Notes: a model not told the origin generated them from the letters alone. A DNA stretch of 64,000 nt from Dehalococcoidia bacterium (GCA_040902555.1 JBBDXC010000001.1:150662-214661), one strand, 5' to 3'; positions 1 to 64,000 are shown, counted from the first letter of the stretch. Translations and numbers: made by a program.

Positions 1-2
1 GG

Positions 3-269
3 ATCAGCACCCTCGTCGAGGGCGACACGGTTGAGATCCATCAGATCGACGGCACAGTCCACGTCTATCGGGTCCTCTGGGCGCGCCAGATCTACAAGCC
101 TTCGCTGAGCTGGGAAGACGTAGGTTGCCGGCCGGGCGCGGGCTGCACGTCGCAGAACACGATTACCCTGATCACCTGTGGCGGCGCCTTTGACCGCGGC
201 AGCGGCCACTACATCGACAACACCGTCGTCAGGGCGGAGCTGGTAGAGACGCGGCACGCCATTTCGTGA
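3..269 (+). CDS. Sortase family transpeptidase, C-terminal fragment (5' end lies outside the window).
   Basis: Frame 3 reads ...TQNTITLITCGGAFDRGSGHYIDNTVVRAEL*. The TLITC catalytic-Cys motif with a downstream Arg is typical of sortases. Stop TGA at 267-269. Confidence 0.55.
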   Translation: MSTLVEGDTVEIHQIDGTVHVYRVLWARQIYKPSLSWEDVGCRPGAGCTSQNTITLITCGGAFDRGSGHYIDNTVVRAELVETRHAIS

Positions 270-844
270 GCCGGCGCCTGGTCCTGGTCTCTCTGCTCAC
301 GGGTGTGCTCGGCCTGGCCGCCGGGTTCGCCATTGTCCTGGCCCTTGATGATGAGGACGCGGAGAATGCACCGCAGGCCACCGCGCCAACCGCCACGCCC
401 ACGCCCACGCCCACGCCGACACCTGAGCCCACGCCTGACCCCGGCGAGCGCTTCGTCCGTCGTTTTGCGACGGTGGGCTGCGAGCTCCTCGACTTCGGGA
501 CAAAGCTCAACGCCTGGATTGCGGAGGTACAGGAGAGGGCCGACCGGATCGAGATCCTCGGTGGAATCGGCTTCTGGCGCGAGATCCTCGACGGCGTCCG
601 GCCGCGGATAGCGGAACTGCCGGCCGCGGAACGAAACCTGGGCAAAATCGCTGAAGACTACATCGTGGCAGTCGACGCCTACCTGGCCAAGCTGGGCGAG
701 TACTGGTTCACCGGGCGCCAGGAGTTCAACGAGCAGGCCGCCGGTCAGCTGGCCTTCGCCGAGGCGCAACGTCTGTTGCTGGAAGCGGAAGCCACCTCAT
801 CTGCCGGGGGCTCGTTCAGTCTGGAATGTCCTCGCTCTCCCTAG
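266..844 (+). CDS. Membrane-anchored hypothetical protein: N-terminal TM helix, (TP)n linker, about 110-aa alpha-helical domain.
   Basis: GTG start overlaps the sortase TGA (GTGA), suggesting translational coupling. Hydrophobic N-terminus LVLVSLLTGVLGLAAGFAIVLAL followed by TPTPTPTPTPEPTP. The antisense ORF 209..769 looks non-protein-like. Confidence 0.5.
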   Translation: MSRRLVLVSLLTGVLGLAAGFAIVLALDDEDAENAPQATAPTATPTPTPTPTPEPTPDPGERFVRRFATVGCELLDFGTKLNAWIAEVQERADRIEILGGIGFWREILDGVRPRIAELPAAERNLGKIAEDYIVAVDAYLAKLGEYWFTGRQEFNEQAAGQLAFAEAQRLLLEAEATSSAGGSFSLECPRSP

Positions 845-1565
845 AGCGGGCCCAGATGTAGAGTCCCGCGCCGCCGGCCAGCATCGTCAGGCTGCCCAGG
901 ATCAGGGGCAGCACCCAGCCGTCGCCGCCGCCGTCGCCGTCGCCCGCCACCACCGCCGTTGGCGTTGACGAAGGAGTCGCGGTCGGTGTCAGCGTGGGGG
1001 TGGCTGTAGGAGTCGGCGTCGCGGTTGGCGTGGCCGTCGGCGTGCTGGTGGCGGTATGGATCGGCGGCGCCTGGGTCGCGGTCGGCGTGGGGGTTGGCTC
1101 GGCTTCACGGACGGTGTTGGTCTGGCGGGCGCGGTTGTCCTCGGACTCCTGGTCGCGTTCGCCGGCGTCCAGTTCGACGCGAATCCCGTGCTCGCCGCGT
1201 TCCAGGGCCGTCACGCCGATGCGGATGACGATTTCCTCGCGGGGTTCGACCGCCTGGAAGCCGCAGATGACCTCACCGCCGCGGGGCTCGAACCCGCAGC
1301 GGCCGTCTTCCCCGTCCTCCTCGGTCTCAGCGCTCTCGATCCGGTAACTATTGTTGAACCCGCTGACCGTGGCGATGACGTCGCTGGCCCCGTTGCCGCG
1401 ATTGCCAAAACGGATCACGAAGGCGACTTCCTCACCGACCCGGACCGGGTCGGGCCTGTCCCAGGTGGTGTCGTTGATCACGAAGTCCGGGCGCCCCTCC
1501 TCGCCGCCGGGGGCGGCCGTGGCGAAAACGAGAAAAGCAAAAACCAGCAGCGAAATGCGTTTCAT
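816..1565 (-). CDS. Secreted CARDB-domain surface protein with Thr/Pro-rich stalk and a C-terminal Gly-rich/TM/basic-tail anchor.
   Basis: Signal peptide MKRISLLVFAFLVFATAA; start probably at the internal Met near 1565, while the ORF's first Met is at 1589. CARDB-like stretch FVIRFGNRGNGASD...ESEDNRARQTN. Stalk TPTATPTATPTPTATP. C-terminus GDGDGGGDGWVLPLILGSLTMLAGGAGLYIWARSRESEDIPD. Confidence 0.55.
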   Translation of the reverse strand: MKRISLLVFAFLVFATAAPGGEEGRPDFVINDTTWDRPDPVRVGEEVAFVIRFGNRGNGASDVIATVSGFNNSYRIESAETEEDGEDGRCGFEPRGGEVICGFQAVEPREEIVIRIGVTALERGEHGIRVELDAGERDQESEDNRARQTNTVREAEPTPTPTATQAPPIHTATSTPTATPTATPTPTATPTLTPTATPSSTPTAVVAGDGDGGGDGWVLPLILGSLTMLAGGAGLYIWARSRESEDIPD

Positions 1566-1632
1566 GGCCTGGGCGCGGGCTAGGCCCATCGCACTTCTAT
1601 CATCAGTGCTAAATCAAGTTGGAGGTGAAGGT

Positions 1633-2133
1633 GTGATTGACAGGATGATCAGGGCAGCGCGCCTCGACCCGCAGGCTTACGAAGAGGTCGAGGCGGACGA
1701 AGACGCCACGGCCCAGGCAGCGATCATCGTAGTGCTCGCGGCCATCGCATCGGGCATTGGCGCGATTGATGGCGGCATCGGCGGCGTAATCGGCCTCATC
1801 ATCGCCGGCCTGCTGGGTTGGGTGGTCTACGCGGCGCTGGTCTACTTCGTCGGCACGCGCCTGTTTGCGACGGCGGAGACCTCGTCGAACGTGGGCGAGC
1901 TGCTGCGGACGCTGGGTTTTGCGCAGACACCGAGGCTCTTGCTCTTCACGGGCTTCATCCCCGTCATCGGCCTGATCATTGCCATCATCGTCTTCGTCTG
2001 GATCCTGTTCACGACGATGGTCGCCATACGTCAGGCCCTGGACTTCAGCACGGGACGCGCCATCGGCACGGCGCTGGTCGCCGTTCTCGCCCTGGCAATC
2101 GTGCAGATCGTCCTGTATCTGATCTTGGGCTAG
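1633..2133 (+). CDS. Yip1 family membrane protein.
   Basis: GGAGGTGAAG Shine-Dalgarno at 1621-1630, GTG start at 1633. Polytopic hydrophobic protein with a Yip1-like layout (acidic N-terminus, 4-5 TM helices). The upstream part of ORF 1351..2133 overlaps the convergent CARDB gene and is rejected. Confidence 0.65.
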   Translation: MIDRMIRAARLDPQAYEEVEADEDATAQAAIIVVLAAIASGIGAIDGGIGGVIGLIIAGLLGWVVYAALVYFVGTRLFATAETSSNVGELLRTLGFAQTPRLLLFTGFIPVIGLIIAIIVFVWILFTTMVAIRQALDFSTGRAIGTALVAVLALAIVQIVLYLILG

Positions 2134-2201
2134 ACCCGGGGCATAAAAGAGAGAGGAAGCCTCGTAGCTCCCTCTCGTTTGATGTCAGCCTTGTGCTGGG
2201 C
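2134..2201. terminator. Candidate bidirectional hairpin between convergent genes.
   Basis: gagagg(2151-2156)...cctctc(2171-2176) stem followed by gttt. Lies between Yip1 (+) and the small acidic gene (-). Confidence 0.3.
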
Positions 2202-2540
2202 TTAGTAGGCCATCGGCGTCGAGTTGCGCTCGTGCTCAGCTTCGGCGGCAGCCTCGGCCTTCGCCTGCTGCTTGTTCATGTCCTCGAGGACCTCGTCAAC
2301 CTGTTCGATCGCGTCTTCCTCGAAGCGGTACCAGTCAATGGCCTTGTCGTCGGTAGCGAAGCCCTTCTCGACCGCCACTTCGCGGGAGCCGAGCAGGCCC
2401 ATGTTGGGATCCTCGTGAAGGAACTCCCAGTTGCCCTCGCGGCCTTCGAGCTCATTGCCCTCGGCGACGCGGATCAGGCGGCAGGTTTCCCTGTCGATGT
2501 AGACGCCTGGGCGAGTCGTTGTGCTTTGCATGTGGTCCAC
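2202..2540 (-). CDS. Small acidic hypothetical protein (112 aa).
   Basis: Strong SD (aacGGAGGTGGaccacATG) immediately upstream of the ATG at 2540. Protein-like composition. No family recognised. Confidence 0.55.
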   Translation of the reverse strand: MDHMQSTTTRPGVYIDRETCRLIRVAEGNELEGREGNWEFLHEDPNMGLLGSREVAVEKGFATDDKAIDWYRFEEDAIEQVDEVLEDMNKQQAKAEAAAEAEHERNSTPMAY

Positions 2541-2618
2541 CTCCGTTGGTTCACTGCAAGTGTGCTCCGCGGGTGATAACAGGGCAGGAGAGGACGGGCG
2601 GTGAACGTTGCAGAGCCG

Positions 2619-3932
2619 TTAAGCGACGGCGGGTGCGCCGAGTGAGGACTGAGCCTTGAGGACGTAGGTCGTCATCGTGTCGGTCAGGTCGAGTGCCACG
2701 CCCATGCGGGCTCCCAGCCCTGAGATCAGCCCCATTACGCGGCCAATGAGCAGGAACTCCGTCGGGATGTCGACCAGCGGGTTCTCGCGCAGTACTGCCA
2801 TCATCCTCACGTTCATCTGACGCGTCAGCTCGCGGCGCGGCGTGCTGGTGTCGCTCATACTGCGGGCGAACATATCGCCGACGGCTTCGAGGGCATCGAC
2901 GCTGTCGATTCTGGTGCGGAAGCCCATGCCGCGCAGCGCGCGGCCGATCAGCTTGCGGTCGCGAATGACCATGGCCCAGGTGAGCTCGACGTAGGCGCGA
3001 CGAAATTGCTCGTCGAGGTCCTTGCAGAGTCCGAAGTCGAGAAGGACGATGCGCGGGCCGGGCTGGACCAGGATGTTGCCGGGGTGGGGGTCTGCGTGGA
3101 AGAAGCCATCGACCAGGACCTGCTGCATATAGGCCGTCACGATTTGCCGCATTACCTGCTCGGGCTCAGCGCCGATAGATTCAATGCCGCGCCGGTCCGT
3201 CGCCTTGACGCCCTCGATGTACTCCATGACCAGGAGGCGCCGCGAGCTGTGCTCCCAGACGATGGCCGGCACGACGATCCCGGGGTCGTCGGCGAAGTTT
3301 CGCGCGATGCGCTCGGCGTTGCGGCCCTCGTTGACGAAGTCGAGCTCCTGGGAGGCGGCGAACTGCAACTCGTCGACGAAGGAGCCCAGGTCGAACTCCT
3401 TGAGCCAGAGGCGCTCAGCCGCTTTGGCGATCAGGCGGATGTTCCGCAGGTCGACCTTGACGATCTCCTCGATGTCCGGGTACTGGGCCTTGACCGCCAC
3501 CTGGCGGCCATCGCGGAGGCGCGCCCGGTGCACCTGGGCCAGCGAGGCAGAGGCGATGGGGATCGGGTCGAACTCCGGGAAGACCTCCTCGAGGGGGCGG
3601 CCCAGCTCGGCATCGATGACGGTGCGGATCTCAGCGAAGGGGCGCGGCGGGACGTCGTCGTGCAGCTTGCTGAGGACCTCGACGTATTCGTCGGGGAAGA
3701 GGTCTGCGCGGGCGCCCATGACCTGGCCAGCTTTGATCATCAGGCCTTTGGTACTGGTCGCCAGCTCGAGGAAGCGGCGGGCGCTACCCCTGTGCTGGCC
3801 GGCCAGGCGCCGCTCCTTGACCTCCTCGGGGACGCTGCGGCTGCGCAGGTTGGTCGCGCGATATCCTGCGTAGATTGCGCCGGCTGCGTAGAGGACGCGC
3901 GCCGAGCGCACGGCGCGCTGGACAGGGTTCAA
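2619..3932 (-). CDS. ABC1/UbiB-family atypical protein kinase.
   Basis: ABC1 kinase core motifs: GQVHRA, DFVNEG, HADPHPGNILV, LLDFGL. Proposed TTG start at 3932 overlaps the upstream aminotransferase TGA (TTGA). The longer ORF to 4178 overlaps that gene and is rejected. Confidence 0.75.
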   Translation of the reverse strand: MNPVQRAVRSARVLYAAGAIYAGYRATNLRSRSVPEEVKERRLAGQHRGSARRFLELATSTKGLMIKAGQVMGARADLFPDEYVEVLSKLHDDVPPRPFAEIRTVIDAELGRPLEEVFPEFDPIPIASASLAQVHRARLRDGRQVAVKAQYPDIEEIVKVDLRNIRLIAKAAERLWLKEFDLGSFVDELQFAASQELDFVNEGRNAERIARNFADDPGIVVPAIVWEHSSRRLLVMEYIEGVKATDRRGIESIGAEPEQVMRQIVTAYMQQVLVDGFFHADPHPGNILVQPGPRIVLLDFGLCKDLDEQFRRAYVELTWAMVIRDRKLIGRALRGMGFRTRIDSVDALEAVGDMFARSMSDTSTPRRELTRQMNVRMMAVLRENPLVDIPTEFLLIGRVMGLISGLGARMGVALDLTDTMTTYVLKAQSSLGAPAVA

Positions 3933-5161
3933 GCCGCTGAGGCCTCGTAGGTCTTCTGCAGGGCGACGCCCAGCCGGCGGATAGCCTCGGGGATGTCGTC
4001 GAGGGCGATGTACGAGTAGGCGAGGCGCACGAAGTTGTCGCGGTCCTCGTCGGAGAAGAAGCTGTCGCCGGGGACGACCACTGAGCCTTCGCGATAGGCA
4101 GCGCTGCTCACCTCCTGGGAGGTGTGGCCGGGTTTGAGCTCCAGCCAGATGAAGAACCCGCCTTCGGGCCGCGACCAACTGCAGTAGTCGGCGCAGTGCT
4201 CTTCAAGTCCGGCGAGCATGGCGTCGCGCTTGCTGCGGTAGAGGTCGATCATCTCCTGGCGGTGGCGCTCCATCGTGCCGTCGCGCATCAGCTCGACGAC
4301 CATCCTGGCCAAGAAGGGCGAGGTGCCCATGTCGAAGCGCAGGTTGATGAGGGCCTTTACGACTTCGGGGTCTGCCTGCGAGTAGCCGAGGCGGAGGCCT
4401 GTGGCGATGATCTTCGAGAAGGTGCCGATCCTGATCACGCCCTCGCCGCCGGCGAGCGTGTAGAGCGATGGGAGATCCTCGCCATCGAAGCGCAGGCCAT
4501 CATAGGCGGCGTCCTCGACGATGATGGCGCCGTACTCGCGGGCTATCTCAACCAGCTCGCGCCGGCGGTCGAGCGTCATCGTCACGCCGGCGGGGTTGTG
4601 AAAGTTGGGGATGGTGTAGATCAGCTTGAGCGGGGCGCCACTGGCGCGGACGGCCTCAGCCGTCTCGCGCAGGGCTTCCGTGACCATGCCCTTTTCGTCG
4701 AGGGCGACGCCATGGATGATGGCGCCCGGTCCGCGGAAGGACCTGATCGAGCCGGAGAAGCTGGGGTTCTCGACGATCACAGCGTCGCCGCTATCGAGGA
4801 AGGCGCGGCAGACGTTGTCGAGGGCCTGCGCCGACCCGTTGGTGAGCATGAAGTGTTCGCGGGTCAGCTCGATGCCCTCGGTGCTGCCGATCCAGGCGGC
4901 GAGCTCCTGGCGCAGCGGTGGAGGGCCCTGGGGCCCGCCGTACTGGAGGGCGAGCTTGGCCTCCTCCTCCTGGCTCATGACGGCGCTGGTGGCTTCGGCG
5001 ATGGCGGCGAAGGGCAGGGCGGCAGGGTCGGGGACGCCGCCGGCGAGGATCAACAGCGGGACCGACGGCGGCGCGGCGCTGGCCGGCAGCCAGGACCGCA
5101 CGCCCTGGGCCTGTTTGGAGAGCAAGCGCTCGTGGAAAGGGGGAGATTGGACTTCGGTCAA
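3929..5161 (-). CDS. PLP-dependent aminotransferase, class I/II (fold type I).
   Basis: Length and motifs fit AAT-family aminotransferases (…GTFSKIIATGLRLGY… with the Schiff-base Lys region). First gene of a two-gene operon with the UbiB-like kinase. Confidence 0.8.
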   Translation of the reverse strand: MTEVQSPPFHERLLSKQAQGVRSWLPASAAPPSVPLLILAGGVPDPAALPFAAIAEATSAVMSQEEEAKLALQYGGPQGPPPLRQELAAWIGSTEGIELTREHFMLTNGSAQALDNVCRAFLDSGDAVIVENPSFSGSIRSFRGPGAIIHGVALDEKGMVTEALRETAEAVRASGAPLKLIYTIPNFHNPAGVTMTLDRRRELVEIAREYGAIIVEDAAYDGLRFDGEDLPSLYTLAGGEGVIRIGTFSKIIATGLRLGYSQADPEVVKALINLRFDMGTSPFLARMVVELMRDGTMERHRQEMIDLYRSKRDAMLAGLEEHCADYCSWSRPEGGFFIWLELKPGHTSQEVSSAAYREGSVVVPGDSFFSDEDRDNFVRLAYSYIALDDIPEAIRRLGVALQKTYEASAA

Positions 5162-5362
5162 GGTGGCTTCCCTTCAAGGCTAGTGAGTGCATTCCAATCA
5201 TTACAGACCTTGTTCAGCGGAGGACGTTTACCCCACCCCCGGCCCCTCCCTCTCCATTGGCGAGTCTTCGACCGTAAACAGGGAGGGGAGAAGGGGAGAC
5301 GACCTCACCCCCGCTGTCTCCCCCGCCCAGGCGGGCAGGCAGGCGACTCTTCGAGCGGCTGG

Positions 5363-5385
5363 CCCTCTCCTTGCCAAGGAGAGGG
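5363..5385. repeat. 23-bp palindromic (REP-like) element, copy A: ccctctccttgCcaaggagaggg.
   Basis: Perfect inverted repeat read directly. An identical copy lies at 5509..5531. Confidence 0.8.
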
Positions 5386-5406
5386 GAGAGACGGGGGGCT
5401 GGGGGA

Positions 5407-5487
5407 TTGAACCATTTGAACCTATTGAACCATTTGAACCTATTGAACCATTTGAACCTATTGAACCCTTTGAACCGTTTGAACCGC
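5407..5487. repeat. Tandem array of nine 9-bp units TTGAACCNT (18-bp super-period ttgaaccat/ttgaaccta x3, then ttgaaccct, ttgaaccgt, ttgaaccgc).
   Basis: Counted unit by unit: 5407-5415, 5416-5424, ... 5479-5487. Non-coding; ORF 5187..5645 (EPFEPIEPFEP...) is just its translation. Confidence 0.9.
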
Positions 5488-5508
5488 TGACCCTGGGACC
5501 TCACCCTG

Positions 5509-5531
5509 CCCTCTCCTTGCCAAGGAGAGGG
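5509..5531. repeat. 23-bp palindromic (REP-like) element, copy B, identical to 5363..5385.
   Basis: ccctctccttgccaaggagaggg, preceded by cctcaccctg. Together with copy A it brackets the 9-mer array. Confidence 0.8.
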
Positions 5532-5607
5532 TTTCCCACGCCAGGCGCGCAGGCGGGCGGGAGAGGGGAAAGAAAGGGCACGGGCAGGGATTCCGTCATC
5601 GTTAGTT

Positions 5608-5730
5608 GGCCTTATTTCGCGTTATTTGGCGTTATTTGGGCTTAGTGGGCGCGGGGCCGGGGGCTTAATCGGGCTTATTTGGCGTTAGCGGGGCTTATCG
5701 GGGGCTATTCGGCGTTAGATTGCGTTAGCT
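5608..5730. repeat. Degenerate tandem array built on GCGTTA(TTTGG)/GGCTTAT(TTGG/CGGG) units.
   Basis: gcgttatttgg, cgttatttggg, gcttaatcggg, gcttatttggcgttagcgggg, cttatcggggg, ctattcggcgttagattgcgttagctggg. About 10 imperfect units. Confidence 0.6.
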
Positions 5731-5868
5731 GGGAAAACTTTTTGTTTTTCGGTCGAGGGCTCCTCCTTGTCGCGAAGCCGGGGGTTTTGATCGGGGTTGT
5801 TCGCGAGGTCCGGCTCCGGTTGTTTGATCGATGCTTGGGTCATTTCAGATTCGGCAGGTGGTTGTTGG

Positions 5869-5895
5869 GTTGTTTGAGTTGTTTGAGTTGTTTGA
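5869..5895. repeat. 3 x GTTGTTTGA perfect tandem repeat, plus a degenerate unit upstream (gttgttggg).
   Basis: Units at 5869-5877, 5878-5886 and 5887-5895. Confidence 0.8.
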
Positions 5896-6075
5896 TCTGT
5901 TGCAAGCAGAGAGGTCTCCAGAGGCGACTCTGCGAGGGGAATGGCGGGGAGAGAGGCGGCGGACGCTGTTGGCCTTCGACCAGGGGTGTGGTTCTGCCGC
6001 GGGAGGGATAGCTGGGTTGGGACGAAGCGTCACACGGAGATTGTTAGGGGCCGAGGCGTCAGATCCTGTCGTTGG

Positions 6076-7011
6076 CTACAGAACGTCGCGCACGCGGAGG
6101 TAGATGTCTCCGGTCTGCGCAGCATGGCGGCGCTTTCTCAAGAGGAGATCGTCAAGCTTGATCCTGCCTTCAAGTACAGCGATCAGATCTTCGCCATCCA
6201 TGAGCATCACCAACCGACGACCAGATGAAAAGGCGGTCACGGAATCAGGCGAGAAGCCATTTATTGAAACAAACAGGCCCAGAGTGTTATCAAGGCGGCG
6301 CTCCACCTTGCCCTTAAGCGCATCCAGAGCCTCACGGTCAGTCGGCTCATTCCTCCAGCGAGCTTCGATCAGATAGTCGGTGCCCTCGAAGCCGAACATG
6401 CCGTCAATTTGTTCGCCTGTAACCCTGAATGATTTCTTGGGGTCCAGGTCGAACAGGTCGAAAAGGTCGTGGAGAAGCTTTTCGAGCGCGTAGCCTCGCG
6501 GGACAGGCCTTGTCTTGAAGAGGTCGGAGTAAAGCGTTTTGAGTTGGGTAAGTTGAGATGTGAACTCAGCAATTCGGGTCCGCTGGGCCTCCGCGGACAA
6601 CCGGCGGCGCTCTATCTCGTCAGCTTCGCGGACCAAGTCTTGGTGGCGGGCCGCAAACGGGCGGAGGGCCTCCACGGCTTCACGAGCCGCCTTTTCCCGA
6701 ACCGCACTGTCCTCAAGCCGCGCGAGATGCGGAAAGGATGTGATCTCAGCCACCTGAGCGATGAGCCAAAGGATGTCGTCCTGGTATTTCTGGGGCGCGG
6801 ACGCAAGGAAGTCGACAACAAAGGAAGCTGTGTCCCTTTTTGCTCCTTCCCAGTTCGTCGTAGCGAGTACCGCGTGGCCGGGAAGCGCGTCATGTAGGAA
6901 GATCCTGAGATCCCGCTTGTACCAGAACACAACGGCGAGGGCGTGCTTTAACGCGGTGAGGGCGGCCGCCGAGACCCGGCGTTCATGTAGAGACGCGCTC
7001 ATTGAGCACAT
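6076..7011 (-). CDS. Restriction-endonuclease-like (Mrr-type PD-(D/E)xK) domain protein with uncharacterised N-terminal domain and central coiled coil. Last gene of the type I R-M operon.
   Basis: C-terminal half: ...LEKLLHDLFDLFDL...VTGEQIDGMFGFEGTDYLIEARW..., a D...E-x-(K/R) nuclease core with Mrr_cat-like layout. Central heptad-like Arg/Glu-rich segment (DLVREADEIERRRLSAEAQRTRIAEFTSQLTQLKTL). Co-oriented 33 nt downstream of hsdM. AT-richer than the surroundings. Confidence 0.5.
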   Translation of the reverse strand: MCSMSASLHERRVSAAALTALKHALAVVFWYKRDLRIFLHDALPGHAVLATTNWEGAKRDTASFVVDFLASAPQKYQDDILWLIAQVAEITSFPHLARLEDSAVREKAAREAVEALRPFAARHQDLVREADEIERRRLSAEAQRTRIAEFTSQLTQLKTLYSDLFKTRPVPRGYALEKLLHDLFDLFDLDPKKSFRVTGEQIDGMFGFEGTDYLIEARWRNEPTDREALDALKGKVERRLDNTLGLFVSINGFSPDSVTAFSSGRRLVMLMDGEDLIAVLEGRIKLDDLLLRKRRHAAQTGDIYLRVRDVL

Positions 7012-7044
7012 CTTAGAAGTTTGGCCGGATCTAGGATGTCCGTT

Positions 7045-8556
7045 CTAAAGCAATGCCCTTAGGGACTTGATTGCTTCGTCGACTTCGCGGCCTTTTTGCT
7101 CGATGATGTCCAGCAGCTCTTCGGGGGTGCGTGTGTCCTCGTCGGACTTGCGGTTGGGGTTTACCGCTTTGAGGTCGTAGTTTCGGGCCTCAAGCTCTTC
7201 GCGGGTCACTGTCCAGCTGCGCTCGCTGTCGGCTCGCTCCGGCAAGAGTCGGAAGAAATCCTCAAAGCGTTCGAGCGTCAGCGGCGTTTTCTTGCCGACC
7301 TTGATGTTGGAGAGGTCGTAGTACCAGACCTTCTCGGTTGGGCCGCCGCGGGTGAAGAAGAGGAGATTCGTTTTGACGCCGGCGCCGGCGTTGACGAAGG
7401 CGCCTCCCGGCAGGCTGACGATGCACCAGAGGTCGGTGTCGTTAAGCAGCTTGCGCTTGGTCTGGACGAAGGCGGTCTCGTTGTTGCGGAAGAGGACGCC
7501 CTCATCGACGACGATGCCGGCGCGGCCACCGGGCTTGAGGCTGTCGATGACGTGCTGCAGGAAGAGGACCTGGGTGGAGCCAGTCTTGTAGGGGAAGCGG
7601 GTCTGCGCCTCTTTGCCTTCCTTGCCGCCAAACGGAGGATTCATCAACACCACGTCGTAGAGGTCCGGTGAGCCGTGAAAGAGGCCGCCGTAGGTCTCGG
7701 CGCCGGTCAGGGTGTTGCCGTGCCAGATGTGCGGCTCATCGATGTTATGGAGGACCAGGTTGGCCAGGGCGATGGGATAGATCTGGTTGTCTTTCTCGCG
7801 GCCGAAGAAGGTCTCGTGCTTCAGGACGTCAAGCTGATCGCCCGACTCGATGTTGGCGTTGCCCGGACCGGCCATGTGCTGAAACGACTGGGCCAGGAAA
7901 CCGCCGGTGCCGCAGCCCGGGTCGTAGACCGACTCGCCAATCTTGGGGTCGACGACGCTGACCATGGCGCGGATGATCTCGCGCGGGGTGAAGAACTGGC
8001 CGCCGTCGTTGCCGCGCTCGCCCATTTTGAGCAGAAGTCCTTCGTAGACCTGGGACAGCGGGAAGACGTGGGTCGGGTCGATGGTCTCGTCGGTGATCTG
8101 GTCGACCTTGTCGAGAATGTCGAGGAAGTTGCGCTCGCTGTCGACGCGAGTGCGCTCGACGCCGGACATGATCTGGCTGATGACGCGCTGTCGGGCCGTG
8201 GCGTGTGAGCTGTGGTTGAGGCCGCGCAGGTGAGGCAGCAGGTCGCCGTTGATGAAGGCGAAGAGATCCCCCAACGTCCCGCTCTCGAGCTCTACCCGCT
8301 TTCCGCCATTGGGTGCTCCCCAGTCCTGCCAGCGGTAGGGTGCCTCAAGGGAAGGCGAGAAGGCTGCGGCTACCGCTTCCGCTTCTTCGGCGTCCTTCGT
8401 TTCTCGCTCGTCGAGGATGCGTAGGAAGAGCATCCACGTCAGCTCGGGGACGTACTGGAGGGCCCCGGCGCAGTTAGAGCGGCGCATGATGTCGCAGATG
8501 CCCTTTACGAGGCCATCGACCGACTGACGAGATTGACGGACGCTATTGACCACCAC
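7045..8556 (-). CDS. hsdM: Type I restriction-modification system, N6-adenine DNA methyltransferase subunit HsdM.
   Basis: NPPFG catalytic motif (VVLMNPPFGGKEG), SAM-binding region, HsdM-like N-terminal domain. GTG start at 8556. Confidence 0.9.
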   Translation of the reverse strand: MVVNSVRQSRQSVDGLVKGICDIMRRSNCAGALQYVPELTWMLFLRILDERETKDAEEAEAVAAAFSPSLEAPYRWQDWGAPNGGKRVELESGTLGDLFAFINGDLLPHLRGLNHSSHATARQRVISQIMSGVERTRVDSERNFLDILDKVDQITDETIDPTHVFPLSQVYEGLLLKMGERGNDGGQFFTPREIIRAMVSVVDPKIGESVYDPGCGTGGFLAQSFQHMAGPGNANIESGDQLDVLKHETFFGREKDNQIYPIALANLVLHNIDEPHIWHGNTLTGAETYGGLFHGSPDLYDVVLMNPPFGGKEGKEAQTRFPYKTGSTQVLFLQHVIDSLKPGGRAGIVVDEGVLFRNNETAFVQTKRKLLNDTDLWCIVSLPGGAFVNAGAGVKTNLLFFTRGGPTEKVWYYDLSNIKVGKKTPLTLERFEDFFRLLPERADSERSWTVTREELEARNYDLKAVNPNRKSDEDTRTPEELLDIIEQKGREVDEAIKSLRALL

Positions 8557-9728
8557 TACGCGCGGGCTCCAATCGCCGTCTCGGCCAGGACAGACGCCAA
8601 CTCCCCGGCAGCCCGATCGACCCCTATTGCGGCGTCCCGGATGCGGCCCATTCCGGCCTCAACGAGACGAAATCGGTCAGTAAGCCGAATCTGGTCCGAA
8701 ATCGACGGCAGCGGGACCCGCTCCTCGCGGAGGACAGCGCCGCTAACAATCGGCTGGCCGCCGCCGCGGGCCGCGCTCTCCTGACGCAGCGCAAGGTAGC
8801 GGTAGCGGAACCAAGCTTGCAGAAAATACGAGTCAAATCTGGCCGGCTCGGGGAGAATGCCAAACGCATTTTGACTACAGGTAGAAGGTATGCGAAGGAT
8901 GCCAGTACGCCCTCTGGTTTGGCCTTGGCCCACCATTGCGACAAAAAGTGTGCCGGGGGGAAAGAGCCGCAGATTGTGATCGACCACGGCGGTTTCGCTT
9001 ATGTGCTGGGACGTTTGCCAAACGTCGGCGTCTCTCAATTCAGTCGTGGTAAGCCATGGCACGTCGCCGACGAAGTACTCGGGGTGCACTCGTGACGGAG
9101 TCGAGCCGCTCTTTGTTTCCGCGAAGTCCCCTAGCCGGTGACGCGGCCACCGGGCTGCCTCGCCCTCCTCGAAAACGGCGCGAAGGTAACCGGCTGGAAG
9201 TTGTTTGGCGGCTTCGAGGCGAGCCTGGCTGGCGGCGCGGGCGTTATCTAGCAGGCCCAGTTGCTGCTCCAGCTTCCTAACGATGCGTCTCTGTTCCGGC
9301 AACGAAGGCAATACGAATTCCAACGACTCCAAGTCACTCCTGCCGATGGCTGAAAAGGTGCTCCCACTGCCACGAGCAGCAATATCCTTTTCGCGTGAAC
9401 GCAGCACCCACAGCGCATAGCGTTGATCGAGGCTCGGACCACACCGAATTGCCGCGAGACCCCTGCCAATAGCGGATTCGGTGTCGGCCACGTTGGTCGG
9501 CCCAACCGGCGCACGAACTGAGATTAGAATGTCCCCTGGTTGCGCTATGCAGACCGGATCGGTGCACCATATCCGCGCGATGGGGTGCAGCGAGCCAAAG
9601 TCGGCCTTGCCTTGAAAGAAGGGAAGGCCCTCAGGCTTTGTGCGATAAGTGGAGCCAGGCGGCGACTGGCCCGCGACGATGGTCGCCACGTCCCCCAGCC
9701 GCACATTCGAGGCGCCATACGTCGTCAA
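8556..9728 (-). CDS. hsdS: Type I R-M specificity subunit HsdS.
   Basis: Two target-recognition-domain repeats with conserved central and C-terminal helical spacers (…LPEQRRIV.KLEQQL… / …SISDQIRLTDRF…). TTG start overlaps the hsdR TGA (TTGA). Confidence 0.85.
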   Translation of the reverse strand: MTTYGASNVRLGDVATIVAGQSPPGSTYRTKPEGLPFFQGKADFGSLHPIARIWCTDPVCIAQPGDILISVRAPVGPTNVADTESAIGRGLAAIRCGPSLDQRYALWVLRSREKDIAARGSGSTFSAIGRSDLESLEFVLPSLPEQRRIVRKLEQQLGLLDNARAASQARLEAAKQLPAGYLRAVFEEGEAARWPRHRLGDFAETKSGSTPSRVHPEYFVGDVPWLTTTELRDADVWQTSQHISETAVVDHNLRLFPPGTLFVAMVGQGQTRGRTGILRIPSTCSQNAFGILPEPARFDSYFLQAWFRYRYLALRQESAARGGGQPIVSGAVLREERVPLPSISDQIRLTDRFRLVEAGMGRIRDAAIGVDRAAGELASVLAETAIGARA

Positions 9729-12121
9729 GCGGAGAACATCCGGGACTTGGTCTCGGCCAGAACCTCGACGGGTTTTCCGGCCAGTCGAAGCGCTTTAACG
9801 CCACCGGCTCTGTCTACCGCCGGAACGCTAAATATCTCCGGGTTCTCGATACCCTCAGTGCCGGCGCGCGCAAACTGCTGAGCGATCGCCTTGATCGCGG
9901 CAGCAGCCTGATCAGGCATCCCATCCAGCCAGCGGGAGTGCTTGTAGTCGAAGGCGTCCGTCCGGTGTTTCCTGGTTAGCGGATTTAAGCCGTAGCCGAT
10001 CTCGCCCAGGACGTCGTAAAGGTCGTACTCCTTCATGTTCTCAAGTTCCCTGATAACGGATGCCGAGCGGCCGCCGTCTGGCAGGGCGTTCAGCAGCTCC
10101 CGGCGGTGATCCGGGAGCACCCAGATGTCACGAAAACCGTCCAAGGTGGCTGCTTCCTTCGTCAGGCTTTCGGCCACCATCCCTTTGTACTCCTCGACGG
10201 TAACCGGCGTGGCCTTGCCATCGACACTGGTTAGGATATAGCGGCCGGCGTCGCTGATCCTGACCTCGAAGCCCTCGACCTGTATGGTCCTTTCGCTGTT
10301 GCCTTCATCGGCTTGGTCTTCGGCTGACCCTGAGGGCTCGTCGGTCGTCCGTGTCCCGGGGCTACTGATAAAGTCTTTGCCGAAGAGACGGGTGGCGTTT
10401 GTGTAGTCGTAGACGCGAAACATCAGCTTGGCCGTTTGCGGGTGCAGGCGCGTGCCACGGCCGACCATCTGGTAGAAAGCGATCGGCGACTTCACGTACT
10501 TGAAGAAGACGATGTTGCGGACGATGGGGACGTCGACCCCGGTTGTGAGAAGGTCAACTGTCGTGGCGACGAAGTGACTTCGGGACGAATCTCGTAACTC
10601 CGGCAGGAAGTCATTGCCGAAACTCGCGGCCGTGCATTTGAAGGCATAACTCTCCAGGGGCTTCTTACCCTCGTCCTTACACCACGCTGCATACCAGTTG
10701 TTGAGGCGGATCGCGACCTGTTCGGCGTGGCTGTCGCGAGCGCAGAAGATGATTGTCTTTTGCTCGGGGCCGCCCGTCCGCACCAGGTGACTGAAGAGAT
10801 CGTTGGTCATGCTGTTTACACGCTCAGGAAGCTGGATGCGGTCCTCGAAATCGGGAGCTAGGTACTTCTCACGTACGTCGGATATCGATAGGACTTCCCC
10901 AGTAATCGTGTCAACCAGCTTCTTCCCTTTCAGGTCCGTGTGGGTCAACTCGCTCTCGCGCTCGTTTGCAGGCTGACCGACAAACCAGGGGTCGCGGCGA
11001 ATTATCTCGCAGGCGGCCAGGTAGCCGTCCTCGATGCCCTGGGCGATGTCGTACTCGTAAACGGGCTCCCCGAAGTGGCGGATGTTGTCGGCCTGTATAG
11101 CGAGGTCCACCACCGCGTCCTCGGCGGATTCGGCTACATCGAGGCGGCGTGGGGTGGCCGTGAGGCCAATCTGCACAGCGTCCGGGTTGCGGGTCAGCAA
11201 CTCAGACCACTTGCCCCATGCCGACCGGTGACATTCGTCGATGACGATGTGAGTGAAGTAGTTCTCGGGGTAGTGCGTCCGCAGGAACGAGCTGTCATCC
11301 TCGTCGCTGGCGACTCCCAGGGTCTGGTAGGTAGCGACGTGCACGCGGGCGTTCTTCGCCTTGTTCCGACCGCCGTACTCCTGCTGAACAAGCGCCGCGT
11401 TGCTGCCGAACTCCTGGTTGAGCGCCGCGTGCCCCTGTGTCCGCAGTTCGTCGCGGTCACAAACAAAGAGCGCGCGTCGCATTTGACCAGCGTCGTCGAT
11501 GCGCTTAAGGAGGTTGACCGCGATCTTTGTTTTCCCAGACCCCGTGGCCAGAGAGAGTAGGGCGCGTTTCTCACCCCGCGCCAGCTTTTCGAGGACCGCG
11601 CGGATGGCCGCGTCCTGGTAGTAGCGGATCGAGGCCTGACCGCGAGGATACGGGACCGAGAGGGGCGCTGCGGATGGGTCTGTGAGGCGGAAACCCTTGA
11701 GCTCCTCGTAGCGGTGTTGCAGCTCTTCCGGGGTAGGGAAGGCTGCAATGGGGAGCGGCTCCGAGGTCAAGCTGGTGCCCGCGTCGTACTGCACGAATTG
11801 GTGGCCGTTGCTGGTGAAGGCGAAGGGCAGGTTAAGCCGCTTTGACGCGGCGTAGAGCTTGACCTGCTCGAGGCCGTAAGCGGGCGGGAGATGCTCGGCC
11901 TTGGCCTCGATCAAGGCGACGGCTACCGGGTGACCATCGGGGCGGGCTTTGACGCGCAGGGTGTAGTCGACGCGGCCATGGCTGCGGCGGCGGGCGCGGC
12001 CCTCGGCTATGTAGATGCCGCCGTCCGTCTCCTCGCGGCGGATCATGTCCTCGGTCCAGCCCCGGGCGTAGAGGGCAGGGTCGATGAGCCTGGCTCTGGT
12101 GTCGGCTTCGGAGAGTGTCAT
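9725..12121 (-). CDS. hsdR: Type I R-M restriction subunit HsdR (PD-(D/E)xK nuclease + SF2 helicase).
   Basis: N-terminal HsdR_N nuclease (VDYTL…VALIEAK). Walker A LSLATGSGKT, DECH box (IVIDECHRS), motif VI (QMVGRGTR). Confidence 0.9.
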   Translation of the reverse strand: MTLSEADTRARLIDPALYARGWTEDMIRREETDGGIYIAEGRARRRSHGRVDYTLRVKARPDGHPVAVALIEAKAEHLPPAYGLEQVKLYAASKRLNLPFAFTSNGHQFVQYDAGTSLTSEPLPIAAFPTPEELQHRYEELKGFRLTDPSAAPLSVPYPRGQASIRYYQDAAIRAVLEKLARGEKRALLSLATGSGKTKIAVNLLKRIDDAGQMRRALFVCDRDELRTQGHAALNQEFGSNAALVQQEYGGRNKAKNARVHVATYQTLGVASDEDDSSFLRTHYPENYFTHIVIDECHRSAWGKWSELLTRNPDAVQIGLTATPRRLDVAESAEDAVVDLAIQADNIRHFGEPVYEYDIAQGIEDGYLAACEIIRRDPWFVGQPANERESELTHTDLKGKKLVDTITGEVLSISDVREKYLAPDFEDRIQLPERVNSMTNDLFSHLVRTGGPEQKTIIFCARDSHAEQVAIRLNNWYAAWCKDEGKKPLESYAFKCTAASFGNDFLPELRDSSRSHFVATTVDLLTTGVDVPIVRNIVFFKYVKSPIAFYQMVGRGTRLHPQTAKLMFRVYDYTNATRLFGKDFISSPGTRTTDEPSGSAEDQADEGNSERTIQVEGFEVRISDAGRYILTSVDGKATPVTVEEYKGMVAESLTKEAATLDGFRDIWVLPDHRRELLNALPDGGRSASVIRELENMKEYDLYDVLGEIGYGLNPLTRKHRTDAFDYKHSRWLDGMPDQAAAAIKAIAQQFARAGTEGIENPEIFSVPAVDRAGGVKALRLAGKPVEVLAETKSRMFSA

Positions 12122-12228
12122 GGGTTTGTGTAGTTAGCAAACCACACCTGCGCTCCACGGCGCACGTCCACGACTCTTCCCAGCCGGTTTTTCCGTGGGC
12201 GTTGAATCCTCACTAGAATCAGCTAGCT

Positions 12229-13665
12229 ATGTTTGACACCCTTTCCGACCGCCTGCAGGCGGTATTCGGCCGGCTCGGCCGCAGCTCCAAGATCACCGAG
12301 AAGGACCTCGACGATGCCCTGCGCGAGGTCCGCGTGGCGCTGCTGGAGGCCGACGTCAACTTTAAGGTCGTCCGCGGCTTCATCAACGACGTGCGTGGGA
12401 AGGCGATCGGCGCCGAGGTCACGAAGAGCGTCACGCCGGTCCAGCAGGTGATCGCCATCGTCAACGACGAGCTGGTCGGGATGCTGGGCGGCGAGCAGGC
12501 CACCCTGGCCATGTCGTCGAAGCCCCCTACCGTCCTTGTATTGGTGGGACTCAAAGGGGCTGGCAAGACCACGACAGCGGCAAAGCTGGCGGCGCACCTG
12601 CGCAAGCAGGGAGGCAAACCACTCCTGGCTTCCGTTGACCGCCAACGTGTCGCCGGCGCCGAGCAGCTCGCGTCTCTGTCGCGGCAGTTGGGCGTCGAGT
12701 TCTACTCGCGCGACGCGAAGCCGGACGAGATCGCCCGCGAATCCGTGCTGGAGGCCGCCAAGCGCGGCTCGTCCGTCGTGATCATCGACACGCAGGGCTA
12801 CGTCGAGCTGACCGAAGACGTCGTCAGTGACCTGGGCAAGCTGCGAGACGCCGTCAAGGCCAACGAGATCCTGCTGGTCGCCGACGCCATGACGGGCCAG
12901 GAGGCCGTGAACGTAGCCCAGGAGTTCAACGAAGCCCTGGGCCTGACCGGCCTGATCCTGACGAAGGTCGACAGCGACGCGCGAGGTGGTGCAGCCCTTT
13001 CGATCCGCGCCGTTACCGGCGTGCCAATCAAGTTCGTCGGCACGGGTGAGAAGACAGACGCCCTAGAGCCGTTTTATCCCGACCGCTTCGCCTCGAGGAT
13101 TCTCGGCATGGGTGACGTCGTTTCACTGGTCGAGAAGGCGCAGGAATCGATCGACGAGGACCAGGCGCGGCGGATGGAGGAGAAGCTACGCAAAGGCTCC
13201 TTCGACCTCCAGGACTTCTCCGATCAGCTTCAGCAGGTGCGGAAGATCGGGCCGATGGCCCAGGTCCTTGGCATGCTGCCGGGGTTCGGCCAGATCAAGA
13301 AGCAGCTCAGCGAGTCGCAGCTCGACGAGAGCCAGTTCAAACGGGTGGAGGCGATGATCTCCTCGATGACAGGCCCCGAGCGCCGCCAGCCCGACCTGCT
13401 GGAGCGCAACGGCGGCCGCCGGCGCCGCGTGGCCGACGGCAGCGGGACAAGCCTGGCCGACGTCAACCGGCTGCTCAAGCAGTTCGGCGAGGCCAAGAAG
13501 CTGATGGAAGCGATCAGCAGCGGCCGCATACCCAAGAACATGGCGGCGATGATGCAGGGCATGGAGGGCGGCAACGGCGCTGACGTGCAGGTGGGGGCGG
13601 GAACAAAGGCCAATATGGCCGGGCAGCTATCGCGCCGCCAGCTGCGCAAGCAGCGCCGCCACTAG
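12229..13665 (+). CDS. ffh: Signal recognition particle protein Ffh.
   Basis: N domain, SRP54 G domain (GLKGAGKTTTAAKLA, DTQG, TKVD), Met-rich M domain (MAAMMQGMEG). Confidence 0.9.
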   Translation: MFDTLSDRLQAVFGRLGRSSKITEKDLDDALREVRVALLEADVNFKVVRGFINDVRGKAIGAEVTKSVTPVQQVIAIVNDELVGMLGGEQATLAMSSKPPTVLVLVGLKGAGKTTTAAKLAAHLRKQGGKPLLASVDRQRVAGAEQLASLSRQLGVEFYSRDAKPDEIARESVLEAAKRGSSVVIIDTQGYVELTEDVVSDLGKLRDAVKANEILLVADAMTGQEAVNVAQEFNEALGLTGLILTKVDSDARGGAALSIRAVTGVPIKFVGTGEKTDALEPFYPDRFASRILGMGDVVSLVEKAQESIDEDQARRMEEKLRKGSFDLQDFSDQLQQVRKIGPMAQVLGMLPGFGQIKKQLSESQLDESQFKRVEAMISSMTGPERRQPDLLERNGGRRRRVADGSGTSLADVNRLLKQFGEAKKLMEAISSGRIPKNMAAMMQGMEGGNGADVQVGAGTKANMAGQLSRRQLRKQRRH

Positions 13666-14246
13666 ACGCGCTCTATGCCGTCGATCAGCAGGTCAATGCC
13701 AATAACCACGGCGATGACCGAGAGTACGCGGCCCCCTTCGCGCAGCGGCAGCCGTGTAGTCCCGGTTTCCAACCGGCGAGAGGCGAGCACCGCCGCGGCG
13801 AGGATTGCGAGGGCCCCGGCGAGGGCGCCCAGCGAGCGCAGCGTCCCGCGATCGGCGCCGTAGAAGGCCGAGACGACGATCACGGCCGGCGTAGCCACGG
13901 AGAGGGCCAGCCGGCCCGCTTCTATCGCCCGCTTCCAGCGGCTGGATGGCAGGGGCTCGGGGTTAAAGGGCTCGCGCAGCAGGAGGGTAGGCACAAGCCC
14001 GATGATCAGCAGAAGGCCGGCGCCGCTCTGCCAGCTAGAAACCGAGACGTCGAAGAAGTCGAGTATCTCATCGCCGAGCAGGACGCAGGGGACCAAAAGG
14101 GTGGCCGCGGTGGCAATGGCTGCGAGCGCCCAGCCGCGACGTTGAGGTCTGCCGAAACCGGCGGACAGGGCGTTCCAACGCAGGGCGTTGCCCGACGGGT
14201 TGACGACGACGACGAAGGTCAGGAAGAGGCGCAGGAACTCGATCAG
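13662..14246 (-). CDS. MarC/UPF0056 family integral membrane protein, with a non-canonical start.
   Basis: Read-through of the ORF past its listed TTG start at 14096 gives (L)IEFLRLFLTFVVVVNPSGNALRW..., the MarC N-terminal signature. No ATG/GTG/TTG lies upstream before the in-frame stop at about 14322. CTG at 14246-14244 (or ATC at 14243-14241) overlaps the upstream TGA (CTGA). Confidence 0.5.
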   Translation of the reverse strand: MIEFLRLFLTFVVVVNPSGNALRWNALSAGFGRPQRRGWALAAIATAATLLVPCVLLGDEILDFFDVSVSSWQSGAGLLLIIGLVPTLLLREPFNPEPLPSSRWKRAIEAGRLALSVATPAVIVVSAFYGADRGTLRSLGALAGALAILAAAVLASRRLETGTTRLPLREGGRVLSVIAVVIGIDLLIDGIERV

Positions 14247-15496
14247 CGGTCCGGCTCCCGCCGGCTGCGGTCGTCGAGAGCGTCGCCGGTGTAGATAAGT
14301 CCCGAGATGGCGTGCTGCTGGTCATCCATGCGGGTCAGACCCTCGACAAACCAGGCGCCGTCGATCAATGGGTTGACAGACTCGGCCTGGCGCTTGTGCA
14401 GGATGCCGGCGCCGCAGCGGGCTCGGTCCTCTATGCCCGAGGCCAGGTCGGAGAGCCGTTCGTCATCCTGGGAAAGCCGCCAGAGAGCCGCCATGCCTTC
14501 GACCCACGTGCCGAGAGAGGCCGCCCGGCGGTCGGGGCCGCGCGAGGCGTCGGCGCCGGGGTTGGCGTCTTTCTGGGCCTCGGTGCGGATAAGGAAGCTG
14601 AAGCGGCCGGCGAGGCGGCGCGCGTAGTTGGTGTGGTGGTCTTCGAGGCCCCACTCGGCCATCTCGGCCAGGCCGTAGGCGCCCCAATGGTCGTTGAGCG
14701 GCGGGAACTCGACGTTCTCCAACTCGTCACGGATCAGAGTTATGAAGTCGGCGGCGGCGAAGGCGGCGTCGTCCCAGCCATCGTCGGGAAAGGCCTCGTG
14801 GAGCAGGGCGATGGCCCAGAGCGCCTCGCCCGGGTAGTAGAGCGAGGTTTCGTTGACCTCGGGCTCGTTGCTGTTGAAGTACCACTTGGTGTGGAAGCCG
14901 CCATCCTCGCGCTGGAGTGCAACCATGAAGCGTCCAAGCTGGCGCATCACCTGGTCGTACTGTGTGTCCCCGGTAATCAGCCGCCGTTCGGCCATGGCGA
15001 TGGTCATCAGGGCGGTGGAGCCCAGCTTGCCCTCGCCCACATCGGTCAGCGCTCGCCAGTCGTTATATGATTCCAGTCGCTCCAGCATCCAGGCCAGACC
15101 CAGTTCCGCTGTCGCCATGGCCTCCTCATCGCCGAGGCGGCCGGCGACCTGGTAGAGCGACATCGTGACGCCGGCGTGACGGACGATGTTGTATTCGCTG
15201 GGGAAGGAGTCCTCGTCGCGGTTGTACTCATAGACGTAGGAGCCATCCCCGCGCTGCCCGGCGATCAGCCAGTCGGCCGCCGCCTGGGCCGATGCCCTCG
15301 CCTCGACCGCGCTGAGGTCCGAGCAGGACTCGGCCGGGACAGCAACCAGGCGGACAGCGAAGAGCGCCGCGCCCCAGAAGGCGACAGGCACGAAGAAGCC
15401 GAGTTTGGGCAATTGCCGCCTCTCGCTGACGAGGTTACGCAGTGCCTGGGCGGCACTGCCTTCTGCGTTCAATGTTACTTGCGCGGCCTTGGGCAT
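14243..15496 (-). CDS. Membrane-anchored alpha/alpha-toroid protein (prenyltransferase/squalene-cyclase-like repeats).
   Basis: QxxDG(S/G)(Y/F/W) repeats (GQRGDGSYVY, QREDGGFHTKW). N-terminal TM anchor. Start assigned to the Met at 15496, which has a GAGGT Shine-Dalgarno 6 nt upstream, rather than the Met at 15541. Confidence 0.5.
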   Translation of the reverse strand: MPKAAQVTLNAEGSAAQALRNLVSERRQLPKLGFFVPVAFWGAALFAVRLVAVPAESCSDLSAVEARASAQAAADWLIAGQRGDGSYVYEYNRDEDSFPSEYNIVRHAGVTMSLYQVAGRLGDEEAMATAELGLAWMLERLESYNDWRALTDVGEGKLGSTALMTIAMAERRLITGDTQYDQVMRQLGRFMVALQREDGGFHTKWYFNSNEPEVNETSLYYPGEALWAIALLHEAFPDDGWDDAAFAAADFITLIRDELENVEFPPLNDHWGAYGLAEMAEWGLEDHHTNYARRLAGRFSFLIRTEAQKDANPGADASRGPDRRAASLGTWVEGMAALWRLSQDDERLSDLASGIEDRARCGAGILHKRQAESVNPLIDGAWFVEGLTRMDDQQHAISGLIYTGDALDDRSRREPDR

Positions 15497-15640
15497 GAGG
15501 TAACCTCGCTCTACAGCCCCATCTGGCATGCTTTGACGCAACTAGACACCCCTCCTCCTTCGCCCGGGAGTGAGCCAGGGCCACCTGCCCCAGCCGGCGT
15601 GCTGGGGGCGCCGCGCCGTGGCTGGCGTTCCCTGCGGCGG

Positions 15641-16960
15641 ATGTTCTGGGCCATTACGCCCCACGCCTCGCCGATGCGCGGCCGACGGCTGCAGCTCCTG
15701 GTCAGCTCGCGCTTCCTGTCCGAGTCGTCGCAGCAGATGCTGACCTACGCGGCGTTGATCGCTTTGGGGTCGGGCTCCGCCTTCAAGGCGGCGTTGGTCA
15801 TGATCGCGTCGCTGCTGCCGCAGACGCTGTTCGGGCTGGTTGGCGGCGCAATAGCCGACGTCCTTCCCAAGCGGCTGGCGCTGATCATCGGCTACGCGGC
15901 ACAGGCCGGGATCTGCTTCGCCCTGCCCTTTGTCCTCGGCGACAGCCTGTTCGGCGTGCTCGGCCTGGTCTTCCTGATCTTTGCCGTGGCGCAGATTTCG
16001 GCGCCGGCGGAGGCCTCGATCGTGCCGCTGGTGGTGGAGGAGAAGCAGCTTGTCTCGGCCAACTCCTGGATCAGCTTCTCCGTCGTCGCCGGTTCGGTGG
16101 TCGGCACCGTCATAGGCGCCCCCATCCTGGTCAAACTGTTTGACGTGCGCCCGGTCTTTTTCGTCTCCGGGGTGCTCTTTGCCCTGGCGATGGTGCGGCT
16201 CTTCGCCTTGAGCATCGGCCGCACCCACAAGGCGACGGCCGACCCGCTGAGTACCGAGCGGACGCCTGGGCGTGATTTTGGCTACGTCTTTCATTGGCTG
16301 AGGGGCAACCGGATGCCCTTCCTGATGCTTTCCCTGGGCGTGCTCGCCGGCGCCGCGAACTTCGCCATGGTCATGCTGGCGCCGCGTTACACAGCCGAGG
16401 TACTGGACAGCGACCCGGCGAACGCCGTCTACATCTTCTGGACGTCTGGGCTCGGCCTCTTCCTGGGGCTGTTCCTGGGGCCGCTCATCATCCGGCCGTT
16501 CGGCGCCTGGACCGCGGCGGTGATGGGGTTCGCCCTGATCACGGTCAGCCTTTTCATGCTGGGCATCATCGACGTGACTGTGGACCTGCTTAAGTTTGTC
16601 GGGATCGTCGGCGCCTATAAGCTCGGCTTCCTGCCCGTGTCGGACCGCCTGGCTGCGGCCTCCTTCATGGCGCTCCCGCTCGGCTTCGGCATCACGGTCG
16701 CGACGCTGGCGGCGCAGACCTACCTCAACGCGACCGTACCCGAGGCGTTGCAGGGCCGTGTTTTCGCCGTCTACCTCGTCCTGCGCAACGGCTCGGCCAT
16801 CCTGCCGCTGCTGCTGATGGGGATCGTGGCGGAAGTGACCGGCGTGCAGCCGGTTACGGCGCTGGCGCCCTTCCTGCTGCTCGCGCTGGCAATCTGGGCG
16901 GCGCGGATGCACAAGCGCTGGGCTTCGACGCTGGAGGCGCCGGCCTATTCCGCGCCATAG
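15641..16960 (+). CDS. MFS transporter.
   Basis: 12-14 predicted TM segments. N-terminus …RRLQLLVSSRFLSESSQQMLTYA is typical of the MFS N-terminus. Start at ATG 15641, or 15676 as an alternative. The ORF's upstream 5' extension and the antisense ORF 15542..16912 are rejected. Confidence 0.75.
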   Translation: MFWAITPHASPMRGRRLQLLVSSRFLSESSQQMLTYAALIALGSGSAFKAALVMIASLLPQTLFGLVGGAIADVLPKRLALIIGYAAQAGICFALPFVLGDSLFGVLGLVFLIFAVAQISAPAEASIVPLVVEEKQLVSANSWISFSVVAGSVVGTVIGAPILVKLFDVRPVFFVSGVLFALAMVRLFALSIGRTHKATADPLSTERTPGRDFGYVFHWLRGNRMPFLMLSLGVLAGAANFAMVMLAPRYTAEVLDSDPANAVYIFWTSGLGLFLGLFLGPLIIRPFGAWTAAVMGFALITVSLFMLGIIDVTVDLLKFVGIVGAYKLGFLPVSDRLAAASFMALPLGFGITVATLAAQTYLNATVPEALQGRVFAVYLVLRNGSAILPLLLMGIVAEVTGVQPVTALAPFLLLALAIWAARMHKRWASTLEAPAYSAP

Positions 16961-17001
16961 GGTGTATATGCCCTTCGCGGGAAGCGTTCTACCCTCGATC
17001 C

Positions 17002-19563
17002 ATGACTACAACCACGCCCCAGACGGCTCGCCCTGACAAGTACTTTCGGCTCCCCGAGTCGATCCGGCCACAGCGCTACGACGCAAGGCTCGACGTCTAC
17101 GTCGAAGAGCGCCGATTTGAGGGCGATATTGAGATCGCCCTTGAGCTCGGCGAGGGCTCCGGCGACATGCTACGACTGCATTGCGACCGGCTCGAAGTCA
17201 GCACGGTCGAGCTGGATGGCAAGCCGGCCCGCGGTTGGGAGCTCGAAGCGGAAAGCGAGACCCTGCGCATCGAACTCGACGGCGAGGTTTCGCCGGGGCC
17301 CCGCACCTTGCGGATAAGCTACTCCGGGAAGTTCGCCAGCGGGGACATGTTCGGCCTCTACTGGGCCGGCAACATGGCCGCGACGCAGTTCGAGTCGGCC
17401 TTTGCGCGGCGCGTCTTTCCCTGCTTTGACGAGCCCGCCTTCAAGGCGCCCTGGAAGCTGACTCTCAGTGCCGAGCAGCAATACACGATGCTCTCCAACG
17501 GGATCCCTGAGGACGAGCGCCTGGACGAGGCGACCGGCCGCAGGATGATCTCGTTTTCTGAAACGCGTCCCCTCGCCAGCTATCTGATCGCCTTCGGGAT
17601 CGGCGAGATCAAGGGCAGCGAGCCGCTTCAGCTGGGCGAGACGACGGTCCGCACCTGGGGGAGCGGCGACCAGGCGAAGTTCTCCGAGTTCGCCCAGCAG
17701 ATCGGCCACTACTCGTTGGAGCAGGAGGCCGCCTACTTCGACGTCCCCTACCAGTTCGGCAAGCTGGACCAGCTCGCAGTCAGAGACTTCCAGTTTGGAG
17801 CAATGGAGAATGCTGGGCTGGTTATTTATAACGAGGCCGACCTGCTGATCGACGTCGCCAACACGCCCCTCTCCGGACGGAAGCGCGTTGCAGAAGTGAT
17901 CGCGCACGAGAACGCCCACCAGTGGTTTGGCAACTACGTGACGATGCAATGGTGGGACGACCTCTGGCTCAACGAGTCATTCGCCACCTGGATGGCGCTG
18001 AAGATCATGGACGACTGGAAGCCCGAGTGGAAAATCTGGGAGGAGGTCGAGCTCTTCCGGCGCGAGGCCCTGGCCATCGACGCCCTTGACTGCACCCACC
18101 CGATCCGAGCCGAGATGCGCTCGGTGCAGGAGTCCGACGAGCGCTACCGCCAGATCACCTACTACAAGGGCGGGGCCGTCCTCTATATGCTGGAGGCCTT
18201 CCTGACCGAAGAGAAGTTTCGTGACGGGATGCGCGTCTACATGCGTCAGCACCGGGACGGCAACGCCACCGCCCGCGACCTCTGGGACGCGCTCGGGCAC
18301 GCCTCCGGGCAGCCTGTCCGCGAGATAGCCGAGGACTGGATCAACCGCCCGGGATACCCCCTGGTCGAGGTCAGCCTGGAGGGCAAGCAGCTCAAGCTGC
18401 GCCAGGTGCGCTTCAACCTTCACCGTCGCAGCGAAGAGCGGCCGTGGTCGATCCCCATGGTCGTGCGCTTCATCGACGACCGCGGCGAGCGCTTCCAGCG
18501 CTTCCTCTTCTCCGAGCGGGAGGCCACGCAGACCCTCGAGGCCGAGGGCGAGGTACAGCTGCTCTGCGCCAACGCCGCCGCGAGCGGGTTCTACCGCGTC
18601 GCCTATGCCGACGAGCTCAACGCCAAGCTGATGCAGAGGCTGGACGGCCTCAAGCCGGTCGAGCGCATAGCTTACCTCAACGACCTCTGGGCGCTCGCGC
18701 TCTCCGGCGAGCGCAGCGTGACGCCGTTCCTCGAGGCCGTGGCAGGGTTGGGCGACGAGAGCGAGGAGTCGGTGCTGGGCGCGGCCGCCGGCGGGCTCAG
18801 CTACCTCAACTCCAAGGTTTTGGACGACGCCAGCCGGGAGAGCCTGCGCAAGTTCGTGGTCGACCTCTTCGGGCCGGCCTTCCAGCAGATCGGCTGGGAT
18901 CCTGCCCCTGAGGAGGACGAGCCGCCGCGAGTCCGGCGCGCCGAGCTTCTGCGCCTCGTGGGCCTGGTCGGACGTTCGCCCGAGATGGTGGAGGAGGCCG
19001 GTCGCCGCCTCGACGAGCTTTTAGGCGACCAAAAGGGCTCGACGGACACCAATCTCTACGACGCGGTGACGATCATGGCTGCGCGGGCCGGTGACGACGA
19101 CCGCTTCGGCGTACTGGTCAAGGCATCCCAGGATGCGCCCGACCCGCAGGGACGCCGCCGCTTCCGCAACGCTCTGGCCGCCTTCGAAGACCCGGAGCTG
19201 CAGAAGCAGGCCCTAGCCATGACGCTGACCGACGCGGTACCCGGCCCCGACCTGTTCCGCTTCTTCAGCATCGCGCTGGGCAACCCGCGGACGCGGGACG
19301 CCGCCTGGAAGTTCTACTCCGCGAACTGGCCGTCGCTATCTGAGCGGACAGGCGGAGCCACGATGCTTGGCTACCTGATCGAGTTCGTCCAGCCGGTCGG
19401 CCCTGATTACGCCGACGAGGTCACGAGCTTCTTCAAGGCGAATCCGAGCGAGAAGGGCGCCCGCGCGGTCGAGCAGACGCTGGAGGTCCTGCAGGTCGAC
19501 AAAGCTTTTAAGGCCAAAGCGGCGAGTGAGGTCAGCGCCTGGTTCGCCGGGAGGACAGGTTAG
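17002..19563 (+). CDS. pepN: Aminopeptidase N (M1 family zinc metallopeptidase).
   Basis: GAMEN exopeptidase motif (FGAMENAGL) and HEXXH-(18)-E zinc site (HENAHQWFGN…WLNESFA). Confidence 0.9.
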   Translation: MTTTTPQTARPDKYFRLPESIRPQRYDARLDVYVEERRFEGDIEIALELGEGSGDMLRLHCDRLEVSTVELDGKPARGWELEAESETLRIELDGEVSPGPRTLRISYSGKFASGDMFGLYWAGNMAATQFESAFARRVFPCFDEPAFKAPWKLTLSAEQQYTMLSNGIPEDERLDEATGRRMISFSETRPLASYLIAFGIGEIKGSEPLQLGETTVRTWGSGDQAKFSEFAQQIGHYSLEQEAAYFDVPYQFGKLDQLAVRDFQFGAMENAGLVIYNEADLLIDVANTPLSGRKRVAEVIAHENAHQWFGNYVTMQWWDDLWLNESFATWMALKIMDDWKPEWKIWEEVELFRREALAIDALDCTHPIRAEMRSVQESDERYRQITYYKGGAVLYMLEAFLTEEKFRDGMRVYMRQHRDGNATARDLWDALGHASGQPVREIAEDWINRPGYPLVEVSLEGKQLKLRQVRFNLHRRSEERPWSIPMVVRFIDDRGERFQRFLFSEREATQTLEAEGEVQLLCANAAASGFYRVAYADELNAKLMQRLDGLKPVERIAYLNDLWALALSGERSVTPFLEAVAGLGDESEESVLGAAAGGLSYLNSKVLDDASRESLRKFVVDLFGPAFQQIGWDPAPEEDEPPRVRRAELLRLVGLVGRSPEMVEEAGRRLDELLGDQKGSTDTNLYDAVTIMAARAGDDDRFGVLVKASQDAPDPQGRRRFRNALAAFEDPELQKQALAMTLTDAVPGPDLFRFFSIALGNPRTRDAAWKFYSANWPSLSERTGGATMLGYLIEFVQPVGPDYADEVTSFFKANPSEKGARAVEQTLEVLQVDKAFKAKAASEVSAWFAGRTG

Positions 19564-19967
19564 TCAATACGCGCTGAGGCGGTGCCCCGCAGCACCTCAA
19601 CGCCGTCCTGGTTGACCGTTACCACGTCCAGGTCGACTTCGCCATCCCTGACCTCCTTGACGGTCAGCGTGGCGGTCAGGTCGTCGCCGGGCCAGACCTG
19701 GGCCATGAAGCGGACGCCGTACTTGGTCAGCCGGCCGTCGCCTACAAAGTCGGTGATGGCGCGCCCGGTCATACCCATGGTGAGCATGCCGTGGGCGAAG
19801 ACGGAGGGGAACCCCGCCGCCTTGGTGGCGAACGGCTCGTCGCTGTGCAGTGGGTTGTAGTCGCCCGAGGCGCCGGCGTACTGGACGATTTGCGTCCGTC
19901 GCAGGTCCTCGACCAGCTTCTGCTCGTGTGTCTGGCCCGGCTTTAGCTCTGAAGCTTTGAGAGTCAT
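19560..19967 (-). CDS. MaoC-like (R)-specific enoyl-CoA hydratase/dehydratase, HadB-like hot-dog subunit.
   Basis: Hot-dog fold signature …DYNPLHSDEPFA…GFPSVFAHGML…. Confidence 0.75.
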   Translation of the reverse strand: MTLKASELKPGQTHEQKLVEDLRRTQIVQYAGASGDYNPLHSDEPFATKAAGFPSVFAHGMLTMGMTGRAITDFVGDGRLTKYGVRFMAQVWPGDDLTATLTVKEVRDGEVDLDVVTVNQDGVEVLRGTASARID

Positions 19968-19971
19968 GTTC

Positions 19972-20502
19972 TTACCCCTGCTCCGGTGGTTTCTCGGTCT
20001 GCACTCCGACCATGCGGGTCGTTATCGCCAGCTCGCCATTTTGGTCGTAGTACTCGGTGACTGACTCGGAGAACATCAGCTTGCCGCCCCGCCGCCCTTC
20101 CTTCTCCCAGCGCTTCCCCGGCTTGCTGACCGGCGTGAGCACGTCGCCGGGGCCGACGTGGCGGTGGTATTCGAAGTGTTGCTCGGCGTGGAGACCGCGG
20201 CCGACGCCACCCCCGCCACTGCCTTCCTCCCCATCGTCGGAGCTGCGACGTGGCGCCGCGCCGGTCGGGTTCTTGCCCGATCCAAACCACGACTGGCCGA
20301 CCTTCGGCCTCAGGAAATAGTCCGGGTTGAACTGGGCGCTGGCCTGCGCGAACGTCGGTGGGGCGATGATCTTCCCGGGCTCGGCCTTCGCGGCTTCGCC
20401 GGGATCGCTGTAGATGGGGTTGGGGTCGCCGATCGCGCGGGCGAACATCAAGATGTGACTCGCCTCGACCGGGAACGTGTAGCCGTCGCCTTCCATACGC
20501 AC
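19972..20502 (-). CDS. MaoC N-terminal-type hot-dog protein (HadA-like partner subunit).
   Basis: …MFARAIGDPNPIY… hot-dog N-terminal motif. Adjacent to the catalytic MaoC subunit, as in two-subunit dehydratases. Confidence 0.6.
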   Translation of the reverse strand: MRMEGDGYTFPVEASHILMFARAIGDPNPIYSDPGEAAKAEPGKIIAPPTFAQASAQFNPDYFLRPKVGQSWFGSGKNPTGAAPRRSSDDGEEGSGGGGVGRGLHAEQHFEYHRHVGPGDVLTPVSKPGKRWEKEGRRGGKLMFSESVTEYYDQNGELAITTRMVGVQTEKPPEQG

Positions 20503-20562
20503 TCCTTATCCGAGGCAAGAGTATACAACCGCCGCCGGCTCGCCAAAAGGCGCTGGTGAGGG

Positions 20563-21582
20563 CTAGAAGCCCTTGCCGGCGATGAAGGCCGCCAGGTCGG
20601 CGGTGCGGCAGGAATAGCCCCACTCGTTGTCGTACCAGGCGATGACCTTGGCCAGGTTGCCCATCGACATCGTGCTCAGGCTGTCGACGATAGAGCTGTT
20701 GGGGTTGCCCTTGAAGTCGGAGCTGACGAGGGGCTGATCCTCGTACTGCAGGATTCCGCGCAGGGACTCGGTCGCCGCATCACGGAAGGCCTCGTTGATC
20801 TCCTCCACGGTGGCCTCCCGCTCTAGAGTGGCTACGAAGTCACAGACCGAGACAGTAGGGGTTGGCACGCGGAACGCCATCCCATCGAGCCTGCCCTTCA
20901 GCTCGGGCATTACGAGGGTGACCGCGCGGGCTGCCCCGGTCGTCGTCGGTATGATGTTCTGGCCGGCGCCGCGGGCCCGGCGCAGGTCCTTGTGGACGGT
21001 GTCGAGGATGACCTGGTCGTTGGTGTAAGAGTGGATTGTGGTCATGTAGCCGCGCTGTATGCCGAAGGCCTCGTGCATGACCTTGACCACCGGGGCGATG
21101 CAGTTAGTCGTGCAGGAGGCGTTCGAGACGACGTGGTGCTGCGCTGGGTCATACGTGTCGTCGTTAACGCCGAGGACGAAGGTGCCGTCCTCACCCTTGG
21201 CGGGCGCTGAGATGATGACCTTCTTAGCGCCGCCACCGTCGATGTGGGCGCGGGCCTTGTCACCGTCGGTGAAGAAACCGGTCGACTCTACCACCAGCTC
21301 GATACCGAGGTCACTCCAGGGGATCTGAGCGGGGTCGCGCTGGGCAAAGACCCTGATCGCCTTGCCATTGACCACCAGGCCATCGGCTGAGGGCTCCACA
21401 GTGCCGCTGAAAGGGCCGTAGGTGCTGTCCCAGCGGAGAAGGTGGGCGTTGGTCTCGGTGTCGGTCAGGTCGTTGACGGCGACGACCTCGAGGGCATCCG
21501 GGTGCCGCTCGGAGATGGCCTTGAAGACCTGCCGGCCAATGCGGCCGAAACCGTTGATTCCCACCCTCGTTTTGCCCGCCAT
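20563..21582 (-). CDS. gap: Glyceraldehyde-3-phosphate dehydrogenase.
   Basis: [12 protein letters not shown]-binding motif and ASCTTNC catalytic-Cys motif. Confidence 0.95.
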
Positions 21583-21698
21583 AAACTCCCTCGACTTTCT
21601 GATGAGACGATCTAGGACTGTTAGTCCAAGTCTACGACCGCTCAGATGAAGGGCGGCTTAGGCACATTGTGTGCGCCGAGTCAAGCGATAATCTGGTT

Positions 21699-21845
21699 GT
21701 GAAAGCTTCCGTTTCGTTGCCTGCTGCGCTGCTTAGCCAAGCTGGGGAGGCGGCGAAGGCCCTCGGCATAAGCCGCGACCAGCTCTTTCGCGAAGCGATC
21801 GCCGAATTTCTCATCCGTCACCATCCGGGTTCTGTGACGGCGTGA
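21699..21845 (+). CDS. Ribbon-helix-helix (CopG/Arc-type) antitoxin-like protein, 48 aa.
   Basis: VKASVSLPAALLSQAGEAAKALGISRDQLFREAIAEFL: a beta-strand followed by two helices, the typical RHH pattern. GTG start. Followed after TGATGA by a 30-codon ORF (MNAALTEIDQTPDPWVTEAGRRVLERVEW*) that is too short for a toxin. Confidence 0.45.
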   Translation: MKASVSLPAALLSQAGEAAKALGISRDQLFREAIAEFLIRHHPGSVTA

Positions 21846-21957
21846 TGAATGCGGCCCTGACTGAGATCGACCAGACTCCTGACCCGTGGGTCACAGAGGC
21901 GGGTCGCCGGGTGCTCGAAAGGGTCGAATGGTAGCCGCACGGATCTCCGGACGAACA

Positions 21958-22842
21958 TCAAAGTATGAGCTTCTTGGCGGCTCCGCTTGCGGCACGCCGG
22001 AAATTGAGGACCAGGTAACGGCGCTCGCCGGCCGCCTCGACGGTTTCAATTCGGCAGCGGTTGGGCTGAGCCAGCGTCGCCTGGATCCGCGGCCGCAGGT
22101 CGTCGATTGCCGCGCGCGATTCGGCCGTGACGTTGAATATGTCGTCGGCTATAAGGAGGTAGTGGAGCTGCCGCTCGCACAGCCGTAGCAGCCAGCCGAT
22201 TTCCAGCTCGGCGAACCCGGCGTGGAAGGCCTGGTCGGCGAAGGCGACGAGGATGCGCTGGAGGTTCGACTCGGGCGCCGTGAGAAGGAGCGAGCCCCCA
22301 AAGGGCGTCATCGAGAGGTCGCTGGCCACGCGATAGACCTCTCCGAGCTGCGCATCGCTGGCCAGGATGCCGGCCGCGCGATAGCGGCCCAGATTCAGGT
22401 CGAGCGCCTGGTGCTCGCGGTCCTGCTGCAGGGCGTTGGCCAACCATTGCTCGTAGACGTCCATCTCCGATTCGCGCAGCTGACCCTGGACGCCGATGCA
22501 CTCGGCGGCGGAGCGCACAAGGTGAGGGACCGATGGGTAGCTGCCGCTGGTGAGCAGCGCCATCGCATCACGCATCGCCGCAAACGCCCGCGACCAGAAG
22601 ATGGCGAGCGCGGCAAGTGGCTGGGTTCGGTATCGGGCTGGATGGGAGTCACGCAGCACCTGCAGCTGGACATTCATCGCCTGCTCGAAGAGCTTGAGGT
22701 CGGCGCGCAGTAAGAACCTGGTCTGGCGGTAGGTGTCCTGGATCGTCGGCGACGCGTCGGCCGCCGGCGGGCCGGGTAGACGGTAGTCGTCGGGGAGGAG
22801 AACGGGGGCGACCCTGATCGCGCGTGGGTCGGAAGCCTCCAC
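21958..22842 (-). CDS. Hypothetical protein (about 294 aa).
   Basis: Long ORF with protein-like composition and codon bias. GTG start at 22842 lies 6 nt after the hbd stop. The N-terminal part of ORF 21958..23070 overlaps hbd and is rejected. No family recognised. Confidence 0.4.
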   Translation of the reverse strand: MEASDPRAIRVAPVLLPDDYRLPGPPAADASPTIQDTYRQTRFLLRADLKLFEQAMNVQLQVLRDSHPARYRTQPLAALAIFWSRAFAAMRDAMALLTSGSYPSVPHLVRSAAECIGVQGQLRESEMDVYEQWLANALQQDREHQALDLNLGRYRAAGILASDAQLGEVYRVASDLSMTPFGGSLLLTAPESNLQRILVAFADQAFHAGFAELEIGWLLRLCERQLHYLLIADDIFNVTAESRAAIDDLRPRIQATLAQPNRCRIETVEAAGERRYLVLNFRRAASGAAKKLIL

Positions 22843-22847
22843 GTGGG

Positions 22848-23600
22848 CTACCCCCAGCCTTTGCGGGCCCCCTCGACCATCGCCAGCGGCCCGACCGGCC
22901 AGTTGAAGCCGTAGACCATCGCCTTGTTGATGTCCTCGACCGAGGCGACGCCCTCGTCCATAACCTTCCGCGCCTCGGCCACCGCGGCAAAGTAGATGCG
23001 GTTGCCGACGAAGCCGTAGGAGTTGGGCTGATCCTTGACCCGGATCGGCACCTTCTCGCAAGCCTCGCAAAGGGCGTAGATGGCGTCGACGGCGTCCTGG
23101 GAGGTCTCGGGGCCGTGGATGACCTCGACCATTTTCATGATTGGGGCGGGGCTGAACCAGTGCATGCCGAGGAAGCGGTCGCGGCGCTCGACCGCATCGG
23201 CCAGCTTGGTTATCGAAAAGCCGGATGTGTTGGTGGCGAAGATTGCGTCCTTGCGCACGATGCGCTCGAGCTCCGACCAGACCTTCTTCTTAAGGTCGAA
23301 GTCCTCGGGGACGGCTTCGATGATAAGGTCGACGTCGCGGAGGTCGTCGACGCGGGTGACGAACTTGATGTTGCCGAGGGCGCGATCGGCCTGCTCGCGG
23401 GTTATCTTCTCCCGTTCGACGCCGCCGTCGAGACCATAGCGGCCGCTGGTGATGGTGTCGCGGGTCTTCTGGTTGAGATCGTCGGTGAGGTCCCGACTCA
23501 GAACCTTGTAGCCGTGCAGCGCGAATACCTGGGCGATACCGCCGCCCATCACGCCGCCGCCCATCACGCCGATTGCCTTGATCTCGGGAAGTGAAGCCAT
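22848..23600 (-). CDS. hbd: 3-hydroxyacyl-CoA (3-hydroxybutyryl-CoA) dehydrogenase.
   Basis: N-terminal Rossmann fold IGVMGGG(VMGGG)IAQ and 3HCDH catalytic region (…SNTSGFSITKLA…). Contains a 15-bp tandem duplication; see findings. Confidence 0.85.
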   Translation of the reverse strand: MASLPEIKAIGVMGGGVMGGGIAQVFALHGYKVLSRDLTDDLNQKTRDTITSGRYGLDGGVEREKITREQADRALGNIKFVTRVDDLRDVDLIIEAVPEDFDLKKKVWSELERIVRKDAIFATNTSGFSITKLADAVERRDRFLGMHWFSPAPIMKMVEVIHGPETSQDAVDAIYALCEACEKVPIRVKDQPNSYGFVGNRIYFAAVAEARKVMDEGVASVEDINKAMVYGFNWPVGPLAMVEGARKGWG

Positions 23601-23719
23601 CTAACACGCTCCTGGGGACGATTTTGGGACCCTTACTCTAATCATGCGTGCCGGGGGGCCTGATCGGGCGAGCAGGCCGGGTTCATTGCACCCAACTGTG
23701 TGAGCGATCGTGAGCCCGC

Positions 23720-23929
23720 CTACGGCCGCTCGTGGTCCATATGTCGCATCTCGTCCCAGGAGTCATCGAAGTCCGGGAACTTGCCGGCCAAGTCTATCGC
23801 GCCACGGATCGCCTGCTGCCGCAAAGGTGCGCGGATAGCGGTCTCGACGGCTGCCTCGATCGTCCCGCCCGGACACGCTTGCTTGAGTTGCAACATGAGT
23901 TTGTCAGGAAGATCAATCGTCATCCACAT
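23720..23929 (-). CDS. Small RHH/VapB-like antitoxin-type protein (orphan).
   Basis: MTIDLPDKLMLQLKQ… resembles the 'TIDLPDEL' start of VapB/Rv0623-type antitoxins. No toxin ORF lies in the 119-nt downstream gap. Confidence 0.35.
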   Translation of the reverse strand: MWMTIDLPDKLMLQLKQACPGGTIEAAVETAIRAPLRQQAIRGAIDLAGKFPDFDDSWDEMRHMDHERP

Positions 23930-23974
23930 ACCTTCAGCATGCCTCGTGTCAGCGGACGGGCGAAAGTCTTGATG

Positions 23975-24991
23975 TTAAACAGGCTCGAGGCCCAGGAGGA
24001 TGACGAACCCGGTGCCGTAGGTTTCTTCGCCGATGGGGATGGCGTTGTAGTCTTCGGCGGAGCCCGGCGGGGTCTGCGCTGATACGCCTCCGACTCGACC
24101 ACGGTCGACGCGGGTGAGTAGGCCATCCAACGCTCGGGCTGCTGCCTGCTTGAATTCGTCTTCCAGCAGATGCAGCTGCCACCCACGCAGGAAGGCCAGC
24201 GCGAACATAGCCGAGGCCGAGGTCTCGAGATAGCTGGATGAGTCATCGACCACAGTTGGCCAGAGGCCGGACCTCTTGTCCTGAAGCGCCAACAGCCTCA
24301 TTGACAACTTCTGCAGCAGAGGTCGGTATTGGTCCTCGCCGTTCGCGACAGCGTCCACCAGGGCCAACAGCGCCCATGCGTTGCCGCGCGCCCAGTAGGC
24401 TGGCTCGGCGAGTGGGGCGAAGCCACTTCCTGTAAATCTCGCCGGGCCGTCGTAGCCCTCATCCCAGCAGTGATAGAAGAGGCCGGACCCGGGGTTGTAG
24501 AGGTGCCTCACGTGGCCCTCCAGGTCACGGCTGGCTTCCTCGCGCCAGCGGATCTCGCCCGTCTCGCGGGCGGCGCGGTAGAGCGCCGGCAGCGAGAAGA
24601 ACATGGAATCCACCCAGAGCTGCGGCTGCCCGCCGTGCGTGGCCATCAACCCTTCAGCCGTTTTGGGTGTGCCGCTGGCGATGTGCTCGGCCACCGCCAG
24701 GGCGTACTCGCGATACCTCTTGTCGCCGGTTGTCGCAAACAGGTCCCAGGCGACCATTGGCAGGTGGCCCCAATTCCAGGAGGGTCCGTTGAGGTCGGCG
24801 GCTGCGATCTTCTCGTCGAACCAGGTCCGCGCAACGCCGGTGGCTGTGCCAGCACCGGCTTCTTCGCCTGCGCGATGCAAAGCGTCGATCAGGATGGCAT
24901 CGCCCCAGTGCGGCGCCCTACCGCCGGCCTCCCTGTCCGCAAGGGCACGCGCGACCACCTCGCTAACTACCCCCTTTACGTCGGAGGACAT
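23975..24991 (-). CDS. Glycoside hydrolase family 88/105-like (unsaturated glycuronyl/rhamnogalacturonyl hydrolase fold).
   Basis: (alpha/alpha)6-barrel signature stretches …WNWGHLPMVAWDLF…, …WARGNAWALLAL…, …WDEGY…. Confidence 0.55.
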   Translation of the reverse strand: MSSDVKGVVSEVVARALADREAGGRAPHWGDAILIDALHRAGEEAGAGTATGVARTWFDEKIAAADLNGPSWNWGHLPMVAWDLFATTGDKRYREYALAVAEHIASGTPKTAEGLMATHGGQPQLWVDSMFFSLPALYRAARETGEIRWREEASRDLEGHVRHLYNPGSGLFYHCWDEGYDGPARFTGSGFAPLAEPAYWARGNAWALLALVDAVANGEDQYRPLLQKLSMRLLALQDKRSGLWPTVVDDSSSYLETSASAMFALAFLRGWQLHLLEDEFKQAAARALDGLLTRVDRGRVGGVSAQTPPGSAEDYNAIPIGEETYGTGFVILLGLEPV

Positions 24992-24996
24992 GAAGC

Positions 24997-26797
<1,801 letters not shown>

Positions 26798-26804
26798 GCC
26801 CGGT

Positions 26805-27716
26805 TCAGCCGGCGCGCGGGTGGGTGCGCTCGTACTCGTCCTTCAGACGCTGGTCCGTCAAATGGGTGTAGACCTGCGTCGTCGAGATGTTGGCGTGCCC
26901 CAGAAGCTCCTGCACGTTACGGATGCTGGCGCCGCCGCTCAGCATGTGCGTGGCGAAGCTGTGGCGGAGCGTGTGGGGGGTGACCGGGCTCTTGATCTGG
27001 GCGCTGGCCGCGTAGATCTTGAGAATCAGCCAGAAGCCCTGGCGCGTCAGCCTTTGCCCGCGGCGGTTGACGAATAGCGCCCGCTCGTTACGGTCGCGGA
27101 CCAGGGCGGGCCGCGACTCGGCCAGGTATTTTGCTACCGATTCACCGGCGGAGGAGTCAAAGGGGATGACGCGCTCCTTGGAGCCTTTGCCCAGGCAGCG
27201 CACACGACAGCCGTCGGCGTCGATCTGGACGCTATCGGTGTCGAGCGCCGTGAGCTCCGAGACGCGCATGCCTGTGGTGTAGAGCAGGTCGAGCATCGCT
27301 TTGTCGCGGATAGCCTCGTGCGACCCGCGAAGGAGGGGTTGCTCGAGGAGGTCGTCGATCTCCTGCTTCGTGAGGGCTTTGGGCAGAGTCTTGCCGATCT
27401 TGGGCGAGGCAAGATGCTCGGTCGGATCCTTTTGGACCATGCCCTCGCCTGAGAGGAACTTGTAGAAGGAGCGGATGGCGGCGATTTTGCGCGCGACGCT
27501 GGAGGCCGCATACTTGCGAGACAGCAGGTCGGCCTCGAAATTTCTTACGTCCTCGGGCCGAACCTTGTTCCAGTCACGGGCGTCGGGGGTTGGCACGCTG
27601 CCGTCGAGGAATCGATGCAGTTGATTGAGGTCGTTCTGGTACGCCTGGCGTGTATTCTCCGAGACGCCGTTCTCGAGGACGAGGTAGTCGAGGAACTTCT
27701 GGATCACATGGTCCAA
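26805..27716 (-). CDS. xerD: Tyrosine recombinase XerD-like.
   Basis: Core-binding domain plus catalytic R..H.R.Y set (…HTLRHSFATHML…LLGHANISTTQVYTHL). Confidence 0.85.
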   Translation of the reverse strand: MDHVIQKFLDYLVLENGVSENTRQAYQNDLNQLHRFLDGSVPTPDARDWNKVRPEDVRNFEADLLSRKYAASSVARKIAAIRSFYKFLSGEGMVQKDPTEHLASPKIGKTLPKALTKQEIDDLLEQPLLRGSHEAIRDKAMLDLLYTTGMRVSELTALDTDSVQIDADGCRVRCLGKGSKERVIPFDSSAGESVAKYLAESRPALVRDRNERALFVNRRGQRLTRQGFWLILKIYAASAQIKSPVTPHTLRHSFATHMLSGGASIRNVQELLGHANISTTQVYTHLTDQRLKDEYERTHPRAG

Positions 27717-27802
27717 GGGGGAGACCTCCCGACATAACGCTTTTACCGAATTGTACGTGTGTGAATCCGTCGTTGTCTACATAAAGGCCAAGGAGGAAAC
27801 GA

Positions 27803-28213
27803 ATGCCCGCCATGACGCCAGACCAAAGGGACGAGTTCCTGCGGGCGACGAGGATCGCCAAGCTCGCAACGCTGCGCGACGACGGCGCGCCAAGCGTCGT
27901 GCCGGTCTGGTTCGAGTGGGACGGCGAGCGTGCCAGGGTGTTTTCCTCGGAGGGCACAGGCAAGCTCCAACGGATCAGGCATGACCCCCGCGTGGCATTG
28001 TCGGTTGAGGCGGGGGTTGGAGAGCCCGAAAACTGGGTCACGATCGAGGGCACGGCCGAGGTGCTGGAGCAGGGCGGTTTCGAGCTAGCCAGCCGGCTCG
28101 CCCCTCGCTACTACGGTGCGGAGAAAGCCGCGGCGACGCTCAAGGAGTGGGTAAAGGGCGCCGCCAGCATGCGCCTGATCGAGATCACCCCTAAAAAAAT
28201 TCTCTCCGGATAG
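27803..28213 (+). CDS. PPOX-class (pyridoxamine 5'-phosphate oxidase-like) F420/FMN-binding split-barrel protein.
   Basis: …RIAKLATLRDDGAPSVVPVWFEWDG… signature of PPOX class F420-dependent enzymes. Confidence 0.7.
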   Translation: MPAMTPDQRDEFLRATRIAKLATLRDDGAPSVVPVWFEWDGERARVFSSEGTGKLQRIRHDPRVALSVEAGVGEPENWVTIEGTAEVLEQGGFELASRLAPRYYGAEKAAATLKEWVKGAASMRLIEITPKKILSG

Positions 28214-28278
28214 GGGTCAGAGTTGCTAGAACAGATGTTTTACTTATATCATCTGGTCACAGTAGCTCGGAGGGACAA

Positions 28279-29811
28279 GTGTCGCTCGCCAAAGTCTATT
28301 CCTGCGCCCTCTCCGGCCTCGATGGGGAGCTCATAGAGGTCGAGGTCGATGTAAATACTGGGCAGGTCGCCTTCATCGTCGTTGGGCTCGGCGACACTGC
28401 CGTCCAGGAGGCCAGGGAGCGAATCCGTTCGGCGGTCAAGAACTCCGGCTGCCGGATGCCATTCAACCGCAAGGTCACGGTCAACCTGGCCCCCGCCGAC
28501 ATTCGCAAGGAGGGTCCCAGCTACGACCTGCCGATGGCCGTCGGCCTGCTGATCGCGTCCGGTCAGGTGATCGCCGATGTCAGGGGCTCCGTCTTTATCG
28601 GCGAGCTTTCCCTGGACGGCCGCGTGCGGCACACCCACGGTGTGCTGCCGATGGTCGCGCTGGCCCGCGAGCGCGGTATCCAGCGCGTCTTCGTCCCCGA
28701 GGACGACGCTGCCGAGGCGGCACTGGTCGAGGGCATCGAGGTCATCCCCGTGGCCAGCCTGTCTCAACTGATCAATCACTTGTCGCAGGTGCAGCCGATA
28801 GCAGCCTTCGAAGGGAAGGGGGCGCCTGCGGCGACCTGCCCCCCGGAGGTGATGGACTTCACGCATATCAAGGGTCAGGAGCACGTCAAGAGGGCGCTGG
28901 AAGTCGCCGCCGCGGGAGGGCACAACGTGCTGATGACAGGCCCGCCCGGCGCGGGCAAGACGCTGCTGGCACGTGCGATGCCCTCGATCCTGCCGACGAT
29001 GGCGCCTGATGAGTCGCTGGAGGTCACAAAGATCTACAGCGTCGCCGGGCTCCTGCCCTCGCAAACGCCGCTGCTGCGGCAGCGGCCGTTCCGCGCGCCC
29101 CACCACACGATCTCCCATGCCGGGCTGGTCGGCGGGGGACGAATTCCAAGGCCGGGCGAGATCACTCTCAGCCATCGCGGTGTCCTCTTCCTCGACGAAC
29201 TCCCCGAATTCGGGCACGCGGTGCTCGAAGTCATGCGGCAGCCGCTGGAAGACCGGCTGGTGACGATATCGCGGGCACAGGGCACCCTCACGTTCCCGGC
29301 CAACTTCATGCTCGTCTCGGCGATGAACCCCTGCCCCTGCGGCTACTTCGGGGATTCCGCGCGTGCCTGCACCTGCTCCGACGGCGCGGTGGCTCGCTAT
29401 CAAAAGCGCATATCAGGACCTCTCCTCGACCGCATCGACATCTTCGTCGAGGTGCCACGCGTGGACTTTGAGAAGCTATCCGGCGACGGCTACGGCGAGT
29501 CGTCGGAGGCTGTGCGCGAGCGAGTCGAGGAGGCGCGAGGCCGGCAGTCAATGCGCTTCAGCGAGTCGCGGCTGACCTGCAACGCCGAGATGACGGCGGT
29601 CGAAGTCCGCGAGTACTGCCAGAGCGCCCTGGACGAGGCGTCTCGCTCGCTGTTGCGGATGGCGATGGACCAGCTTTCGTTCTCCGCACGCTCGTTCCAC
29701 CGCATTTTGAAGCTGGCCCGCACGGTCGCGGACCTCGATCACTCCTCGACGATTGAGTCCCGGCACCTGGCCGAAGCGCTGCAGTATCGCCAGCGCAGCA
29801 TGGCCGCTTAG
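28279..29811 (+). CDS. comM: YifB/ComM family Mg-chelatase-like AAA+ ATPase.
   Basis: N-terminal Lon-like domain plus AAA+ core (GPPGAGKT) and C-terminal ChlI-like domain. GTG start with GGAGGGA Shine-Dalgarno. Confidence 0.85.
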   Translation: MSLAKVYSCALSGLDGELIEVEVDVNTGQVAFIVVGLGDTAVQEARERIRSAVKNSGCRMPFNRKVTVNLAPADIRKEGPSYDLPMAVGLLIASGQVIADVRGSVFIGELSLDGRVRHTHGVLPMVALARERGIQRVFVPEDDAAEAALVEGIEVIPVASLSQLINHLSQVQPIAAFEGKGAPAATCPPEVMDFTHIKGQEHVKRALEVAAAGGHNVLMTGPPGAGKTLLARAMPSILPTMAPDESLEVTKIYSVAGLLPSQTPLLRQRPFRAPHHTISHAGLVGGGRIPRPGEITLSHRGVLFLDELPEFGHAVLEVMRQPLEDRLVTISRAQGTLTFPANFMLVSAMNPCPCGYFGDSARACTCSDGAVARYQKRISGPLLDRIDIFVEVPRVDFEKLSGDGYGESSEAVRERVEEARGRQSMRFSESRLTCNAEMTAVEVREYCQSALDEASRSLLRMAMDQLSFSARSFHRILKLARTVADLDHSSTIESRHLAEALQYRQRSMAA

Positions 29812-31002
29812 ACCACGCCGCGTTCGCGGAGAGCGGCGAGCTGCTCCCACGTGTACCCCGCTTCCAGCAGGACCTCCTCGGTGTGCTGGCCCAGTTCGGG
29901 GGCGGCGTTGCCCGTTGCCGCCGGGGTTTCGGAGAAGTTGATCGGGAGCCCCACAACGTCGACCTCGCCCCGCCCGGGGTGGTCGATGGTGACTATGTAG
30001 TTGTTGAGCCGGGCCTGCGGGTCCTCCTTCAGGTCGTTGTAGGTAAGGACCGGGGCGTAAATGAGGTCCTCGGCCTTAAGACGCTCGAGCCACTCCGCAT
30101 TGCTTCGCGTTAGGAACGCTTCTTGAAGCAGTTCGTGCAGTTCGCCCAGGTTGGCCGAACGCACGAAGTGGTTCTCGAAGCGCGGGTCATGCTCTAGATG
30201 CTCGAGGTTGGCGGCCCGGCAGAGGCCCGGCCAGCGGCTCTCGCCGATGCCACAGACGACCAGGAACGAGTCCTTCGTTTTGAAAACGCGCCAGATCGTG
30301 GGCACCAGCCGGTGTCCCTTCTCCGCCTTCTCGCCGTTGATCCCGGTGATCAGGCTGTAGGTGATCTCCCAGGCCTGCATCGCCATCGTGGAGCCAAGTA
30401 GCGAAACGTCGAGCGACTGGCCCTTGCCGGTGCGCTCCCGGACGAACAGCGCCGTGACGATGCCGAGGGCCAGGTTCACAGCGCCCGTGTAGTCGGCGAT
30501 GGCGGCCCCGGCCGGCACCGGAAACTCGCCGTCGCCGGTGACGCCGATAAGGCCGCCCATCGCCTGGCCGGCGATGTCGAACCCTGGTTCGCCCGCCCGC
30601 TCGCCCTGCGTCCCCCAGGCGGTGGCGAAGGCGTAGATCACGTCCGGGTTGACGGCCTTGATGTCCTCATAGGCCAGGACCTAGCCGCTCCATTACCCCC
30701 GGCCGGAAGTTGTGGGCGACCACATCGACTTCGGCCGCGAGCTTGAGGATGACGCTGCGGCCCTCCTTGGCCTTGAGGTCGATGGCGATGCCCCGTTTGC
30801 CGCGGTTGTGGGCCAGGAAGTAGGGCGAGAAACGGTCATCACCGAGGATCGTCATGTAGCGGCCGAGGTCGCCCAGCAATGGCGGCTCGACCTTAATCAC
30901 GTCCGCCCCAAGGTCAGCGAGCATGCGAGTACCCTCGGCGCCCTGCTGGAACATCGTGAAGTCCAAAATGCGTATTCCTTCCAGCGCACCGACCATGGTC
31001 AC
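29808..31002 (-). pseudogene. CaiB/BaiF family III CoA-transferase, interrupted by a 1-nt frameshift near 30655-30668.
   Basis: N-terminal fragment 30667..31002 (…RILDF…VIKVEPP…) ends …MERLGPGL*. C-terminal frame 29808..30641 opens as VLAYEDIKAVNPDVIYAF…. Removing one C from the ggcc run restores the family's LGPGYEDIKAVNP junction. Confidence 0.6.
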
Positions 31003-32609
31003 CCTCCGGAACTGGCGGCTGAAGCCAGTTCGATTTCTTCTTGTTCGAGAACCCGATAAAGCGGTGGATGCACGGTCGCCAGCTCCTCACGGTAGCGCTG
31101 CACTTCGGCCGCCACCCGCTCTTTGGGCCAGTTGAGTTCCGCCCCGAGCATTTGGGCGGCCTCGTGGGCGACGAGGAGGCCCTGACAAGCCATCCAACCA
31201 ACGCGGGTACGTCGGAGGAAAACGTCGGCCAGGCACGTCGCCAGCTCGTTTCGGGCAGCCTCGACGACAGCGGCTTTCGGCTCGAGCGTGTGTTCACATA
31301 TGGGCTCGCGGAGATCGAGCCGATCCTCGTAGCGGGCAAAGACTTCGCCGGCGCGGTTACCCCAAACCTGTTCGAAACCAGCCGGCGTCGGGCCGGCCTC
31401 GCAGATATCCGGCTTCACGGGCCACCTCTGGCCGAGCCGCCGCCTGACGAGGTCAGCAGCTTTGCGGCCGACGCTGCGGTAGGTCGTTAGCTTTCCACCG
31501 ACCAGCGAGTAGAGTCCACCGAGTCCTTCTGAGGCGTGGTCGACAAAGAAGTGGCGGCGGGTGATGGCGCTTTCGGACCCGCCCGGATGATAGGGCAGAG
31601 CCCGAACGCCCGAGTAAGTGTAGATAACGTCGGAGTGAGTGAGCCGAATTTTCAGGAGAAGGTTTGCCTCATCGAGAAGGTAGGCAACCTCTCCGCTCGA
31701 CATCGCGCTCTGATCGGGAGAGCCATCGACTCGGACATCAGTGGTCCCGAGCAGCGTCTGGCCTAGCCATGGGATGAGGAAGAACGGCCGACCGTCGGAG
31801 CGCGCGGGCGCGTAGATGGCCTGCTTGAGTTGCAGGATCTCCGGACGCAGGACAAGGTGGCTGCCGCGGGTGCCGCCGATGCGGCGATGGCCTCCGCCTC
31901 CCGCCACGCCCAGCAACTGGTCGACCCAGGGGCCGGCCGCATTGATAACCACGTCGGCACTGACCTCGATGTCCTCGTCGCTTAACAAATCCCTGGCCGA
32001 GAGCCGAAAGCTCGTGGCGCCCTTAGATTCGATTCTCGCCAGGCCTCGCGCCTCGATGTAGTTGAGGCAGTTGGCGCCAAGGCGGCGTGCTTCCAGGACG
32101 GTTTCCACCGTCAGCCGTTCCGGTAGCTCAGCTTGGCAGTCGGAGAACGTGAACGCCGACCTCAGTCCGGTGGCGCTCAGGTTCGGCTCGGCGCGAAGGG
32201 TTGCCTGCGCGCCAAGGCTCTTGTGCCCGGGCAAGCCGCCGCCGCGGGCCAGGAGGTCGTATAGCGTCAGGCCGGCGCGGACTTTCCAGGCCGGATAGTG
32301 TCCGCCGGCATAGATCGGCATCAGCAGACGCAGTGGTTTAATCAGGTGGGGATATCGCCGCAGGAGCTCCTTTCGTTCCCTTAGAGACTCGCGGACGAGG
32401 CCCAGGTCGGCGTGTTCCAGGTAGCGCAGCCCACCGTGGATCAGCCGCGTCGACTTTGACGTCGTGCCGCTGCCAAAATCGCCCTTCTCGAGCAGCAGCA
32501 CGGAGTAGCCGGCCTGTGCCAGGGCGGCGGCGATGCCCGCGCCATTGATGCCGCCACCGATAACGGCGACCTCGTACCAGTCGCGAAGCTCGTTGAAAAG
32601 TGGTCTCAC
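30999..32609 (-). CDS. glpD: FAD-dependent glycerol-3-phosphate dehydrogenase.
   Basis: [12 protein letters not shown]…[30 protein letters not shown] start at 32609 overlaps the glpK TGA (GTGA). The longer ORF to 32717 is rejected. Confidence 0.85.
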
Positions 32610-34099
32610 GATTGCGCCCAGTGCAGCGATCGCTCGACGGCGCGCCGCCAGGTTTCCCTCATCGCCGCGCGCTGACTCTCGGACATCTGCGGCTCGAAGC
32701 GGGCGTCGACCTTCCAATAACCCCGGAGCTCGTCGATCGATGCCCAGCAGCCGGCCGCCAGGCCGGCCAGGTAGGCGGCGCCCAGCGCCGTGGTCTCGAC
32801 GTATTGGGGCCGGACGACCGGCTTGCCCAGCAGGTCGGCCTGTATCTGCATAAGCAGGTTGTTCGCGCTGGCGCCGCCATCGACGCGCAGCTCCTTCAGC
32901 GCGGCGCCGGATTCCTTCTCCATCAGCTCGATGACGTCGCAGACCTGGAGGGCGATGGCCTCCAGGGTCGCCCTGGCGATGTGACCGGCGCCGGAGCCAC
33001 GCGTCAGGCCCAGGATGGTGCCGCGCGCTGTGGGGTCCCAGTGGGGTGCGCCGAGCCCGGTAAAGGCAGGAACCACGGAGACGCCGCCGCTGTCCGGGAC
33101 AGAGGCGGCGAGGGCCTCGATGTCGGAGGCAGACTTGATCAGGCCGAGCTCATCGCGGAGCCACTGCACGGCGCTGCCGGTGACGAAGATGCTGCCCTCC
33201 AGGGCGAAGCCCTTCTGGCCGTCTGCCGTCGCCGTGGCGGTGGCCAGCAGCCCGGACTCGCTGCGCGGGCGGCGAGCCCCGGTGTTTAAGAGAGCAAAGC
33301 TGCCCGTGCCGTAGGTATTCTTGGCTTCTCCCGGCTCAAAGCAGGCCTGGCCGAAGAGGGCCGCCTGCTGGTCGCCGGCGACGCCCATGATAGGCACGGG
33401 CGTCCCGAGGATGTCGGCGATCGTTTCGCCAAAGCTCCCCGATGAGTGCCGTATATCCGGAAGTACACAGGGTGGAATGGAGAACTCTGACAGCAGGTCG
33501 CCGTCCCACGCACCGCTCTGGAGGTTGTAGAGCAGGGTGCGGGAGGCGTTGGTGACGTCGGTCAGGTGCTCCTTCCCGCCGGTCAGCTTCCAGATCAGCC
33601 AGCTGTCGATTGTGCCGAAGGCCAGCTCGCCGGCCTCGGCCCTGGTTCGGATCCCCAGCGCGTTCTCGAGCAGCCAGCGCAGCTTGGTCGCCGAGAAGTA
33701 GGGGTCGGCAAGGAGGCCTGTCTTCTCCCTGATACCTAGTTCCTTGCCGGCCGCCTTCAGCGATTCGCAATATTCCGCCGTGCGCCGGTCTTGCCAAACG
33801 ATGGCGTTGTAGACCGGTCTGCCCGTGGCGCGCTCCCAGAGCAGCGTGGTTTCGCGCTGGTTGGTGATGCCGATGGCTAGCAGGTCGTCCACTCCGGCAT
33901 TAGCCTTCTCCAGAACGCGGCGGGCGGTGGCCAGCTGCGAGTCCCAGATCGCCTCCGGATCGTGTTCGACCCAGCCGGGCTGGGGGTAGAGCTGGGGAAA
34001 CTCCTGGCTGGCCGCAGCCACCTCCTGGCCCGCCTCGTCGAAGAGGATCGAGCGGGAGCTGGACGTGCCCTGGTCGAGGGCGAGAAGGTAGGGGGCCAC
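32606..34099 (-). CDS. glpK: Glycerol kinase.
   Basis: [12 protein letters not shown]-terminal FGGY motif and full-length FGGY kinase similarity. Confidence 0.95.
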
Positions 34100-34162
34100 G
34101 AGTCAAGACTCATGACCTGCCGGGGCTCGGTCAAGGACGCAGTTCGGATGAAAGGCGTGTGA

Positions 34163-35254
34163 ATGGAAACGGGCGTTAGCTACTTCTCGGCGCGGGACCT
34201 CAGGCACGTCCAGTCGGACCTGGAAGAGATCGTTGGGCACGGCTGTACCTACATCGTCCATTGCTACACCGAGACGGACATGCTCTGGAATCGCGGGACG
34301 ATAGAGAGAATCTTCCGGACCACCCGAGACGCGGGGCTGGGCGTCTGGGCCGACCCATGGGGGGTTGCCGGGATCTTCTCCGGTGAGACACTTAGCCGAT
34401 TTGCCGCCGACCACCTCGATGCCTGGCAGCAACTTTCCGATGGAAGGCGCGTGCCCGTTGCCTGCCCGAGTCATCCCGAGACTCGAGGTTTCATCAAGCG
34501 GTGGGTTCAGGTCGCGGCTGAGGCAGGCGCTGAGGTTGCCTTCTGGGACGAGCCACACCTCTACGCCAGCGCTTGGGCGGGCGACTTCTCGGGCGCCTGG
34601 TCGTGCCATTGCAGCCACTGCGCTGAGCTTCTCAGCCAGCACGGGGGAGGAACTCTGCACGAGGAGTTCGACGCCGGGATGATGGCCTTCCGAGAGACCG
34701 TGTTGCTCGACTTCTTGGCCGGCGTCTGTGCGGCGGGCCGGCAGGCTGGCCTGCGAAACGCTTTGTGTCTCCTGCCCTCGGCTTTCGAACGCCACGGCTT
34801 CCCGGCCGTGGCCGAGGGCATGCGGTCGGGACTTGCCGGACGAGTTCCAGCGGACAAGCTCGAGCAGGTGATCGCGCCGCTGCTGCATTTTGGGATCGAC
34901 GACTGGGACAAGGCTGCGGCAATACCCGACCTGGATATCTTCGGCACTGACCCCTACTGGTTCCTCTTCGATGTCGAGCCTGAGCGGTTCATGAGGAGTT
35001 ACTCGGAGCGAGCCATCGAGACGGCGAATGCTCACGGTCGCGAGTCGCAGCTCTGGCTGCAGGCCTTCAGGGTGCCGGAGGGGCGCGAGGAGGAGCTGCG
35101 AATGGGGGCGGCGGTGGCTGCTGAGCTCGGCGCCGACAGCGTGGCGGCGTGGAGCTACCGCGGGACGGAGAGCATGTCGAAGATCGCCTGTGCCCGGCCC
35201 CAAGTGGTCTGGGGCGTGTTGGGGGAAGCCTTCCGGACCCTCCGCCGCGCCTGA
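34163..35254 (+). CDS. Hypothetical protein (363 aa; possibly a TIM-barrel hydrolase-like fold, not resolved).
   Basis: Clean ORF with protein-like composition. Its last about 14 codons are duplicated in diverged form downstream (35348..35395). Confidence 0.5.
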   Translation: METGVSYFSARDLRHVQSDLEEIVGHGCTYIVHCYTETDMLWNRGTIERIFRTTRDAGLGVWADPWGVAGIFSGETLSRFAADHLDAWQQLSDGRRVPVACPSHPETRGFIKRWVQVAAEAGAEVAFWDEPHLYASAWAGDFSGAWSCHCSHCAELLSQHGGGTLHEEFDAGMMAFRETVLLDFLAGVCAAGRQAGLRNALCLLPSAFERHGFPAVAEGMRSGLAGRVPADKLEQVIAPLLHFGIDDWDKAAAIPDLDIFGTDPYWFLFDVEPERFMRSYSERAIETANAHGRESQLWLQAFRVPEGREEELRMGAAVAAELGADSVAAWSYRGTESMSKIACARPQVVWGVLGEAFRTLRRA

Positions 35255-35275
35255 GCCCCCAATCTGCTCGAAGCT

Positions 35276-35318
35276 CGATCACCCTCACCCTGCCTCTCCC
35301 TCAAGGGAGAGGGGATTA
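35276..35318. repeat. REP-like palindromic element, copy C (atcaccctcaccctg-cctctccc-tcaa-gggagagg-ggat).
   Basis: Stem cctctccc (35293-35300) / gggagagg (35305-35312). Shares the tcaccctg prefix and the CCTCTCC…GGAGAGG stem with the 5.4-kb copies. Confidence 0.7.
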
Positions 35319-35455
35319 CCAAGGGCAGATGTGCCCGGCCTGACGCGGTGTGGCAGGTGCTCGGGGAGGCCTTCGGGAAGATCCGCGGCGCTTAGACGCT
35401 CGTGTACGCCGCTGTAGGTCGATTTGCTGCGAGGCGATTTCTTGTTCGGAGCCCG

Positions 35456-35500
35456 ATCACCGTCACCCTGGCCCTCTGTCTCAAGGGAGAGGGGATAGGC
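35456..35500. repeat. REP-like palindromic element, copy D (degenerate: atcaccgtcaccctggccctctgtctcaagggagaggggat).
   Basis: Stem ccctct (35472-35477) / agaggg (35488-35493) with the same prefix. Part of a diverged tandem duplication with copy C. Confidence 0.6.
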
Positions 35501-35531
35501 TCATCTATTCCAGGCAGCCCCTCTCGCCTTC

Positions 35532-35822
35532 TTAGCGGCGGTAGGTGCGGCGGCGGTAGACGAAGACTTCTTCGACAACCGTTGCAGGCTGGGCTTCGGG
35601 CCGCACAGCTATCGTCTTGGATTCGCTCCTGGTTTGCGGCAGGGTTGGCTCGGGGGAGAGGATGCGGCCGACAACGTGCTTGAGGACGATTCGGGCGACG
35701 GCGCCGGCGGCCATCAGGGCCGCGCCGCGCTTCGCGGTCGTGGCCAGCACCTGCATCGGTGAGACCACGACGGGATAAGGGGTGGCCCTGACCACGGGTA
35801 ATCGAGCGGAGCGTTCGTCCAT
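35532..35822 (-). CDS. Small hypothetical protein (96 aa).
   Basis: ORF sits directly downstream of the formyltransferase-family gene on the same strand. Composition is protein-like, but no family was recognised. Confidence 0.3.
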   Translation of the reverse strand: MDERSARLPVVRATPYPVVVSPMQVLATTAKRGAALMAAGAVARIVLKHVVGRILSPEPTLPQTRSESKTIAVRPEAQPATVVEEVFVYRRRTYRR

Positions 35823-35827
35823 GACCG

Positions 35828-36658
35828 CTACTCCTCTGTTTTTCTGTGCGCTGAGTCTAGAGCCTGCTCGACCTCGGTTGTCAGGTCCAGGGGGGTCGCC
35901 GGGCTGCCGGCCTTGTCGAGGACTGTGCCGGCCTCAACCCGAACGAGCCCCTGGGCGGCGGCCCGGAGGGTTTCCAGCATCAGTGGGCGCTCGCGTTCCA
36001 GGCCCATGGCTCGGATCGCCGTGAATAGGGGCAGGTCCTCGCCCTGCGTAAGCCGGAGCTCGTGGACTTCGCTCGCGTTGAGGGCATCCCACTCGGGCGC
36101 AGCCAAACTATAGCGACAAAACGTCGCGATCGGGCCCTCATCGAGCTCGGGCGTAACGACGTGAATGCTGACGCCGCTCTCGGTGGCGCGACCCTCGATT
36201 AGCTGCCAGATGACCTCCTGCCACGTGCCCTTGGGTCCTCCCGGTTCAGCGGGATGGAGGTTCAGCAAGGGGTATCGCTGGCAAAACTCGGGACTGGTGA
36301 TCAGCATGTAGCCGGCGAGGACGCCGAGGTCGAAGGGGTGCTCGGCCAGGGCCCCGGCGACCGCTTCGTCGTACTGCCCCCGCCATTCGGGGAGGGCCTC
36401 GCCTGGCTTTGAGCGCTCGCCGCCGTGCGCCTTACGGAAGGCTACGGACGAAAGGGATACGACCGGGATGCCCCGTTGGGCGGCGTAGCAGAGGAGGCTG
36501 TCCGTCGGCTCGGCTTCGCCGGGCTCGCGATTGCTGAAAAGCACGCCGATCTCGGCGTCGATGCGGCCGGCAGCTATGCCCTCGACGGCTCCGCGCAGCA
36601 GGGCGAGGGAGCCGGTGCCGCGGCCCGTAGTGAACCAGCCGAGCCGGAGCTTGCTCAC
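35828..36658 (-). CDS. Formyltransferase-family (PurN/Fmt N-terminal-domain-like) protein.
   Basis: …LAGYMLI…LLNLHPAEPGGPKG… and …SGVSIHVVTPELDEGPIATF… resemble the formyl_trans_N catalytic core (N/H/D-region). Confidence 0.5.
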   Translation of the reverse strand: MSKLRLGWFTTGRGTGSLALLRGAVEGIAAGRIDAEIGVLFSNREPGEAEPTDSLLCYAAQRGIPVVSLSSVAFRKAHGGERSKPGEALPEWRGQYDEAVAGALAEHPFDLGVLAGYMLITSPEFCQRYPLLNLHPAEPGGPKGTWQEVIWQLIEGRATESGVSIHVVTPELDEGPIATFCRYSLAAPEWDALNASEVHELRLTQGEDLPLFTAIRAMGLERERPLMLETLRAAAQGLVRVEAGTVLDKAGSPATPLDLTTEVEQALDSAHRKTEE

Positions 36659-37398
36659 GGCAGGGCGGGCCCCGCGGAGCGATTGTGGTTCGAATCATCT
36701 CGGTAAACGGGACGCGCCCCTACAGGGGGTGGTTCCACCTTGAGCACGGGCGAGGCCGGCGGGCCTTTGCGGCGGCGGAGGCGCAGGCGGGTCAGCGGGC
36801 TGGAGCGGCGGCCCACGATCATTCCCTGTCTGAGTGAAGAGAGGAACTCGGAGGCGCCGCTGAAGGCGGGCATGTCGACGTAGGCGGCGCCGAGCTCGCC
36901 GGCAGAGTGGGCGTCGCTGCCACCAGTCATGACCAGGCCTTTCTCGCGGGCCCAGGACACTGTCCGCTCATTGTCTGACCAGAGGAGCGTCCGCGAGTTG
37001 AAGACCTCAACGGCGTCGAGGTAAACGGCGATGCTCTGCAGGGTCGCGCCGTCGATGCGGCGGCGGCGGAAGCGGTCGAAGGGGTGGGGGGCCACGACAA
37101 GGCCGCCTTGCTCGTGAATGGCCTTGGCCGTCTCCGAGGCGAGCATTCCCGCTGGGACAACTTCCTGCAGGAAGAGGCCGATTAGCTCGCCCTCCGAGCT
37201 GTCGATCTCCTCGCCGACGATGACCTGGAAGGGCGCCATTTCGCGAACGGCCAGGGCGCCCTCGAGGGTGTTGTGGTCGGTAATGCAGACGGCGGCGAAG
37301 CCCATCCGTGCGTAGCGGGCAACGAGGGTCTCAGGGTCCAGGGCTGAGTCCTGGCTGAACGTGGTATGGCAGTGGGTGTCGACGCGGATCAGGGCCAA
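36655..37398 (-). CDS. PHP-domain metal-dependent phosphoesterase.
   Basis: VDTHCHTTFSQDS…CITDHNTL…: PHP His motifs. Confidence 0.75.
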   Translation of the reverse strand: MALIRVDTHCHTTFSQDSALDPETLVARYARMGFAAVCITDHNTLEGALAVREMAPFQVIVGEEIDSSEGELIGLFLQEVVPAGMLASETAKAIHEQGGLVVAPHPFDRFRRRRIDGATLQSIAVYLDAVEVFNSRTLLWSDNERTVSWAREKGLVMTGGSDAHSAGELGAAYVDMPAFSGASEFLSSLRQGMIVGRRSSPLTRLRLRRRKGPPASPVLKVEPPPVGARPVYRDDSNHNRSAGPALP

Positions 37399-37641
37399 CT
37401 AGAGGTCCTCCTCCATTTGGTACGTCGCCGGCTCTTCGCGGATGTATTGCTCGCGCAGTTGGGTGATGCGCAGGCTGGCGCTGTCCAGGCGCTCCTGGCA
37501 CACGGCCGCGAGCTTCATGCCCTGCTCGTAGAGGCTGATGGACTCGTCGAGACTCAGGCCGCCAGCCTCCAGGCGGCCGACCAGCTCCTCGAGCTCCTTC
37601 AGGGCAGCCTCGAACGGCTGAGGGTCGGCTTGCTTGCTCAC
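37399..37641 (-). CDS. xseB: Exodeoxyribonuclease VII small subunit.
   Basis: FEAALKELEELVGRLEAGGLSLDESISLYEQG: XseB signature. Confidence 0.9.
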   Translation of the reverse strand: MSKQADPQPFEAALKELEELVGRLEAGGLSLDESISLYEQGMKLAAVCQERLDSASLRITQLREQYIREEPATYQMEEDL

Positions 37642-38888
37642 GCGCCATCCAGGGGAAGAGCTGATTGGTTCGAGGCCACCACGGCGAGCCGGCGGCGTTT
37701 GACCCTCACGCCTTTGCCGGCGATGGCGTCGAGGTCGCCCTGGGCGAGGCGGATGGCCAGCGGTTGGCCGGTCGAGACTTCGGCCGGCGAACGCAGGGCG
37801 CGGCCGCCGGCCTGGACCACAGCATAGCCGCGCTCCAGCGTCGCCAGAGGGCTCAGCGCGGCGACTCGCGCGGAGTAAGACGTGGTTTTGGAAGAACCCT
37901 CGGCGAGGCAGCGGTCGATGGCAAGTGATGCGCTGCGCAGGAGGCGGCTAACCCGATCCTGTTGCAGCTCGGGCGATGGCAGCGCGCGCTCCAGCCGGGT
38001 GATCAGGCGCTCAACGGAGCGCGACTCGGTTTCGCTGAGGCCCTGGACGCAGCGCGAGGCTCGATTCAAGAGAGCGCCGAGGTAGCCTCGGACCTGCGCC
38101 TGGTCGGGGACGGCTCGCTCGGCCGCTACCGAGGGCGTTGAGGCTCTGAGGTCGGCGACGTAGTCGGCGATTGTGGTGTCTGACTCGTGGCCGATGCCGG
38201 TCACGACCGGCACGGGGCAGCGGAAGATGGCGCGGGCCACGGCCTCCTCGTTGAAGGCCCAGAGATCCTCGATGGAGCCGCCACCGCGGGCGACGATGAC
38301 GACGTCGAGTCCGGATCGACTTTGCAGCTCTTCGAGGGCCGCGACCAGGCCGGGGACGGCCGCCACACCCTGCACGGCGGTCGGCACGAGCAGGACCTCG
38401 GCCATTGGCCAGCGGCGCTCGAGGACGCGCTGGATGTCCTGCCAAGCAGCGGCGTCGGGCGACGTAACCACGGCGATGCGCCGGGGAAACAGCGGGAGCG
38501 GGCGCTTTCGTGACTCGTCGAAGAGCCCTTCCTCGTCAAGCTGAGCTTTGAGCCGCTCAAATTCTGCGCCGAGCCGGCCGACGCCGGCGGGCTGCACGAA
38601 GCTCACGTTGAAGGTGATCTCGCCGCGGGGGGCGTAGAACTCGATGTGGCCCTGGCAGAGGACCTGCTCGCCCTGGTCAAAGTTGTAGCCGGGGCTACGG
38701 TCGCGGCGGGCGAAGAGGGCGCAGCGCAGCTGGGCGTCGTTGTCTTTGAGGCTGAAATAGGCGTGGCCGGAGCCGGCCCGCTTGAGGTTGGTGACCTCGC
38801 CCTCGATCCAGATGTCGCTCAGGTTGAGGTCGCTCTCGATCAGCTCGCGGATATAGGAGGCGACCTGGCGAACGCTGTAGAACTGCAC
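37638..38888 (-). CDS. xseA: Exodeoxyribonuclease VII large subunit.
   Basis: N-terminal OB fold (…VWIEGEVTNLKRAGSGHAYFSLKD…) plus ExoVII catalytic domain. Confidence 0.9.
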   Translation of the reverse strand: MQFYSVRQVASYIRELIESDLNLSDIWIEGEVTNLKRAGSGHAYFSLKDNDAQLRCALFARRDRSPGYNFDQGEQVLCQGHIEFYAPRGEITFNVSFVQPAGVGRLGAEFERLKAQLDEEGLFDESRKRPLPLFPRRIAVVTSPDAAAWQDIQRVLERRWPMAEVLLVPTAVQGVAAVPGLVAALEELQSRSGLDVVIVARGGGSIEDLWAFNEEAVARAIFRCPVPVVTGIGHESDTTIADYVADLRASTPSVAAERAVPDQAQVRGYLGALLNRASRCVQGLSETESRSVERLITRLERALPSPELQQDRVSRLLRSASLAIDRCLAEGSSKTTSYSARVAALSPLATLERGYAVVQAGGRALRSPAEVSTGQPLAIRLAQGDLDAIAGKGVRVKRRRLAVVASNQSALPLDGA

Positions 38889-38891
38889 CAG

Positions 38892-39449
38892 CTAGACCCT
38901 CGTCAGGTACTGGCCGGTCCGGGTGTCGACCTTGACCCGTTCGCCGGGGTTGAGGAAGAGGGGGACCTGGACGACGAGGCCGCTTTCGAGGGTGGCCGGT
39001 TTGGTGCCGCCCTGGGCCGTGTCGCCTTTGAAGCCGGGGTCCGTCTTGACGATGTTCATCTCGACCGCGGCGGGGAGCTCGATGCCGATGGGGTTGCCCT
39101 CGTAGGAGATGACCTCGCAGTCGAGGTTCTCGGTCAGGTAGGGGAGCGCGTCCTCGAGCTGGTCGCGGGTCAGGGCTGTCTGGTCGAAGCTCTGGGTGTC
39201 CATGAAGTGGTAGAGGCCGTCGGACTCGTAGAGGAACTGCATCGGGCGCTTCTCGATGCGGGCGCGGGTAAAGCGCTCGCTGGCCTGGAAGCTGCGGTCG
39301 ATGATGTGGCCGCCCTTGACGTCCTTGAGCTTGAGGCGGATCTGGGCGCTGCCGCGCCCGGTTTTGTGGTGGCTGAAGTCGATGACGCGGTAGAGCACAT
39401 CGTCGATTTCGACGGTCACTCCTTTGCGGACTTCACCTGCTCCGATCAT
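38892..39449 (-). CDS. efp: Elongation factor P.
   Basis: KTGRGSAQIRLKLKDVKGG: EF-P KOW and loop region. Confidence 0.95.
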   Translation of the reverse strand: MIGAGEVRKGVTVEIDDVLYRVIDFSHHKTGRGSAQIRLKLKDVKGGHIIDRSFQASERFTRARIEKRPMQFLYESDGLYHFMDTQSFDQTALTRDQLEDALPYLTENLDCEVISYEGNPIGIELPAAVEMNIVKTDPGFKGDTAQGGTKPATLESGLVVQVPLFLNPGERVKVDTRTGQYLTRV

Positions 39450-39729
39450 GGGTTTCCTTTCGGTGTCTTGTGTCGGCCGAGTACGAGGTGAGCGTTGTTT
39501 CGGGGGTTCCGAGGCGCTGCCACCCTTACGTCCGTGTAGTTGCCGGTCTCAGACCGGCCGTCGGTGCGTTTTCGCCGGACGTTTGCACCGACGGGAAGGA
39601 CGACCGATGCCATCAAGACGGTGGCACCCGCATCGGGAGCGCCCGGATGGATTTGGATGGGGCGACGGCGGGTCTGAGACCCGCGAGTACACGGGCTAAG
39701 TCTCGTCTGCCCCAAGTGTCCCGCGGCCC

Positions 39730-40851
39730 TCATGCGGCGAAGGAGAGTTTTGGGGCGTGGGACATAATTCTGGTCTTGCCGTTCTCGATTACGGCCTGGT
39801 CTTCGATGCGCACCCCTCCCCAGCCCGGCAGATAGATTCCGGGCTCGACCGTGAAGACGTGGCCCTCCTCCATCGTGTCCTTCGACGTTCGGGCGAGGCG
39901 GGGCATCTCGTGGATCTGCAGGCCGACGCCGTGGCCGAGACCGTGGCCGAAGTTGTCGCCGTAGCCGGCCTCCTCGATGACGTTGTGGGCGATCATGTGC
40001 GCCGGCTCGCCGCCGGTGCCGGCCTCGATCAGCTCCTCAGCTGTTAGCTGGGCGGACAAGACGATGCTGTAGATCTCTTTGAACTTGTCGTCGGGTTTGC
40101 CGAGGAAGATCGTTCGGGTCAGGTCGGAGCAGTAACCGTTGTGGCGGACGCCCATGTCGATGACGACCATGTCGCCCTTCTGCAGGACATAATCGCGGGG
40201 CTGGGCGTGGGGCATGGCCCCCCAGGGGCCGCCAGCCACAATCGTCTCGAACGAGAGGTCTTCGGCGCCGTTTTCACGGATGTGCTTCTGGATCTCCCAG
40301 GCCGCCTGCTTCTCGGTCCAGCCGGGCTCGATGCGCTCTGACACCGCGACAAAGGCTCGGTCGCCGAGGTCGACCGCCTCCTGGACGGCGGCGATCTCGG
40401 CCGCGTCTTTGATGCTGCGCAGTTGCTCGATGAAGGGTGGGGCCGAGAGGAGCTTAGGCTGGTCGTCCTTGGGCAGCTCCTTGATTGCCTTGTTCATGGC
40501 CTGGAACTGGGCGACGCTGACGTCCGCGGGCTGGAAGCCGATACGCTTGCCGGTTACCCCGGATTCGCCGAGCAGCTTTGGGTACCAATCCTTCCAGGCG
40601 CCCTCGACCTTGAAGAGCGTGTAATCGGGGGCCTCGCGCTCGGCCTGTTCCCAGTAGCGGAAGTCGACGGCGATGAAGGCGTCGTCGCGGGTAATCAGCA
40701 AGTTGCCGAGGGAGCCGCTGAAGCCCGACATGTAGCGGCGGTTAGCACTGAGTTGGCGGTCGTTGGCCTCGGCGGGCGCGGTCACCCAGAAGGCGTCGAG
40801 CTTGGCCTCTTCCATCTTGGCGCGAAGCTTTGCGATGCGTTCTTTGGTCAA
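39730..40851 (-). CDS. pepP: Xaa-Pro aminopeptidase (M24B).
   Basis: M24 pita-bread catalytic residues (…DMGVRHNGYCSDLTRT…HGLGHGVGLQIHE…). Confidence 0.85.
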   Translation of the reverse strand: MTKERIAKLRAKMEEAKLDAFWVTAPAEANDRQLSANRRYMSGFSGSLGNLLITRDDAFIAVDFRYWEQAEREAPDYTLFKVEGAWKDWYPKLLGESGVTGKRIGFQPADVSVAQFQAMNKAIKELPKDDQPKLLSAPPFIEQLRSIKDAAEIAAVQEAVDLGDRAFVAVSERIEPGWTEKQAAWEIQKHIRENGAEDLSFETIVAGGPWGAMPHAQPRDYVLQKGDMVVIDMGVRHNGYCSDLTRTIFLGKPDDKFKEIYSIVLSAQLTAEELIEAGTGGEPAHMIAHNVIEEAGYGDNFGHGLGHGVGLQIHEMPRLARTSKDTMEEGHVFTVEPGIYLPGWGGVRIEDQAVIENGKTRIMSHAPKLSFAA

Positions 40852-41291
40852 GCGGTATCGTCCTTCCGGATGAGGGGGATCAGGGTGTCTACAGCTTCAA
40901 GATAGCCCTGCCAGCCCTTACCCGTGATCAGGGCGCGGGCAGCGGTGGCGGTGATGAAGGAGTGGCGGAAGGGCTCGCGCGTAGCCGGATCGGAGATGTG
41001 GACCTCGACTACGGGCAGGTTGGTGTCGGCCAGGGCATCGCGGAGGGCGACGCTGTAGTGGGCGAGGCCGCCGGGGTTGATGATCACGCCGTCGGCGCCG
41101 GCGGACTCGGCCTGCAGCCAGTCGATCAGGGCGCCCTCGTGGTTGGACTGGAAGTCCCTGAGCTCGGCCCGGTCGCCGAGGCGCTCGCGGACGGCGGCGA
41201 CGACCTCGGCGAGGGTCGTGGTGCCGTAGACAGCGGGGTCGCGGCTACCCAATTTGTTGAGGTTGGGGCCGCTCAGGAGGAGGACGCGCAT
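40848..41291 (-). CDS. aroQ: Type II 3-dehydroquinate dehydratase.
   Basis: LLSGPNLNKLGSRDPAVYGTTTL…HISD: the AroQ family signature. Confidence 0.9.
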   Translation of the reverse strand: MRVLLLSGPNLNKLGSRDPAVYGTTTLAEVVAAVRERLGDRAELRDFQSNHEGALIDWLQAESAGADGVIINPGGLAHYSVALRDALADTNLPVVEVHISDPATREPFRHSFITATAARALITGKGWQGYLEAVDTLIPLIRKDDTA

Positions 41292-41813
41292 GGAACCTCG
41301 GGGGTTTGTGTGGTTGTTCTTTTGTTTGTTTGTTTTGCGGTTTCGTGAAGCTGGCGAGGGCGGGGTTCAGATTCGGCGGGGATTTGTTTGATTGTTTTGC
41401 TGTTTGCGGGTGGGGTGGTGGCGCGGGCGGTTGAGGAGGGATAGAGAGGCATGGGTTTAGAAGATACGTTCTAAGGGGGTATGGTGTCAATCCCCCGGGG
41501 GGTGCTGCCTGTTGGTTTCCGATAACCGGCGTTGTCGTCGTCGAAGGTTGGGGAGGGCTTTGCGGGCTTCGAATGGAATGTCGGCAGCGTGCGGGGGATT
41601 CGGGCGGTATGCGGGCGACGGTCCCCACCAGGGCACAGACCTCCCCTACAGGGGAGCCCCTACACCGATTTTCGGGCTTCGGTCCCGGGGCGTACGTCGT
41701 TTGCGAGGACCGTGCGCGGAAGCACAGGCCTCCCCTACAGAAACGGCCGGATCGCCGGTTTGGCCGGCAAGCAGCGGCGAAGCGGTGCGCTATGGGCCAG
41801 AGGTTTGGACGGG

Positions 41814-43754
41814 TCAGGGGATGCTGGTTACGGTTTCGCAGCCAGCGGCGGCTTCGCCGCCGAGGAAGCTGTCGGGGTTGGCGCCGCCGTGGCACTTATC
41901 GTTGGCGCCGTTCTCGCCGGCAAGCCTGTCCTGCCCGGGGCCGCCGAGGAGGGTGTCATTGGCGTCGCCACCCTTGAGCCTGTCGTTGCCGAGCCTACCC
42001 TCGATTTTGTTGATCGCCGTTGAACCGGTGATCTTGTCGTTGCCGTCGCCGGCGCGGACCCGCTCAACCGAGATGAGGCGGACACCGGCGCCCTCGCCGC
42101 TGGCGGCGCCCGTGGCCAGATTTATGACGCGGCCGAGGTCCCCTGTGAATAGGGCGGTGTCGGTGCCGGCGCCGCCATTGATGGTGTCCTGGCCGGCGCC
42201 GCCGTTGATTGTGTCGTTGCCGGTCCCGGAGCAGATGAGGTCGTTGCCGCCCTTGCCGTTGATCGTGTCGGCACCGCTGAGGCCGAGGATGACATCGACT
42301 CCCGGCGTGCCATTGAGCACGTTGGCGGCGTTGTCGCCGGCGATGGTCTCCGGTTTGCCCTGGCAGAAGCGTGCTTCGAAGGCGCCGATGTCGCAGCTAT
42401 TGCCCTGTGGCCGGGGGATGCCGCGCTGGTCGCGCTTGTTGACCGTGTTCATATCGTCGCACGTTGTGTCATCGCCCTTGTTGAGCGCGGGGCTGCCCGC
42501 CAGCAGGGCATGGGTTAGCGTGGGACCGCCGTTGTCCTGTAAGGGCCCAAGCAGCGGGTCGGTGGAGGGCTGGTCACTGAGCTGATCGAGGTTGCAGGTG
42601 CCATCGCCGTCGATGTTGTTGCCCGCGGAGATGATGTTTCCTTCGCAGTCATCGAAGGTCTTCTGGTCAGTCCCGTCGACGATCGTGTTGCGCAGCGTCA
42701 TGCTGGAATTGCCCGCGAACAATTCTGTTTTGCCATTGAGACGGATGGTGCTGTTGGTGACGGTGGCTGTGCCGCCGCTCAGCCCTATGGCCCCTGCGTT
42801 GCTGCTGCTATTCATGCTGAGCGTGCTGTTAACGACGGTCAGCACTCCGGTATCTGTCTCGACGGCTCCGTTGCTGGCGGACGCAACGTTGTTTGTGAAA
42901 AGGCTCTGGATGATGTCGAACGACGCGCCGTTGTTGAAGATGCCGCCGGCGCTGTGGGCGTTGTTGTCGGCAATGGTGCTGCGGACCAGGTCAACGCTGC
43001 CGAGGGCGCCGTCGTTGTAGATGGCGCCCCCGTCCGCGGCGTCATCGTTTGCTGAAGCCGGCCCGTTGGAGACGATCGCCGAGGCGGTGATCCTCAACGT
43101 GCCCAGGTTGTAGATGCCACCGCCCCTCGGGTCGGAGAAGCTTTCGTCGGTGCCGACGTTGTCTGCGATCAGGCTGTTCATGATTGTCAGGTTGCCGGTG
43201 TTGTTGTTGTGAATGCCGGCACCGTCGTTAGCGGTCGCGTTATCCCTTACGGCGACGTTGTCGAGGGTCAGGAAGCCGGAGTTCCGCAGCCCGCCGCCGA
43301 GGTCGACGTCGTAGCCATTCTGAATGGTGAGGTTGGACATGGTGACTACCGAGGTGCCGATGGCAAAGAGACGGCTGGCATCGCCGCCGTCGATCAGCGT
43401 GATGTCCCGTCCGGCGCCGACGATGTTCAGGCTGCTGTCGGGAATCGTAATCTGGCCGTTATCCACAGTAAACGTGTCGGGGCCGGGCGCGCCGAGGTCG
43501 GGGATGACGATGTCGTCCGGGCTGCCGCTGACGTTGAGGGCAGTGGCGATCGCCCCGCGTAGCGAACAGTCGTTGGCCACGTTGTCGAAACAGTCATCCG
43601 GCACCGGTGCGATGGGGTCGTCGGTCCGATCGACCGTGTAGACGGCGGCGAGAACCCTCTCAGGCTGCGACAGCTGAAGCCCGAGGAGGAGCGCCAAAGC
43701 GACAACGCCAAGAAGTGACAGGCCCAGCCTCGAGAGTCGCAGCGGACGGTTCAT
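41814..43754 (-). CDS. Secreted right-handed beta-helix (Pmp/GGAI-repeat) protein with CSLREA-like N-terminal cap and RTX-type calcium-binding C-terminal module. Paralog 1 of 3.
   Basis: Signal peptide. CSLRGAIATALN cap. GGGIYN/GGAIYN Pmp-like repeats. C-terminal GGxGxD nonapeptides ending …CETVTSIP. Confidence 0.7.
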   Translation of the reverse strand: MNRPLRLSRLGLSLLGVVALALLLGLQLSQPERVLAAVYTVDRTDDPIAPVPDDCFDNVANDCSLRGAIATALNVSGSPDDIVIPDLGAPGPDTFTVDNGQITIPDSSLNIVGAGRDITLIDGGDASRLFAIGTSVVTMSNLTIQNGYDVDLGGGLRNSGFLTLDNVAVRDNATANDGAGIHNNNTGNLTIMNSLIADNVGTDESFSDPRGGGIYNLGTLRITASAIVSNGPASANDDAADGGAIYNDGALGSVDLVRSTIADNNAHSAGGIFNNGASFDIIQSLFTNNVASASNGAVETDTGVLTVVNSTLSMNSSSNAGAIGLSGGTATVTNSTIRLNGKTELFAGNSSMTLRNTIVDGTDQKTFDDCEGNIISAGNNIDGDGTCNLDQLSDQPSTDPLLGPLQDNGGPTLTHALLAGSPALNKGDDTTCDDMNTVNKRDQRGIPRPQGNSCDIGAFEARFCQGKPETIAGDNAANVLNGTPGVDVILGLSGADTINGKGGNDLICSGTGNDTINGGAGQDTINGGAGTDTALFTGDLGRVINLATGAASGEGAGVRLISVERVRAGDGNDKITGSTAINKIEGRLGNDRLKGGDANDTLLGGPGQDRLAGENGANDKCHGGANPDSFLGGEAAAGCETVTSIP

Positions 43755-43756
43755 CG

Positions 43757-46700
43757 TTACGGGATGCTCGTGACGACTTCGCAGCCGGCGCTAACGGCGG
43801 AGCCGCCGATGAACGTGTCGGGGTTGGCGCCGCCGTGGCATTTGTCGTTGGCGCCGTTCTCGCCGGCGAGCTTGTCCTGGCCGGGGCCGCCGAAAAGCTT
43901 GTCATTGGCGTCGCCGCCCCTGAGCCTGTCGTTGCCGAGCATGCCTTCGAGCCTGTTGATTGCCGTTGATCCCGTGATCTTGTCATTGCCGTCGCCGGCG
44001 CGGACGTGCTCGATAGAGGTGAGGCGCACCCCGACGCCCTCACCCGAGGCCGCTCCGGTGGCGAGGTTGATGGTGCGTGCCAGGGTTCCCGGGAACAGGG
44101 CTGTGTCAGGGCCGCCGCCGCCATGGATGGTGTCCTGGCCAGGGCCGCCGTCGATCCTGTCGGCCCCACCCTCGCCGAAGATCTGGTCGCCACCCGCACC
44201 GCCATTGATGATGTCGTTGCCTGCGCGGCCGCAGATCAGGTCCTGGCCGCCCGCACCGTTGATCGTTTCCCCGGCGGCTGTCCCGACGATGACGTCGGCG
44301 CCGTTGGTGCCTTGAATTAGACCGTCGGTATCCTGCCAGATCGTGGCCTTCTGACCGCCGCAGCTGGGGCGGTTGTCGCTGCCGTCGCAGGCGTTGCCGG
44401 CGCCATCCTGGTCGACGTCCTCCTGCCCGGGATTGGCGTTTTCCGGGCAGTTGTCCTGCTCGTCGAGGATGGTGTCGCTGTCGTGGTCGGTCTCCGGGCA
44501 ACCGTCGCCGTCGCCGACGCCGTCGAGGTCTTCAGGCACCAGGGGGCAGGCGTCGTTCTGGTCCTCGACCAGGTCCGCATCGGCGTCGGTTTCGGGGCAG
44601 CCGTCCGTGTCCTCGACGCCGTCGAGGTCTTCGGGCGTGTCGGGGCAGCCGTCGCTGCCATTGGCGATCCCATCGCCGTCCCTGTCCGGGTCGCAGGCGT
44701 CGCCCGCTCCGTCGCCGTCATTGTCCTCCTGGCCGGCGTTGGCTGTGGTTGGACAGTTGTCGGCGGGTGCAACCTGGCAGTCGGAGGGGCCGTCCGTGGC
44801 TGCGCCCGGGTTGCAGATGCCGTCGCCGTCAGCGTCGACCTGGAGCGCGGAGCAGCCGCTGGCGTCGACTGTGGCCCCTGAGGCCGTGTTCGGGCAGAGG
44901 TCGACCCCGTCGTCAACGTCGTCACCATCGGCGTCCGTAATCGGCGTGATCGTGACCTCGTCGTAGTCGTCCTCGGTGGTGACGCCGTTATTGGGAATGG
45001 AGTCAGGGTCCCAGCGGTCGTTGGCGGTGACTTCAGCCGTGTTGGTGACATCGGAAAGCGTATCTACGGTGGCCACTATCGAGAGAGTGGGCGCAGTCCC
45101 CTGCAGCACCTGACCCACGGTCCAGACGCCGTTGCCCGGGTTGTAGGTGCCCTGAGCAGCGGCGTGCGATACGTAGGTCAGCCCGGCAGGAAGCAAGTCC
45201 GTGACCGTCACGTTCTCTGCTTCATCTGTGCTGTTGGCCTGGTTGTGCGTGAGCGTCAGTGTGAAGGTGATGCTCTGGCCCTCGGTGGGCGTCGAGTCGG
45301 TCACTTCTTTATCAAGCTCCAGGTCGGCCCTCGTGCCGGTGATGAATGTGCATGCGGAAAACTCGGAGGTGTTACCGGTGGGGTCGGTGGCTGTGGCGGT
45401 AACGCCTTCTCCGGGCGTCAGAGGCGCGTTGGTGAGGAAGCTGTCTGTACCGCTGGCTGGATAACTGCCATCCGCGTCGGTAAGAACCGTCAGAGTTTTG
45501 ATCAGGGTCTCGCCTTCGCCGAAGGCAGGCGCCACGTTGCAAACTCCGACGAAGAAATCGAGGTCATAGCTCTTGTTCGGCTCGCTCTGCAGGCTGAAGG
45601 TCACGGTTGTGGCTGTACCGGTACTGGCGGCGGTTGCTATGTCCGGGAAATTCTGCAGGTTGTTGGGGCCGCCATCGCTGTCGTTGTTGACGTCGGCGTC
45701 GTTGTTGGTCACGCCGTTATCGGCGAGGTCGATGCCAAGGCCCAGGTTGCCGAAGATGGAGTTTCCGCGGATCCTGTTGTTCGTCGCTAGATCCGAAGGC
45801 GTGTTACCGACGAGCACTGCGTCGCCCTGGTTCCCCTGGATCCGGTTGCACGCCCCGGTGCAGCCATCCTCCGGGGTCAAGCCAGTCGTGCCCCCGATCG
45901 TGTTGTCGTGGGCGCCGTTACCGATGAAAACACCCAAGCCGTTGCCGCCCACGTTCCCACCGCCGGCGGCGGGGCCGATGTAGTTGCCCTGGATCGTATT
46001 GTTCTTGGTCTGCAGGCCGGACAACTGAACGCCGTCGCCGGTGTTGCCTGAAATCACGTTACGCGCGGCGGGGGTGGTCCCGCCGACGGTTGTCCCGCTG
46101 GTCTCGAAGTTGGAGCCCGCCGGCGAAATCGCAATGCCCACGAGGTTGGCGATGGCCGCGGTACCGTTGACGTCGACGCCGATGAAGTTGCCGGCGATTA
46201 CAGCGCTGTTTGGACCGATGCTGGTCCCCTGCACCGCGATGCCGATGCTGCCGTTACCGGAGATCAGGTTGCAGGAACCGCTGCAGGGTCCATCGGGGTC
46301 GGTACCGGTTTCGCCGCCAATTTGGTTACTGGGCGACTGGATCAAGATCCCGCGGCCGCCGTTGCCGAGGTCCGCGATGCCGTCTTTGTCGGTGCCGATA
46401 TAGTTGCCCCTGACGAAGTGCCCACCCGAGCCGGTGAGTATGATGGCATCCTCTGTGTTGCCTGAGATAACGTTGCGGTCGGCGGCGGTTGTACCTCCGA
46501 TAATGTTCCCTGTCGAACCGGTTTGAACAACAATCCCGAGTGAACCAGCGTTGCCGACGGCAGTCCCGGTGGCGTCCGTCCCGATGTAGTTGCCGGCGAT
46601 GATGTTGCTGCCATTGGTGGCGATGTTGAGCCCCGCGCCGGCAGAGTGGTTGATGACCAGGCCACCTATCGTGCTGCCGCCGGCTGTGATAAACAGGCCG

Positions 46701-47152
46701 CGGTCGATGACGATGATCGGTGAGCCGGCGAAGTCGGGTTCGCTGGTCCCGTCGATGCGGATGGACTGAGTAATTTGAGGGAGGTCCGTACCGAGCGTGA
46801 TCGCGTAGGGCGGCGCTCCGCTCAGGTCGAAGTTGATGATATCGACGTCTGCAGTGCCGGCGTTGGCCTCCTGGATGGCGGCGCGCAGCGTACAGGCGCC
46901 GGCGCCGGTGTCGCAGATGTCGTCGTTTAAGTTGGCGTCCGCCCCATCGCCGGTGCTGTTGACGACGAACGGCGCGTGGTTGGCGCTGGCGGCGGGGACT
47001 TCGCTGCTGACCACAGCCAGGGACAGGGCAATGAGCGCCGCCAAGGTTGAGAAGAAGCCCACCGGCCTTGAGATCAGCGCCACTGCACCACCATCGGCCC
47101 CGGACGGGAACCGTAATGCCCGCAGCTTATGTCTGCTACAGCACTGAGTCAA
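43757..47152 (-). CDS. Giant secreted beta-helix/DUF11/thrombospondin-type-3-repeat protein with the same RTX-type C-terminal module. Paralog 2.
   Basis: CTLRAAIQEAN cap. Beta-helix repeats. DUF11-like domain (LELDKEVTDSTPTEGQSITFTLTLTHN…). TSP3-like DxDxDGxxDxxDNCP repeats. C-terminus …CEVVTSIP. Stop lies only 2 nt before the paralog 1 ATG. Confidence 0.7.
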   Translation of the reverse strand: MTQCCSRHKLRALRFPSGADGGAVALISRPVGFFSTLAALIALSLAVVSSEVPAASANHAPFVVNSTGDGADANLNDDICDTGAGACTLRAAIQEANAGTADVDIINFDLSGAPPYAITLGTDLPQITQSIRIDGTSEPDFAGSPIIVIDRGLFITAGGSTIGGLVINHSAGAGLNIATNGSNIIAGNYIGTDATGTAVGNAGSLGIVVQTGSTGNIIGGTTAADRNVISGNTEDAIILTGSGGHFVRGNYIGTDKDGIADLGNGGRGILIQSPSNQIGGETGTDPDGPCSGSCNLISGNGSIGIAVQGTSIGPNSAVIAGNFIGVDVNGTAAIANLVGIAISPAGSNFETSGTTVGGTTPAARNVISGNTGDGVQLSGLQTKNNTIQGNYIGPAAGGGNVGGNGLGVFIGNGAHDNTIGGTTGLTPEDGCTGACNRIQGNQGDAVLVGNTPSDLATNNRIRGNSIFGNLGLGIDLADNGVTNNDADVNNDSDGGPNNLQNFPDIATAASTGTATTVTFSLQSEPNKSYDLDFFVGVCNVAPAFGEGETLIKTLTVLTDADGSYPASGTDSFLTNAPLTPGEGVTATATDPTGNTSEFSACTFITGTRADLELDKEVTDSTPTEGQSITFTLTLTHNQANSTDEAENVTVTDLLPAGLTYVSHAAAQGTYNPGNGVWTVGQVLQGTAPTLSIVATVDTLSDVTNTAEVTANDRWDPDSIPNNGVTTEDDYDEVTITPITDADGDDVDDGVDLCPNTASGATVDASGCSALQVDADGDGICNPGAATDGPSDCQVAPADNCPTTANAGQEDNDGDGAGDACDPDRDGDGIANGSDGCPDTPEDLDGVEDTDGCPETDADADLVEDQNDACPLVPEDLDGVGDGDGCPETDHDSDTILDEQDNCPENANPGQEDVDQDGAGNACDGSDNRPSCGGQKATIWQDTDGLIQGTNGADVIVGTAAGETINGAGGQDLICGRAGNDIINGGAGGDQIFGEGGADRIDGGPGQDTIHGGGGPDTALFPGTLARTINLATGAASGEGVGVRLTSIEHVRAGDGNDKITGSTAINRLEGMLGNDRLRGGDANDKLFGGPGQDKLAGENGANDKCHGGANPDTFIGGSAVSAGCEVVTSIP

Positions 47153-47179
47153 GGATGCGCAGCGACTAACCGGCGTCCG

Positions 47180-50100
47180 TCAGGGGATGCTGGTCACGCT
47201 TTCGCAGCCGGCGGCGACGGCGGTGCCACCGATGAACGAGTCGGGGTTGGCGCCGCCGTGGCACTTGTCGTTGGCGCCATTCTCGCCGGCGATCTTGTCC
47301 TGGCCGGGGCCGCCGAGGAGGGTGTCATTGCCATCGCCGCCCTTGAGCCTGTCGTCGCCGAGCCCGCCCTCCAACCTGTTGATCGCCGTTGAACCGGTGA
47401 TCTTGTCGTTGCCGTCGCCGGCGCGGACGTGCTCGATCAAGATCAGACGGATGCCGGCGCCCTCGCCGGTGGCGGTGCCTATGGCGAGGTTTATGGTGCG
47501 GCCGACGGCGCCGGTGAAGACTGCCGTGTCGGCGCCCGCACCGCCGTTTACGGTGTCCTGGCCGGGGCCACCATCGATGGTGTCGGAACCGCCCTCGCCG
47601 AAGACCTTGTCGGCGCCGCCGCCGGCGTTGATGAGGTCGTTGCCGGCGCCGGCGCAGATGATGTCGTTGCCGCCGTTGCCGTTGATGCTCTCGCCACTGG
47701 CAGTGCCAACGATGACGTCGGCGGCGGCGGTGCCGGTTATAGTGCCGTCGGTGTCCAGCCAGATGGTGGCGAACTGGCCGTCGCAGAGCGGGCGATCGTC
47801 GCTGCCGTCGCAGACATCGCCGATGTCGTCCTGGTCGGTGTCCTGCTGGTTCGTGTTGGCGTTTTCGGCGCAGTTGTCTTGCTCATCGAGGATTGTGTCG
47901 CCGTCGAAGTCAGTCTCCGGGCAACCATCCCCATCGCCGAGGCCGTCGAGGTCTTCGGGCGTCAACGGGCAGGCGTCGTCCTGGTCCTCGACGAGGTCCG
48001 CGTCGGCGTCAGTTTCAGGGCAGCCGTCCGTGTCCTCCACGCCGTCGAAGTCCTCGGCCGAGTCGGGGCAGCCGTCGTTCAGGTTCAGGATCCCGTCTCC
48101 GTCGTTATCATCCCGCTCGAAGGCGCCGATGTCGCAGATTGCCGTCGTGTCGGAGTCGCCGTCGAGCGGCCTTGTCACACCCCGCTGGTCGAAACCGCCG
48201 ATGGCGGTGCAGGTGGCGTCGTCGCCGGCGTCAACCGCTGGGCTGGCGGCCAGCAGGGCGTGGGTTTTGGTCGGGCCGCCGTTCTCGGCCAGTGTGGGCG
48301 AGAGGCCGGCGTCGGCGACGTTGTCCTGGTTGCCGTTGGCGCCGCCTAGGGAGCAGGAGGCGTCGTCAGAGAGGTTGTGGCCTGCGGCGCTGGAGACAAC
48401 AACCTTGCAGTTATCGCCCGTGTTCTGCGCCAGCAACACGTTGGTGATCGTCAGCGTGCCGAAAGCGTCACGTTCGAGGGCGCCGCCGGTTAGGCCGGTG
48501 GCGGACAGGGTGATGGTGGTGTTTGCGATTGAAGCCGTGCCCTGGGTGGCGATCGCACCACCCTGCTGCGTCGCCGAGTTGTCGCTGAAGGTGCTGTTGG
48601 TCACGGTAAGGTCGCCGGCGTAGACGGCGCCCCCGCGGGCGGCGCTGTTGCCATCGAAGGTGCTGTCGGTGATCGTCCCTCCGCCGTGGATGGCGCCTCC
48701 GAAGCCGCCTGTGGCGCTGTTATCGCTGAAGGTGCTGGCGTCAACGGTGAGGGTGCCGAGGCTGCTAATGGCGCCCCCGTTGCCGTCGGTCGCGGTGTTC
48801 GACGTGAATACAGTGCTGGAAACCTGCAGGCTGCCGCCTGCGGCAACGCCGACCCCGCCACCACCCAGGCCGGAGTTGCTTGTGACCTCCAGATTGCTGA
48901 CCTCAGCGGCGAAGCTGCCGGTGACGAGAAGGGCGCCGCCGGGGAAGATCACTCCGCGGGCCGGGTAGTTGGCGAGCCCATTGGTCAGCGTGAGATCGGT
49001 GATGGTCACCGCATAAGGGCCGGGGTCCGCGGCGCTGTCCAGCTCGAAGAGGTGGCGGGTGTCCTGCCCATCGATAATCGTGCTCCCCGGGCCCTGGCCA
49101 TCAATCGTGAGGTTGCCTCGAACGTCCAGGCCTGAGTTGGAGCTCTGGATGAAGTTCACGGCCGGGAGTTTGATGGTGTCATGAGTGACCGGGTCGAAGT
49201 TGGCCTCGTCGAGGGCGGCACGCAGGGTGCACTGGTTGGCCGCCGTGGCGCAGAAGCCGTCGCCGATGTCGCCGTCCTGGGCCTCGGCCGTGCTGTTGAC
49301 GTTGAAGATCCGGGGGTTGGAGCCGTCGCAGACGTCGCCGAGGCCGTCGTTGTCGGTATCGGCCTGATCAGTGTTGACGACGAGCGGGCAGTTGTCCTCC
49401 GGGTCGTTCACGGTATCGCCATCGGTGTCCGCGTCGGCGGCGGCCAGCTCGTAGGCGCCTATGTCGCAGCGCGAGGTGGCGTCCGCGTTGCCGTCCTGGG
49501 GCCGCGCTACACCGCGCTGGTCGGTGGTTGGACAATTGAAGCCGGAGCCGTCGCTCAGGGTGTTGCCCTGGTCGATCGCCGGGCTGCCGGTGAGGAGGGC
49601 GTGGGTCCGGGTCGTGGCCGTCGGACCGGGGTTGAGGGCGAGGGCATCCAGGCTGGCGAACAAACCCGCGTCGGCGGTGATCAGCGGGTTGCCTGCGCCG
49701 CCCCCGCAGCCAGAGTCGCTGGCGAGGTTGTTGCCTTCATTTCTAATCTCGCTGCCGCCGCTGCAGTCGAGGTTCGAGTTGTCGCTGGCGATGATCGAGT
49801 TCGAGACGAACGTGGTGCCGGTCGCCGAGCCGCCGGGGTCGTGGATGTTGCCCCCGTCGGGGTTGGGGTCCAGGTTGGTCGCTGCGTTGTTGTAGAGGGT
49901 GACGCTGATCAGTTGCAGGTGGCCCGGGCCACCGTTGCTGGTGCCGCCGCCCTGGCCGGCGGTGACAAAGTTGGCGCTGAGCGTCGAGTTTGTCACGGTG
50001 GCCAGGGATGTGGAGTGGTTGAAGATAGCGCCGCCGTCGGAGGTCGAGAAGTTGCGGTCGAAGGTGCTGTTGCTGACCAGCAGGCCGCCGGTGTTGTGGA

Positions 50101-50878
50101 TCCCGCCACCCCGACCGGGGAAGGGGTTGGAGCCGGCAAAGTTCTGCAAGAAGGTCGTGTTGTCGACCTCCACGATCCCGCCTGGGTCGTTGTGGATACC
50201 ACCGCCGTGACCGGCGGGCGCGCTGTTTCCGTTGAGGCTGCTGTTGACGACTGTGAGCTTGCCCTGGCCGTCGTTAAAGATGGCGCCGCCGTTGCGGGTG
50301 CCGGCGCCGCCAACCGATGCGTTGCCGGTGAGGACAACGCCGTCGAGGACAAGGTCGGCGTTGGGCCTGTTGCGGATGGCTCCGCCCGGACCGTCGAGGC
50401 GCTCACCGTTGGTGACGGTCAGATTCCTGATGATCACCGCGCAGGTGAAGGTGCCGGGGGCGCCGGCCGGGCAGACGGTTTCGAAAACGCGGTCCTGATG
50501 CTGGCCGCTGATGCTGGTGGAGCCCGAGCCGGCCCCATTTATCTGGAGGTCCTTCGTAATGTCGAGGTCACCCGTCGCGGCGGCCTGCTCGTCGGCGTTG
50601 GGCGGACCGGCGTTGATGATGGAGAGACTGTAGTTGCCGGCCGGCAGGGTGATGATGTCGGGGCCGACAGTGGAGTTCGCCTTGATGATGGCGCCGCGGA
50701 GCGAGCAGTCGCCGGCCGCGCCCGTGCAGGCCTGGAGCGCGGCGCTATCGGTGGTTGTGTCTACTTCTAGCGTGTCGGCGAGCGCCGCGCGTGGCGCAGC
50801 CAGTTGCAGGGCAATGAGAATTGCCGCGCCGATGAGAGCGCTGCTCTTCAAGAGGAGGACGAGTCGAGCGTGCACCAT
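47180..50878 (-). CDS. Giant secreted protein with two CSLREA-capped beta-helix (Pmp GGAI repeat) regions, TSP3-like repeats and RTX-type C-terminal module. Paralog 3.
   Basis: Signal peptide. CSLRGAIIKAN and CTLRAALDEAN caps. Many GGAI/GGGIHN repeats. DxDxDG-rich TSP3 stretch. C-terminus …CESVTSIP. Confidence 0.7.
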   Translation of the reverse strand: MVHARLVLLLKSSALIGAAILIALQLAAPRAALADTLEVDTTTDSAALQACTGAAGDCSLRGAIIKANSTVGPDIITLPAGNYSLSIINAGPPNADEQAAATGDLDITKDLQINGAGSGSTSISGQHQDRVFETVCPAGAPGTFTCAVIIRNLTVTNGERLDGPGGAIRNRPNADLVLDGVVLTGNASVGGAGTRNGGAIFNDGQGKLTVVNSSLNGNSAPAGHGGGIHNDPGGIVEVDNTTFLQNFAGSNPFPGRGGGIHNTGGLLVSNSTFDRNFSTSDGGAIFNHSTSLATVTNSTLSANFVTAGQGGGTSNGGPGHLQLISVTLYNNAATNLDPNPDGGNIHDPGGSATGTTFVSNSIIASDNSNLDCSGGSEIRNEGNNLASDSGCGGGAGNPLITADAGLFASLDALALNPGPTATTRTHALLTGSPAIDQGNTLSDGSGFNCPTTDQRGVARPQDGNADATSRCDIGAYELAAADADTDGDTVNDPEDNCPLVVNTDQADTDNDGLGDVCDGSNPRIFNVNSTAEAQDGDIGDGFCATAANQCTLRAALDEANFDPVTHDTIKLPAVNFIQSSNSGLDVRGNLTIDGQGPGSTIIDGQDTRHLFELDSAADPGPYAVTITDLTLTNGLANYPARGVIFPGGALLVTGSFAAEVSNLEVTSNSGLGGGGVGVAAGGSLQVSSTVFTSNTATDGNGGAISSLGTLTVDASTFSDNSATGGFGGAIHGGGTITDSTFDGNSAARGGAVYAGDLTVTNSTFSDNSATQQGGAIATQGTASIANTTITLSATGLTGGALERDAFGTLTITNVLLAQNTGDNCKVVVSSAAGHNLSDDASCSLGGANGNQDNVADAGLSPTLAENGGPTKTHALLAASPAVDAGDDATCTAIGGFDQRGVTRPLDGDSDTTAICDIGAFERDDNDGDGILNLNDGCPDSAEDFDGVEDTDGCPETDADADLVEDQDDACPLTPEDLDGLGDGDGCPETDFDGDTILDEQDNCAENANTNQQDTDQDDIGDVCDGSDDRPLCDGQFATIWLDTDGTITGTAAADVIVGTASGESINGNGGNDIICAGAGNDLINAGGGADKVFGEGGSDTIDGGPGQDTVNGGAGADTAVFTGAVGRTINLAIGTATGEGAGIRLILIEHVRAGDGNDKITGSTAINRLEGGLGDDRLKGGDGNDTLLGGPGQDKIAGENGANDKCHGGANPDSFIGGTAVAAGCESVTSIP

Positions 50879-51086
50879 ATCCAGCTTTGCGGAGCTAGTA
50901 GCCGGACTCTAGTTGCGCACCCCCGAAAAGTCAACATAAGCGTGTGGTGGTTCGACGTCCCTTGCCGAAGCTTTCGGAGGTGGAGACGGCCCCGCATCCC
51001 CGCCCACCTCACCCCATTCCCCCTTCGCCGAGGCGAATCTTCGATCTCCGCAAGCAGAGAGGGGAAATGGCTAAGGTCGCAGCGGG

Positions 51087-52049
51087 TTATTGGCGGCGGG
51101 GGCTGTGCTGGGCGTAGAAGGCCTGGTCGTAGACCTCCTTCTGCCGGGCCTGGGTCACGTGGGTATAAATCTGCGTGGTGTTGACGTTGGAGTGGCCCAT
51201 GAGCTCCTGGACGATGCGCAGCTCGGCGCCGTTGTCGAGCATGTGGGTGGCGAAGCTGTGGCGCAGGAGGTGGGGGTAGACGCGCTGATCGATGCCTGCC
51301 TTGACGGCGTAGCTGCGCACCAGTTTCTGGACAGAGCGGGCGGAAAGGCGGCCGCCATCGCGGTTGAGGAAGAGCGCAGCGGAGCGGGTATGGCCCGGAA
51401 GGAGGCGGGGGCGGCCGTCCTTGAGGTACTGGCTGATCGCGGCGCGCGCCGGCCGGCCGATGAAGACGCGGCGCTCCTTGTCGCCCTTGCCGCGGACGAC
51501 GAGCTCTTCGCCGTCAGTGCTGAACTGGCCAAGGTCGACCTGCACGAGCTCGCTGACGCGGACGCCGGAGCTGAAGAGGAGCTCGAGGATGGCGCGGTCG
51601 CGCAGGCCCTGGGGGTTGTCGCGCTCGGGCGCGTTGAGCAGGGCCTCGATCTGTTCCATGCGCAGGAAGGAGGGGAGGCGCTGAGGCTTCCTCGGGCTGT
51701 GCAAGGCCAGGAGGCGATTGACCTGGATCTGCCCGTCGCGTTCGAGGTAGCGGAAGAAACCTTTGATCGTGCTGACCTTACGGATGACGCTGCCGCGCGA
51801 CATGCCGCGACCTGATAACTCAGCGAGGTAGCCGCGGACGACGTGGCGGTCGATGTCGAGCAGGCCGAGGCGTCGTTCTTCGACGTGTCGGGCGAAGTCG
51901 GAGAGGTCCTGGCGATAGTTGCGGAGGGTCAGCGGCGAAAGGTTCTTCTCGACGCCGCTGTCGGCAACATAGCGCTCGATGACCGGCGCCAGAGCGCTGG
52001 GGGCTGCCTCGCGGGCAGGACGAGGCGAGGCTGCGATGGAGGCGGTCAT
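51087..52049 (-). CDS. xerC: Tyrosine recombinase XerC-like.
   Basis: …HLLRHSFATHML…LMGHSNVNTTQIYTHV with an N-terminal core-binding domain. Confidence 0.8.
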   Translation of the reverse strand: MTASIAASPRPAREAAPSALAPVIERYVADSGVEKNLSPLTLRNYRQDLSDFARHVEERRLGLLDIDRHVVRGYLAELSGRGMSRGSVIRKVSTIKGFFRYLERDGQIQVNRLLALHSPRKPQRLPSFLRMEQIEALLNAPERDNPQGLRDRAILELLFSSGVRVSELVQVDLGQFSTDGEELVVRGKGDKERRVFIGRPARAAISQYLKDGRPRLLPGHTRSAALFLNRDGGRLSARSVQKLVRSYAVKAGIDQRVYPHLLRHSFATHMLDNGAELRIVQELMGHSNVNTTQIYTHVTQARQKEVYDQAFYAQHSPRRQ

Positions 52050-52125
52050 GCCGGCGGAGCCCTCCTGTCGTGTTCGCGGCCAGTATAAGCCTGCCGCGAG
52101 CGCGCCCGCATAGAATGACTACCTG

Positions 52126-52680
52126 ATGGTCACGACGAGAAAGATGACGCTTGAGGAGTATCTGGAGCTGCCGCAGGCGAAGCCCTACCTGGAGTTCGTC
52201 GACGGGGAGGTTGTGGAGAAGATGTCACCTCAGGCGCAGCACTCACGCATTCAAGGGGCTCTTCTTGCGATGTTTGGGTCGTTGAAACCGTATGGATATG
52301 AGGCGCTTTCAGAATTGCATTCGCTTTTCGGCCGACCGGCCCGCGGCTATATCCCCGATGTCGTAATCGTGGCTACCTCGCGCCTGCAGCGGGACGAACG
52401 GGGCCGCGTTTTCGGCCCAATCAACTTTGCACCAGAGATCGCCATCGAGATATTGTCCCCGGACGACAGAGCGGGGCGTGTGCTTGAGAAGCTCACGTTT
52501 TACATGGATAACGGAGTGCAGTTAGCCCTGGTTATTGACCCCGATATAGAACGTGTCAGCGTGTACAGGCCCGGCCAGGCGCCGCTCCTTTTTCCGCGGT
52601 CGGCGACGATAGACCTTTCACCGGTTATCCCTGACTTCTCAATGGAGTTGGAGAAGGTCTTCGGGGCGCTGGAGGAGTAG
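52126..52680 (+). CDS. Uma2-family (DUF820) PD-(D/E)xK endonuclease-like protein.
   Basis: …YLEFVDGEVVEKMSP…PDVVIV…PEIAIEILSP… Uma2 signature. Confidence 0.8.
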   Translation: MVTTRKMTLEEYLELPQAKPYLEFVDGEVVEKMSPQAQHSRIQGALLAMFGSLKPYGYEALSELHSLFGRPARGYIPDVVIVATSRLQRDERGRVFGPINFAPEIAIEILSPDDRAGRVLEKLTFYMDNGVQLALVIDPDIERVSVYRPGQAPLLFPRSATIDLSPVIPDFSMELEKVFGALEE

Positions 52681-52683
52681 GGG

Positions 52684-55065
52684 TCACGCCGGCACAAGCT
52701 CGCGTTCGGGCTCGGGTTCGGGGGCCGGCGTGGGAGCGGGGCCCTTCCATTCGCACTTCGTGCACTTGGCGTTCTTCGCCGTGGTGGCGACGATCAGGCT
52801 GCCACAGTTGGGGCAGGGCTCCGGGAGGGGCTGGCTCCAGCTCGTCCAGTCGCAGTCCGGGTAGTTGACGCAGCCCCAGAAGGTCTTCTGACGGCCCTTG
52901 CGGCTCGACTTCTCGGCGATCTCGCCGCCGTCCTTCGGGCACGTCACGCCCGCCACCTTCTTGAGGATCGGGCGGGTGCCCTTGCAGTCGGGGTAGCGCG
53001 TGCAGGCCAGGAATGGACCAAAGCGGCCGCGCTTGATCGCCATCGGGGCGTTGCACTCCTGGCAGAACTCGGGCTGCTCGAGCTCGATCTCGGGCTCCAG
53101 CGAGCGCGTGTTCTTGCACTCCGGGTAGCCGCTGCAGGCGAGGAACTTGCCGTTGCGGCCCCAACGGATGACCATCGGATGCCCCGACTTCTCGCAGATC
53201 TCGTCGGTCTGTTCGGCGACGATGTCGGCCTCCCGGGCCTTGCCAATGGCGATCTCAAGAGGGTCGTAGAACTCCTTGACCACCGGCCGCCATTCGCGTT
53301 CGCCACGCGAGACCTCGTCCAGCTCTTCCTCCATCTGGGCGGTGAAGGGTATGGCCAGGAGGTCGGCAAAGTGCTCCTGCAAAAGGTCGTTGACGGTGCA
53401 GCCTAGCTCCGTCGGCCGCAGGGCGCGGCCATCGGCCCGCTCGACGTATTCGCGGTCCTGGATGGTGGACATAATCGCAGCGTAGGTGCTCGGACGGCCG
53501 ATACCGTTCTCCTCGAGCGCTTTGACTAGCGAAGCCTCGGTATAGCGCGGGGGCGGCTCTGTGAAGTGCTGGTCGGGGAAGAGGTCGACGAGGTTCAGGG
53601 CCTGGCCGTGGACGAGGTCGGGCAGGTTGGAGCCCGCGCCCTCTTCGTCCTCTTCCTCGGCGACGCCGCCGTAGAGCTGCAGCCAGCCGGCGAAGCGCAG
53701 GCGGCGCGAGTTGGCGCGGACGATGTAGTTGGGCTCGCCGTCCCGCGGCAGGGCCTCGACGTCGACCGTCGTCACGTCGAACTGGGCATCCGCCATCTGG
53801 CTGGCGAGGAAGCGGTTCCAGATTAGCGAGTAGAGGCGGAACTGGTCGTTGTCGAGGTAGGCACGGACCGACTCGGGGTCGCGCCGGACGGAGCTGGGCC
53901 TAATGGCCTCGTGAGCTTCCTGGGCGTGCTTCGCCTTCTTGCTGAAGGTGCGCGCTGCCGGAGGGACGTAGTCGACACCGAAGCGGCTGCTGATGTAGTG
54001 GCGGGCACCGTCGCGCGCCTCGTCGCTGATGTTCGTCGAGTCGGTGCGCATATAGGTGATGAGGCCGACGTTGCCCTCGTTGGTGCGCACGCCTTCGTAG
54101 AGCTGCTGGGCGAGGGCCATGGCGCGGCGGGCGGTGTAGCCCAGCCGGCGCGAAGCCTCCTGCTGCAGCGTGCTGGTGATAAAGGGGGCGGCGGGGCGGC
54201 GGGCCTGGGTGCGGCGGCGGATGTCGGAGACTCGATAGCGGGCAGGGCGCAGCCGGCCGGTCAGGGCTTCGACCGCCGCGGCCGACGATAGCTCTATCTT
54301 CTCGACCTTGTCGCCGGCGATGCCTTCGAACTTGGCGCGGAAGACCTTGCCCTGGTCCGTTGCCGGCTCGAGGTCCAGGTCGATGGTCCAGTACTCCTGG
54401 GGCACGAAGGCCTGAATCTCACGCTCGCGGTCAACGACCATCTTCAGGGCCGGCGACTGGACGCGGCCGGCCGAGAGCCCGCGACGGACCTTCTGCCCGA
54501 GGATCGGGCTGATCTTGTAGCCGATCAGGCGGTCGAGGACACGGCGGGCCTGCTGGGCGTCGACGAGCTGCGCGTTGATCGGGCGGGGCTCGTCGAAGGC
54601 GCGCTTGACGGCGTCGCGGGTGATCTCGTGGAAGACGAGGCGCTGGTGCGGGATGTTGTTGAGCTCCGCGGCCTCGACGAGGTGCCAGGAGATGGCCTCG
54701 CCCTCGCGGTCGGGGTCCGTGGCCAGCCAGACGGCTTTGGCGTCCTTGGCCTGGCTCTTTATGCGGTTGACGACGGCGCGCTTGTCGGTCGGCACGACGT
54801 AGGTCGGCTCGAAGCCATCATCGACCTCGACGCCCAGCTTGCTCTTGGGCAGGTCGCGGACATGGCCAACGGAGGCCTCGACCACATAGCCGCTGCCGAG
54901 GAAGCCCGCGAGGGTACGAGCCTTGGCCGGGGACTCGACGATGACGAGGTCCTTGCCGGCGGCGCTGACCATGGGGGCGGCCCTGCGGGTGGTGGTCCGG
55001 CTGCTGCCTCGGGCGGCGCCGGCTTTCTTTGTTGTTTTGCGTTTTTTGGTTTTGGTTTCAGGCAC
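52684..55065 (-). CDS. topA: DNA topoisomerase I with C-terminal zinc ribbons.
   Basis: TOPRIM (VIVESPAKA), catalytic Tyr region and repeated C4 ribbons (CPNCGS…CTKC). Confidence 0.95.
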   Translation of the reverse strand: MPETKTKKRKTTKKAGAARGSSRTTTRRAAPMVSAAGKDLVIVESPAKARTLAGFLGSGYVVEASVGHVRDLPKSKLGVEVDDGFEPTYVVPTDKRAVVNRIKSQAKDAKAVWLATDPDREGEAISWHLVEAAELNNIPHQRLVFHEITRDAVKRAFDEPRPINAQLVDAQQARRVLDRLIGYKISPILGQKVRRGLSAGRVQSPALKMVVDREREIQAFVPQEYWTIDLDLEPATDQGKVFRAKFEGIAGDKVEKIELSSAAAVEALTGRLRPARYRVSDIRRRTQARRPAAPFITSTLQQEASRRLGYTARRAMALAQQLYEGVRTNEGNVGLITYMRTDSTNISDEARDGARHYISSRFGVDYVPPAARTFSKKAKHAQEAHEAIRPSSVRRDPESVRAYLDNDQFRLYSLIWNRFLASQMADAQFDVTTVDVEALPRDGEPNYIVRANSRRLRFAGWLQLYGGVAEEEDEEGAGSNLPDLVHGQALNLVDLFPDQHFTEPPPRYTEASLVKALEENGIGRPSTYAAIMSTIQDREYVERADGRALRPTELGCTVNDLLQEHFADLLAIPFTAQMEEELDEVSRGEREWRPVVKEFYDPLEIAIGKAREADIVAEQTDEICEKSGHPMVIRWGRNGKFLACSGYPECKNTRSLEPEIELEQPEFCQECNAPMAIKRGRFGPFLACTRYPDCKGTRPILKKVAGVTCPKDGGEIAEKSSRKGRQKTFWGCVNYPDCDWTSWSQPLPEPCPNCGSLIVATTAKNAKCTKCEWKGPAPTPAPEPEPERELVPA

Positions 55066-55128
55066 TGTTATCTCGTGCTCACCTTAGAGGGAGCTGTCAA
55101 GTCCTTGTCTTTACTAGGCGGTTGAATT

Positions 55129-56214
55129 TCAGCGGGAGCGCACGTAGCTCATGGCGCCGACCTGGCGGACGGCCCCCTTGAGCTCAAGCATGGCGAGGGC
55201 GCTGCTGACCTCGGCTATGCCCAGCCCGGTGCTCCTGCGGACCTCGTCGATATGACGGGGTTCCAGGGTCAGGTTACTGAGCAGGGCAGCCTCGGTCTGA
55301 TCTGCCGGCAGCAACTCCTCCAATTGGATCTGGCGAACGGCCATCGTCAGGTTGAGCTCTTCAAGAATATCGTCCGGGCTGGTCACAAGTTTCGCGGCAC
55401 TGTCACGAATTAGTGAATTTGTGCCCCGGCTGGCGCCCGAATAGATAGGCCCGGGCACGGCGAAGACCTCGCGGTTTTGCTCCAGCGCCTGCTGCGCCGT
55501 GATCAGGGCGCCGCTTTTTTCGCCGGCTTCGATGATCAATACGCCGAGGCTGAGCCCGGAGAGGATGCGATTGCGGCGCGGGAAAAAGTCGCCGCGCGGC
55601 TCGACACCCGGCGGGTACTCCGAGATCAGGGCGCCCTGGTCAATCACAGCCTCCGCCAGGCGCTTGTGCTCGGGCGGGTAGACCATGTCGAGGCCGCAGG
55701 CGAGTACAGCGAGCGTGCGGCCACCAGCTTGGAGGGCGGCGCGATGGGCGATGGCGTCGATGCCGCGGGCGAGGCCGCTGACGATGGTGATGCCGCTTGC
55801 CGAGAGCGCCGCAGTGAGCTGCTCGGCGACCTGGCGGCCATAAGGTGTCGCTCGGCGCGTGCCAACGACGGCAATGGCCCACTGGTCCTGCTCGGCCAGG
55901 CTGCCGCGGACGAAGAGCATGGGCGGCTTGTCGTCGATCTCGGCCAGCTGCCGCGGGTAGCGGGGGTCGTGCCAGGTGATGACGTCCATGCCGTGGCTAA
56001 CGACGATGTCCATCACGGCGTCGGGGTCGATCTCGTGGCGCCCGGCGATGATGCGGTCGCAGGTGCCTTCATCGAGGCCCGCGGCGCGCAGGTCTGAGCG
56101 CGAGGCATTCCAGGCTGATTCCATGTCTGGGAAAGCCGCCTCGAGGCGACCGAAGCGGATGCGGCCCAGGCCGCCGATGGAGTTAAGGGCGATAAAGTAC
56201 TTTAAGTCGGACAT
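55129..56214 (-). CDS. dprA: DNA-processing protein DprA (Smf).
   Basis: Rossmann-like DprA core (…IVSGLARGIDAIAHRAAL…) and C-terminal winged helix. Confidence 0.85.
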   Translation of the reverse strand: MSDLKYFIALNSIGGLGRIRFGRLEAAFPDMESAWNASRSDLRAAGLDEGTCDRIIAGRHEIDPDAVMDIVVSHGMDVITWHDPRYPRQLAEIDDKPPMLFVRGSLAEQDQWAIAVVGTRRATPYGRQVAEQLTAALSASGITIVSGLARGIDAIAHRAALQAGGRTLAVLACGLDMVYPPEHKRLAEAVIDQGALISEYPPGVEPRGDFFPRRNRILSGLSLGVLIIEAGEKSGALITAQQALEQNREVFAVPGPIYSGASRGTNSLIRDSAAKLVTSPDDILEELNLTMAVRQIQLEELLPADQTEAALLSNLTLEPRHIDEVRRSTGLGIAEVSSALAMLELKGAVRQVGAMSYVRSR

Positions 56215-56246
56215 ATGTTCGCAGGGATTCTAACAAAATTAGAGGG

Positions 56247-57341
56247 TCAGCCCGCAAGTACCGGGAGGGGAAGCTCGCCGCGGCGGTGTCCGTGGCGGCC
56301 CGCGCCCTCGCGGATGCCGCGCAACTGGCCGCAGGCGCTTTCGATCTCGACGCCCTTCTCGACGCGGACAGTGCAGGGCACGCCGCGCTCCTGGAGGACG
56401 CGCTGGAAGGCCAGGGTGCGCGAGCGGGCGGGACGCTTGATGTTGGAATCTGGTGTGGGGTTTACCGGGATCAGGTTGACGTGGCAGGGGACGCCGGCCA
56501 CCAGGTCGGCTAACAGCGCGGCCTGCTCGGGTGAGTCATTAACGTGGTCGATCAGGACGTACTCGAAGGTGATGCGCCGGCCGCTGGCCGCGAAGAACTC
56601 CTTAGCCGCCTCTATGAGCTCGCTGATCGGCTGGCCCGCCGTCGGTATGAGCTGGCGGCGCAGCCCATCTGTTGGGGCGTGGAGCGAGATCGCCAGGTTG
56701 ACCTGGAGCGGCTCGCGGGCGAGGCGGCGGATGCCGGGTACAAGGCCCACGGTCGAGATAGTGATGTTGCGGGCGCCGAGGCCGATGCACTGCGGGTGGT
56801 TGATGATTTGGACGGCCTTCCACATCGCGCTGTAGTTGGCCAGGGGCTCGCCCATGCCCATGAAGACGATGTTGGTCACGCGGCCTTCGCTGCGGATGAA
56901 GTGGACCACCTGGGCCACGATGTCGGCCGTCGCGAGGTTGCGCACGAAGCCGGCCTGTCCCGTGGCGCAGAAGACACAGCCCATGGCGCAGCCGACCTGG
57001 GTGGAGACGCAGACGGTGGCGCGGGCTCGGGATTTGGGGCGCGCCGCGTATTGCATCAGCACCGCCTCGACGGTCTCGCCGTCGCCCAATTGGAGGAGGG
57101 CCTTGCGCGTCAGGTTGTCGTCGGCGCTCTGCCAGCGGACCACGGTGGGGAGGGAGAGGTCAATCTCTTCGCCCAGCTTTGCCCGCAGGCCGGCGGGCAG
57201 GTTCGTCATCTGCTCGAAGGTTGTGGCTCCCTCTTTGTAGGCCCAGCGCAGGACCTGGCGGGCGCGGTAGGCGGGCTCGCCCCATTCTGCCATCAGGGTT
57301 TCGATCTCTTCGGGCAGGAGGCCCCAGATTGGTCGGCTCAT
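56247..57341 (-). CDS. rlmN: 23S rRNA/tRNA A2503 C2-methyltransferase RlmN (radical SAM).
   Basis: CxxxCxxC cluster (GCAMGCVFCATGQ) and RlmN N-terminal domain. Confidence 0.9.
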   Translation of the reverse strand: MSRPIWGLLPEEIETLMAEWGEPAYRARQVLRWAYKEGATTFEQMTNLPAGLRAKLGEEIDLSLPTVVRWQSADDNLTRKALLQLGDGETVEAVLMQYAARPKSRARATVCVSTQVGCAMGCVFCATGQAGFVRNLATADIVAQVVHFIRSEGRVTNIVFMGMGEPLANYSAMWKAVQIINHPQCIGLGARNITISTVGLVPGIRRLAREPLQVNLAISLHAPTDGLRRQLIPTAGQPISELIEAAKEFFAASGRRITFEYVLIDHVNDSPEQAALLADLVAGVPCHVNLIPVNPTPDSNIKRPARSRTLAFQRVLQERGVPCTVRVEKGVEIESACGQLRGIREGAGRHGHRRGELPLPVLAG

Positions 57342-58328
57342 CTAGCTCAACCTAGCAACAGAGGTTGCATCGCCGAGCCGGGCCCCGATCAGATCACGTT
57401 CGCCGCGGGCGAAGTCGCCGGCGGGGAGCCGCCGGCGGCCCTCCTTCTGGACCTCCAGAAACGCGAGGCGGCCTGTGCCGCAGGCCACGGCAATGGCCGG
57501 CTCTCTGCCCCAGGGAAAATCATGATCTTCGACCTTCATAACCGTGCCGGGAGGCCCGCCCGGTTCATCGGTAAGCGGCCAGGCCCGCCAGACTTGGAGG
57601 CGGGCGGGGCCGAGCCTGGTTTCTGCTCCGGGCCAGGGGTTGAAGGCGCGCACTTGCTGCCAGATCTCGTCCGCGGCGAGCGACCAATCAATCAAAGCGT
57701 CCTCCGCCTTGATCTGGGGGGAGTAGGTGGCCAGGGCGTCATCCTGCGGCCGCGGTACGAGTTCACCATCCAACCAGCCAGGGAGGGCCTCAAGCAGCAG
57801 GGAGGCGCCCGCTAACGCCAGCCGGCCGCTCAACTCGCCCGCGCTCTCGTTGGGGCCAATCGGCAGGGTGGTCTGTGTCAGGATTGGGCCGGTGTCGAGG
57901 CCCTCGTCCATGGCCATGATTGTCACGCCGGTCTCGGTGTCACCGGCAAGAATGGCGCCCTGGATTGGCGAAGCGCCCCGGTGGCGGGGTAGCAGCGAGG
58001 GATGGACATTGAGCACGTTCCAGGGCGGAAGCTCCAGGACAGCCGGCGGGATCAGAAGTCCGTAGGCGGCCACAACCATGAACCCGGGAACAAGGTCTTC
58101 CAGGAGCTCGATGGTTTCCTGTTCGCGCAGCCTCGCCGGCTGGAAGACGGGCAGGCCGGCCGCTTCCGCCGCCTCCTTCACCGGGGAACTCGTGACTCGT
58201 CGCCCACGGCCCGCCGGCTTGTCGGGGCGGGTGACGACGGCGGCAACCTCATACGGCGAGTCGATCAGCGCTCTCAATGAAGGGAGGGCGAACTCGGGCG
58301 TCCCGAAGAAGACACAGCGCTCACGCAC
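57342..58328 (-). CDS. fmt: Methionyl-tRNA formyltransferase.
   Basis: FFGTPEFA… N-terminus, formyltransferase core and C-terminal Fmt domain. Confidence 0.9.
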   Translation of the reverse strand: MRERCVFFGTPEFALPSLRALIDSPYEVAAVVTRPDKPAGRGRRVTSSPVKEAAEAAGLPVFQPARLREQETIELLEDLVPGFMVVAAYGLLIPPAVLELPPWNVLNVHPSLLPRHRGASPIQGAILAGDTETGVTIMAMDEGLDTGPILTQTTLPIGPNESAGELSGRLALAGASLLLEALPGWLDGELVPRPQDDALATYSPQIKAEDALIDWSLAADEIWQQVRAFNPWPGAETRLGPARLQVWRAWPLTDEPGGPPGTVMKVEDHDFPWGREPAIAVACGTGRLAFLEVQKEGRRRLPAGDFARGERDLIGARLGDATSVARLS

Positions 58329-59127
58329 GGGTCACCCTCACCGGGTCGCGGCGCGACGCGGCCAGCTTCGCGGCCGCCGAGCTGTTGGGCAGCGCCACCG
58401 CCAGCCAGCCGTCGCTCGTGACCAGCGCAAACAGGGCCGATGCCTCGCCGTAGGTCCGGCCCAGGCCCGGCGCGCGGGCGCCGGCGATGTCGACGCTGAT
58501 CGGTCCGGCGGGCAGCCACTCGCCGGGGATGTTGGTGACCAGATTGCCGTAAGTGTCGATGTGCAGGATGCTGCCGTTGATCGCGCCGCCGTCCTGCGTC
58601 GCCGTGGTCCGGGGCAGGGCGTGGACCTCGGCCAGCGCCGGGCCGAGCGCCTCCAACGGAACGCCCGATGCGACGTGGCCGGCGACTGGCCCGAAGAGAT
58701 CGCGGCCGTGGAAGGTATGGCTCACCTCGGCGCGAAAGTACTTGGGCTCCACGAGATGGAAGGCCTCAAAGGTGGGCGGGAGCGTGATAGCACCCTCGGC
58801 GGCGGGGCGGGACTGAGGGGGAAGGCAGGCTGAGAGGAGGCCGTTGTCCGGGCCGATGAAGACGCCCTGTGGCGAGCGGATGGCGATCGCCTTGCGGTCG
58901 GTGCCAACGCCCGGGTCGACGACCGCGAGGTGAACAGCGCCCGGCAGGTAGTAGGGCCAGGCACAAGAGGTGACGTAGACGCCCTCCTCGATGTCCTGTG
59001 GGCCGATCTCGTGCGTGATCTCAACGATCTGGGCCTGCGGGCAGACCGAGAGGATCGCGCCCTTTAGGGCGCCGCTGTAGTTGCCGCGCAGCCCGAAGTC
59101 AGTCGTGAGGGTGATCAGGGCGCTCAT
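58321..59127 (-). CDS. SAM hydroxide adenosyltransferase family protein (DUF62; fluorinase/chlorinase-like fold).
   Basis: …ITLTTDFG…YSGALKG… N-terminal signature of the DUF62 family. Confidence 0.7.
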   Translation of the reverse strand: MSALITLTTDFGLRGNYSGALKGAILSVCPQAQIVEITHEIGPQDIEEGVYVTSCAWPYYLPGAVHLAVVDPGVGTDRKAIAIRSPQGVFIGPDNGLLSACLPPQSRPAAEGAITLPPTFEAFHLVEPKYFRAEVSHTFHGRDLFGPVAGHVASGVPLEALGPALAEVHALPRTTATQDGGAINGSILHIDTYGNLVTNIPGEWLPAGPISVDIAGARAPGLGRTYGEASALFALVTSDGWLAVALPNSSAAAKLAASRRDPVRVTRA

Positions 59128-60767
59128 TCATCCGCCACCCGGCGGGTCTCGACGAACCACTGCCAGACGTTGCTGAAGCGCGAGGCTGCGCTGAACTGTA
59201 CGGCGGGCGCGAAGCCGTGGAGGTCTTCCGGCACAACGTAGAGGTTCGTCGAGTAGAAGAGGACGATGCCCGGCTGGCGCTCGTAGAACGTCTGCTGGAA
59301 GCGCACGTAAAGCTCGGCGCGGCGGTCGTTGTCGACCGACAGGCGGGCCCCCACCAGGTCCTCGTCGGCCAGCGGGTCGCTGTAGGCCGAGATGTTGGCG
59401 CCGCCGTCGGCCTGCGAGCTGTGCCAGGCGGGGAACGGGTCGGGGTCGGTGCCCTGGGCGAACCCGAAGAGGGCCATTTGGTAGTTGTGGGGTTGCAGGA
59501 CCTGCTCGTAGAGCGAGGTGCTGCCGCTGGTCGAGAAGTTGACCCTGATGCCGATCGCCTGCAGGTCGCTGGCGATCTGCGTGGCGACCGCGCTGCGCGT
59601 CGAGTCGTTGTTGGTGATCAGGTCGAAGACGAGCTCGGCGTCGCCACGGACGCGCACGCCGTCAGCTCGCACAGTCCAGCCGGCGTCCTCGAGCAGGGCG
59701 CGGGCGCGCTCAGGATCGTACTCGTAGGGACTGAAGGCGGCGCTCCAGGCCCAGGTCCCCGGCGGAATGACGGAATCGGCGATGACGCCGCGGCCCCCAA
59801 GGTGCCGATCGACCAGCGCTTCGCGGTCGATAGCGAAGGCGATGGCCCGGCGCACGCTGTCCTCCTGAAAGGCGGGCAGCTGCCAGTTGAGGTAGAGCAT
59901 CGTGTAGCTCGAAGCGATTAACTCGTGCACGCGATGGTCGTCCGAAAGCGCGTCGACGTCGTCACGGCCAATCGCGCCGTTCAGGTAGACGCCGTCGGCG
60001 GCGCCTTCGCGGACGGCCTCCAGGGCCGAGTTCTCGTTGGGATAAAAGTCGAAGCGAATGGTCTTGATATAAGGGGAGCCCAGCTGGAAGGCCTCGTTGG
60101 CCGAGAGGATGGCACTCCGGCCGTCGATAGCCTCGAGCTTGTAGGGCCCTGAGCCGACCGGGCGCTCGTTAAACGGCGCATTGGCCAGCAGGGGGACCTC
60201 GACGCCGGCCAGGAGGTGTTCGGGGAGAATGCCTATGGCCGACTGGGCGAGGAACGGGGCGAAAGGCTCCTCCAGGGTGAAGCGCACCGCCAGGTCGCCA
60301 ACGCGCTCGGCTGAGACGGTCTGCCATAGCTCCCCCAGCTGCGGGTCGCCGTTGAACTCCTCGTTAGCCAGTACGCCCGCCGTGAAGACCACGTCGTCCG
60401 CTGTCAGGTCCTCGCCGTCGTGCCAGATGGCGCCATTGCGCAGGGTGAAAGTGTATTCGCGGCCGTCCTCGCTGATCTCCCAGCTCGCGGCGAGGTCGGG
60501 GAGAACGCGGCCGTCGGCGCCGAGGCGGGTCAATCCTGAAAAAACCAGGGCTGAGATGTCGGCGTCGACTGTGTTGGGCGAAGCGTAGAGGGGGTTGATG
60601 CGCTGCGCCGTCCCCACCGCGGCCTCGACGTAAGTCCCGCCATAGGCGGCGACGCGGTCGCCCTCCTGGTCGGACTCGTAGACCCAGAAGCCGAGGACGG
60701 TGGCGACGCCGGCCACGAGAATCCAGGGGACATACCAGCGGCTGCGGCGACTGGATTGGAGGCTCAT
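59124..60767 (-). CDS. ABC transporter substrate-binding protein, family 5 (peptide/nickel type).
   Basis: N-terminal TM/signal anchor. Length and motifs fit SBP_bac_5. Confidence 0.75.
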   Translation of the reverse strand: MSLQSSRRSRWYVPWILVAGVATVLGFWVYESDQEGDRVAAYGGTYVEAAVGTAQRINPLYASPNTVDADISALVFSGLTRLGADGRVLPDLAASWEISEDGREYTFTLRNGAIWHDGEDLTADDVVFTAGVLANEEFNGDPQLGELWQTVSAERVGDLAVRFTLEEPFAPFLAQSAIGILPEHLLAGVEVPLLANAPFNERPVGSGPYKLEAIDGRSAILSANEAFQLGSPYIKTIRFDFYPNENSALEAVREGAADGVYLNGAIGRDDVDALSDDHRVHELIASSYTMLYLNWQLPAFQEDSVRRAIAFAIDREALVDRHLGGRGVIADSVIPPGTWAWSAAFSPYEYDPERARALLEDAGWTVRADGVRVRGDAELVFDLITNNDSTRSAVATQIASDLQAIGIRVNFSTSGSTSLYEQVLQPHNYQMALFGFAQGTDPDPFPAWHSSQADGGANISAYSDPLADEDLVGARLSVDNDRRAELYVRFQQTFYERQPGIVLFYSTNLYVVPEDLHGFAPAVQFSAASRFSNVWQWFVETRRVADE

Positions 60768-60807
60768 GAGACTGAAAGGCGGCGCGGTGGCCGCCAGGCG
60801 AAGGCTA

Positions 60808-61032
60808 TCAGTCCACCCGCGCGGTCAGGATCGCGACGAGGATGAGCAGTCCGGTGAGGACTACGGTTATCTGCAACAGCGTTTTCTCGAGGCCACGCCT
60901 TGTGCGATAGCTGGTGTCGGCGCCGCCGAGCGCCTGACCGAAGCCGGAGCCCTTGACCTGCAACAGGACGGCGAAGATCAGGAAGCAGGAAATCAGGATC
61001 TGCAGGATGAAAAGGAAGTCTTCTAGGGACAT
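60808..61032 (-). CDS. secG: Preprotein translocase subunit SecG.
   Basis: …LLQVKGSGFGQALGGADT…: SecG signature with two TM helices. Confidence 0.8.
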   Translation of the reverse strand: MSLEDFLFILQILISCFLIFAVLLQVKGSGFGQALGGADTSYRTRRGLEKTLLQITVVLTGLLILVAILTARVD

Positions 61033-61035
61033 AAA

Positions 61036-62367
61036 TCAGGGGGCCAGCACGAGCTCTGGCGCCTCGCTGCGCTCCTCTCGGCCGACGCCTTCATCGTAAA
61101 GACGTAGGACGGCTGCGGCAAGCTTGTGCGAGTCGTGACGGTAGCGGTTCTCCTCGCTGACGACGTCGCGCAGGGCGACCTTCACGCCCTTGATTCGTGA
61201 GGTGGGCGGGCGCACCGGCTCTGAGCGGGCCTCCGGCGGGAGCTGGTCGCGGATGTTGGAGTTGGCCAGGACATAGTCGAAGGCGGGAGTGTGGCCGATG
61301 TGGCGCTCCAGGGCGTCGTAGTGCTCGGTGACACTGAAGGCATCCGTCTCGCCGTGCTGCGTTGCCACGTTGCAGACGTAGATCTTGGTGGCGCGGGACT
61401 GGATGAAGGCGCGCCGCAGGTCGGGTACGAGGAAGTTGGGGATGATGCTCGTGAAAAGGCTGCCCGGGCCGGCGACGATGAGGTCGGCGTCGTGGATGGC
61501 TTCGACCGCCTCGGGGTAGGCCTGGGCGTCGGCAGGGTCGATGTGGACGTCGCGGATGCCGCCACCGCGCTCGGTGATGTTGTGCTCGCCATAGACGAGC
61601 TCCTGGTCGTGTGTGCGGGCGTAGAGGTTGACGTCCTCGAGGGTGGAAGGAAGGATCTGGCCGGTGACGGCGAGGACTTTGCTCGTCTCCTTCAGGGCCT
61701 CCTCCATGTTCCCGGTCACGCCAGCCATGGCGACGATGAAGAGGTTGCCGAAGGAATGACCCTCGAGGCCGGAGCCGGCCGGGAAGCGATACTCGAAGAG
61801 CTGGCTCATCAGCCCCTCGGTCGCCGCCATCGAACTGATGCACTTGCGCAGGTCGCCCGGGGCGAGGACGCCCATTTCCCGCCGCAGGCGGCCGGTGCTG
61901 CCGCCGTCATCGGCCACCGTGACGACCGCGGTGAGGTTGCTCGTGTGCTTCTTGAGGCCCTGCAGCAGCCACGACAGCCCGGTACCCCCACCGATGGCTA
62001 CGACGCGCGGGCCGCGGCGCAGCGTGTAGTGGCTGTAGATCGTGCTGACGAAGCCCTTCTCGTTAGGTCGGCGAGACCCGAGAAGAATCCTGAGTATCGT
62101 CTCGTTGAGCTTGATCATTCCGAAGATGACCAGAGATAGGGATACCGTCACGAACAGCAAGGCTCGGGCCAGCCGGGGGAGGAATTGCAAGGTCAGGTAG
62201 TAGAAGGAGCCGGGGTAGTCACCCTCGACGTAGGCCTGGCGCAGGATGTAAGCCAAACCCAGCGCCATGATGGCCATGCCGAGGAGCACCAGTAGCAGCC
62301 AGCGCTTGAGGTGCAGGCCGGGGCTAAGCCAGTCCAGGAAGGCAAAGCGGCGCCTCAGAAAGCGCAT
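61036..62367 (-). CDS. YvcK/UPF0052 (CofD-like) gluconeogenesis-factor family protein with N-terminal membrane domain.
   Basis: VVAIGGGTGLS…TVADDGGSTGRLR… signature. Confidence 0.8.
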   Translation of the reverse strand: MRFLRRRFAFLDWLSPGLHLKRWLLLVLLGMAIMALGLAYILRQAYVEGDYPGSFYYLTLQFLPRLARALLFVTVSLSLVIFGMIKLNETILRILLGSRRPNEKGFVSTIYSHYTLRRGPRVVAIGGGTGLSWLLQGLKKHTSNLTAVVTVADDGGSTGRLRREMGVLAPGDLRKCISSMAATEGLMSQLFEYRFPAGSGLEGHSFGNLFIVAMAGVTGNMEEALKETSKVLAVTGQILPSTLEDVNLYARTHDQELVYGEHNITERGGGIRDVHIDPADAQAYPEAVEAIHDADLIVAGPGSLFTSIIPNFLVPDLRRAFIQSRATKIYVCNVATQHGETDAFSVTEHYDALERHIGHTPAFDYVLANSNIRDQLPPEARSEPVRPPTSRIKGVKVALRDVVSEENRYRHDSHKLAAAVLRLYDEGVGREERSEAPELVLAP

Positions 62368-62387
62368 CTGGCCGTTGTTTTTCGTGG

Positions 62388-63875
62388 CTATTGCGGCGCT
62401 CCGTTGGGTGCGGCGAGCTGGGCGCGGAGGGCCTCTTCGGCGGCCTGCGGATTCGCCCGCCCGCGTGTTTCCTTCATTAGCTGACCCACCAGGAAGCGGA
62501 TCACGGTGTCCTTGCCGGAGCGGAAGTCGGCGACGGCGGCCGGGTTCGCGGCGAGCACCCTCGCGGCAGCTTCGTCGATTTCGCCTCCGCCGGAGATGGG
62601 CGCCAGCCCCTCGCGCTCGATGATTGTGGCGGGGTCGCCGCCCTCGTCGAACATCGTGCGAAAGACGGACTTGGCTATCTTGCTGGTGATCTGGCCGGAT
62701 TCCATGAGGTCGACGAGCTTACTGAGTTCTTCGGACGAGATGCGGCTCTCGGCGTAGGGCGTGCCATCCAAAGCGTGGGCGAAGTCCCCGAGCATCCAGT
62801 TGGCGACGCCCTGGGCCCGCCGCTTTGCATCGCCCAGCTGGCCAGCCCGGGCCGCGCTTTCGAAGTAGTCGGCGGTCGCGCGGGCTTCGGTGAGGAGGGC
62901 GGCTTCGTGATGGCCCAGCCCGTACTCGTTCTGGAAGCGCTGCAGGCGGTCGAGGGGTAGCTCGGGCAGCTTCGCGCGGACCTCGTCGACGAAGTCGGCC
63001 GTCAGCTCCAACGGCGGCAGGTCGGGCTCTGGGAAATAGCGGTAGTCGTGGGCCTGCTCCTTGGACCGCTGGCTGGCAGTCTTGCCTTCCACTTCGAGCC
63101 AGCCGCGGGTCTCCTGGGGAATCCGCTCGCCGGCATCGAGGGCTGCTGCTTGGCGCTCCATCTCGTATTCCAACGCACGAAACACCGAACGGAAGCTGTT
63201 CATGTTCTTGACTTCGACCTTGGCGCCGAATTCGGAGGCTCCAAAGGGGCGGAGGCTGATGTTGGCGTCGCAGCGGAAGTTGCCCTCCTCCATGTTGGCC
63301 GCGCTGACGCCGATGTACTGCAGGATCTGGCGCAGCTTGACGAGGTAGGCGCGCGCTTCCTCGGCCGAGCGCATGTCGGGCTCGGAGACGATCTCCATAA
63401 GGGGGACGCCCGAGCGATTGATGTCGAGCAGGCTGTAGGCCTCGCCCTCGGCGTCGCGATGAAGGAGGCGCGCGGTGTCCTCCTCGAGGTGGACGCGGGT
63501 GATGCCGAGGCGGCGAGTCGTCCCATCGACCTCGACCTCGAGCCAACCGCCAACGCAGAGCGGCATGTCGTACTGAGAAACCTGGTAGCCCTTCATCAGG
63601 TCGGGATAGGGGTAGTTCTTGCGGTCGAACTTCGCCCGGGCGGGTATCTCGCAGTTGAGAGCGAGCCCGGTCATGACCGTGAATTCGACAGCGCGCCGGT
63701 TGATGACCGGCAACACGCCGGGCATGCCCATGCAGATGGGGCAGACGTGGCTGTTGGGGGGGCCGTAGGCGTAGGCGGCGCTGCAGGGGCAGAACATCTT
63801 GCTCGCGGTCAGGAGCTGGCTGTGGACCTCGAGCCCGATGACAGCCTCATAGCGGGTCGTGGCTGTCGTGGTCAT
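62388..63875 (-). CDS. gatB: Asp/Glu-tRNA amidotransferase subunit B.
   Basis: [12 protein letters not shown]…CPVC… N-terminal GatB signature. Confidence 0.95.
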
Positions 63876-64000
63876 CCTCTGGGGGGAGTATAGGAGAGTT
63901 AGGAGGTGATCCTAGCCGGGGGAAAGAAGTCGGCGACCCGACACCTGAAGCCCGGAATAACGTCGCCACCATCAATTTCGTCGTCCTCGTGGAGCACGCG

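What the first reader, a model, noticed from the sequence alone, without database searches (positions are those of the whole stretch)
41814..50878. Three tandem paralogous giant secreted beta-helix proteins sharing a conserved RTX-type C-terminal module ending in -C(E)xVTSIP.
ORFs of 646, 1131 and 1232 aa are co-oriented with almost no spacers. All have Sec-type signal peptides, CSLR(G/A)AI-type N-caps, Pmp-like GGAI beta-helix repeats, and in two cases thrombospondin-type-3 repeats and a DUF11-like domain. Their last about 150 residues (…INLATGAASGEG…VRAGDGNDKITGSTAIN…GENGANDKCHGGANPD…GCExVTSIP) are near-identical. This looks like a surface adhesin or S-layer-like locus. The invariant C-terminal module combined with N-terminal signal peptides does not match a classical T1SS substrate (no signal peptide expected) or an LPXTG/PEP-CTERM substrate (no TM tail), so it could be an undescribed anchoring or export module.
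Basis: partly seen in the sequence, partly recalled or inferred. Interest (0 to 1): 0.7.

Follow-up and report, generated by a model that had tools for sequence, protein, structure and literature searches.

The report
Signal-peptide RTX calcium domain with cysteine caps
Three neighbouring genes of an uncultured Chloroflexota bacterium encode secreted beta-helix proteins that all end in a calcium-binding RTX domain closed by four conserved cysteines and a fixed ...CE-xxxx-IP end; this domain type turns out to be common in soil bacteria but has no family model, structure or paper of its own that I could find.

Summary
Three co-oriented minus-strand ORFs (646, 1131 and 1232 aa) have Sec-type signal peptides, CSLR-type N-caps and beta-helix passengers. 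They share a roughly 200-aa C-terminal RTX module, 69-71% identical overall and 80-82% over the last 116 aa. The window comes from a Dehalococcoidia MAG; NCBI names protein A a 'choice-of-anchor Q domain-containing protein'.

The module is not a T1SS signal and not a TM-type sorting signal. It is a beta-roll bounded by four conserved cysteines: C1-x43/44-C2 at the start and D-x-C3-x-G-G...C4-E-x4-I-P-COOH at the end.

- 98 matches were preceded by RTX repeats the pattern did not ask for.
- All 63 complete ORFs hit PF00353, and at least 49 have signal peptides.
- 38 have exactly four cysteines, and many are stand-alone proteins of 117-190 aa.

No Pfam or NCBIfam model, PDB chain or searchable paper covers the cap.

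Best reading: a Sec-exported, probably disulfide-capped RTX domain that folds with calcium outside the cell. An anchoring or docking role is possible but untested.

The module is a new variant of a known kind, and interest is moderate.

The parts
47180..50878 (-). Gene C (1232 aa). Signal peptide aa 1-34; CSLRGAI at aa 58; beta-helix unit 1; choice_anch_Q no. 1 (about aa 415-477); TSP3; CTLRAAL at aa 550; beta-helix unit 2 with POMP repeats; choice_anch_Q no. 2 (aa 862-922); TSP3 (aa 923-1025); RTX module.
43757..47152 (-). Gene B (1131 aa from the TTG at 47152; more likely 1108 aa from the GTG at 47083). Signal peptide; CSLREA_Nterm (aa 62-97); GN[YF]IG beta-helix; DUF11 (aa 610-722); TSP3 repeats (aa 726-924); RTX module.
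41814..43754 (-). Gene A (646 aa), identical to NCBI MEX2236089.1. Signal peptide aa 1-36; CSLRGAI at aa 63; beta-helix passenger modelled at mostly pLDDT >90; choice_anch_Q (aa 399-461); RTX module.
47183..47785 (-). Four-cysteine RTX module of C (aa 1032-1232). C1 1032, C2 1075, C3 1206, C4 1225; ends CESVTSIP.
43760..44362 (-). Four-cysteine RTX module of B (aa 931-1131). C1 931, C2 974, C3 1105, C4 1124; ends CEVVTSIP.
41817..42365 (-). Four-cysteine RTX module of A (aa 464-646). C1 464, C2 508 (spacing 44, the family mode), C3 621, C4 639; ends CETVTSIP. It lacks two nonapeptide repeats that B and C have.
41817..41894 (-). C-terminal cap of A (aa 621-646: C3-HGGANPD...G-C4-E-TVTS-IP-COOH). 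The equivalent caps are 43760-43840 in B and 47183-47263 in C.
50906..50934 (-). Sigma-70-like promoter match (TTGACT-17-TAGAGT) 28 nt upstream of the start of gene C, a candidate promoter for a C-B-A operon. This is a consensus match only.

Best explanation
The locus is a three-gene tandem array, probably one operon, in a Dehalococcoidia (Chloroflexota) genome. It encodes Sec-exported right-handed beta-helix proteins of the CSLREA / choice-of-anchor Q / rhombotarget-A-like kind.

Each protein ends in an autonomous calcium-binding RTX beta-roll domain of a distinct, widespread type used with signal peptides rather than with type I secretion.

Proposed mechanism:
1. The N-terminal signal peptide takes the unfolded chain through Sec.
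2. The RTX repeats stay unfolded in the low-calcium cytoplasm and fold into a beta-roll once outside, where they bind Ca2+.
3. The four conserved cysteines form two disulfides. C1-C2 staples the first turns, and C3-C4 staples the last turn to the final strand E-x4-[IV]-P.
4. These staples supply the end caps that RTX beta-rolls need in order to fold. In T1SS substrates a C-terminal flanking segment does this job.

The module therefore stabilises, and may rigidify or present, the passenger on or near the cell surface, together with the calcium-binding TSP3 repeats in B and C.

Shown here: the domain content, the RTX identity, the conserved four-Cys and terminal architecture, its wide distribution, and its link with signal peptides.

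Inferred: the disulfides, calcium-dependent folding, the cap function and the cellular location.
For: RTX identity:
- PF00353 scores 64-72 bits in all three proteins.
- PDB sequence hits are CyaA RTX blocks, serralysins and lipases.
- The AF2 model of the module is a run of short strands with pLDDT 70-86 over residues 30-170.
- Its best PDB fold matches are CyaA RTX and serralysins, though with weak E-values.

Much of the module is generic RTX. A profile of the last 116 aa hits 123,083 representative proteins, and the best-matching stretches rarely reach the last ~10 residues.

The caps are conserved in homologues:
- P0153 ends ...SSCETGVP, and its N-cap is 70% identical to A's over 77 aa.
- P0156 is 40% identical to C from C1 to the terminal IP.
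- P0154, P0204 and P0227 show the same pattern, as does a Solirubrobacteraceae ORF in L001.

Metagenome scan for CDGG-x(6-12)-CE-x(2-4)-[IV]P-stop:
- 98 hits have RTX repeats upstream.
- All 98 have exactly x4 after CE, and Asp at position C3-2 in 98/98. Neither was specified in the pattern.
- 63 of 63 complete ORFs hit PF00353.
- 49 of 63 are signal-peptide-like by a crude rule.
- C1-C2 spacing has its mode at 44, the same as in protein A.

Cysteine counts:
- After the signal peptide, counts are even in 55 of the 63 ORFs and exactly 4 in 38.
- Proteins A, B and C have 10, 24 (B counted from the likely GTG start) and 26 cysteines, all even.
- By contrast, 150 classical giant RTX proteins have mostly 0-2 cysteines, and none has the cap.

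All 95 RTX-preceded cap motifs (D-x-C-x-G...C-E) found in the fetched DNA lie six residues from a stop codon. Five of these were not selected by the scan pattern.

Literature:
- A C-terminal capping structure is critical for RTX folding (PMC9120197 and PMC5618222 abstracts).
- RTX genes occur in Actinobacteria that lack T1SS components (PMC3034196).

The passenger of A is a confident beta-helix. Its best PDB matches are rhombotarget A (9CDV/9CDU) and pectate or alginate lyases.
Against: - No coordinates were available, so Cys-Cys distances could not be measured.
- The tail is modelled with low confidence: pLDDT 50-58, and below 50 for the whole module in the full-length model.
- Two metagenomic fragments depart from strict pairing. 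P0275 has F where C4 would be, and P0277 has no cysteines yet still ends VSIP.
- The window's C3-C4 spacing (18-19) is longer than the family norm (12-14).
- A strictly terminal position with an invariant six-residue length and a terminal Pro is more than a simple cap strictly requires, and could mean the end is recognised by something.
- Most of the metagenome sample was selected on C3 and C4, so their co-occurrence is not an independent test.
- Taxonomy of the metagenomic members is unknown. Only Dehalococcoidia and Solirubrobacteraceae are named.
Confidence: 0.68

Rival explanations
1. Non-covalent anchoring or docking module. The capped beta-roll binds, in a calcium-dependent way, a component of the cell envelope (a wall polymer, an S-layer or a partner protein). 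It would hold varied passengers at the surface, much as dockerin, SLH or cell-wall-binding modules do.
For: - The module is always C-terminal and is attached to unrelated passengers: beta-helices here, and subtilase, trypsin-like, NHL, SGL and phytase-like domains in metagenomes.
- In homologues of protein A, the segment after choice_anch_Q is instead a putative sorting tail. It is a YLP-box in 32 of 120 and a TM-plus-basic (MYXO-CTERM-like) tail in 4 of 120. The RTX module therefore sits in the 'anchor slot'.
- Within the locus the module is much better conserved than the passengers: 80% against 32% or less.
Against: - Many family members are signal peptide plus module only, with nothing to anchor.
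- No partner gene is present in the window.
- Modules within the same MAG differ greatly (A/B/C against P0204/P0227), which does not fit a single shared receptor.
- No binding data exist.
Confidence: 0.2
2. Ultrashort C-terminal sorting or processing signal. The invariant end C-E-x4-[IV]-P-COOH is recognised by an unidentified enzyme that cleaves or attaches the protein, by analogy with the YLP-box.
For: - The position is strictly terminal, the length is fixed (x4 in 98 of 98) and the last two residues are [IV]-P.
- NCBIfam already holds a precedent for a roughly 10-residue putative sorting motif in the same protein family (NF050076 and NF053834).
Against: - The tail lies inside the cysteine-bounded cap of a folded repeat domain, which is a poor protease substrate.
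- No candidate enzyme is adjacent in the window.
- L001 ends NCEADTSHS and P0252 ends NCTP, so the IP end is not universal.
- An alternating hydrophobic pattern (V/I/L at CE+3 in 54 of 98, then [IV]P) fits a terminal beta-strand.
Confidence: 0.07
3. Type I (ABC/MFP-dependent) secretion substrates, with the RTX region acting as the secretion ratchet and the tail as the signal.
For: - RTX repeats at the C-terminus are the hallmark of T1SS substrates (PMC6891781 and PMC8486122 abstracts).
- A Gram-positive HlyB/HlyD-like operon next to an RTX gene has been noted in S. sanguinis (PMC3034196).
Against: - Signal peptides are present in all three proteins and in at least 49 of 63 family members.
- There is no 50-60-aa signal after the repeats.
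- There are many cysteines, whereas classical substrates have almost none.
- No ABC, MFP or OMF gene is in the window.
- The host phylum is regarded as monoderm.
Confidence: 0.03

Closest known systems
RTX / HemolysinCabind beta-roll domains of T1SS substrates (CyaA RTX blocks, serralysins, family I.3 lipases)
   Same: - GGxGxDxUx nonapeptide repeats, with strong PF00353 matches.
- The block-linker-block layout resembles CyaA. The linker DTAxF...INLAxGxAxG...IExVxG..NDxItG is a unit that recurs tens of times in giant RTX proteins.
- Both need a structure that caps the end of the roll.
   Different: - An N-terminal Sec signal peptide is present.
- No C-terminal secretion signal follows the repeats.
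- Four conserved cysteines bound the domain.
- The chain ends six residues after the last cysteine.
- The host is a (probable) monoderm with no T1SS genes nearby.
Choice-of-anchor Q (NF041518) / CSLREA (TIGR04214) beta-helix proteins, including rhombotarget A (TIGR04212; PDB 9CDV)
   Same: - A and C pass the choice_anch_Q cut-off, and B passes CSLREA_Nterm.
- NCBI already names protein A this way.
- The best PDB fold match of A's passenger is rhombotarget A.
   Different: - Rhombotarget A ends in a GlyGly-CTERM signal processed by rhombosortase.
- Most Chloroflexota homologues end in a YLP-box.
- These three proteins end in the capped RTX module instead.
YLP-box putative sorting motif (NF050076 sort_motif_YLP / NF053834 ultrashort_CTERM)
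   Same: It is a very short, strictly C-terminal conserved end in the same protein family and phylum, and it occupies the same position after choice_anch_Q.
   Different: - The sequences differ: [FY]LP[LI][IV][LIM][RK] against CE-x4-[IV]P.
- The YLP-box follows the passenger directly. The CE..IP end is part of a roughly 80-200-aa folded repeat domain.
Dockerin, SLH and other C-terminal surface-retention modules of monoderms
   Same: These are calcium-dependent (dockerin), C-terminal, modular and attached to varied secreted passengers.
   Different: There is no sequence or family match, no partner is known, and the function is untested. This is an analogy only.

Membership tests
RTX / HemolysinCabind (PF00353) | Tandem GGxGxDxUx nonapeptides scoring above the Pfam gathering threshold | tested here: met
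   71.5, 64.1 and 67.1 bits against a cut-off of 23. Repeat positions are listed.
RTX / HemolysinCabind (PF00353) | Parallel beta-roll fold | tested here: inconclusive
   The AF2 module model has regular short strands, but mean pLDDT is only 69.9. Its best PDB matches are RTX structures, with E no better than 4e-3.
RTX / HemolysinCabind (PF00353) | Ca2+ binding and calcium-induced folding | not testable with these tools
   This needs biochemistry.
Classical T1SS substrate | No N-terminal signal peptide | tested here: not met
   All three proteins have an n-region, h-region and AxA-type N-terminus. The model of A has a helix at residues 9-25.
Classical T1SS substrate | Uncleaved secretion signal of about 50-60 aa after the last repeat | tested here: not met
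   Each protein ends six residues after C4, directly after the last repeat. The generic RTX giants have long non-repeat tails instead.
Classical T1SS substrate | Linked ABC transporter, MFP and outer-membrane factor genes | tested here: not met
   None was found among the called genes scanned with Pfam across the window. The rest of the genome could not be searched.
TM-type C-terminal sorting signals (LPXTG, PEP-CTERM, GlyGly-CTERM, MYXO-CTERM and others) | Signature motif, then a hydrophobic helix, then a basic tail, matched by an NCBIfam model | tested here: not met
   No NCBIfam family hits the last 35 aa at E<=10. The maximum 18-residue hydropathy of A's tail is 0.6.
YLP-box (NF050076 / NF053834) | C-terminal [FY]LP[LI][IV]x[RK] end | tested here: not met
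   It is absent from A, B and C. It is present in 32 of 120 homologues.
Choice-of-anchor Q domain protein (NF041518) | Domain score of at least 25 bits | tested here: met
   A scores 91.6 bits and C 123.9 bits with two copies. B has no hit.
CSLREA_Nterm (TIGR04214) | Domain score of at least 25 bits | tested here: inconclusive
   B scores 30.9 bits and passes. A scores 13.0 and C 11.2, below the cut-off, although the CSLRGAI motif is present.
Chlamydial Pmp repeat (PF02415 / TIGR01376) | Repeat model above its cut-off | tested here: inconclusive
   C scores 50.2 bits on TIGR01376 against a cut-off of 15, but 19.8 bits on Pfam against 20.6. A and B have no hit.
TSP type 3 repeat (PF02412) and DUF11 (PF01345) | Models above the gathering score | tested here: met
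   TSP_3 scores 43.7 bits in B and 51.8 in C. DUF11 scores 93.5 bits in B only. A has neither.
RTX S-layer proteins (RsaA type) | Cysteine-free, T1SS-secreted, abundant lattice former | tested here: not met
   The proteins have 10-26 cysteines and signal peptides. The family definition is taken from PMC3034196.
Sec-type four-Cys capped RTX module (defined here) | - Signal peptide on the protein.
- C1-x(about 41-44)-C2 N-cap of the form C.G..TI.G...ND.IC.G.
- D-x-C3-x-G-G.
- C4-E-x4-[IV]-P-COOH. | tested here: met
   A, B and C have spacings of 44, 43 and 43, and ends CE-TVTS/VVTS/SVTS-IP. The family consensus comes from 63-98 metagenomic members. The window's C3-C4 spacing is longer than usual (18-19 against 12-14).

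The most novel reading that the evidence does not exclude
The four-cysteine RTX module with its invariant C-E-x4-[IV]-P-COOH end could be a calcium-dependent surface-retention or docking device of high-GC monoderm bacteria (Chloroflexota, Actinomycetota). It would be functionally interchangeable with the YLP-box and MYXO-CTERM-type tails that occupy the same position in homologous choice-of-anchor Q proteins. That would make it an unrecognised way of attaching Sec-exported proteins to the envelope.
Probability: 0.17. Interest if true: 0.7.

Novelty: new variant of a known kind. Interest (0 to 1): 0.4.

Why it matters
RTX repeats are usually taught as the signature of type I secretion in Gram-negative bacteria. 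A 2010 review noted RTX genes in Actinobacteria that lack T1SS components and left their export unexplained (PMC3034196).

This locus, together with the metagenome sample it led to, shows a coherent and abundant class of RTX domains that travel with Sec signal peptides. These domains carry their own cysteine-bounded caps.

If the inferred disulfide caps are real, they show a second solution to the problem of nucleating a beta-roll, without the vectorial C-to-N folding of T1SS.

The stand-alone versions, with a mature domain of about 80 residues, would be compact calcium-switchable scaffolds for protein engineering. Much of that work currently relies on CyaA block V.

A dedicated family model would also improve annotation of many proteins now labelled only 'calcium-binding protein' or 'choice-of-anchor Q domain-containing protein'.

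Tried and rejected
- Exact-match look-ups of protein A and P0204 in the contig index found nothing, so no neighbourhood of the same-MAG paralogues could be read.
- A word-indexed search with the last 116 aa gave only one weak hit among 33 candidates.
- A word-indexed search with a 46-aa cap profile gave only six short fragments.
- An exhaustive profile search of the last 116 aa was swamped by giant classical RTX proteins. It was useful only as a contrast set.
- The GTDB genome scan with the window's own module picked over-specific patterns. It returned seven loci at 30-38% identity, of which only the Solirubrobacteraceae ORF in L001 shows the same four-Cys architecture.
- The afdb50 fold library was not available.
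- The full-length AF2 model gave no usable structure for the module (pLDDT below 50). Disulfide geometry could not be checked because coordinates are not exposed.
- Fresh gene conversion as the cause of the similarity was rejected, because dS between modules is 0.34-0.60.
- I looked for a genomic island or mobile element around the locus. GC content is flat, and the neighbours are housekeeping genes (aroQ, pepP, efp, xseA; xerC, topA, dprA, rlmN, fmt).
- There are no Rfam hits or tRNA genes in the window.
- Literature searches for a Sec-dependent or cysteine-capped RTX domain found nothing specific.


Full report
**What is in the sequence**

Three minus-strand ORFs lie head to tail at 47180-50878 (C, 1232 aa), 43757-47152 (B, 1131 aa) and 41814-43754 (A, 646 aa). 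The gaps between them are 27 and 2 nt. Codon-position GC is that of real genes in a 65% GC genome. A sigma-70-like match sits 28 nt upstream of C, so one C-B-A operon is plausible but not shown.

Protein A is 100% identical to NCBI MEX2236089.1, 'MAG: choice-of-anchor Q domain-containing protein [Dehalococcoidia bacterium]', on a 218,611-bp contig. The exact B and C sequences as I called them are not in the collection. B probably starts at the GTG at 47083, which gives a textbook signal peptide MALISRPVGFFSTLAALIALSLAVVSSEVPAASA.

**Domains**

All three proteins pass PF00353 (RTX) at the C-terminus.
- A and C pass choice_anch_Q, and C has two copies because it holds two beta-helix units.
- B passes CSLREA_Nterm, DUF11 and TSP_3.
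- C passes TSP_3 and POMP_repeat.
- A and C show the CSLRGAI motif but fall below the CSLREA cut-off.
- B's helix uses GN[YF]IG repeats, not Pmp-type GGAI repeats.

An AF2 model of A built on 31 homologues gives a beta-helix over residues 37-460, mostly at pLDDT >90, and a helix over the signal peptide. Its best PDB matches are rhombotarget A (9CDV/9CDU), then pectate and alginate lyases and phage tailspikes.

**The shared C-terminal module**

The last 209 aa are 69-71% identical and the last 116 aa are 80-82% identical. B and C share 309 aa at 77%, which includes their TSP3 repeats. The passengers of A and C are only 32% identical.

Synonymous divergence between the modules is substantial (dS 0.34-0.60), with dN/dS of 0.21-0.35. 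The similarity is therefore paralogy under purifying selection, not a fresh conversion tract. The module cassette does appear younger than the passengers.

Each module has exactly four cysteines.
- C1 begins it, in the motif C.G..TI.
- C2 follows 43-44 residues later inside a repeat, in the motif ND.IC.G.
- C3 lies in the last canonical repeats, as NDKCHGG.
- C4 is 18-19 residues further on.
- C4 is followed by E, four residues, I, P and the stop codon.

**Is the module special or just RTX?**

Much of it is generic.
- It matches CyaA RTX blocks, serralysins and lipases in the PDB.
- Its AF2 model is a moderate-confidence stack of short strands, and its nearest solved folds are again RTX domains.
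- A profile of the last 116 aa hits 123,083 representative proteins. The best-matching stretches almost never reach the final ~10 residues.
- The internal linker (DTAxFxG...INLAxGxAxGEG...IExVRAGDGNDKITG) is the block-to-block unit that giant RTX proteins repeat dozens of times.

What is specific is the pair of cysteine-bounded ends. None of the 150 top generic RTX proteins has the cap, and most have 0-2 cysteines in thousands of residues. No NCBIfam model touches the last 35 aa even at E<=10. No PDB chain aligns to the CE..IP positions of a cap profile.

**Conservation elsewhere**

Homologues of A from other samples carry the same architecture.
- P0153 ends SSCETGVP, and its N-cap is 70% identical to A's.
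- P0154 ends SCEAILSIP.
- P0156 is a two-unit protein like C, 40% identical to C's module from C1 to the terminal IP, linker included.
- P0204 and P0227 are two more proteins of the same MAG on another contig. They have short modules ending SCEAGIP and SCEQGIP.
- A Solirubrobacteraceae (Actinomycetota) genome encodes a signal-peptide protein with the same four-Cys layout (L001).

I then scanned JGI metagenomes with a DNA pattern that encodes only CDGG-x(6-12)-CE-x(2-4)-[IV]P-stop.
- 108 were in frame and ended in a stop codon. 98 of these were preceded by RTX nonapeptides that the pattern did not require.
- In all 98 the spacer after CE is exactly four residues, and Asp is invariant two residues before C3.
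- Of 63 complete ORFs, all hit PF00353.
- 49 have a signal-peptide-like N-terminus by a crude rule, and several more do by eye.
- Cysteine counts after the signal peptide are even in 55 and exactly four in 38.
- The commonest C1-C2 spacing is 44, as in protein A.
- About half of the complete ORFs are shorter than 200 aa. These are a signal peptide plus the module and little or nothing else.
- A few carry other passengers: subtilase with a fervidolysin-type prodomain, trypsin-like peptidase, NHL propeller, SGL or phytase-like domains. Two are CSLREA/choice_anch_Q proteins like those here.
- Contig GC is mostly 0.64-0.75.
- Every RTX-preceded cap motif in all fetched DNA lies six residues from a stop codon.

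**Context**

No gene in the 64-kb window encodes an ABC exporter, MFP, TolC, sortase, exosortase, rhombosortase or obvious thiol oxidoreductase. The flanks are aroQ-pepP-efp-xseA on one side and xerC-Uma2-topA-dprA-rlmN-fmt on the other.

Chloroflexota are increasingly regarded as monoderm (abstract of 10.1101/2025.08.19.671072).

**Interpretation**

Export is accounted for by the signal peptides. The module cannot be an export signal, because it is itself the only cargo in many family members.

The simplest reading is an autonomous extracellular beta-roll domain. It would be kept unfolded by low cytoplasmic calcium, which suits Sec, and would fold outside the cell.

RTX rolls are known to need a C-terminal capping structure to fold (PMC9120197 and PMC5618222). 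Here the conserved Cys pairs at both ends, the even cysteine counts and the fixed terminal strand fit disulfide-stapled caps. That step is inferred, not shown. I could not measure distances, and the tail is modelled with low confidence.

**The anchoring idea**

In 120 homologues of A, the segment after choice_anch_Q takes one of several forms.
- It is a YLP-box in 32. NCBIfam already models this as a putative ultrashort sorting motif (NF050076, NF053834).
- It is a TM-plus-basic tail in 4.
- It is the capped RTX module in 6.

The module therefore occupies the 'anchor slot', is modular, and is strictly terminal. This keeps a docking or retention role alive, and I put it at about 0.2.

Against it are the stand-alone forms, the lack of any partner, and the divergent modules within one genome.

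A processing-signal reading (about 0.07) and a T1SS reading (about 0.03) are weaker.

**Novelty**

The genes themselves are annotated members of known families. RTX genes in T1SS-less Gram-positive bacteria were noted in 2010 (PMC3034196).

The four-Cys, Sec-linked, CE-x4-[IV]P-terminated RTX domain has no model in Pfam or NCBIfam and no solved structure. No description turned up in the searchable literature.

I class it as a new variant of a known kind, of moderate interest.

Noticed in passing
window 29808-31002 (-): A CoA-transferase family III gene is split over two adjacent ORFs. ORF 30667-31002 covers profile positions 1-101 and ORF 29808-30641 covers positions 115-366. This is a frameshift, a pseudogene or an assembly error.
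   Followed up: no
window 21958-23600 (-): The 3-hydroxyacyl-CoA dehydrogenase ORF 22848-23600 ends inside its C-terminal domain (3HCDH positions 1-48 of 97). It overlaps an ORF with no Pfam hit (21958-23070), which suggests a frameshift.
   Followed up: no
window 7045-12121 (-): Type I restriction-modification genes are present: HsdM at 7045-8556 and an HsdR-like helicase at 9725-12121. The unannotated gap at 8556-9725 may hold the specificity subunit.
   Followed up: no
window 26805-27716 (-), 51087-52049 (-), 52126-52680 (+): There are two XerC/D-type tyrosine recombinases, one immediately upstream of the locus. A Uma2-family endonuclease gene lies between xerC and topA. There are no other signs of a mobile element, and GC content is flat.
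   Followed up: partly
homologues P0157, P0166, P0167, P0187, P0217 and others: 32 of the 120 best homologues of protein A end, a few residues after choice_anch_Q, in [FY]LP[LI][IV][LIM][RK]-COOH. This is the YLP-box putative sorting motif already modelled by NCBIfam (NF050076, NF053834). Four others have MYXO-CTERM-like TM tails.
   Followed up: yes
P0204 and P0227 (MEX2238473.1, MEX2238471.1): The same MAG encodes two further 535-aa choice-of-anchor Q proteins on a 299,624-bp contig. Their accession numbers differ by two. Both have a short four-Cys RTX module ending SCEAGIP or SCEQGIP. Their neighbourhood could not be fetched.
   Followed up: partly
L030:2574-2924:+, L011, L034, L044, L059: Soil metagenomes hold stand-alone mini-proteins of 117-120 aa. 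Each is a signal peptide plus an 80-odd-residue four-Cys RTX domain (GSTCFGAPVTIIGSEGADTIKGT...RCDGGSGHDTAAGCETTSSIP). They would make a compact model for testing the cap hypothesis.
   Followed up: partly
L080:204-650:+, L046, L058, L102, L109, L125 and others: A 150-170-aa subfamily from lower-GC contigs (0.51-0.58) has a signal peptide followed by A(A/T)ANSVPxTRLDxD before the four-Cys RTX domain. This may be a different signal-peptide class; I did not identify it.
   Followed up: no
L016, second gene (+ strand, upstream of the gene matched by the scan at 2924-2992): The same contig carries a second RTX gene ending DICEGGNGTDAYSVTPDCEEADSIP*. It was not selected by the scan pattern, so it is an independent instance of the terminal cap.
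   Followed up: partly
L006 ORF 9671-10753: A Solirubrobacteraceae protein has a cap-like segment (DSIDCGPGNDTIAADGSDQLTGCENV) followed by about 190 more residues. A related cap can therefore be internal.
   Followed up: no
window 41291-41814: A 520-nt gap with no convincing ORF separates gene A from aroQ. It holds a sigma-70-like match at 41461-41490 (-) that could drive the aroQ-pepP-efp genes. There are no Rfam or tRNA hits anywhere in the window.
   Followed up: partly
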